Below the pieces are notes generated by a model that was not told where the DNA came from, ran no database searches, and saw only the letters and a program-made list of their open reading frames with translations. Shown piece by piece: positions 1-32,000 of a stretch of 32,000 bases of DNA. The first letter of the stretch is position 1. The number at the start of each line of letters is the position of its first letter. Source of the DNA: Trichodesmium erythraeum IMS101 (GTDB lineage Bacteria > Cyanobacteriota > Cyanobacteriia > Cyanobacteriales > Microcoleaceae); NCBI RefSeq assembly GCF_000014265.1, contig NC_008312.1, positions 3,930,001 to 3,962,000 of the forward strand, written 5' to 3'. A program made the position numbers and the translations under genes.

Positions 1-2383
1 CATCCTGATCATTAATCAAGAATAAAAATTCAGCTGTTTCATCCTCTAGCCCTTTGGTATAGATTTTTTCTCCTCTATCTTTACGATCATTGCCGTTTTT
101 ATCCAAAAAAGGGATTAACACTAGTCCCCCTTCTGTGCGTAATCTCTCAAAACGACTCTTACCAAAACTTACGGAGGATGACAAAAAAGCAGATGAGGAT
201 ATCTGTAAACTAAATCTAGAGCTGTTATTGCTCATGGAAATATTTTGATACTTTGCTGTGACATATAACCCTGGGATTTTTGCGGTTGTGATCGAAGCTT
301 GCAAGCCTGAACCTTCTGTTCCGATGCCGTAACCAATATCAAAAATCCAATCTGCAAAGCGATCGCCTACTTGGGAACGAGGTTTATAACGCCAACCAAC
401 TGTTGCGAGTCTATCGCTAGAGTTGTTATCATTCTGATCCATCTCTAAGTTCAGAAAAAGGGAATGATTATAATCATACAAACTTTTAGACTTGAGGAAA
501 AAATATTCAAGATCTGTATCCCACCGCTGCTTTCTCATGCGGTGTCGGAGGGTGAGATTCTGATAACGAGAAAACAGATTCCAGTTAACATTTTGATCTT
601 CATCGATATCAATGTTATTACGGAACAACAAATTACCAAAAGAACTACTGACATCGAGTCCCCCTACCAAAACTTTTTCGCCCACATCCCAACCTACATT
701 TGTGGTGAGTCCTGGAAAAAGTCGCCACCTAATTCGTGCATCTTGAGCGTTATTATTACTGTTCAATGACAAGCGAACATCTGGACTCAAATCCCAATTT
801 GCTCTAAATCTTTCTGATAAATCATCCTTATCAAACTCAAAATCTATACCCTGCTTCGGTTTAAAACGAACATTCAAATCATAGCGAATATTGCTACGTT
901 TGTTGTCGGCTCTTTCATCACTATTGAGCATTGCTGTCGCTGTAATTTTTAAAGGCAAATTTCCTGGTTGAAAAAATACTTCCCCCATACCTTTCAGTTG
1001 CTGGTCATAAAAAAGTCCTGTACCTAGGGTGATGTTGTCTGTGGCACCCCAACGGTACAAAACTCCCCCTTGCATTTCATCCTCCATAGTTCCGAAGAAG
1101 GTCTCGCTATTTTGCGATCGCTCAAATCCACCCGATATCAGTAAGGCTGCAGTCCCACGACTGAGCTGACCAGGCAGTGAAAAGAACTCGGCTTCCCGAA
1201 TTTCTGGGTCTGCGCTCAGTCGCCCATCGGGGTAGAGACGCAATTTATAATTATTGGCTGAAGGGCTACCACGGAGGGAAGAGGAGACTGTAGTCACGTC
1301 TTCAAAGCGATAAATACCGGATGAGTCTACTAACTGTTCTGCCAAAACCCTCTTACTGATAGAGTTAACAAGCTGTACCAATGTGCCTGGCTCTGCTCTG
1401 CCCCGAATATCTCGTTGTAAGCGACTGGAATTCAATCTTTGTTCTGGGTTGAAGCCTTCGTTTCCACCGGAAGAGGTGATGGGTGGCGCAAACCCGAACC
1501 GCCGAATGGCAGTAAATCCGGTGTAGGTACTGCTACCTTCTGGCCACAATGTTTCTTGGTCACCGATGATATAGTCCGTTGTCGGTGTTTGTCGCATATA
1601 TTGGAGTTCGTTGAGTTTCCATGTTTGGCGATCGGTGAGGTCTTCTTGGTCAATATTCAGGTACCAACTGCCTCCGAATAGAGTCCCGATACCAACGAGT
1701 TCGCCAGTGTAGTCGTCGATTTGGTTGCCACTGCCGGAGATGTTTGCTTCTTGTCCGATGATACTGAGGGTGATGGGGGGGGCTGAGATGCGGGGTAAGC
1801 CTTCTAGGTTGAGCTGTCGTTGGTTGCTACGGATATTTGTTTGGGGTAGGTTTTTTCCCAGCCAGTCGGGGTTGAGTATAATTGCATATTCTTCTATATC
1901 AAATTCTACGGGAACACCTAATAGTTCACGAATTTGTTCTACGCTCAAAGCCATGCCGAGTTGATCATCGATCGCTAATTCGTTAAGGTCAATTTGTAAA
2001 GCTAAACCAGGCGACCGCAGTTCTACTTTTCCGTTATCTAGGGGAGTGGTGTTAAACTTTAGGGCTTTGATGACATCATCGTAGGCAATCAGCCATTTGT
2101 CAAAGTCAATTGCTTTTTCGCCATCTTCTGCACCGCGGACGAAAGTTCCGGGATTCACTGTGCGATCGCCGACATAGATGGCCAAGGGCATCAGGTCGAA
2201 ATTCTGACTAATGGTTTCTGTGTCAGGTTCTGATTCTGAAATAACGGTTGAGGGCGGCAGTTCTTGGGCTTGTAGAATTGGTATGTTAATTGCTATACTT
2301 ATAATTTGCGGTACAATAACAAGACTCAGATAAGCCCCACTGTTCAGCCTAAAAAATTGGGAAACTTGATTAAAAATATTCAT
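1..2383 (-). CDS. Outer-membrane fimbrial usher-like protein (PapC/FimD/CsuD type), N-terminal 794 codons; 3' end lies beyond the left window edge
   Basis: Not in the supplied ORF track because no stop falls inside the window. Manual minus-strand translation from ATG 2383-2381 stays open to position 1. It begins MNIFNQVSQFFRLNSGAYLSLVIVPQIISIAINIPILQAQE (signal-like). It continues DLMPLAIYVGDRTVNPGTFVRGAEDGEKAIDFDKW (usher N-domain pattern) and RGRAEPGTLVQLVNS...SGIYRFEDV (plug-like). A long beta-strand-rich G/Y/F/W/N/D region follows. The gene lies downstream of a PapD-like chaperone gene on the same strand. Confidence 0.7.
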   Translation of the reverse strand, partial: MNIFNQVSQFFRLNSGAYLSLVIVPQIISIAINIPILQAQELPPSTVISESEPDTETISQNFDLMPLAIYVGDRTVNPGTFVRGAEDGEKAIDFDKWLIAYDDVIKALKFNTTPLDNGKVELRSPGLALQIDLNELAIDDQLGMALSVEQIRELLGVPVEFDIEEYAIILNPDWLGKNLPQTNIRSNQRQLNLEGLPRISAPPITLSIIGQEANISGSGNQIDDYTGELVGIGTLFGGSWYLNIDQEDLTDRQTWKLNELQYMRQTPTTDYIIGDQETLWPEGSSTYTGFTAIRRFGFAPPITSSGGNEGFNPEQRLNSSRLQRDIRGRAEPGTLVQLVNSISKRVLAEQLVDSSGIYRFEDVTTVSSSLRGSPSANNYKLRLYPDGRLSADPEIREAEFFSLPGQLSRGTAALLISGGFERSQNSETFFGTMEDEMQGGVLYRWGATDNITLGTGLFYDQQLKGMGEVFFQPGNLPLKITATAMLNSDERADNKRSNIRYDLNVRFKPKQGIDFEFDKDDLSERFRANWDLSPDVRLSLNSNNNAQDARIRWRLFPGLTTNVGWDVGEKVLVGGLDVSSSFGNLLFRNNIDIDEDQNVNWNLFSRYQNLTLRHRMRKQRWDTDLEYFFLKSKSLYDYNHSLFLNLEMDQNDNNSSDRLATVGWRYKPRSQVGDRFADWIFDIGYGIGTEGSGLQASITTAKIPGLYVTAKYQNISMSNNSSRFSLQISSSAFLSSSVSFGKSRFERLRTEGGLVLIPFLDKNGNDRKDRGEKIYTKGLEDETAEFLFLINDQD

Positions 2384-2829
2384 AAATTGCTTGATACCAA
2401 TTCTTAATACAGAGGCCTTTGGTATCTTTTACTATGGCCGGATAAATTGAGCCGGAAAAAATTCCCACGGTTCTGGAGCCTGAGTCATTCTGAGGCAGAT
2501 AATTTGATGGGAGTTGGTCGGAGGGCTAATCTCACTTATAATATCATGCCCGGTTGAATACTTACACTTTGGAGGCAGTCAGGCAGAGGGCAGATGGCAA
2601 AAGACAGAGGGATAGAAAAAGCATTTATGAAAGAAAGTTTTTTAATTATGGCTTACTGATTAAATATTAAAGCATTGACGTATCAAAGCTTCAGCATTTT
2701 GAGTAGCTCAAAAAGTGTCTAGTTTTCGGTTCTGAGAGCTGAAAAAGTTAGTATTTTAGACGCTCCCTAGGTATAAAAATCAAGGTACAAATATATCCCC
2801 CTACCTCCTCTATCAATTCCCCATTCCTC

Positions 2830-2859
2830 TGTAGGGACCTTGCACACAAGGTCCCTACA
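2830..2859. other. Perfect 12-bp-stem hairpin TGTAGGGACCTT-gcacac-AAGGTCCCTACA in the chaperone-usher spacer
   Basis: Arms at 2830-2841 and 2848-2859 are exact reverse complements with a 6-nt loop. No U-run follows on either strand, so it is not a classical terminator. Confidence 0.6.
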
Positions 2860-3097
2860 TTTCCTCCTGAAAGATATTAAGGGTGGTTCCCCTATTCCTG
2901 AAAAAGGCTTTTTCAGCAAGCCCTAATTACTGATGCTCTGGACATGATATAATAGTATGTTAGTTTTAATTATTAGTTTTGATTAAAAGACAAATGATTC
3001 ACAAAGCCTGTATTTATATTATTGATTTTTTAGTCAATTATATTGATTTAGTGTGGGTTCCTATGAGCTTTAGTGTTAGTTCGAGTAGCTCCCTACT

Positions 3098-3889
3098 TTA
3101 GGGAATGGATAGGTCAAAGGAAAAAGGTATTTTACTAGAATTTTTACCATTGTCCCAGAGCAACTCTCCGGTCAATTGGTATGTACCGGAGGTTAATTCT
3201 ACTGAATTTTCCGGTAATTCTAGTGGAATTAGGCGATCGCCTCCAGCAATGACAGTAATTTCTTTAACCTCGTTTTTGATAACGGCCTGGCCATTGCGCT
3301 GTAACTCCCACTGAACTGCAGGTCGTACTGTGCCGTTTCCTGGATTAGTCACAAGTAGCTCAAGCTGTTTTTTTTCTGAATTATAAGCTGCACTTTCTGG
3401 GGCTAAAGCAAAGTTAACTTCACCATGACGGACATAAACAGTTACCCCCAACCGAGCACGAATACTGAGACCACCTTCAGCATTTCGTTCTTTCAGAGGT
3501 TCCACAAAAATTACTGATCGATATTCTCCAGGGGCTGTTGTTGGTAACATTCGCATAATTAAACGAACTCGCCGACTTTGACCGGGCTTAACTACCAATT
3601 CAGCGGGGGAAAAAATTAAATAGGGGGACAGGTCAAAAGGATCACCTTCCTGAGTAGTGAAACCATCTCTCTTATAGGTAAAGGCTTCTGAGTTCAGTCG
3701 TACTCTCTGAGGTTGTGAACTTTTATTACGGACTGAAATTACCCCACTTGCTTTTCCTTGCTTAGTTTCCGCATTGATAACCATCGGGGAAATTGATACT
3801 TGAGCTTGCACTGCCTGAGGCAATGCCATGACAGAGGCGATCGCTGCCCCTAACAAGCTTTGCCATAAAAAACTTTTAAATAATTTCAT
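3098..3889 (-). CDS. Periplasmic pilus chaperone, PapD/CsuC-like
   Basis: Signal peptide MKLFKSFLWQSLLGAAIASVMALPQAVQA. PapD-like strand patterns VSISPMVINAE..GVISVRNKSSQPQRVRL and FSPAELVVKPGQSRRVRLI. The start lies only about 10-13 nt after the stop of the upstream subunit gene. The track start is GTG 3892; ATG 3889 is used here. Confidence 0.8.
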   Translation of the reverse strand: MKLFKSFLWQSLLGAAIASVMALPQAVQAQVSISPMVINAETKQGKASGVISVRNKSSQPQRVRLNSEAFTYKRDGFTTQEGDPFDLSPYLIFSPAELVVKPGQSRRVRLIMRMLPTTAPGEYRSVIFVEPLKERNAEGGLSIRARLGVTVYVRHGEVNFALAPESAAYNSEKKQLELLVTNPGNGTVRPAVQWELQRNGQAVIKNEVKEITVIAGGDRLIPLELPENSVELTSGTYQLTGELLWDNGKNSSKIPFSFDLSIP

Positions 3890-3901
3890 CACCCATCTAT
3901 C

Positions 3902-5035
3902 CTAATTAGCTGTGACAGTCACGGTAAAAGTTGCGGAATAATCTCCTGCTCCCAACTCTTCTGCCGCTCCTGTAGTGTCAAAGCGGGAAGTAACCTCAAT
4001 CTCAATGTCTCCATTATCATCGGTACTCTCCCTTGTCCTCTGATCAATAATACCAGTGGTAAGTTCTTGAGTCAGTGCTTGTAGTTCCGTTGTTGTATTA
4101 CTAGAAGGATGTGTTTTTCTAGTTTTGACTTTATGATCAACACCATTACTCCCTCCCCCCTGAAGGAGATCGATGTTTGAACTATTGCTAAATATTGGAG
4201 CAGTTAAGTTGGTCATCTCCACCGAATAGTCAACATCAGCGGTATTACAATCAAAACCGACAGAATCAGAAGCTTCTAGTATCCTGGCCCTTGGCTCGGG
4301 AAGTCCTGCAGACGATGTGGTTGTAACATAAGCCTTCGGGTTACCTGTCTCTGTATATTCACTACTATTTTGCAAACTGCATTCTTTTTCCACATTCTTA
4401 GAAATTACAGTAGTATTACTACCCGGGGTTCCCGAAGATGTAGGAGTCGCCGTTATCCTGAACTGTGTCTCATAGCCCCCTGCCGCAAACTCCTCTGCGC
4501 CTCCCTGTAAAAAAAAGGTCGACCTCAGATTTATTTTAATCTCACCATTACTATCTAAAGATAAATTGTCCCCCGGTTGACTACTACTAGAAGACACAAT
4601 ATCTACACTATCGTTAGTCGCCGTAAAATTTTCTTTTAAATCAGTATAAGAGGTGTTTTTTCCCACAGAAACTTGATGGGTGATCCCCGGGTCACCCAAA
4701 TCTAAATTTGCAGGTGCTGGACTAGGGAGGGTAATTGTATCCAGATCCACGTCAATATCAGCGTTTGTTAAATTCACTCCTGAGCCATCAGTACATTTAA
4801 AGGTGACTGAATAATCCCTAGAAAGCCGAATGACCCGCTCTTCATTACTAACACCATCCACAGGGGTTGAGGTAATAACATAAGTTATAGGAGAGGTCTC
4901 ACTTGTACTGATTTGATGGCATTCATTTGCAGCACTAGCCTTGGCTGGATTTAATACTATCCAGGAACTAGAGAGCAAAAAAAGAGTGGCACAGTTTTTA
5001 CTACATTGCCATAGCCATGAATGCTTAATTTTCAT
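3902..5035 (-). CDS. Secreted two-module SCPU/Csu-type pilus subunit (possible tip or adhesin subunit)
   Basis: 377 aa with a signal peptide ending NPAKASA. There are two tandem modules, each with a Cys pair (ANECHQ..VTFKCTDG; EKECSLQ..VGFDCNTAD). Each module ends in the G-x-Y-x-x-x-F-x-[IV]-T-[AV]-T signature (GGYETQFRITATP; GDYSATFTVTVTAN) typical of spore-coat-U domain pilins. Confidence 0.6.
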   Translation of the reverse strand: MKIKHSWLWQCSKNCATLFLLSSSWIVLNPAKASAANECHQISTSETSPITYVITSTPVDGVSNEERVIRLSRDYSVTFKCTDGSGVNLTNADIDVDLDTITLPSPAPANLDLGDPGITHQVSVGKNTSYTDLKENFTATNDSVDIVSSSSSQPGDNLSLDSNGEIKINLRSTFFLQGGAEEFAAGGYETQFRITATPTSSGTPGSNTTVISKNVEKECSLQNSSEYTETGNPKAYVTTTSSAGLPEPRARILEASDSVGFDCNTADVDYSVEMTNLTAPIFSNSSNIDLLQGGGSNGVDHKVKTRKTHPSSNTTTELQALTQELTTGIIDQRTRESTDDNGDIEIEVTSRFDTTGAAEELGAGDYSATFTVTVTAN

Positions 5036-5161
5036 TATTTCTACTTAATTGTAGATTAGTTGAAAACTTATATACATTGAAATTCCCATGGAAAAGGAAA
5101 TGATGATCAGATGACCAACACTCCCTTTTCAATCTAAACTATTGCTGGAAATATAGCGTTC

Positions 5162-5752
5162 CTATTGTGCGGTAACAGTAAAAGTTGTCGTAGCACTATA
5201 TGTTTGTGCCAATAATTCTTCATCAGCTGCTGTCCAAACAGAGCTTACGTTAATTGTCAGGTCTCCATCACCATCAGTATCTATGTTTGTACCAAGATCG
5301 CCGTCTGCTACGGTGGTGTCAGCAGCAACATTTAGTCCATATTGAAAAACATGACTTGCCGTAAGGTTACTTGCCGTAGCATTTGTGCCAGTGGGGGCTG
5401 TGTATGTAGTGCCAGTACCCGAAATGACAACTTGGACTTTTGCAGTATTGCAATCAAAAACTATGGCATCAGTCGCAGTCAGAACTTTTGTACGGTCCTC
5501 ATTAGCACCTTGACCAATATCAACAATCGAAAGAGAGTCATTTGTACGATCGTAATCTGTTTTATCACTTGCTGTTACTATCGCACACTCTGGACTTACA
5601 GTTTCCGAGAAGCTAACAGCAGCATCTCCTGACCCAGCAGTCCCAGGAGGATCCGCCAAAGCTGAATTACGAAAAGCCAAAACTGATCCACCAGCCAGGG
5701 CGATCGCCATTGTCGAACTCAAAAATCTTTTTGCTGTTTTGCTTAAATTCAT
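5162..5752 (-). CDS. Secreted single-module SCPU/Csu-type pilus subunit (likely major pilin)
   Basis: 196 aa from ATG 5752, with a GAGGGA Shine-Dalgarno 6 nt upstream. The track start TTG 5797 adds 15 unlikely residues. Signal peptide MNLSKTAKRFLSSTMAIALAGGSVLAFRNSALA. Cys pair SPECAIV..IVFDCNTAKV. The C-terminus QTYSATTTFTVTAQ is paralogous to the 377-aa neighbour. Confidence 0.6.
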   Translation of the reverse strand: MNLSKTAKRFLSSTMAIALAGGSVLAFRNSALADPPGTAGSGDAAVSFSETVSPECAIVTASDKTDYDRTNDSLSIVDIGQGANEDRTKVLTATDAIVFDCNTAKVQVVISGTGTTYTAPTGTNATASNLTASHVFQYGLNVAADTTVADGDLGTNIDTDGDGDLTINVSSVWTAADEELLAQTYSATTTFTVTAQ

Positions 5753-6058
5753 TCTAATTCCCTCAATATTTCTTGATGTTCTGCCAAACAGTATCAAAGA
5801 GAAATAATCATCAACTATTTTAGACAGTTTTACTATCTAATTAAGTTTTCAAGAATCTAGTTCTTAAGAAACTTTATTTCTCTGTTATATAAGTAAGACT
5901 GTTTTAGGTAGCAAATTGTGAATTTTTTTTCTTGAGAGTAGACAGAGAAGGAACTTCAACTCTTTCCCTAGGAGACACTGCGCCAATGGGAATACATTTA
6001 ATATTATTTACCTCAAAATTCTATTTTGCCATAGCAAACTTCCCTTGACCCTATATTA

Positions 6059-6788
6059 GGCCAAAGGTATTCTGAAAGCGAGCTTTTGGGCACAAAAAGA
6101 GAACTCGCCATTTTTCTAGTTAGGAAGTAAGCACAACAAATCTAGCAGCAGTCAAACCAGACTAGAAGCTGTGATTCAACCGTTAATTATTTCTGGCCAA
6201 AGGTATCCTATAGGCCTGCTTTTGACCCAAAAAAGCGATCGCGCTATCTTTCTAGTTAGGAAGTAAGCACAACAAATCTAGCAGCAGTCAAACCAGACTA
6301 GAAGCTGTGATTCAACCGTTAATTATTTCTGGCCAAAAGTATCCTATAGGCCAGCTTTTGACCCAAAAAAGCGATCGCCCCATCTTTCTAGTTAGGAAGT
6401 AAGCACAACAAATCTAGCAGCAGTCAAACCAGACTAGAAGCTGTGATTCAACTGTTAATTATTTCTGGCCAAAAGTATCCTATAGGCCTGCTTTTGACCC
6501 AAAAAAGCGATCGCGCCATCTTTCTTGTTAGGAAGTGAGCACAACAAATCTAGCAGCAGTCAAACCAGACTAGAAGCTGTGATTCAACCGTTAATTATTT
6601 CTGGCCAAAGGTATCCTATAGGCCAGCTTTTGACCCAAAAAAGCGATCGCGCCATCTTTCTTGTTAGGAAGTGAGCACAACAAATCTAGCAGCAGTCAAA
6701 CCAGACTAGAAGCTGTGATTCAACCGTTAATTATTTCTGGCCAAAGGTATCCTATAGGCCAGCTTTTGACCCAAAAAAGCGATCGCGC
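6059..6788. repeat. Non-coding tandem array, 136-bp unit x ~5.4
   Basis: Unit starts (GGCCAAAGGTAT..) fall at 6059, 6195, 6331, 6467, 6603 and 6739, with a period of exactly 136. Copy 1 is divergent, copies 2-5 are near-identical, and the last copy is truncated near 6788. Copies 2-6 contain a HIP1 site; divergent copy 1 does not. 136 is not a multiple of 3. Confidence 0.95.
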
Positions 6789-6844
6789 AACTATAAACTT
6801 AAAACTGACTCAAAAACAATAGTTTTAGCTTCAAAAAAACCCCA

Positions 6845-8164
6845 CTAACAGCAGAATTTGTACCTCAGTTTCTCTGCTGAAAGCCTTAGCAAATTATCCG
6901 CTGCTAACCAATTAAACTGTTTGTCTAAAGCTTTTATTTTTCTGTTGCCAAAGTTGTATAAATGTGTTATGTCTTCTAGACCTTTGTGGATTAACCCCCT
7001 GGCCGGTTCCTTATATTGTTGGGCTAGCAGGAAGCCGACTATACTTATATTCATCCTGCCCCTCAGCAATACCGGTACTATATTTGTGCATGTACTCAGT
7101 AGACCACATTTGTGTTGTGTCTTATCTTTGTACCTTTTATTAGCATACTTAAATGATTTCACTAACACTGATGGAGCAACAAGCTCTTGTTTCCTATAGC
7201 CAACAGTCTCTATTTTCCCTAACTCCTCCTCAGCCGTTGCCTCTACTAAGTGCTTTTTCTTAGCGTCCCTAAGTGATTTCACTAACACTGATGGAGCAAC
7301 AAGCTCTTGTTTCCTATAGCCAACAGTCTCTATTTTCCCTAACTCCTCCTCAGCCGTTGCCTCTACTAAGTGCTTTTTCTTAGCGTCCCTAAGTGATTTC
7401 ACTAACACTGATGGAGCAACAAGCTCTTGTTTCCTATAGCCAACAGTCTCTATTTTCCCTAACTCCTTCTCAGCCGTTGCCTCTACTAAAATAGGCTCAC
7501 TTTTCTCTTCAGATAAAACAGCCTCTTGGGGCATCTCAGTAGCAATAATTTCTGTTTCCAACTCTTGAGCTGGAGAATTTTCTACTTTGTGCTCCTCAAA
7601 AATAACTATTTCTTTTTGTTTCTGGTATTCCTCATACCTTTCTCGCAAAATAGCCCGCCCCTGGGAAATACGCTTACGGACATTAGGCTCAGAAATACTT
7701 AACTCTGTAGCTATTTCCTTATAAGAGTATTCTTTAAAAAAGAGAGCAAAAGTTTCCCGTAGTCTCTTTGGCAAATTGTCAATAGCCAAGCGACAAAAAT
7801 CTTCTAACTCTCCGTAGGCAACAGCAAAAAATGGATCTCCTCTTTGAGTCCTCCCATCAGCGCGAGATAGAACCAAGTCTAGATCCTCAACCTTTTGATG
7901 ATAGCGAGCAGACTGCTTCAGTAGATCCATACAAAGGTTATAGGTGAGTTTTGCCAACCAAGCTTTGAAGTTATCAATTGTTTTGTGACACTTTTGTACT
8001 TTTTCCCTAGCCTTCAACATAGCCATACTCAGAGCATCCTCAGCATTTATAGAATTACCTCCCATCCATTTGACACAGCAATGGTAGAGATAGTCTTGAT
8101 GCTTTTGCCACTCTTGCCAAAATAGCCGGTCAATATTTGCAGTTCTATTGTATCTGTTTAACAT
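6845..8164 (-). CDS. ECF-type (group 4) sigma-70 family factor with a ~250-aa repeat-containing C-terminal extension
   Basis: Region 2 pattern: AEDALSMAMLKAREKVQKCHKTIDNFKAWLAKLTYNLCMDLLKQ. Region 4 HTH: LPKRLRETFALFFKEYSYKEIATELSISEPNVRKRISQGRAILRERY. These occupy aa ~1-185. The remainder is acidic linker, three 40-aa repeats and a basic tail. Confidence 0.8.
   Translation of the reverse strand: MLNRYNRTANIDRLFWQEWQKHQDYLYHCCVKWMGGNSINAEDALSMAMLKAREKVQKCHKTIDNFKAWLAKLTYNLCMDLLKQSARYHQKVEDLDLVLSRADGRTQRGDPFFAVAYGELEDFCRLAIDNLPKRLRETFALFFKEYSYKEIATELSISEPNVRKRISQGRAILRERYEEYQKQKEIVIFEEHKVENSPAQELETEIIATEMPQEAVLSEEKSEPILVEATAEKELGKIETVGYRKQELVAPSVLVKSLRDAKKKHLVEATAEEELGKIETVGYRKQELVAPSVLVKSLRDAKKKHLVEATAEEELGKIETVGYRKQELVAPSVLVKSFKYANKRYKDKTQHKCGLLSTCTNIVPVLLRGRMNISIVGFLLAQQYKEPARGLIHKGLEDITHLYNFGNRKIKALDKQFNWLAADNLLRLSAEKLRYKFCC
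7130..7489. repeat. Intragenic in-frame tandem repeat, 120-bp unit x 3
   Basis: Units at 7141, 7261 and 7381. 7261-7380 and 7381-7489 differ at about one base, and copy 1 differs in its first ~15 nt. The units encode LVEATAE[KE]ELGKIETVGYRKQELVAPSVLVKSLRDAKKKH three times. Confidence 0.95.
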
Positions 8165-8165
8165 T

Positions 8166-8292
8166 TTTTTTTAATATATATATAATTAATTTTATCTATA
8201 TACTATATATAATTAATTTTATCTACATTTTTTAATATATATATATAATTAACTTTATCTATATACTATATATAATTAATTTGATCTACATA
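8166..8292. repeat. Nested AT-only direct repeats abutting the sigma-factor start codon
   Basis: Two ~62-bp units, each made of two ~30-bp subunits containing TATATAATTAA(T/C)TT(T/G)ATCTA. That gives four copies in total, starting 2 nt from the ATG at 8164. Confidence 0.85.
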
Positions 8293-8754
8293 CTTAAGTT
8301 AAATAATCTATACAAATTAGATACAATCAGGAAATAAAAAAAATTTTATCATAATTTAATGGCTAAGTTAAGGAGTACATGGCTTTCACCAAGCTGCTTC
8401 TAAGGATTTTAGTTGAATATTTTGGTAAGGGTTAAGGAAAAAAATCTGTCTCCTTAAAAGTTTAGTCAAAAATCAAGAAGGCTATTACTAATTCTCTTGA
8501 GAACTAGCAAGCCCTAATTAAGAATTAGAAATAAACCGATTTGATTTACAAAAATTCATAAAAAAAAAATAATTCTTACGAATAAATACCGTTTATTGTT
8601 TTAGTGCCTAAGTATTCTTAAACTCAAACAATTATTGGCTCATAATTTAGAAAGAACCACCTGATGAGTAGGGATATTTTATGTTGCAGAAAACTCGTAG
8701 CTGTTCACTCCTACAGATAGTTTATAACTTGAAGTTTTTTGCAAGTTCTGTTGC

Positions 8755-8806
8755 TGATATAATACTAATAAATAAATTAATCAATTAATAATTAATTAAT
8801 TGATTA
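8755..8806 (+). promoter_or_regulatory. Candidate extended -10 promoter (TGATATAAT) followed by a 12-bp-arm inverted repeat (candidate operator) upstream of the helicase gene
   Basis: TGaTATAAT lies at 8755-8763. TAATCAATTAAT (8778-8789), spacer aatta, and ATTAATTGATTA (8795-8806) form exact reverse-complement arms 15 nt downstream of the -10. No good -35 is present. The region is AT-rich, so a chance match is possible. Confidence 0.3.
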
Positions 8807-8983
8807 GCAGGTACTGACAACCATGAAAAAAACTAATAACTGATAACTAAACAAAACTTACGCAGCTATCACCATATATAGTAGGATTTTTAATCTTGCC
8901 GAGCACTGGCTGTTAACCTCTCAAACTAGTCTATAATTCCATATGAATACGTAAACCCTGTTGAAAAAAGCAGATAACTGAAA

Positions 8984-11900
8984 ATGACTATATTTCAAAC
9001 TAACCCATCCAACCTTCACCAATTACTCCAAATGGTAAAAGATGGAGATGAACTTAACCTACAAGCAGGAGATTATAAAGCACCTTTTACCATAGATAAA
9101 TCAATTACCATTCGTGGTAGTGGTAGCGATACCGTGATTTTTGCTGCAACCGAAACCCCACTAATAATTACAGCTTCAAAAGTACGAGTGGAAAATTTAA
9201 CAGTAGAGCGAACAGTTGGTGGTGACAATGGGGAAGTTGCTATATTTGCTGAAGCTAATACTAACCCCATTTTGAGTCAGGTGAAATTAAATGGTGTTGC
9301 AGAAAATGTAGAATGGTCAGGAGTAAGTTGGAATATCCCCACAATTCTCGACTTTGGGGAAATAGAAATAAACCGACTGGTAGAACGTGAGTGGGAGTTA
9401 GAACTAGGTTCAGCTTGTCAGGTTTTGTGCGATCTTAATTGGTTACAAGTGCGCTCCAGTTATCTCTCACCGGGGCGACAAAATTTACAGGTTGTCCTGA
9501 ATACTGCCAATATCCCTACTGGTACAAATTTATCTGGCTTGATTTTTCTGTCAGCAGCAGATAGTAGACGGGAATTAGAAGTTACTGCCAAAGTTATTTC
9601 CCCCCTTCCAGTAACTCCAGTTTTAGCAGCTTCCACAAAAGCTTTGCCAGCTAAAGTTTTGAACTCTCAAGATTGGGGTTATCGGTTTTCTGGTAGTGCC
9701 GCAGATAAATTGGTTCGCGCTCAGTTGGGTGAGGCAGCTCTGAAAAAATATCCAGAATTTCCCCAACGTCGAGCCAAAGCAGAAGCATTGATGTCTGAAA
9801 TATTGGATGGAAATTCTCATCTATATTATGTGCGCCGTCAAGCGCCGGGAAGAGAAGAAGGAGAGGAAATTTGGGAACTGACTATGGCGACTGACAGGGA
9901 GGAGCAAGAGTGGGAAAAAACTTTGAAACTTCGCGGAGCAGTAAATATTGATGAAGACAGAGTTTTAAAATTATTATCGGTGCAGTTAATTTCTCAAAAA
10001 GCAGAAAAAGATGAATTTAGTTTAGCTTTGCAAATTCGTTTATTGCCACAACATCAGTATCGACGAGGGATACCATTGGGAGTAGTGCGCTCTATGGGTA
10101 AAATGCCTTTTTTTGGAGACCGTATACCTACAGAGGAGCAACTACCTATTTGGACGACTTTTGTAGAAATAGAGCAACGTATAGCAGAAAAACGTCAGTT
10201 TTGCCTACAGTTTCTGAGTCATAACTATGGTAGTGCAGGGAGAAAGATTACTTTTGAAATTGATGTTTCTTCCGCAACCATTGATGGTACCGCAGAAAGT
10301 GCTATAGACGATCTTGAGTTACGGCGACGACTATTTGAGGCTAAGAACGAAGATATTCAGCTTTTTCAAACTTCTCCTGCAGGTGGTGATGCTAGAGATG
10401 GAGAAAAGTTGGGAGCGATCGCTACTATTGACTGGAAAAAAGGTCAAGTAGGAGTAATGTTAGATAGTGAAATTGTGGAAATTATTAGTCGTGGGAGTTA
10501 TAGAATACCATCCACAGGATTTCTATTTTTTATAGCTTCTGGGGATATAGCTCAAGTGAAACGCAAACGCAGAGCTCTAGAAGATTTACAAAGTGGTCGT
10601 TGTCAGAATCCATATTTGGGAGATTTTTTCTTTGATGCTACCTGTGCGCGAGCTCCGAAGCAGGTAGTTAAACTGCAACCCCAGGATTTATTGTTACCTG
10701 CTGCGAATGTTAATCAAATTGCTGCTGTGGAAACAGTTTTAGCTAGTCCAGATTTGGCTTTAATTCAAGGACCACCTGGCACAGGGAAAACTACTGTTAT
10801 TGCTGAAATATGTTATCAAGTTGCTTTGCGTGGGGGACGAACTTTGATTGCATCTCAGGCAAATTTAGCAGTTGATAATGCTTTGAGTAGATTAGTTCAT
10901 AACCCGGTTATTCGTGCTGTGCGTAAGGGAAAAGCAGAAAAGGTGCAGGAAGAAGGGGAGCCATTTTTGGAACACCGAGTCATTGATACTTGGTTGAAAA
11001 ATACTGCAAACGACTGTGAAAGTGATTTGGATGAGCGGCTACAACGGGTAGAAATTTTACGGAATTTATTGATAGAGTCAGAGAGGTTTAATGCTTATGT
11101 GGAGTTAGAGGAAGTATGGGTAAGTCAGCAGCAAGAGTTGAGCGATCGCCAAACTATTTTGGAAACAAGTCGGGAAGTTTTAGCAAGTGAAGTTTTGCAA
11201 TTAGAAACTGATACAAAGGAATTAAATTTTCTGATGTTGGGATTAGATAATTTGTTAAATTCTGCACCTAATGTTAATTGGCAAGACGAGGAAGTTAAAA
11301 GTTTATTACCCCGTTTACAACCTTATTCTCAGGAGGAAAAATCAGTCAAAGATTTAGTAGAGAATGTGCGTTTAGCTCGAAATATTTCCAGAGATATTGG
11401 TTGGGAAATTCCAGCATTAGGAGCTTTTGGTTTAGCAACTTGGTTTCAAGAAAATTTAGCTATTTTATTGCCAGAATTTTACAATGGGTTAGCTGTAGCA
11501 AAAAAAGTAACTCTGATGATGTCAGAACTAGAAAATTTACAGCAGATATATCAACAGAGTCATAGTAAGTTTGAGCAGCTCAAAAAAGATATTGATAACC
11601 AAGATATAGTTTCGGAAAATCTACAAAAAAATCGCCAAGAATTAGAATCACAAAAAAGTCAAATAGATTTAGTTGTTTCAGAAGTAGGTGCTTGGATAAA
11701 TATTGGTAAAAACCGTATATTTGAGGAATTAAAAAAATGTTGGGAGACTGATCAAGATTTCCAATTAGATTTAATTGGGCTACCAGAAAGTTTGATTAAA
11801 CTTGTTAATAGGAAAAAATTACAACTTTTGCCAGAATATGCTCAACCTCTTCATAGTTTGCCAGATTGGGAAAGAGTGGAAAAAGCATTAAACGCAGAGT

Positions 11901-13945
11901 CAAATCGTGGCTTTCAAAATATCCGAGGCCGAGAACATCGTTTTGATAATTTTTTGCAAATTATTCTAAGTAAACCACCAATAGTTTTGTCAGAAAGAGA
12001 TTATCAAAAGTGGCAAGAATACGCTATATATTTTGAACGTTATTCGCAACTTAACCAAACAAGCCGACAAGGTTTAGTAGAAAAAATCCAACATTTTTTT
12101 GATGAAAATAGGAGCAAATATAGTCTGGTATGGAAAGCAGATAATATGTTAAATACTTTGGCAGAAGTAACAGATAAGATATCCAATAAAATTCTCCATC
12201 ATTCTCGTGAAATGTTACTTCCTATGAAACGAAGAAATCAAAAAGAAATACTAAAAAATAAGGAACATTTAGAAGAAATTAGTGAATTACAGAAAAGCTA
12301 CAAACAAGAACGAGAAGTAGTTGAAGAAGAAGGAAAAAATTTACATCAAAAGCTCGAACAAAAATATCAAGAGTTTATTAACAAATTAACAGGAATAGAG
12401 GTTCAATTAGAGTTTAATCCAGAAATTCATAGTTTAGCTAAAAAGTATCTTGAATCAACACCATTAGAAGTATTAAATGATCAATCAAATTTTGTAGCTA
12501 AAGTAAATTCTTGGGAAAATAACCTCAAGCAACTTGAAAAAATAGCCCCTTTATTTGAGCCTTTTACCGTTCTTACAGATATTAAAAATCTTCTCCAAAA
12601 TAAACTAAATACTGCTCAAGAAAAAGCAGATAAATCTCAGGAAGAACTCCAATCTTCTGAAACAGAAATTAATCAAATTAAAACAGCCTTACAACAAGAA
12701 CCATCAATAACCCTAATCGAAGAAAGAGACTGGTGGAAATCTGCATGGAAAAAAATCCCAGAAAATATCAAACCTAGGGTTTATGAAACAGAAATATTTG
12801 CCATAGAAATTTTGCAGAAAATTAAACTTCAACTGCAAAACTGGCAACAAGAATTAGACACAGAAAAAACATATCTAAATAGCCACCAGAAATTTATCCA
12901 AGACTGGATTGAAAAAATCAAAAAACCTTCAGAAAAAGATAGTAACGATCTGAGAAAAATTTATCTTGATAATGCCAATGTTATTGGTATTACTTGCGTC
13001 CAAGCTGCCAGTCGGAGTTTTGCTGAAGAATTTAATAGTTTTGACGTAGTTATAATTGATGAAGTTAGTAAATGTACTCCCCCAGAAATATTAATTCCGG
13101 CATTAAAAGGCAAAAAATTAGTATTAGTAGGAGACCATCGCCAATTACCACCAATGCTCCATAATAGTACTATTGAAGAAATTGCTGAAGAGATGAAGAG
13201 TACAAAAGAAGAACTAAGCTTTTTAGAAGAGTCGCTATTTAAAACTCACTTTGATACAGCAACAGAAAAAATCAAGCAGATGTTAACTATTCAATATCGA
13301 ATGCACCCGAATATTATGGGAGCAATTAATCAGTTTTATCAACATCGTTTACAATGTGGTATTATTCAACCAAACGAAGAACGCGCTCACAACTTAGGTG
13401 GTGAAATTCTGCAAGATAATAAACATATTATTTGGGTAAAAATGCCACATTTAGAAAGTTTTATTGAACAAAAAGAAGGAACATCACCTTTTAATGAAAA
13501 AGAAGTTGATGTCATTGAAAAATTATGTGGTGAAATGGAGAAATCTTGGCGTATTAAAATTGCGGAGGGCTTTCCCAGAAAAGAATTAGGAATTATTACA
13601 TTTTATAATGCTCAGTTACGACTAATAGACTCAAGAATTAATCCAGAAAAATTTCCATCGCTGCATATTAGAACAGGTACAGTTGACAGATTTCAGGGTA
13701 TGGAAAGACAAGTAATTATTGTGAGTATGGTAAGAAATAATGAGGAGGGAAAAGTAGGGTTTGCTAAGAAGCCAGAACGGGTAAATGTTGCTTTTTCTCG
13801 TGCTCAGGAATTGTTAGTTATTGTTGGGTGTCATGGGTTATTTACTCAACATTATGGAATGGTGGGAAATATGTACTCAGAAGTTTCTGATGTTGTGCGT
13901 CGTCAAGGAGGGTTGATAGAATTTTCTGACATTTTGGGTGAATAA
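8984..13945 (+). CDS. Large Upf1/DNA2-like SF1B helicase with N-terminal beta-helix-like module and a giant coiled-coil insertion
   Basis: 1653 aa. Helicase motifs are: I, LIQGPPGTGKT (nt 10769-10792 for GPPGTGKT); Ia, IASQANLAVDNALSRL; II, VVIIDEVSK (nt 13046-13072); III, LVLVGDHRQLPP; IV, TIQYRMHPNI; V, TVDRFQGMERQVIIVSMVR; VI, ERVNVAFSRAQELLVIVG. The N-terminus GDYKAPFTIDKSITIRGSGSDTVIF..VRVENLTVER resembles right-handed beta-helix repeats. About 700 K/E/Q/L/N-rich residues separate motifs Ia and II. Confidence 0.9.
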   Translation: MTIFQTNPSNLHQLLQMVKDGDELNLQAGDYKAPFTIDKSITIRGSGSDTVIFAATETPLIITASKVRVENLTVERTVGGDNGEVAIFAEANTNPILSQVKLNGVAENVEWSGVSWNIPTILDFGEIEINRLVEREWELELGSACQVLCDLNWLQVRSSYLSPGRQNLQVVLNTANIPTGTNLSGLIFLSAADSRRELEVTAKVISPLPVTPVLAASTKALPAKVLNSQDWGYRFSGSAADKLVRAQLGEAALKKYPEFPQRRAKAEALMSEILDGNSHLYYVRRQAPGREEGEEIWELTMATDREEQEWEKTLKLRGAVNIDEDRVLKLLSVQLISQKAEKDEFSLALQIRLLPQHQYRRGIPLGVVRSMGKMPFFGDRIPTEEQLPIWTTFVEIEQRIAEKRQFCLQFLSHNYGSAGRKITFEIDVSSATIDGTAESAIDDLELRRRLFEAKNEDIQLFQTSPAGGDARDGEKLGAIATIDWKKGQVGVMLDSEIVEIISRGSYRIPSTGFLFFIASGDIAQVKRKRRALEDLQSGRCQNPYLGDFFFDATCARAPKQVVKLQPQDLLLPAANVNQIAAVETVLASPDLALIQGPPGTGKTTVIAEICYQVALRGGRTLIASQANLAVDNALSRLVHNPVIRAVRKGKAEKVQEEGEPFLEHRVIDTWLKNTANDCESDLDERLQRVEILRNLLIESERFNAYVELEEVWVSQQQELSDRQTILETSREVLASEVLQLETDTKELNFLMLGLDNLLNSAPNVNWQDEEVKSLLPRLQPYSQEEKSVKDLVENVRLARNISRDIGWEIPALGAFGLATWFQENLAILLPEFYNGLAVAKKVTLMMSELENLQQIYQQSHSKFEQLKKDIDNQDIVSENLQKNRQELESQKSQIDLVVSEVGAWINIGKNRIFEELKKCWETDQDFQLDLIGLPESLIKLVNRKKLQLLPEYAQPLHSLPDWERVEKALNAESNRGFQNIRGREHRFDNFLQIILSKPPIVLSERDYQKWQEYAIYFERYSQLNQTSRQGLVEKIQHFFDENRSKYSLVWKADNMLNTLAEVTDKISNKILHHSREMLLPMKRRNQKEILKNKEHLEEISELQKSYKQEREVVEEEGKNLHQKLEQKYQEFINKLTGIEVQLEFNPEIHSLAKKYLESTPLEVLNDQSNFVAKVNSWENNLKQLEKIAPLFEPFTVLTDIKNLLQNKLNTAQEKADKSQEELQSSETEINQIKTALQQEPSITLIEERDWWKSAWKKIPENIKPRVYETEIFAIEILQKIKLQLQNWQQELDTEKTYLNSHQKFIQDWIEKIKKPSEKDSNDLRKIYLDNANVIGITCVQAASRSFAEEFNSFDVVIIDEVSKCTPPEILIPALKGKKLVLVGDHRQLPPMLHNSTIEEIAEEMKSTKEELSFLEESLFKTHFDTATEKIKQMLTIQYRMHPNIMGAINQFYQHRLQCGIIQPNEERAHNLGGEILQDNKHIIWVKMPHLESFIEQKEGTSPFNEKEVDVIEKLCGEMEKSWRIKIAEGFPRKELGIITFYNAQLRLIDSRINPEKFPSLHIRTGTVDRFQGMERQVIIVSMVRNNEEGKVGFAKKPERVNVAFSRAQELLVIVGCHGLFTQHYGMVGNMYSEVSDVVRRQGGLIEFSDILGE

Positions 13946-14847
13946 AATAATTGAGAGTTTGATCAAAATTATATTATAATTTGATTTGCCAAGCACCTAT
14001 AGTATAGTTACATTCTAAATTAAATATTTTGCTAAATTCCTAAAAATTATCACATATCTTTTAAGATAATGGTAGTTAAATTTAGTAATTCAATTAGATG
14101 TCTATCAAGCTAATTGAGGGTCAGTTGGGTTTAAGGCTATTTTATGGCTTATTCTAGGAACTAGTGATACTTACAGCTAAGGATATAATCAGGGTTTTAG
14201 CTTATCCAAAAATCAGATTAATTGAGCTAAAATATGGAATTTTGCTTGAGGCAGGTATTCTATAAAATAGGGAAAGTAATCTTTAAATTACTAAAACAAG
14301 TTAAATTAGTGGTAGTATCAAAATATTTATAGAATTAGTAATATATTAAATGAGTCTTTTGTTTTAATTAGGAGTGCTCTGGAGAGAAAATAAAATGTTA
14401 TTGGCACCGGATTTGCTTTTAGTTGGTAAATACCGTTATCAACTAGAATATTTAGATATAAATAAAGTCGGTACTCATGCTAAGTCTATTCTCAAATGTG
14501 ACCTGATACAACCTGAATTATTACTATTTTTAATTTAGTTGTGCTTTGGTAGATAATATTATTAATAAATAACTACTATAAACAGGGAAGTGGAAAGATA
14601 ATTTTGCTTTACTCTTTTAGATAAAATTATCTTAATTCGGTGAAAAAAAATGTTTTATCTTCAGCCAAGCCTGCAAATGTTATTAAATTCTCTTTCCTCA
14701 TAACTCCTAACTTTAATCTTCCTAACTCCTAAGTCCTGAGTCTTCATTAACTATCTAATTATACCAATTAGACTTGATTTAATATTACAAGGAAAGGAGC
14801 TGTAACAACAATATCCAATTTTATTAAGTAACGCAAAATTAAGACAA

Positions 14848-16692
14848 ATGTTTTTACAATCTTCTACTAAATATATCAGCCCAGAGTTAAATAATTTAGC
14901 CGATAAAATTGAAAAAGATAGCCCTGGAATATCAGTTTTTGCTGCTCGTCAATTTTGTTATAAACTATATCAAACCCCAGTTCAAATTGAGATAATCAAA
15001 GAGAGAGATTTGAATATTCTTGAGGAATTTATTCTCAGAGCAAGTATTGAGTTTAATCCTCCACCAACTGAAGTAGAATTAGCACAAATACTAAAGTTAG
15101 ATCCTATATTTATTCAGAACACTACTAATACTCTTCAATCTCTACAAACTTTAACTATAACACCATCAGATTCTAGAATTAGCATAACTTCTGAAGGAAA
15201 AGAATTTTATACAAAAGGTTCCTTGCCACAACCCCCAGAAAATAAAATTATTTATGCTATTACTAACCCTCTTTCTGAAGAAATTAATTGGCAACTTTCG
15301 GGTTTAAATTCTAAATCTCCAGAACTGCCAAACTTAGCAGATTTTATAACCTTTGAAAATACAACTCCTGAAATTGCTAATTTTACTATTGAAGAACTAA
15401 AAAAGGAAATAATAGACTCTAATTTAGGTATTTATTTACCAGAATCAGGAAAAATAATTAGAGATATTTTCGTAAATACAGATGGGGAAAAATCTATCTG
15501 GAAAGCTATTTCTATTTTAGTTATATTTGATATAATTGAAGAAAAGTTGATTTTACAAGCAAGAGAAGGAAATAAAATTTTAGAAAGGGTATCAAATCAG
15601 TTACAGGAAATGATAGAACGAGGAGAAATTTTGCTCAATGAATTATGTGGTTTACCTCCTGAATCTATAGCCTCTCAAACAGAATCAATTTTAGATTTAA
15701 AGAACCAAAAAGTTGAGGAGAGACTCCAAAAAATTCGGCAACAAGGAATTGAAATAATTAAGCAAACTAGAGAGCAGGGAAAGAAAAAATTACCAAAAAA
15801 ATCAGAATTTATTTTGTTGCGCGATCGCGAAATTAGACCAGAGTTTTTATCTACTCTAAAAGCAGCAACTCAACAGATTTTAATCTATTCTCCTTGGGTA
15901 ACTGAGGAAGTAGTAGATGAGGAGTTTATACAGCTTTTACAAAAGCTAGCAAATAACGGGGTGTGGATTTTAATGGGATATGGAATTGCAGAAAAACAGG
16001 AAAAAGAAACTCAAGCAATGTCCCCTAAAGTTGAGGAAAAATTATTAACAATTAGAACTCCTGAAGATTTACCAGCAGCTCAGATATTTTGGTTAGGAAA
16101 TTCCCATGCTAAAGAGGTATTAGTAGATAGAAAAGTTCATTTATCTGGCTCTCATAATTGGCTTTCTTATCGAGGAGATAGAGGTTTTCGAGGAGAGACA
16201 GCTTATCGAGTCACAAATCTTGATACTGTTGGGTCGGCTTATGAATATTTGCAGGCCAGATTTCAATTTCATGCTAAAAATTTATGGGAGTCTGCAGTAT
16301 CAAGTAGGGATATTAATTTGGCTGTTCAATCTGTTTGTATTTGGGGAGCTTTAGGTATGGCAGAAATGGCGTTTCAAGAATTACAATATCATAATTGGAT
16401 TGAACTTTTTCCAATGTGGTTAAAAGTAGTTATTCAGGGGTTGAGGTCGAAACAAATTTTACTAGATGAGCAGATTTTTAAGCAAGCAATTTCTTGGTTA
16501 AATATAGTTGATACATCATATCAAAATATACAAGATTTACGCTCTGGATGGCAAGGAGTTATAGGAGAGATAGCTCGTCAAAATTCCCAAGCAGCTTTAA
16601 ATTTATTAAATGAGGTAGCATGGGCAGAATTTATCCGTTTAGAAATTTCCTTAACAGACACCCCAGAAAAATTTATAAAAACGCTAAATTAG
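14848..16692 (+). CDS. Single-HKD phospholipase-D-family (Nuc/Zucchini-like) nuclease-domain protein with long N- and C-terminal extensions
   Basis: 614 aa. It has one complete HxK(x)4D(x)6GSxN motif, SHAKEVLVDRKVHLSGSHNW (H420, K422, D427, G434-S-H-N437; nt 16105-16158). This is preceded by the PLD-fold pattern ILIYSPWVTEEVVDEEFIQLLQKLANNGVWILMGYG. The N-terminal ~320 aa include a helix-rich, possibly winged-helix segment (LEEFILRAS..TEVELAQILKLDPIFIQNTTNTLQSLQ). Confidence 0.8.
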   Translation: MFLQSSTKYISPELNNLADKIEKDSPGISVFAARQFCYKLYQTPVQIEIIKERDLNILEEFILRASIEFNPPPTEVELAQILKLDPIFIQNTTNTLQSLQTLTITPSDSRISITSEGKEFYTKGSLPQPPENKIIYAITNPLSEEINWQLSGLNSKSPELPNLADFITFENTTPEIANFTIEELKKEIIDSNLGIYLPESGKIIRDIFVNTDGEKSIWKAISILVIFDIIEEKLILQAREGNKILERVSNQLQEMIERGEILLNELCGLPPESIASQTESILDLKNQKVEERLQKIRQQGIEIIKQTREQGKKKLPKKSEFILLRDREIRPEFLSTLKAATQQILIYSPWVTEEVVDEEFIQLLQKLANNGVWILMGYGIAEKQEKETQAMSPKVEEKLLTIRTPEDLPAAQIFWLGNSHAKEVLVDRKVHLSGSHNWLSYRGDRGFRGETAYRVTNLDTVGSAYEYLQARFQFHAKNLWESAVSSRDINLAVQSVCIWGALGMAEMAFQELQYHNWIELFPMWLKVVIQGLRSKQILLDEQIFKQAISWLNIVDTSYQNIQDLRSGWQGVIGEIARQNSQAALNLLNEVAWAEFIRLEISLTDTPEKFIKTLN

Positions 16693-17028
16693 TTAGAATA
16701 AATACTTTGGCATAACTATAAGTATTCTAGGAAATATGATGTTATTCCTCAACCGTTCTGAGAAAGCTACAACTACAACTAATTGAACCTCTTAATAATT
16801 CTACTGTTGCTTCTATCTTGATAGATTTTTGGGAAATAATTATATATTGCACCAGATAGTTATAAATTATGTCAAACAATTATACCAATTCAGTTTAAAG
16901 ATCTCACAAATAGTTTGAGAGTTTAAATGTGAAATAATTTCTATAAATGACTGAGCGCATCACAGTTTTCAAACTTTAAAACCAGACTTTTAACTTTTGA
17001 ATGTATAACTTCCGTCAAAGGGTATTAC

Positions 17029-20000
17029 TTATCTATAATCCAACAAAACCGGGATTTTGATTATGAACTCGCTACCTTTTCCTAGTTGAGAAATACAATA
17101 CAATTCTCCATTATGTTGCTCGGTAATAATTTGATGACTTATTAATAATCCTAATCCAGTTCCTTGACCAACTGGTTTAGTAGTAAAAAAGGGGTCAAAC
17201 ACTTTTTCCCGCACTTTTTCGCTCATTCCTATCCCATTATCAGCAATAGAGATTTGGACAGTTTTGTCGTTGTGTACCTCAGTAGTTATCCTAATTTCAG
17301 GAACAGCGGGACTGTCTGCCCTTGTTAAAGCATAGATCGCATTGGTAATAATATGCCAAAAGACTTGATTTAGTTGACTAGGGTAGCAGTTGATGAGAGG
17401 CAGTTTTCCGTAGTTTTTAATCAGAGTAATATCAGGACGACCCTTTTGATCTTGACAGCGATGTTGCAAGATCATTAACGTGTTTTCTAAACCTTCATGG
17501 ATATCTATCTCCTTACATTCTGATTCACCAAGACGAGAGAAATTGCGCAAACCGAGGACAATCTGGCGAATGCGATCGCTTCCATTTTGCATTGACTGGA
17601 ACAAGCGTTTTAAATCCTCACACAAAAAGTCTAGCTCAACCTCTACTAATTTATCTTGTATTGCTGGACTAGACTGGGGAAAGTTCTCTTGATAAAGGTC
17701 TATTAATTCCACTAAATCTCCAAAATATTCTTGAGCATGAAAAATATTCCCAGAGATAAAAGTAATGGGGTTGTTAATTTCGTGAGCAATTCCCGCTACC
17801 ATTTCCCCTAGAGAAGAAATTTTTTCAGCCTGAATTAATTGAGCTTGAGTACGCTGCAATTGTTCTAGGGTAGCCTGTAATTGTTGGTTATTTTCTTGTA
17901 GTTTCTGGGTTCTGATTTCCACTTCAGCCTCCAGGTTACGACTATAGTTTTCTAAACGACGATAGAGCAGAGCATTTTGGATAGAAATGGCTGCTTTTGC
18001 ACTCAAAAGATTGATAATTTCTATGGAAGATGAGGTAAAAACTTGAGTACATAGATAGTTTTCCAGATAGATAATACCGATAAGTTTTCCTTGGTTAAGC
18101 ATTGGGGTGCAACAAAGGCTTTTCGGCTTCTGTTGAGTAAAATATGGATCGCTAATGTATACATTCTCTTGGTCGAAATAATTAATCAATATCCTTTGTC
18201 GAGTTCGTTTTACCTTATTAATAATATTAACTGGTAGAACATTACTTAGATTTGGGGAGGCCTTCAAGAAACGACACTTGTTCTGATCACAGATGACAGA
18301 AATTTCCCAAGTACCAAAGTTATCTACAACTAGAACACCTTTATCTGCTCCAGCATTTTCGATAAGAACGTACATTAATTTAGAGAGCAAAACCTCAAGT
18401 TCAACTTCCTCAGAAAGAGCATGGAAGGCTTTAATGGCAGACTTTAGATCTAGTAATTGAAGAGAATTTTCTAGGGAGATGCTAGTAGTGGAGCTAATAG
18501 GTTTGACCTGTTGAAGGATGGGGTTAAGGAGTTGAGGATAGGTTTGTTCTAGTTGCTCAGTTTTAGCTTTGCTACCCCAATAAGCATATCCATAATAAGC
18601 CTCTTGCATATAACCAGCAGCAATTTTCTCTTTGCCCCATACAAGATAAAATTTTGCTGCCAGTTCGTTAGCCAGAGCTTCTTCCTGGAAATATTCATTT
18701 TCTTTTGCTCCAGCAATAGCGCGGTCGTAAAAATCTCCTGCTTGATACTTTTTACCTAAAACTCGATACTTTTCAGCTTCCACTAATTGCCATTTATGCA
18801 AATAATTCATCGGCGCATATTCTGACCAAAGGTGTAAATTATTCTGATTTTCTTGTACTTGTTGCAGTGAACTCCCAATATCTGAGGCAGACTCTTGAAG
18901 AGTAGCTAAAGTAATTAAAGAATCATAAAAATAAAAGCCCGCTTCACCAACCGTTCCCAGTCCTCCAGACAAATACTTTTTAGCTGCAATAGTATCAGCT
19001 TTTGCTGAAAGGATATCCCCTAAAATAAACTTTAAAATTCCCCGATGGAGATAATAATGAAAAATTTGAGCTAGATCATGGGATTTTAACATTTCAGTCA
19101 TCCAAGGCCTTCTATCATTACTGTCCTCAATTTCCAGATGAATATTTTCTGGATTTCCTAAGAGCAATACTGTTGCTTCCCAAAAAATCAAACAATATCT
19201 TTCAAAGTGTGACAGCTTGAATTTAACTGTTACCTCAATATATGCTTGGATTTGAACTACTAACTCTTTCAATGGTTTACCACACCAGAAAGAATTGAGA
19301 CAAAATCCGTAACTATAACGACCGAGATATTCAACTTTGCCTATTTCAAGAGCAGCCTGATAACCTGCTTCAAAAATTGACAATGTTTCCTGGAGGTGAT
19401 TTTGGTGATGATACAAACATAATCCAAGAGGGATGAAGGTTATAGCGGGAATATTTTTATCCTTGGCGTTAGAAGCTAAACGATAAGCTAATTCGCCCAA
19501 TTGATTGCTTGTATAAATATCTTTCTTAAAGTTCAGCATAAATATTCCATAAACCACATATCCAGTCGGTGAAAAGATACCATTACCATACTGAATTGAT
19601 AATTTAGTTTGTAAACTACCCAACAAAGCATACAGAGGAGAACCTGCTAGATAACAGCACGTAATCATTCTGGTAGATATTTTCAAAATCGCTAATTTTT
19701 CAGGATTTACCATAACTGGCAGGTGTAATAAATCCTCTATAGATCGATCGCCTATCAAAGCTTGAGTTTCTTCAATTTCATGCTCCAATTCAACAGAGGT
19801 AATAGTCTCGGGAAACTTAACTCCAAACTCTTCTAAAATTGACTTACCATAGGCGATCGCTTCTAGCAAATTATTTTGGGTAGTTAAAGCTTGGATTCTA
19901 ATTATATGACTGTCTACTTGATCTAATAAAGTTTTTCCATGCTCAATAACTGCATCTATCTGTTGATTCATTCCCTGAAAATCCCCATAAATTACAGATG

Positions 20001-22464
20001 CTTCTGCTACCAATTCATGTAATTGTAACATGGTTACATATTTTCGTTGCCAAGCTTTCCTACCAAGTAAGTCAATGCCAATTACTCCATACTCCCTTGC
20101 CGCTTTGTAGGCAGATCCTCCTTTAGCTTTACGACAAGCAACAAGATTAAGTTCCGCTAGTTCATCCCGTGCAACTTGTTCAGTAATTAAATTAACTCCA
20201 TAATTGAGTTGATTAACAATTTCAAAAATGTATCGTTCTCTGGTTTCTGGAGATATCTGCTCTAGGAGTAATTGCCCAATGTGATAATGGTTAGCTTCCT
20301 TTTGATCATCAGGAATTAGAGAATAGGCAGCTTGTTGGACGCGATCATGCAAAAAGCGATACCCCACATTTTCAATATATTCATAATCTACCTCTGTTTC
20401 ATCATTGCTGGTATAAAATTTATATACTTGACTTTGTAGCAAAATTAACTCTGCCTCTAAAGCTGACCACAAAGCTGTCATCACATCTGATTTCAATTGC
20501 TTGGCCACAATTGCTAATGTATCTAAGTCGAATTTGTTGCCAATACAAGCTGCTAATTTAAGTACCTGCTGAGTTTCCTTGGGTAACTTCAGCAACTTTT
20601 GTGACATAAACTCCACCACATCATCAGTGAGAGAAAGATCATTAATTTGGATTATATCACATTCCCAATAGCCCTGTTCGCGATTAAAAGTAATGTATCT
20701 ATCCTGATATAATCCTTTGAGGAACTGAGTTGTAAAAAAAGGATTTCCTTGAGTTTTCCGATTAATTAATTCCGTGAGTGGTTGCGAGATATCAGTTGAA
20801 CAATGTAAAGTATCAGCTACTAATTGATTCATATCGCGGAAAGCAAGAGATTGAAGAGTAATAGTATTAACAGTTGTACCCAGTTGTTTCAACTCCTCTA
20901 GCGCCAAAATCAATGGGTGTACTGATGAAACTTCATGATCTCGATAAGCTCCCAACAATAGTAGATAACTATTATCCTCCATCAACAGTTTAATCAATTT
21001 CAGAGAAGCTGTATCCGCCCAATGTAGATCATCCAAGAAAATTACCAGGGGATGTCTTTTATCTGTGAAAACTTCAATAAACTTTTGGAACAAGAAATTA
21101 AAACGATTCTCCACTGCATTGCCTGATAGTTCTGGTACAGCAGGTTGTTTACCAATTACTAACTCTAGTTCTGGAATCACATCAATTAATACTTGTCCGT
21201 TCTGCCCAACTGCCTCCAAGATTTTCGTTTTCCATGCAACAAACCGAGCATCAGGCTCAAACAACACTTGTTCCATTAAATTTCGCAGTGCTTGTAAAAA
21301 TGCTGACAAGGGAACATTTTGATTAAATTGGTCAAATTTACCTTGAATAAAGTAACCATGTTGAGCAGTAATTGGTTTATGAACTTCATTGATCACAGCA
21401 GTTTTACCAATACCCGAAAACCCTGCCAGCAGCATTATTTCAGATCTTGGAGCCCTATCCCCTTCTCCTTCAGATACCCGCTCAAAAGCAGCTAACAACT
21501 GCTTAACTTCCCTTTCCCGTCCGTAGAGTTTTTCAGGAATGAGGAAGTGAGTGCTAAAATCTAGCCTTCCTAATTGAAACTTAGCTATTTCTCCTCTAGC
21601 TTCCCATTGTTGCAAACAATTTTCTAGATCATACTTCAAACCCAATGCACTTTGATAACGATCTTCAGGATTTTTCCCCATCAATTTCATGACAATGTTA
21701 ATTACCATCTGAGGTATTTGTGGAATACAAACCCCATTTCTTAATTCCTTGTTCTCAAAGATTGGTAATTTAGCAATATGGCAATGTACTAACTCCATTG
21801 GATCATCCGTGGTAAAAGGTAACTCACCTGTAAGTAGTTCAAAGAACGTAACACCCAAAGAATAAAAGTCCACGCGATAATCAATACCCCGGTTCATCCG
21901 CCCAGTTTGTTCCGGAGAGATGTAGGCCAGAGTTCCTTGTAGCACATTGGGGTGGGTAACTTCCTGTTGTGCTTTGGGCAACAAACTAGCAATATTAAAA
22001 TCAATCAGTTGAATTTGTTGAGTTTTGGGATAAATCAAGATATTGGCGGGTTTAATATCTTTGTGGATGATGCGCTTTTGGTTCAGATAATGTAGAGATT
22101 CAGTTAGTTGAATAGCAATTCTCAAAAATTCCCCAAGGTTTTGTTCTAATTCAGTATCAACACTTTTCAAACCCCCATGCCAATAAGATGAAAGGGCGAT
22201 CGCTCCATTATCTGGCATCACTAAAGCATAACCATTACCGTAACGTTCCAGAGCAAGAGGTTGTAAAATATTGGGGTGTTGCAGATGGCGACTTAGCATA
22301 TATTGGTTGTGAAATTGTACCAGCTCATTAAATTTGGGGTTAACATTGGCTAAGACTTTGATAATTACAGGTTTGTTGTCACTATTGCGTGTACCTCTAT
22401 AAACTTCTGTTCTTGTTCCTTGGTAGATAATTTCAGTTATATGGTAACCAGTTAGAGTAATCAT
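17029..22464 (-). CDS. Multidomain Ser/Thr protein kinase - AAA/STAND-like NTPase - helical/TPR-like - GAF - histidine kinase (HstK-type dual kinase)
   Basis: 1811 aa from ATG 22464; the track start is TTG 22488. Kinase motifs: VIIKVL, HKDIKPANIL (HKD codons at nt ~22057-22065), LIDFNIAS (DFN in place of DFG) and GTLAYISPEQ. NTPase: Walker A LLAGFSGIGKTAV and Walker B VIFLDDLHWAD. A GAF-like block spans LIENAGADKGVLVV...GKLIGIIYLEN. Histidine kinase: H-box MVAGIAHEINNPITF, N-box HIITNAIYAL, G-boxes ADNGIGM and GTGLGL. Confidence 0.9.
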   Translation of the reverse strand: MITLTGYHITEIIYQGTRTEVYRGTRNSDNKPVIIKVLANVNPKFNELVQFHNQYMLSRHLQHPNILQPLALERYGNGYALVMPDNGAIALSSYWHGGLKSVDTELEQNLGEFLRIAIQLTESLHYLNQKRIIHKDIKPANILIYPKTQQIQLIDFNIASLLPKAQQEVTHPNVLQGTLAYISPEQTGRMNRGIDYRVDFYSLGVTFFELLTGELPFTTDDPMELVHCHIAKLPIFENKELRNGVCIPQIPQMVINIVMKLMGKNPEDRYQSALGLKYDLENCLQQWEARGEIAKFQLGRLDFSTHFLIPEKLYGREREVKQLLAAFERVSEGEGDRAPRSEIMLLAGFSGIGKTAVINEVHKPITAQHGYFIQGKFDQFNQNVPLSAFLQALRNLMEQVLFEPDARFVAWKTKILEAVGQNGQVLIDVIPELELVIGKQPAVPELSGNAVENRFNFLFQKFIEVFTDKRHPLVIFLDDLHWADTASLKLIKLLMEDNSYLLLLGAYRDHEVSSVHPLILALEELKQLGTTVNTITLQSLAFRDMNQLVADTLHCSTDISQPLTELINRKTQGNPFFTTQFLKGLYQDRYITFNREQGYWECDIIQINDLSLTDDVVEFMSQKLLKLPKETQQVLKLAACIGNKFDLDTLAIVAKQLKSDVMTALWSALEAELILLQSQVYKFYTSNDETEVDYEYIENVGYRFLHDRVQQAAYSLIPDDQKEANHYHIGQLLLEQISPETRERYIFEIVNQLNYGVNLITEQVARDELAELNLVACRKAKGGSAYKAAREYGVIGIDLLGRKAWQRKYVTMLQLHELVAEASVIYGDFQGMNQQIDAVIEHGKTLLDQVDSHIIRIQALTTQNNLLEAIAYGKSILEEFGVKFPETITSVELEHEIEETQALIGDRSIEDLLHLPVMVNPEKLAILKISTRMITCCYLAGSPLYALLGSLQTKLSIQYGNGIFSPTGYVVYGIFMLNFKKDIYTSNQLGELAYRLASNAKDKNIPAITFIPLGLCLYHHQNHLQETLSIFEAGYQAALEIGKVEYLGRYSYGFCLNSFWCGKPLKELVVQIQAYIEVTVKFKLSHFERYCLIFWEATVLLLGNPENIHLEIEDSNDRRPWMTEMLKSHDLAQIFHYYLHRGILKFILGDILSAKADTIAAKKYLSGGLGTVGEAGFYFYDSLITLATLQESASDIGSSLQQVQENQNNLHLWSEYAPMNYLHKWQLVEAEKYRVLGKKYQAGDFYDRAIAGAKENEYFQEEALANELAAKFYLVWGKEKIAAGYMQEAYYGYAYWGSKAKTEQLEQTYPQLLNPILQQVKPISSTTSISLENSLQLLDLKSAIKAFHALSEEVELEVLLSKLMYVLIENAGADKGVLVVDNFGTWEISVICDQNKCRFLKASPNLSNVLPVNIINKVKRTRQRILINYFDQENVYISDPYFTQQKPKSLCCTPMLNQGKLIGIIYLENYLCTQVFTSSSIEIINLLSAKAAISIQNALLYRRLENYSRNLEAEVEIRTQKLQENNQQLQATLEQLQRTQAQLIQAEKISSLGEMVAGIAHEINNPITFISGNIFHAQEYFGDLVELIDLYQENFPQSSPAIQDKLVEVELDFLCEDLKRLFQSMQNGSDRIRQIVLGLRNFSRLGESECKEIDIHEGLENTLMILQHRCQDQKGRPDITLIKNYGKLPLINCYPSQLNQVFWHIITNAIYALTRADSPAVPEIRITTEVHNDKTVQISIADNGIGMSEKVREKVFDPFFTTKPVGQGTGLGLLISHQIITEQHNGELYCISQLGKGSEFIIKIPVLLDYR

Positions 22465-22542
22465 AATTATGTTCGAGATAATTGACAATTTGATATTGTT
22501 TTATTGACTTTCCAGAATTCTACTTATACGATAGTTTTTTTG

Positions 22543-22590
22543 ACCCTGACTTCTAATCTTTTTCCAAATACCCTGACTTCTAATCTTTTT
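22543..22590. repeat. 21-nt direct repeat ACCCTGACTTCTAATCTTTTT x2 (27-nt period) just upstream of the kinase gene
   Basis: Identical 21-mers at 22543-22563 and 22570-22590, about 80-125 nt upstream of the kinase start on the minus strand. Confidence 0.85.
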
Positions 22591-23452
22591 CTAAATTCCT
22601 GATTATTTCGGATTCTAGACAAGTAGACTTTTATCTATAATAGTCTATAATGATAAAATTTAAAACTTCATTCAAATCATCAAGATTTCTCAACAGGTAC
22701 CAAGCTCGTTTTTCCATAGATCTGATTATATACACCTTTCCAATTTTTAGCCAGTTAAATAAACTACACCATAGAATTCCAAGTACTCAACAACTACAAC
22801 AGGACTTACGCAAAGAAACTATATATATATATATAATGTATGGCAAAAAAGTGCGATCTTCACTATATCCTTTAGGCTCAGGTGAACCGCCACCCGGAGC
22901 GAAGGCTTTACTATTTTTCTTGAAAAAAGCTTCAGTTTTATAATAGAGTTTTTGGGAATTAAGGAAAAAAAAACGACTAAAACCTAAACAAGTTTATTTA
23001 GGTTTTAGGGTGCTTTTTAGTATTAAAATCCTAAAAATTTTATATAGTAAGCGTTTTATAATTTCCAATTTGACCACATCCAACAACTCTAATTAAATAC
23101 TTTTCAATTCAAATGAAACGTATTGCAATTATGAGCTCAGACCCAACCGATAATAATTCGTAGCTTTTCTTTGTAAATACTTTTTTCTATTTTGACAGGA
23201 AAATTTATTCAGAAATTCCACACGCTCCATCTCACAAGCAATAAATTTTTCTGAATTATTCCTAAAGGTCACACTGCATGGGTCCTAGACCTGTGAATTG
23301 CTTGATTATAGCGTGAAATCATTCTCCAAACTCATTGGCTATGAAATTCACATTTTACAGCTCTCAGTAATGATTAATTGAAGTCATATTTTGACAAGAC
23401 GTTAGTAAATTAGGGTATAATATTTCCCAAAAGCCCTTATAAGTAAACTTTA

Positions 23453-23560
23453 ATGCAATGCCCTGAATGTAAATCAACCCAAGTTAACAACAGTGAAAAA
23501 AAGAAAGGAAAACACCAATTACATCTGTCTACACTCCCTACCATAAACCGCTATGTTTAA
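23453..23560 (+). pseudogene. Remnant of an IS1-like transposase N-terminal zinc-finger (truncated)
   Basis: ATG 23453 encodes MQCPECKSTQVNNSEKKKGKHQLHLSTLPTINRYV*. The CPxC..K(N)G..GK start is the pattern of IS1/InsA-type transposase N-termini, but the second Cys pair is lost and the frame stops after 35 aa. A near-consensus promoter (TTGACA-N19-TATAAT) lies ~60 nt upstream. Confidence 0.35.
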
Positions 23561-23818
23561 GCTCAAAGTGATAAATGGATCTAAGTTGCAACAACGACAA
23601 TTCGATAATTAAGCAGTGGAGTTATTCATACAATGTGCCAGACTAAACCGTATAATTTAAACAGGTAAACCCAAAAGCTACAAAATTAAAATCTATTCAA
23701 CTCCAACTAAGGGAAATTCTCACTTTAGCGGAGCAAGTTCAGCAGCTAGATCGCCACTTTCATGAAATAAAGCCATTCACCCTTCTTAAATTCAGAGATG
23801 TTCCCGTACCATTAACTC

Positions 23819-23851
23819 AAAAAAAAAAGTAGCGGTTTAGCGATCGCATAC
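23819..23851 (-). terminator. Candidate intrinsic terminator after the M23 peptidase gene
   Basis: The minus strand reads GTA(T)GCG-atcgctaaac-CGCTAC followed by T10 (plus-strand A-run 23819-23828). It lies 38 nt past the stop. The stem is short, with one bulge. Confidence 0.5.
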
Positions 23852-23888
23852 TTTCTTAATCATACCTTCATTTACCAACGCCCTTTTT

Positions 23889-24944
23889 TCAATTTAATTG
23901 AACCTCTTTTGTAATATTTACTAATACTTGGTCACCTCTAGTCAAACTATACTCACCTCTCCATTTACCTATAGGAAGGGACTGAGAATTATTGCGTTTA
24001 CCCACATACCCCATCCATGTCTTGTGAGCAGATTTCATTTCCTTTTTATTGTCTATAACCCCCTCACCATTAGGAGCAAATAATTGATAATGTTCTTTAT
24101 CCCCAGGCAAAACCCCATAAATTTGTACCCAAAATATTAATGCCGCACTATTTCCTGCTAAAACAGTATCGTAAAATTTGCCAGACCACAAATCATCCAT
24201 AGTTGGCGCAACAGTAGCAAACCCACTTCTAATAATTCCAGTTGGTTTATAACTCAACGGTTCTTCCCAAATTGAATTACGAGGAACATTACAACCACTC
24301 TTAACATTCACTCCAACAAATGGATCTACAATTTCTCCTTGATATCGAACACTTAAATGAACATGAGGAAAAGAAGATAAACCAGATGTTCCTACTATTC
24401 CCAGTTGAGTACCTGCTTTGACAACCGTTCCTGGTTTCACAACAACACTACCATTACGGAGATGACAGTATTGAGCTTCCCAACCATTACCATGATCTAT
24501 GACTATTCCATTTCCACATTCAATATTCTTAACCGCATCCCGATCTGCTGTATCTATTATTCGGCGATCTGGTATTCCGTCTCTGGTTCGTAGCACTTTA
24601 CCAGGCGCCACAGCTGTCACAGCTACACCTTGTGCCATAATTTTTTCATCAGGTATAGCAAAATCTGTTCCTTTGTGACCATCGTAAGTTTGCCTGCCAC
24701 AACCAAAATCTAGTTCTTTCGGACTAGGATCGCGATCGCTATACAACAGAATAAAGCAGTCTTTGTCAAGCTTACATTCAATAGGTAGAGCAAATTTTGG
24801 ATTATTTGATACCTGAGCAATAGAATTTTCAAAGACAGAATTTTGAAATAGTCGGGTATGAGCATTAGCACTTAGCAGGTAGTTAGTTACTAATGCTATT
24901 ACTAATGCAGTAACAAAACCATAAAAATAATTTTTCAGTTTCAT
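23889..24944 (-). CDS. M23 (LytM/lysostaphin-type) metallopeptidase, N-terminally anchored or secreted
   Basis: 351 aa with hydrophobic N-terminus MKLKNYFYGFVTALVIALVTNYLL. HxxxD motif in YDGHKGTDFAIP. M23 core GNGIVIDHGNGWEAQYCHLRNGSVVVKPGTVVKAGTQLGIVGTSG. HxH motif in SFPHVHLSV. Confidence 0.85.
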   Translation of the reverse strand: MKLKNYFYGFVTALVIALVTNYLLSANAHTRLFQNSVFENSIAQVSNNPKFALPIECKLDKDCFILLYSDRDPSPKELDFGCGRQTYDGHKGTDFAIPDEKIMAQGVAVTAVAPGKVLRTRDGIPDRRIIDTADRDAVKNIECGNGIVIDHGNGWEAQYCHLRNGSVVVKPGTVVKAGTQLGIVGTSGLSSFPHVHLSVRYQGEIVDPFVGVNVKSGCNVPRNSIWEEPLSYKPTGIIRSGFATVAPTMDDLWSGKFYDTVLAGNSAALIFWVQIYGVLPGDKEHYQLFAPNGEGVIDNKKEMKSAHKTWMGYVGKRNNSQSLPIGKWRGEYSLTRGDQVLVNITKEVQLN

Positions 24945-25555
24945 CAGTATCTAGTTAATAAATATTTCTAATATTAGTTATTTTCATAAATTATCTCAAT
25001 ACTTAGAAAAATCTAGTAATTCAAAGCTTTTTTCAAACTTATAAATAGGAATCTATCCTAATCTCATCTTTCCAATAAAGTCAATTTCAGATGTTTCTCA
25101 GAACTAAATTTCTAACAAAAACATCTATAACTATAGACTAAATTCAAAAAATTGTCAACTACAACCAATACAGATTTCGATTAATTTACCCGATATATTC
25201 AAGATGTAGATAAAGTTGATAGAAAAAACTATATCTATGCCAAGGTCATCTGAAGCAGTTGCCTCTATAGACCTTGATCATTTGATTTAGCTTGAGAATA
25301 CAATTGAAAACTTATTGATATTACTTCTTATTTAGCTCTCAGTAAGACTAATCCATAGATGGATTTTAACTGTCACATCTGAAAATCAGCTCAATCAAGA
25401 ATTGATACCATTAAGTAAACTAGACAATTCTGCAATTAACTTGTTTAATTTACCAAGATATCCTAAAACATCTTGGTCGAGCTAGTACAATTTGCTTTCT
25501 CGAATAGATTCAATCAACTTTCATTTAGATGTAAAACTAATCAGGAGTGTCGATA

Positions 25556-26104
25556 ATGGCAAAAATTGGTATCTTTTACGGTAGCACATCCGGCGTCACC
25601 GAAGAAATCGCTACAGCATTACACGAAAAAATTGGCGAAGAACTTTGCGATATCTATAGTATGGAAGAAGATTATGATGAATATAGTCAACTTCTTGATT
25701 ACGATTATCTATTATTAGGTTGTTCGACCTGGGGAGCAGGAGAGGTACAGAATGACTGGCGCGAACCACTTTTTGACATGGATATCGAAAAACCTGATTT
25801 TACTGGAAAAACTATTGCCTTATTTGGTGCAGCAGATCAAGTCAGTCATGGAAAGCACTTTGCTGGTGCATTACAAATTATGTGCGACCACTTTGAGAAA
25901 CTTGGTGCAACTGTAGTGGGAGAGTTTCCCATTGAAGGTTACAGTTTTGAGCACTGCTCTGCCGTCCGTAATGGTAAATTCGTGGGATTACCAATTGATG
26001 AAATTAATCAAAGCGATCTAACTGAAGATAGAATTACACAATGGGTAGAAACCCTACGCCCCATTTTTTTAGGTGAAGAAAGTTCTGTCTTATTGGCTGC
26101 TTAG
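25556..26104 (+). CDS. isiB: Long-chain flavodoxin
   Basis: MAKIGIFYGSTSGVTEEIA (FMN phosphate loop), LLLGCSTWGAGEVQNDW, ALFGAADQ and RNGKFVGLPIDEINQSDLTEDRITQWV align along the full length with cyanobacterial flavodoxin. AGGAG lies 8 nt upstream of ATG 25556. The track start GTG 25547 adds 3 residues. Confidence 0.9.
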   Translation: MAKIGIFYGSTSGVTEEIATALHEKIGEELCDIYSMEEDYDEYSQLLDYDYLLLGCSTWGAGEVQNDWREPLFDMDIEKPDFTGKTIALFGAADQVSHGKHFAGALQIMCDHFEKLGATVVGEFPIEGYSFEHCSAVRNGKFVGLPIDEINQSDLTEDRITQWVETLRPIFLGEESSVLLAA

Positions 26105-26721
26105 GTAGGAAAATTTATATAGCACCCAACACGCAACAGTAGGAAAAATTTTACTGTAAAAGATTTCTCCAAATCTCAATAATTGAAATCTTGATACCAA
26201 TTTAGGTAGCGATCGCTGTGGAGGCGGCAACCTAAAAAAAACCACCGGAGGAAGTTATTCAGGTAAATTTATCTCTTGGTTAAATAACCGACACCCAGTT
26301 TTTAACCCAGATTAATTTAGAATGGGAGTCAAAAACTCTTAGTCTATTATATAAGCCCTAGTAAGGTGAAACTAAAGCTTCCAAAGGATGAGGAGGATGT
26401 TTGCCCTTAACAGCTGTTGCCGTAGCATTCCCCCCGTGAAAAGTAAGCATGCAGCTAAAGCAGCGATTTATTGCTCCAATATTGCTCAGTAAAACTATCC
26501 GGAAAGTTCAAAAAAGGAAAAAAGTAAGCTCACAGCTAGATTTATGTCTATGTTGAAGACTGTAGGAGTCTGTTAGTAGCCTTGAAGCAAATGTGTATTT
26601 CCCATTTGCGATAGGCTAACCGCAGAGTTCCAGGGCGTTTCAAACCCTGGAAATGTTAAATCATCATCTATTGTATCTGTAAAAAATTGTTTTGTTTGCA
26701 TCAGTTCATCTCCTTTTGGGC

Positions 26722-26753
26722 TGGGGAATATATTATTCCCCAACTTTTTTTTT
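26722..26753 (+). terminator. Strong plus-strand intrinsic terminator with no annotated plus-strand gene immediately upstream
   Basis: TGGGGAATA-tat-TATTCCCCA (9-bp perfect stem, 26722-26742), then AC and T9 (26745-26753). It lies 620 nt downstream of the flavodoxin stop. Confidence 0.6.
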
Positions 26754-26895
26754 ATTTATGGTAGTTTTCAAATAGAGTAACCAATAACTTAGAGTCAAAC
26801 CGAAAAATCCTTACTTTGAGCTATCTTAACTTGCTCTAACTCCTCTGTAATTGTTTCTCTTAGTGTAATGAACCTATCTTTTCCTGTAGATTTTT

Positions 26896-27825
26896 TTAGC
26901 CAATAGCAGTTTGATTAGATAATAACAGCCATTTTTGTAACCCATCAATTAACCCTTGAGTGTAGTTATAAGCTGCCATATTGCCTTGATCACAAAAACA
27001 CTTTGCAGCGGCTTGCAAATCTTGAATTGCTGCTTCATAAAGTCCACCTTCTTCAAGCAATAACCCTCGGTTTAAATATGCTTGAGCTTCATAGGGATTA
27101 ATTTGTAGACTTTTACTAAAATCTGCCATTGCTCCTTCAATATTTCCCATCTTCCTACAGACACAACCTCTGTTATAATAAGCTCTAGAATTATCAGCAT
27201 CTATATAAATAGCATAATTAAAATCTGCCATAGCTTTGTGGGTATTTTTTGACATTAAATATGCCAAACCCCTTTCATTATAAATATCTCCTTGATTAAG
27301 GCTAGCATCCTGCTGAATATTTGTTAGAATTAAGTTATAGTTTTCTATGGCTTCGTGATAATTCTTTAGTTCAAAATTAGCCAACCCACGATTATATAAA
27401 GCACGAAAATCATTATGCTGATGATTAAGGACCTGATTATATTCTGCAATAGCCTGTTGGTAATTACCAATTTTGTCATAAGCTAAACCTAGGTTGAGAT
27501 TTGCTTCTATATTTTTTGGATTAATTTTTATGGCTTCGGTACAGTCAGCGATCGCTTCCTCATATTTTCCCCATTGAAGATAAACTAAACATCTATTACT
27601 ATAAGCACTAGCAAACTTAAATTTCAATTCTATGGCTTTAGTAAAATTTTCAACTGCTTGCTCATAGTTTTTGTTTTCTGAATTAGTAATTCCTTCAGTA
27701 AAGACCTTTTTAGCATTTCCAATCTTTAAGTTAGCAGTTGCAATTTTCATCGGTGGAGAGAATGACAAAAATAAGACTGTAACAACAATAATAATGCTGA
27801 ATAAAAATCGATATAAGCCACTCAT
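26896..27825 (-). CDS. Tetratricopeptide-repeat protein with N-terminal membrane anchor or signal
   Basis: 309 aa. The hydrophobic start is MSGLYRFLFSIIIVVTVLFLSF. Then come ~7 consecutive 34-aa TPR units of the form YxNRGxxYxxxxxYxxAIxDFxxAIxIxP. Confidence 0.85.
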   Translation of the reverse strand: MSGLYRFLFSIIIVVTVLFLSFSPPMKIATANLKIGNAKKVFTEGITNSENKNYEQAVENFTKAIELKFKFASAYSNRCLVYLQWGKYEEAIADCTEAIKINPKNIEANLNLGLAYDKIGNYQQAIAEYNQVLNHQHNDFRALYNRGLANFELKNYHEAIENYNLILTNIQQDASLNQGDIYNERGLAYLMSKNTHKAMADFNYAIYIDADNSRAYYNRGCVCRKMGNIEGAMADFSKSLQINPYEAQAYLNRGLLLEEGGLYEAAIQDLQAAAKCFCDQGNMAAYNYTQGLIDGLQKWLLLSNQTAIG

Positions 27826-28009
27826 TTGTCACCGTATGTATTTACTTAAGATGCCAATATTGGGGCGAATACATAGAGCTATAGATTTAGTATTTCCTTT
27901 TGCTCTAATTTTCACCCCTACTATTAAGGAATATATTATCAAGATGAGAAAGCTTTCATTTGTGATTTAGAAAACTTTTCTCTCCTATCTTTTCCTAGTT
28001 TAGTATGAA

Positions 28010-28345
28010 TTATTTCCAGCCGCCTTCAGCTTGAGCCATAACATAAGCTGCAACATTTTCAATTTGTTGAGGTTTGAGACGACGCCCAAATGCTGGCATT
28101 GCATTTTTACCATTTGTCACCTGGTAGATAATTTTCTCCGCTGCAAACATACCATATTTTTCTAAATCTGACTTTTGTAAAGTCTTTGCAGGGTTAATGT
28201 TATTCTTACCTCCGATATGGCAAGCTGCACAGTTACCTTGGAATACCCCCTTCCCACTAGCTATATCAGCAGCAAAAGCTGAAGGTTGTAACGCAACAAC
28301 AACAAACATTATGGTTAAGACCACAATTGATAGTAATTTTTTCAT
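28010..28345 (-). CDS. petJ: Cytochrome c6 (c553) precursor
   Basis: 111 aa from ATG 28345. Signal peptide MKKLLSIVVLTIMFVVVALQPSAFA. Mature ADIASGKGVFQGNCAACHIGGKN (CxxCH haem site) and NGKNAMPAFGRRL (Met ligand region), then QIENVAAYVMAQAEGGW. The track start at 28405 adds 20 non-signal residues. Confidence 0.9.
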   Translation of the reverse strand: MKKLLSIVVLTIMFVVVALQPSAFAADIASGKGVFQGNCAACHIGGKNNINPAKTLQKSDLEKYGMFAAEKIIYQVTNGKNAMPAFGRRLKPQQIENVAAYVMAQAEGGWK

Positions 28346-28412
28346 TTGTTCTTCTCTGTCAGTACGAACACAGATTATTGTTAAATCCGTTTTTATTATT
28401 TTCAATGAAGTT

Positions 28413-28441
28413 TAATATTAAGTCAAAAGACATTTTGTCAA
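28413..28441 (-). promoter_or_regulatory. Candidate petJ promoter: TTGACA -35, 17/18-nt spacer, ATATTA/TATTAA -10
   Basis: The minus strand reads tTTGACAaaatgtcttttgacttaATATTAAac. The -35 is at 28441-28436, about 70 nt upstream of ATG 28345. It overlaps the dyad GACAAAATGTC. Confidence 0.4.
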
Positions 28442-29393
28442 ACATAATAATTGGATGAATTACTATTAAATAGTTTTTCATGCTTTTCATTTTTCTTAAA
28501 AATTAAAAAATACTTAAGTACCATAATAATATTGTTTACCTAACTTAATTTGATGTAAAAAATACAATATAAAGACTTCAAACTGACAAAAATTATCATT
28601 AATTTTGTGTGCCTACTTATTAATAATCAAAATAACTATCCTCACCCTCAAATACTTAACTTTTAGAGAGAGAAAAATTTAATATAGTAACCCTGTAAAA
28701 TCACTAGACTTCTTCAAAAAATAACTCTAACTCTTGTTACTTTTGCCCTTTACATAAGTGCCCTCTGCCTACTACCTGAAAGCAGCCCATTTATTTCTTT
28801 CATTTTTCAGATAAGATTGCTATAATTAGATTTCTATCTTCTTTGTCTGTTTAAGAGCTAGGCTTTTTTTCATTTCTTAAAATCTTCATCGGCCTAAAGT
28901 CGCAGAAATTCTAACCGAGCTGGAGCTCAAGGAAATGTCACTTATTAGCTATAATCTTGGCTTATTTATGATAATCTGTAATTACCTTAATTTATCCTAC
29001 TTGGATTTAAAACAGAACTGCATCCAAATTACCAGCCAAAAACATTGCTAGCTAAACATAAGCTCTGTAGGCCGTCATGCAAATAAATTGAGGTTTGTGA
29101 TTAACTTTGTCTAGCAGAAGTCCCGCAACATAGTTGACTTGGTGTCAGGATGAATGGGTTATTTCTGAATCATTTTGTCTACTTCTAAACGTTTATCTTT
29201 AATATCATCAGGCAAATTATCTATGAAGTCGCTAATTACCTGCGTCATTGTTTTCTATTTTTTTATAGCATATAATCTTAACTTATCTAATCTTTCTTTA
29301 GTTGTTCGACAATGCAATAATTATTTCATATTTATATGCTGCAATTATGTATATAAATTATAATAATATATATGTTCAAAAAATAAAAGATAA

Positions 29394-30618
29394 ATGAGAA
29401 TACCCTACTAATACAAGTTGCATCCAACAAAAGAGCAAGCAGAAAAAATAGACAAGATACTAGATATGTTGCGTTATCAATATAACTATATGTTGGCTAT
29501 TGGTTTATTTGGTGGGAACAAAATAACTTTCCAATTAATGCTTTTCCTTTTATATCTTATCTACCCGCTCTTAAAGACCAACCAAAAAGATTTAGTCAGT
29601 AAAAGTAATTAACTCAATTAAAGTTAGATAGACCCTGGTACAAACAGATTCATAGCTAAGTATTACAAGAAGCACCAAAAAGAGTTGATCGGGCATTTGA
29701 TAGATGGCTAAAAAGTGACGTTAATAGTAAACACTTAGGCAAACCTAGGTTCAAAGGAAAATGTCAGTACAAAACATTTACTTATCCTCAGTTTAAACAA
29801 CATCATTTTGTTAATAACAAAGTCAAATTATCTAAAATTGTTGATCTGAAAGTAATTGTACATAGACCTATTCCAGACCGTTTCACTATCAAAACAGCAT
29901 CATTAATTAGGAAATATAATTGGTATTTTGTCGCTTTCAGCTTAGAAGACAAGTCTATAGCTGAAATTAAACTAGATATTAAGCGAGGTACAATGGTAGG
30001 TATAGATGTTGGTATTATAGATTGTTTTATTATTTCTAACAATGAATCATTTGCAGCTCCTAAATACCTGATAAAGGCCGAATAAAAAAATCAAGTTAAC
30101 ACAAAGGAAAGTGTCTATAATCAAGAAAGGTTATAAACCTAGATAAAAGGTCATTAAAAAGTTAGCTAATAAACATATAAAAGTTGCTGATACCAGAAAA
30201 ATTTTTCACTTAAAAAATGCTAATAATTTGTTATATAAATATGACATTATTGCAGTAGAAAAGCTAAATATAAAAGATATGTCTAAATCTAGATTAGCTA
30301 AATATATATATGATGCATGATGGGGAAATTTCAAGACTATTTTAAACTAACAAAGCCGAAAAAGCTCGTCAGTTAGTTGTAGAAATTAAACCTCATGGAA
30401 TGTTAACTGAATGCAGTAATTGTGGGCATCAAGTCAAAAAAACTTTAGCTCAAAGACAGCACCAATTTCCTAACTGTAACTTATCAATTAGTAGAGACTT
30501 AAATACTGCAATTAACATCAAAAATAGAGCCAAAGTATTGATTAAATACTTGCTGCCACAAATCAAACTTAAATCATATAAAGGTTTGAGCCTATTCGCG
30601 CATCAATTTGAGAGGTAG
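29394..30618 (+). pseudogene. tnpB: Decayed tnpB (IS200/IS605-family, IS1341-type RNA-guided nuclease) gene
   Basis: M-R-I-P-Y-TAA(29409-29411)-YKLHPTKEQAEKIDKILDMLRYQYNYML matches the TnpB N-terminus but carries an in-frame stop. Later fragments lie in shifting frames: PRFKGKCQYKTFTYPQ..VKLSKIVDLKVIVHRPIP; the RuvC-I motif MVGIDVGI; IAVEKLNIKDMSK; and the zinc-finger/RuvC-III segment CSNCGHQVKKTLAQRQHQFPNCNLSISRDLNTAINIKNRA. At least 8 stops or frameshifts interrupt the gene. Confidence 0.85.
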
Positions 30619-30715
30619 GGCATTCCTTGTTAGCTCAGTTTATGTCTATATATTAGAGTTGCTGAGAAGCCCGCTTTGTAGCTTGTCTCAAAGTTTGGAG
30701 TATGTCACGGAAAAA
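30530..30715 (+). ncRNA. Possible remnant of the TnpB-associated omega (right-end) RNA scaffold
   Basis: The call is positional: omega RNAs overlap the 3' end of tnpB and extend to the IS right end. The segment ends with ..GCTGAGAAGCCCGCTTTGTAGC..TGGAGTATGTCAC, which loosely resembles cyanobacterial element ends. No covariation or alignment was possible here. Confidence 0.2.
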
Positions 30716-31224
30716 TATTCCTTTTTCATGACTTCTCAAATCTCAGGAATTCCAATGCCATTGACTTACATAAGCCGTTGGTTTAGGTTAAACCCAAAAA
30801 CTGTTACCCTGCTTGAGGTATTGTTTTCTACTCGGTAGTATCGGTTATTCAAGTGTGAACACTTTGGTTTGAGTTGTAAGGCAAGACTTAAATGCTTGTT
30901 GAAATATAACAATGAAGTTCAGTTTTACAGTCCGTGTCAGGGGAGCTGGATCAGATTGATGTGGCGAGTCTTAGGGAGCGTCTTCAAAGACTTATGTAGA
31001 TAATAATCATAGGTTTTTCCAAACGGAGAGTTGACCTTTTCCTGATACAAACCTCAGAGATCCATAAGCTAATACACCTATCCCAACCCACCCTCGTCAC
31101 TTTCCGGGGGAGGATATTTAGGAGTTGGTTACCTTTTCTTCAGCATCCATTTTTGGTCTCGGACTGCCCGTCCACGACTAATTAATCAACAAAATAATAG
31201 TATTTGTATTGTCTTCAAAAAAAT

Positions 31225-31253
31225 AACTAAAAAAAATCGCCCTAAAAGGGCGA
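31225..31253 (-). terminator. Intrinsic terminator of petE
   Basis: The minus strand reads TCGCCC-tttta-GGGCGA followed by T8 (plus-strand A-run 31229-31236). It lies about 47 nt past the petE stop. Confidence 0.7.
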
Positions 31254-31299
31254 GGTATTAAACTCAATTTTTCAGTAATGTACAAGTTAAGTTCTGCTA

Positions 31300-31701
31300 T
31301 TATTTTACAATCATATGACCAACCATTCCGGCACCACGGTGAGGAGTACAGAAGAACTCATAATCACCAGCCGTAGCATCTGCTGGGATACTTATATCAA
31401 AGCTTTCTCCAGTTTTATATGCCAATTCTTTGTGGGAAAGTGCTTTAGACAGATCTGCATTTGGTGATTTAGCAGGATTAAAAATTACATTATGAGGTTG
31501 AAGCATACCATTCTTGAATGTAACTGTATCACCTGGTTGAACAGTTACTTTCTTCGGAGCAAATTGTAGCCCACCAGCACCCATTGTTACTTTATAGTTT
31601 GCTGCTTCTGCTGGACTAGAGAATACTAGACTACTGATAACTAGCATTACTACGGAAGCTAGTATTGCTATAGACTTAGACAATGAGGAAATCTTACTCA
31701 T
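31300..31701 (-). CDS. petE: Plastocyanin precursor
   Basis: 133 aa with signal peptide MSKISSLSKSIAILASVVMLVISSLVFSSPAEA. Copper ligands sit in the canonical context: QPHNVIF (His) and YEFFCTPHRGAGMVGHMIV (Cys-x2-His-x4-Met). Confidence 0.92.
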   Translation of the reverse strand: MSKISSLSKSIAILASVVMLVISSLVFSSPAEAANYKVTMGAGGLQFAPKKVTVQPGDTVTFKNGMLQPHNVIFNPAKSPNADLSKALSHKELAYKTGESFDISIPADATAGDYEFFCTPHRGAGMVGHMIVK

Positions 31702-31745
31702 CTTTAACCCCTATTTTTTTAAATTATTCTGTATTTGTACTATGT

Positions 31746-31773
31746 ATTATATAATAACAAGACAAATCGTCAT
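31746..31773 (-). promoter_or_regulatory. Candidate petE promoter: ATGACG -35, 16-nt spacer, TATAAT -10
   Basis: The minus strand reads tATGACGatttgtcttgttattaTATAATacatagtacaaatacag. The perfect -10 is at 31751-31746, about 45 nt upstream of ATG 31701. It overlaps the dyad GACGATTTGTC. Confidence 0.4.
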
Positions 31774-31844
31774 ACCTAAATAATTTACTATAAATAATCG
31801 GGAATTTTCAACTAGGCCAAACTAAAATCGAAAAATTAAAAATT

Positions 31845-32000
31845 ATGAGTCCTCTACCTAATCACCGTCCACAACAAATGTCCCTTGGCCCTTTGGAAAC
31901 AGAAATTTTGAATATTGTTTGGGACTTAGGTTGTGCCACAGTCAAAGAGGTACAAGAAATTATTCTAGCTGACCCTGAGCGAGAGTTAGCTTATACTTCA
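31845..32000 (+). CDS. BlaI/MecI/CopY-family winged-helix repressor, N-terminal 52 codons (PetR-like by context); continues past the right window edge
   Basis: Not in the ORF track because it is truncated at the edge. ATG 31845 encodes MSPLPNHRPQQMSLGPLETEILNIVWDLGCATVKEVQEIILADPERELAYTS. This matches the family N-terminal pattern L.p.E.eI...vW..g..Tv.ev...l......aYTT. The gene is divergent from petE. Confidence 0.6.
   Translation, partial: MSPLPNHRPQQMSLGPLETEILNIVWDLGCATVKEVQEIILADPERELAYTS

Follow-up and report, generated by a model that had tools for sequence, protein, structure and literature searches.

Mokosh type I is a known nuclease-helicase defence system. E. coli is protected by Mokosh types I and II, a defence that is abolished when the Walker A or the HKD motif is mutated (Millman et al., bioRxiv 10.1101/2022.05.11.491447). 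Mokosh II was found to cut ssDNA in vitro (bioRxiv 10.1101/2025.07.10.664194), and a parallel between Mokosh and the piRNA machinery (MOV10/Zucchini) has previously been published (bioRxiv 10.1101/2022.12.12.520048). The first-pass annotation of the locus described here had pointed to the MOV10/Zucchini parallel; since it is already in print for Mokosh, it adds no novelty.

We analyzed a stretch of 32,000 nucleotides from Trichodesmium erythraeum IMS101 (contig NC_008312.1, positions 3,930,001 to 3,962,000), referred to as the window, in which all coordinates below are counted. The two open reading frames that had been proposed to form a pair were found as described:

8984..13945, + strand: mkoA-like gene, encoding a 1653-aa SF1B helicase of the Upf1 family that lacks a kinase domain (ORF list)
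14848..16692, + strand: mkoB-like gene Tery_2555, encoding a 614-aa wHTH/PLD nuclease protein (ORF list)

The helicase shows 100% identity to protein P0121 of T. erythraeum IMS101 and the PLD protein 100% identity to Tery_2555, and both are 99-100% identical across T. erythraeum strains and MAGs. The suggested relationship to Mokosh was borne out by PADLOC profiles: the helicase is matched by MkoA PDLC03920 (4e-107) and PDLC03921 (2e-99), and the PLD protein by MkoB PDLC03922 over aa 42-471 (8e-36). The locus probably represents a lineage of the Mokosh type I defence system that is divergent and specific to cyanobacteria, a reading to which we assign a probability of roughly 0.62. Observed for the locus were its homology and domain anatomy, its conservation and synteny, purifying selection, and its evolutionary history; a complex of the two proteins, their substrate and the anti-phage phenotype are predicted.

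The helicase is composed of the following parts:

8984..9319, + strand: aa 1-112, short right-handed beta-helix (NCBIfam, AF2)
9344..9598, + strand: aa 121-205, Ig-like (PapD/ASH-like) beta-sandwich (AF2, Foldseek)
9701..10693, + strand: aa 240-570, alpha/beta domains without a kinase signature (family-wide conservation)
10769..10792, + strand: Walker A motif GPPGTGKT (K602), invariant in 29 homologues
11051..12658, + strand: aa ~690-1225, RecA1 insertion that forms a long antiparallel coiled-coil arm (AF2)
11858..12121, + strand: aa 959-1046, globular four-helix module (NCBIfam RecG model, phmmer, HMM)
12659..13891, + strand: aa 1226-1636, remainder of RecA1, with Walker B (D1359/E1360), plus RecA2 (MkoA profile)

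Every helicase motif position quoted beforehand was confirmed: GPPGTGKT at 596 (K602), IIDEVS at 1357 (D1359/E1360), GDHRQLPP at 1383, QYRMHPNI at 1437, DRFQGMERQ at 1568, and NVAFSRAQ at 1601. Residues 1226-1636 correspond to positions 708-1095 of PDLC03920 (3e-86) and share 35% identity with canonical Vibrio MkoA, whose residues 1000-1118 are aligned with aa 519-636. Pfam detects AAA_11 split in two (575-630 and 1208-1393) together with AAA_12, and the nearest solved relatives by sequence in the PDB are Upf1 (3e-36), IGHMBP2, DNA2, Sen1, and ZNFX1.

The N-terminal beta-helix-like and Ig-like module that had been read from the sequence is supported. The NosD beta-helix family (NCBIfam) matches aa 11-102 (6e-9), and the AF2 model shows strands at aa 1-112 (pLDDT about 80) and a beta-sandwich at aa 121-205 (pLDDT about 84), for which Foldseek returned the PapD-like domain of HYDIN (2e6j) and Ig-like modules of glycosidases. 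The beta-helix module is present in Oscillatoriales-type homologues and on plasmid pCHL69-1 (44% identity) and is missing from the Nostoc type. Residues 240-570 are 41-54% identical throughout the cyanobacterial family, and a Pfam scan of them gave no match. Neither MkoA profile matched the first 570 residues, apart from a weak match of their last ~85 residues to PDLC03921 positions 927-1008 (E 0.005).

The helicase was also correctly described as having no kinase domain: no Pkinase was found in it, not even when it was scanned in segments at E<1, and the kinase part of neither MkoA profile matched. This part of the profile is detectable, because it matches a neighboring gene:

17029-22488, - strand: Pkinase-AAA_16-GAF-HisKA protein, 1819 aa, convergent with the PLD gene

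One could imagine that this protein replaces the STK domain in trans, giving a three-gene Mokosh. Its kinase domain matches the STK part of MkoA PDLC03920 (positions 16-285, 1e-28) and in two close relatives (L007 and L012) it likewise lies beside the PLD gene, but it is better matched by generic PD-T4-6-type kinases (3e-44), is convergent with the PLD gene, and is adjacent only in the Trichodesmium/Okeania clade, being missing at about 70 other loci including the plasmids. No co-occurrence of kinase and pair was seen beyond local synteny, and multidomain kinases of this type are common in filamentous cyanobacteria, so we regard this scenario as very improbable. Under the Mokosh-lineage reading, the kinase domain would have been lost or never present, with the beta-helix, Ig-like and alpha/beta module in its place.

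The Walker A motif of the helicase lies 756 aa from its Walker B motif; the distance is 470-810 aa in the cyanobacterial family versus ~265 in Vibrio MkoA. The proposed coiled-coil insertion of ~700 aa was roughly right: a large insertion is present, of which about 540 aa (aa ~690-1225) gave no match in PADLOC or Pfam, but it is not coiled coil throughout, as aa 959-1046 are globular. The arm helices modeled by AF2 (665-760, 814-922, and 1055-1140; pLDDT 80-90) show a generic Foldseek likeness to the arms of Rad50, MukB, and JetC. The four-helix module is matched by positions 7-116 of the NCBIfam RecG model NF008170 (2.9e-15). An exhaustive phmmer search with the module gave 72 matches, mostly at protein N-termini, and those with enough sequence carry RecG_wedge and DEAD downstream. 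An HMM built from RecG-type N-termini only detects the module at 3e-30 in the T. erythraeum helicase; within one helicase subfamily its matches range from 1e-21 to 1e-35. Judged by these profile matches, the 88-residue module and the extension at the N-terminus of cyanobacterial RecG are homologous, and the presence of this module inside the arm of a Mokosh-like helicase is a new observation of the present analysis.

The PLD protein, whose AF2 model has a mean pLDDT of 83.5, contains the following:

14968..15762, + strand: aa 41-305, MkoB N-terminal region (MkoB profile, AF2, Foldseek)
15805..16215, + strand: aa 320-456, single-HKD nuclease domain (Pfam PLDc_2, MkoB/MkoC profiles, Foldseek)
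16105-16158, + strand: HKD signature H420...N437, within the PLD domain
16219..16689, + strand: aa 458-614, all-helical, family-specific C-terminal domain (AF2 pLDDT 90-96)

As had been stated, there is exactly one complete HKD motif, the HxKx4D at H420 with GSHN behind it; another HxK, at 475, has no D. H420, K422, D427, and N437 do not vary among 38 homologues. Pfam PLDc_2 matches aa 334-438 at 27.7 bits, barely above the 27-bit cut-off, and the domain is also matched by the PADLOC profiles MkoB (307-437, 6e-20) and MkoC (997-1119, 1e-12). Foldseek placed it with single-HKD nucleases, namely NucT (6ehi, 5e-7), Nuc (1byr, 2e-5), PLD3, and Zucchini (4ggk, 4.5e-5), in agreement with its annotation as a nuclease; the domain is nuclease-like and not a lipid synthase. 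The ~320 N-terminal residues previously listed as extra are canonical MkoB: aa 41-305 correspond to MkoB profile positions 13-295 (1.5e-12), and the profile has 610 positions against 614 aa in the protein. This region includes a beta-rich domain beside a winged-helix-like unit at aa ~57-113 (H57-68, H75-82, H86-98, E102-105, and E110-113 in AF2), and Foldseek reports a likeness to TrmBL2. PADLOC and Pfam gave no match to aa 458-614; this helical domain is conserved among cyanobacteria. BLASTP found no similarity between the T. erythraeum PLD protein and Vibrio-type MkoB.

Between the two genes lie the following features:

13946..14847, + strand: 902-bp spacer, deletion scar of a third gene (Trypsin_2+GUN4)
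13946..14117, + strand: ~170-nt element right behind the helicase stop, conserved in relatives
13951-13980, + strand: promoter-like TTGAGA-N18-TATAAT (score 11/12), inside the ~170-nt element
14334..14420, + strand: remnant of the deleted trypsin-like gene, codons 1-29 (tblastn, Dapis M126 protein as query)
14440..14514, + strand: remnant of codons 571-595 of that gene (tblastn)

The gap of 900 bp had been taken as an architectural difference, which it is not: overlap is the commonest family arrangement (21/51), and the spacer aligns in collinear blastn blocks (79-88%) with L009 7771-10000. The intact middle gene of Dapis M126 encodes Trypsin_2 and GUN4 (595 aa); its aa 1-29 are recovered at the first remnant (65.5% identity, 7e-6) and its aa 571-595 at the second (52% identity, E 0.01), the latter collinear with a 169-nt blastn block (79%). 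The longest spacer ORFs are <=54 aa, an Rfam search of the spacer gave no match, and the small RHH/TM genes that relatives carry have left no trace in it. The spacer is thus a lineage-specific scar: in Trichodesmium a Trypsin+GUN4 gene pushed the helicase and PLD genes apart and was later deleted. In both Trichodesmium MAG_R02 and Dapis M126 the ~170-nt element shows 82-88% identity, other parts of the spacer having diverged; it may act as a promoter, and the PLD gene is probably transcribed from the promoter-like site.

Such a scar would also fit a decaying relic, in which the middle gene was gained then lost, the genes became uncoupled and no working unit is left in IMS101, one or both ORFs being transient or having unrelated solo functions. 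Indeed, the gene distance increases progressively across Trichodesmium, Dapis, and Okeania (0.66, 0.9, 2.2, 3, and 17.6 kb, then different contigs), and neither a terminator nor a clear operon signal turned up at the pair. However, neither ORF is truncated and every catalytic residue is intact, identity among T. erythraeum strains and MAGs is nearly complete, dN/dS is 0.25-0.35 over the clade, and the promoter-like element behind the helicase stop is conserved. We consider a relic improbable. Operon coupling is dispensable, because in Dapis M229 and Okeania both genes are intact though 17.6 kb apart or on separate contigs.

Homologues of both genes proved to be syntenic across cyanobacteria, and PADLOC profiles 03920/03922 also match those of Oscillatoria, Microcoleus, and Nostoc. 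The helicase lies upstream on the same strand in 51/61 loci, with overlapping stop and start codons in 21 of these 51; the two proteins co-diverge (Mantel r = 0.89), and dN/dS is 0.21-0.35 for both genes, unlinked genomes included. The earlier view of the surroundings as an accessory island is weak: the window flanks are of housekeeping type (plastocyanin, cytochrome c, flavodoxin, M23 peptidase, and an ECF sigma factor), PADLOC matched nothing further in the window besides generic kinase similarity, and the sole IS remnant found is a TnpB fragment about 13.7 kb from the pair. In Nostocales, Scytonema, and Oscillatoria (about 48 species), the PLD gene occupies a fixed site beside GCS2-SpoU-LysM/M23, and its divergence tracks these neighbors (Mantel r = 0.96) as closely as they track each other (0.95). 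The anchored PLD gene is thus vertically inherited, which is atypical for mobile defence cargo.

These patterns could mean that a machine of Mokosh-like ancestry is now domesticated for resident genome maintenance or nucleic-acid surveillance in filamentous cyanobacteria, with R-loops, stalled forks, aberrant transcripts or transposon intermediates as possible targets of processing. Bringing the helicase to RecG sites or partners would then be the task of the RecG-type module, and resolving or degrading the displaced strand that of the PLD nuclease. Besides the fixed site and the housekeeping neighborhood of the window, this is favored by the confinement of the RecG N-terminal module to exactly the chromosomally anchored helicase subfamily, by purifying selection on both genes after unlinking in Dapis M229 and Okeania, and by a distribution in which the best 80 of 354 relatives in species-representative genomes are all cyanobacterial. 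On the other hand, dN/dS of 0.2-0.35 and a PLD gene that diverges about twice as much as GCS2 and SpoU are more defence-like than expected of core repair, and defence is compatible with vertical inheritance. Family members also occur on conjugative or mobilizable plasmids; on the mobilizable plasmid pCHL69-1 the order is hsdR, helicase, PLD, HicB, and XerD plus toxin-antitoxin modules, so that by gene content this is a classic defence island around the pair. In Dapis M229 the upstream neighbors are a type IIG restriction-modification gene and one for a NACHT protein, DarT-Macro, Uma2, and IS605 surround the Okeania genes, and HicAB and TnpB those of Microcoleus. Tandem paralogous sets, of which Oscillatoria PCC 10802 has two, and variable accessory genes (RHH+TM, Trypsin-GUN4, STK-GUN4) are likewise typical of defence loci. 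A housekeeping role is rather unlikely in our view.

If the locus is a Mokosh-like defence system, the helicase would translocate 5'-3' on the invader's single-stranded nucleic acid, driven by ATP (K602, D1359/E1360); candidate substrates are phage RNA, ssDNA, and replication or R-loop intermediates. The arm and its RecG-like module may direct it to a structure or partner also recognized by RecG. The PLD protein, made up of a winged-helix-containing N-terminal region, a long helix, the single-HKD domain and the helical C-terminal domain, would dimerize so that two HKD motifs complete a single active site, in the manner of Nuc and Zucchini, and cut the exposed strand, presumably in complex with the helicase.

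Compared with the Mokosh profiles, the matched share is ~45% of the helicase (its core) and ~70% of the PLD protein, in which the likeness to MkoB spans the N-terminal region as well as the PLD domain. Type I MkoA (Millman et al.) has an STK domain, whereas the T. erythraeum helicase has none. On these alignments, the T. erythraeum pair is a variant of Mokosh type I.

Both open reading frames lie where the first-pass annotation had placed them. In Trichodesmium erythraeum IMS101, Tery_2555 matches the 614-aa product at 100% identity, as does a protein annotated as "Superfamily I DNA and RNA helicases" the 1653-aa product. The features needed for what follows are:

8984-13945 (+): mkoA-like gene, helicase of 1653 aa
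11858-12121 (+): RecG-type module within the helicase gene, helicase aa 959-1046
13946-14847: spacer of 902 bp between the helicase stop and the PLD start
14848-16692 (+): mkoB-like gene, PLD protein of 614 aa (Tery_2555)
17029-22488 (-): 1819-aa protein with Pkinase, AAA_16, GAF and HisKA/HATPase domains, convergent with the PLD gene

The helicase motifs read off in the first-pass annotation are positioned exactly: K602, D1359/E1360, GDHRQLPP at 1383, QYRMHPNI at 1437, DRFQGMERQ at 1568 and NVAFSRAQ at 1601. Its statement that the PLD protein carries a single HxKx4D motif, at H420, also holds, and this motif is invariant in 38 homologues. Pfam recognized AAA_11 in the helicase as two separate pieces (575-630 and 1208-1393) together with AAA_12, and found PLDc_2 in the PLD protein barely above the cut-off. 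The solved structures nearest to the helicase core by sequence are Upf1 (3e-36), IGHMBP2, Nam7, DNA2, Sen1 and ZNFX1.

PADLOC identified the helicase as MkoA, the Mokosh type I helicase (PDLC03920, 4e-107; PDLC03921, 2e-99), and the PLD protein as MkoB, its nuclease partner (PDLC03922, 8e-36; residues 42-471 against positions 14-445 of 610). The helicase core and PLD domain also matched the profile of MkoC, the Mokosh type II protein, but more weakly (6e-33 and 3e-12). The pair therefore is a relative of Mokosh type I. It combines an Upf1-like (COG1112) SF1B core with intact Walker A and B motifs and a PLD-family nuclease protein whose active site is of the HKD type; the two genes are neighbors on one strand, with no intact gene in the 902 bp between them. 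Neither protein matches the Mokosh type I profiles over its full length, and the two separate ORFs differ from the fused helicase-PLD polypeptide of type II. We consider it probable, at roughly 60%, that the pair represents a lineage of Mokosh type I that is specific to cyanobacteria and lacks the kinase. Both proteins are detected by standard HMMs and are presently annotated as "hypothetical" or "AAA domain-containing". Our literature search returned no paper naming Tery_2553 to Tery_2555, nothing useful on "PLuB", and no paper on Mokosh in cyanobacteria specifically.

Canonical and additional parts were told apart by cutting both proteins into segments and scanning each against PADLOC. Only two helicase segments matched MkoA: residues 577-685, on the Walker A side of RecA1 (core match, 1.5e-21), and residues 1226-1636 (3e-86). 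Residues 1-570 had no match to the MkoA profiles save a weak one just before Walker A, and residues 640-1210 matched nothing. The N-terminus and the insertion thus proved to be true departures from MkoA, as first proposed. The same applies to the proposed lack of a kinase domain: no Pkinase match was obtained in full-length or segment scans, the N-terminal stretch of the MkoA profiles that holds the kinase was left unmatched, and the helicase is therefore without the Ser/Thr kinase domain expected of a type I MkoA. This absence is a tested negative, because the kinase part of MkoA was readily found both in a Vibrio MkoA and in the adjacent kinase gene. The latter raises the idea that the 1819-aa neighbor supplies the kinase in trans. 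Its kinase domain does match MkoA in the Ser/Thr kinase portion of the profile (1e-28), but generic defense kinases (PD-T4-6) match better and the adjacency is conserved only in close relatives. Since the adjacency is local synteny only and the similarity is generic, we reject this explanation as very improbable.

An AlphaFold2 model covering helicase residues 1-1200 (29 homologues, mean pLDDT 71.6) predicted the following N-terminal domains:

Domains predicted in the helicase N-terminus
aa 1-112: short beta-helix (AlphaFold2; NosD-family match, 6e-9)
aa 121-205: Ig-like sandwich, PapD/ASH-like (AlphaFold2 and Foldseek)
aa 240-540: alpha/beta domains (AlphaFold2)

The insertion, at about residues 690-1225 within RecA1, contains three helices of 86-109 residues each (pLDDT 80-90), which in the model form an antiparallel coiled-coil arm; its likeness to the arms of Rad50, MukB and JetC in Foldseek is generic only. 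Foldseek searches with the 1-1200 model gave generic coiled-coil and Ig-like matches, none of which placed the alpha/beta region at 240-570. Within the helicase gene, GC content steps from ~41% in the N-terminal 2 kb to ~30-34% in the insertion and the C-terminal half, and this step falls where the N-terminal module plus Walker A gives way to the coiled-coil insertion.

Within this arm lies what we consider the most novel concrete result of the analysis. The NCBIfam RecG equivalog model NF008170 aligned over its first ~110 positions with helicase residues 958-1068 (2.9e-15), and an ~88-aa four-helix module in this region shares ~40% identity with the N-terminal extension of cyanobacterial RecG. 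Pfam has no model covering the module, and our literature search found nothing on this extension. An exhaustive phmmer search with residues 940-1080 as the query returned 72 proteins, in which the ~85-residue module is nearly always N-terminal; in those long enough to judge, it is followed by RecG_wedge and DEAD domains. It should be noted that this search returned only RecG-type N-termini and not the helicase family, which we took to be a property of the library; the module was confirmed with a local HMM made from RecG-type N-termini only. This HMM recovered it in the Tery helicase at 3e-30 and in one helicase subfamily, from Trichodesmium, Dapis, Okeania, other Oscillatoriales and Nostocales, at 1e-21 to 1e-35, always ~363 residues past Walker A. 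It did not find the module in the Microcoleus/Kamptonema paralogues or in two plasmid copies. In cyanobacterial RecG the module is N-terminal and precedes the wedge domain of an SF2 helicase, whereas in the Tery protein it sits halfway along the coiled-coil insertion of an SF1B helicase. The module was also seen in proteins P0251, P0256, P0257, P0249 and P0241, the last of which (417 aa) carries two to three copies.

The PLD protein is closer to its canonical counterpart than was first thought. Its ~320 N-terminal residues had been described as extra; they are instead a normal MkoB feature, as residues 41-305 match MkoB positions 13-295 (1.5e-12). Residues 324-463 match MkoB positions 307-437 (6e-20), and residues 470-614 have no match in the PADLOC segment scan. 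The AlphaFold2 model (38 homologues, mean pLDDT 83.5) contains these units:

Units predicted in the PLD protein
aa ~57-113: winged-helix-like unit
within aa 41-305: beta-rich domain
aa 271-309: long helix
aa 320-456: PLD domain
aa 458-614: all-helical C-terminal domain, very confidently predicted

Searched by sequence, the PDB gave no match to the PLD alignment. By Foldseek against the PDB, the PLD domain is closest to the single-HKD nucleases NucT and Nuc, followed by PLD3, FAM83, Zucchini and TrmBL2, and lipid synthases are not close to it. With one HKD motif and nucleases as the best structural matches, a lipid-metabolizing PLD of the cardiolipin or phosphatidylserine synthase type was ruled out; NCBIfam and Pfam gave no lipid-synthase match either. 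No similarity to the Vibrio-type MkoB was detected by BLASTP; the Tery protein belongs to MkoB profile 03922 and the Vibrio-type protein to 03923. No homologue of the PLD protein was found in the phage genomes searched. A homologue of the MkoB-type N-terminal region only (aa 1-283, 31% identity) is encoded on the Nostoc sp. C052 plasmid NZ_CP040275.1 (91489-92325), where it is annotated beside a DarT ADP-ribosyltransferase family gene and an AAA-domain protein. From this setting, the MkoB N-terminal module may be reused in other defense contexts.

The 902-bp spacer contains no ORF longer than 54 aa, no Rfam match at gathering or permissive thresholds and no tRNA. Its sequence aligns collinearly with the region between helicase and PLD in Dapis sp. 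BLCC M126 (locus L009, 7771-10000), in which an intact 595-aa Trypsin_2+GUN4 gene is present:

Spacer segments aligned to the Dapis M126 interval (spacer position; L009 position; identity; location)
1-172; 7771-7941; 82%; directly after the helicase stop
274-475; 7935-8136; 85%; 5' flank and codons 1-29
495-663; 9760-9928; 79%; codons 571-595 and 3' flank
871-902; 9969-10000; 88%; just upstream of the PLD start

Both codon remnants, 1-29 and 571-595, were confirmed by tblastn. The spacer is thus the scar of a deleted Trypsin_2+GUN4 gene, of which ~1.6 kb (codons 30-570) has been lost in IMS101. Trichodesmium MAG_R02 likewise preserves the first ~170 nt past the helicase stop. This stretch includes a promoter-like TTGAGA-N18-TATAAT at 13951-13980, an 11/12 match to a sigma-70 promoter, which may drive the PLD gene. 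The Trypsin_2+GUN4 gene of Dapis M126 (L009, 8050-9837, +) is on the same strand as the pair, and the corresponding slot of Dapis M172 holds a Pkinase+GUN4 gene on the opposite strand (L010, 7914-9362, -); the slot in these sister strains could be a site of frequent insertion or could hold an accessory cassette.

Small genes occupy the interval in a paralogous subfamily represented by Microcoleus, Tychonema and copy 1 of Oscillatoria PCC 10802 (L003, 991-1603; L004, 9350-9960; L021; L036). The first encodes a 73-aa RHH/RelB-like protein (weak NCBIfam match) and the second a protein of 121-127 aa with a hydrophobic C-terminus, probably with two transmembrane (TM) segments. This subfamily looks like a four-gene version of the system. 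We rejected these genes as the former content of the Tery spacer, in which tblastn detected no remnant of them; they belong to another paralogous subfamily. Both versions coexist in Oscillatoria PCC 10802 (L003, NZ_KB235948.1, 2.12-2.14 Mb), where two complete paralogous helicase-PLD sets lie in tandem with a Uma2-family gene between them, one set with the RHH/TM small genes and the other with the RecG-type module.

A scan of the genome collection with the PLD-protein alignment recovered 354 relatives, and the best 80 of the 354 are all cyanobacterial. Gene order was tallied at the 61 loci whose upstream sequence extended for 6 kb or more:

Position of the helicase gene relative to the PLD gene
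helicase upstream on the same strand: 51/61 loci
overlap of ~20 nt: 21 of the 51 linked loci
gap of 51-1000 bp: 11 of the 51
gap of 1-3 kb: 11 of the 51
gap of more than 3 kb: 8 of the 51
no helicase within 10 kb: 10/61 loci

Gene overlap is therefore the commonest arrangement in the family. The two genes are 17.6 kb apart in Dapis M229, with copper-resistance genes between them, and lie on different contigs in Okeania; these unlinked genes are still intact, with dN/dS of 0.21-0.35. That the pair is a decaying relic in Trichodesmium is, in our estimate, quite unlikely.

The genomic surroundings differ among relatives. In ~48 species of Nostocales, Scytonema and Oscillatoria (L001, L019-L083), the PLD gene is followed by genes for GCS2 (glutamate-cysteine ligase family 2), a SpoU methylase and a LysM/M23 peptidase. 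Variable DNA of 0-8 kb separates helicase and PLD at these anchored loci; in Nostoc C052, for instance, it contains a gene for a 941-aa PPC/RTX protein. Distances of the PLD protein rise together with those of GCS2 and SpoU (Mantel r = 0.96; GCS2 versus SpoU, 0.95), and the PLD protein diverges at about twice the rate of these two. At this site, the PLD gene is inherited vertically at a fixed position. Full-length pairs are also carried by a conjugative Aulosira plasmid and by the mobilizable plasmid pCHL69-1, where an overlapping pair follows hsdR and is surrounded by HicB, XerD and several toxin-antitoxin modules. The helicase is flanked by a type IIG restriction-modification gene and a NACHT protein in Dapis M229, by DarT-Macro in Okeania, and by HicAB and TnpB in Microcoleus. 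A defense-island or mobile context is thus present in pCHL69-1, Dapis, Okeania and Microcoleus, and absent from the Tery window and the anchored site of Nostocales. The neighbors in the Tery window are housekeeping-like (plastocyanin, cytochrome c, flavodoxin, M23 peptidase, ECF sigma factor), and PADLOC gave no further match there beyond the pair and the generic kinase similarity. The IS debris reported beside the pair was not found: the sole trace of an IS element that turned up is a TnpB fragment at 30.4 kb, and there are no IS-like inverted repeats. Other features of the window are:

~1000-2500: 1.5 kb at 45-48% GC, against ~30-40% in the remaining window; no ORF longer than 80 aa and no Pfam, Rfam or tRNA match
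6052-6895: tandem array, 136 bp x ~5.4, at the 3' end of an ECF-sigma-like ORF (6845-8164, -)
7130-7489: in-frame repeat, 120 bp x 3 (40-aa repeats), inside the same ORF
8161-8317: AT-rich 27/63-bp repeat just upstream of that ORF
30400-30618 (+): 72-aa ORF fragment with a Cas12f1-like/TnpB TNB domain (1e-7), a degraded IS200/IS605-family TnpB

Vertical anchoring at a fixed site, together with the link to RecG, favors the main rival reading, in which a Mokosh-derived pair has been domesticated into a resident genome-surveillance function. We regard it as the less likely explanation, as the pair also occurs on plasmids and in defense islands and evolves fairly fast. In a more specific and still more tentative version, the SMC-like arm tipped with the RecG-type module would dock on the DNA structures or the partner of RecG (stalled forks, R-loops or SSB-coated ssDNA) and the dimeric PLD nuclease would cut the displaced strand, so that this vertically inherited machine would sense replication or recombination intermediates of phage, transposon or host rather than phage RNA. 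If true, a domesticated surveillance pair would be a prokaryotic case of a defense module that has stayed fixed in one lineage over hundreds of millions of years.

Under the preferred reading of a kinase-less Mokosh type I lineage, an ATP-driven Upf1-type translocase would locate invader nucleic acid, which a dimerizing single-HKD nuclease would then cut. The RecG-type module offers a concrete lead on what the helicase recognizes: in agreement with the ssDNA specificity of Mokosh II, it points to DNA intermediates, which are at least as likely a target as RNA. The system type, the defense role and the piRNA parallel were known beforehand, and the gain is therefore incremental rather than categorical. 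New are the kinase-less architecture with its distinct N-terminal module, the coiled-coil arm carrying the RecG-type module, the anchored vertical inheritance, and the interpretation of the spacer as the scar of a lost gene. Mokosh type I occurs commonly, and a large, sequence-diverse lineage without the kinase shows that the partnership of helicase and PLD protein does not depend on it. This lineage supplies natural variants for dissection, which differ in whether the RecG-type module is present, whether the RHH and TM genes are present, and whether the two genes overlap or are unlinked. The locus represents a widespread, unannotated candidate immunity system in cyanobacteria, relevant to bloom-forming Trichodesmium and symbiotic Nostoc.

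Among known systems, Gabija, Hachiman and Azaca likewise combine a nuclease effector with a larger helicase or NTPase partner, but the helicase superfamily or the nuclease fold differs. Complex formation is a general feature of nuclease-NTPase defense systems according to a 2025 survey, in which Mokosh type I was not purifiable. The best structural matches of the PLD domain, Nuc of Salmonella and NucT of Helicobacter (TM-score to target 0.67-0.70), are stand-alone, secreted or periplasmic proteins of ~155 aa, whereas the Tery domain lies inside a 614-aa protein with a wHTH N-terminus and a helical C-terminal domain; a single HKD per chain implies a dimeric active site. MOV10L1 and Zucchini (PLD6) of the animal piRNA pathway also pair an Upf1-clade helicase with a single-HKD PLD nuclease, a likeness at the domain level only that an earlier preprint noted for Mokosh overall (bioRxiv 10.1101/2022.12.12.520048). 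Zucchini is among the Foldseek matches (4ggk, 4.5e-5), but bacterial NucT and Nuc are closer. Small-RNA production, Argonaute/PIWI partners and a membrane anchor find no support in the Tery pair, and no Argonaute gene is present within the window.

Mokosh type II (MkoC, E. coli YjhR) has a homologous helicase core and PLD domain and likewise lacks a kinase, but it is a single polypeptide with a C-terminal PLD domain, devoid of the MkoB-type N-terminal region and the coiled-coil arm; MkoC is monomeric and cleaves ssDNA in vitro (bioRxiv 10.1101/2025.07.10.664194). Mokosh type I protects E. coli against phage, an effect demonstrated for E. coli systems only; mutations of Walker A or the HKD motif abolish this defense, and the type I MkoA contains a Ser/Thr kinase domain (Millman et al. 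2022, bioRxiv 10.1101/2022.05.11.491447). With type I, as in Vibrio alfacsensis (L084) or E. coli ETEC H10407, the Tery pair shares a co-directional Upf1-like SF1B helicase and PLD-family nuclease, the MkoB N-terminal region and the single HKD. The canonical Vibrio MkoA (P0191) consists of NERD, Pkinase and helicase domains, overlaps a 529-aa MkoB, and aligns with the Tery helicase over the core only (35% identity). The Tery helicase, in contrast, has neither a Ser/Thr kinase nor a NERD domain, carries an unrelated 570-aa N-terminus (beta-helix, Ig-like, alpha/beta) and has a coiled-coil arm of ~540 aa with the RecG-type module inserted in RecA1, while the C-terminal domain of its PLD partner falls outside the type I profile. 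Finally, many of the cyanobacterial pairs are chromosomally anchored and vertically inherited, whereas the Vibrio Mokosh adjoins an integrase.
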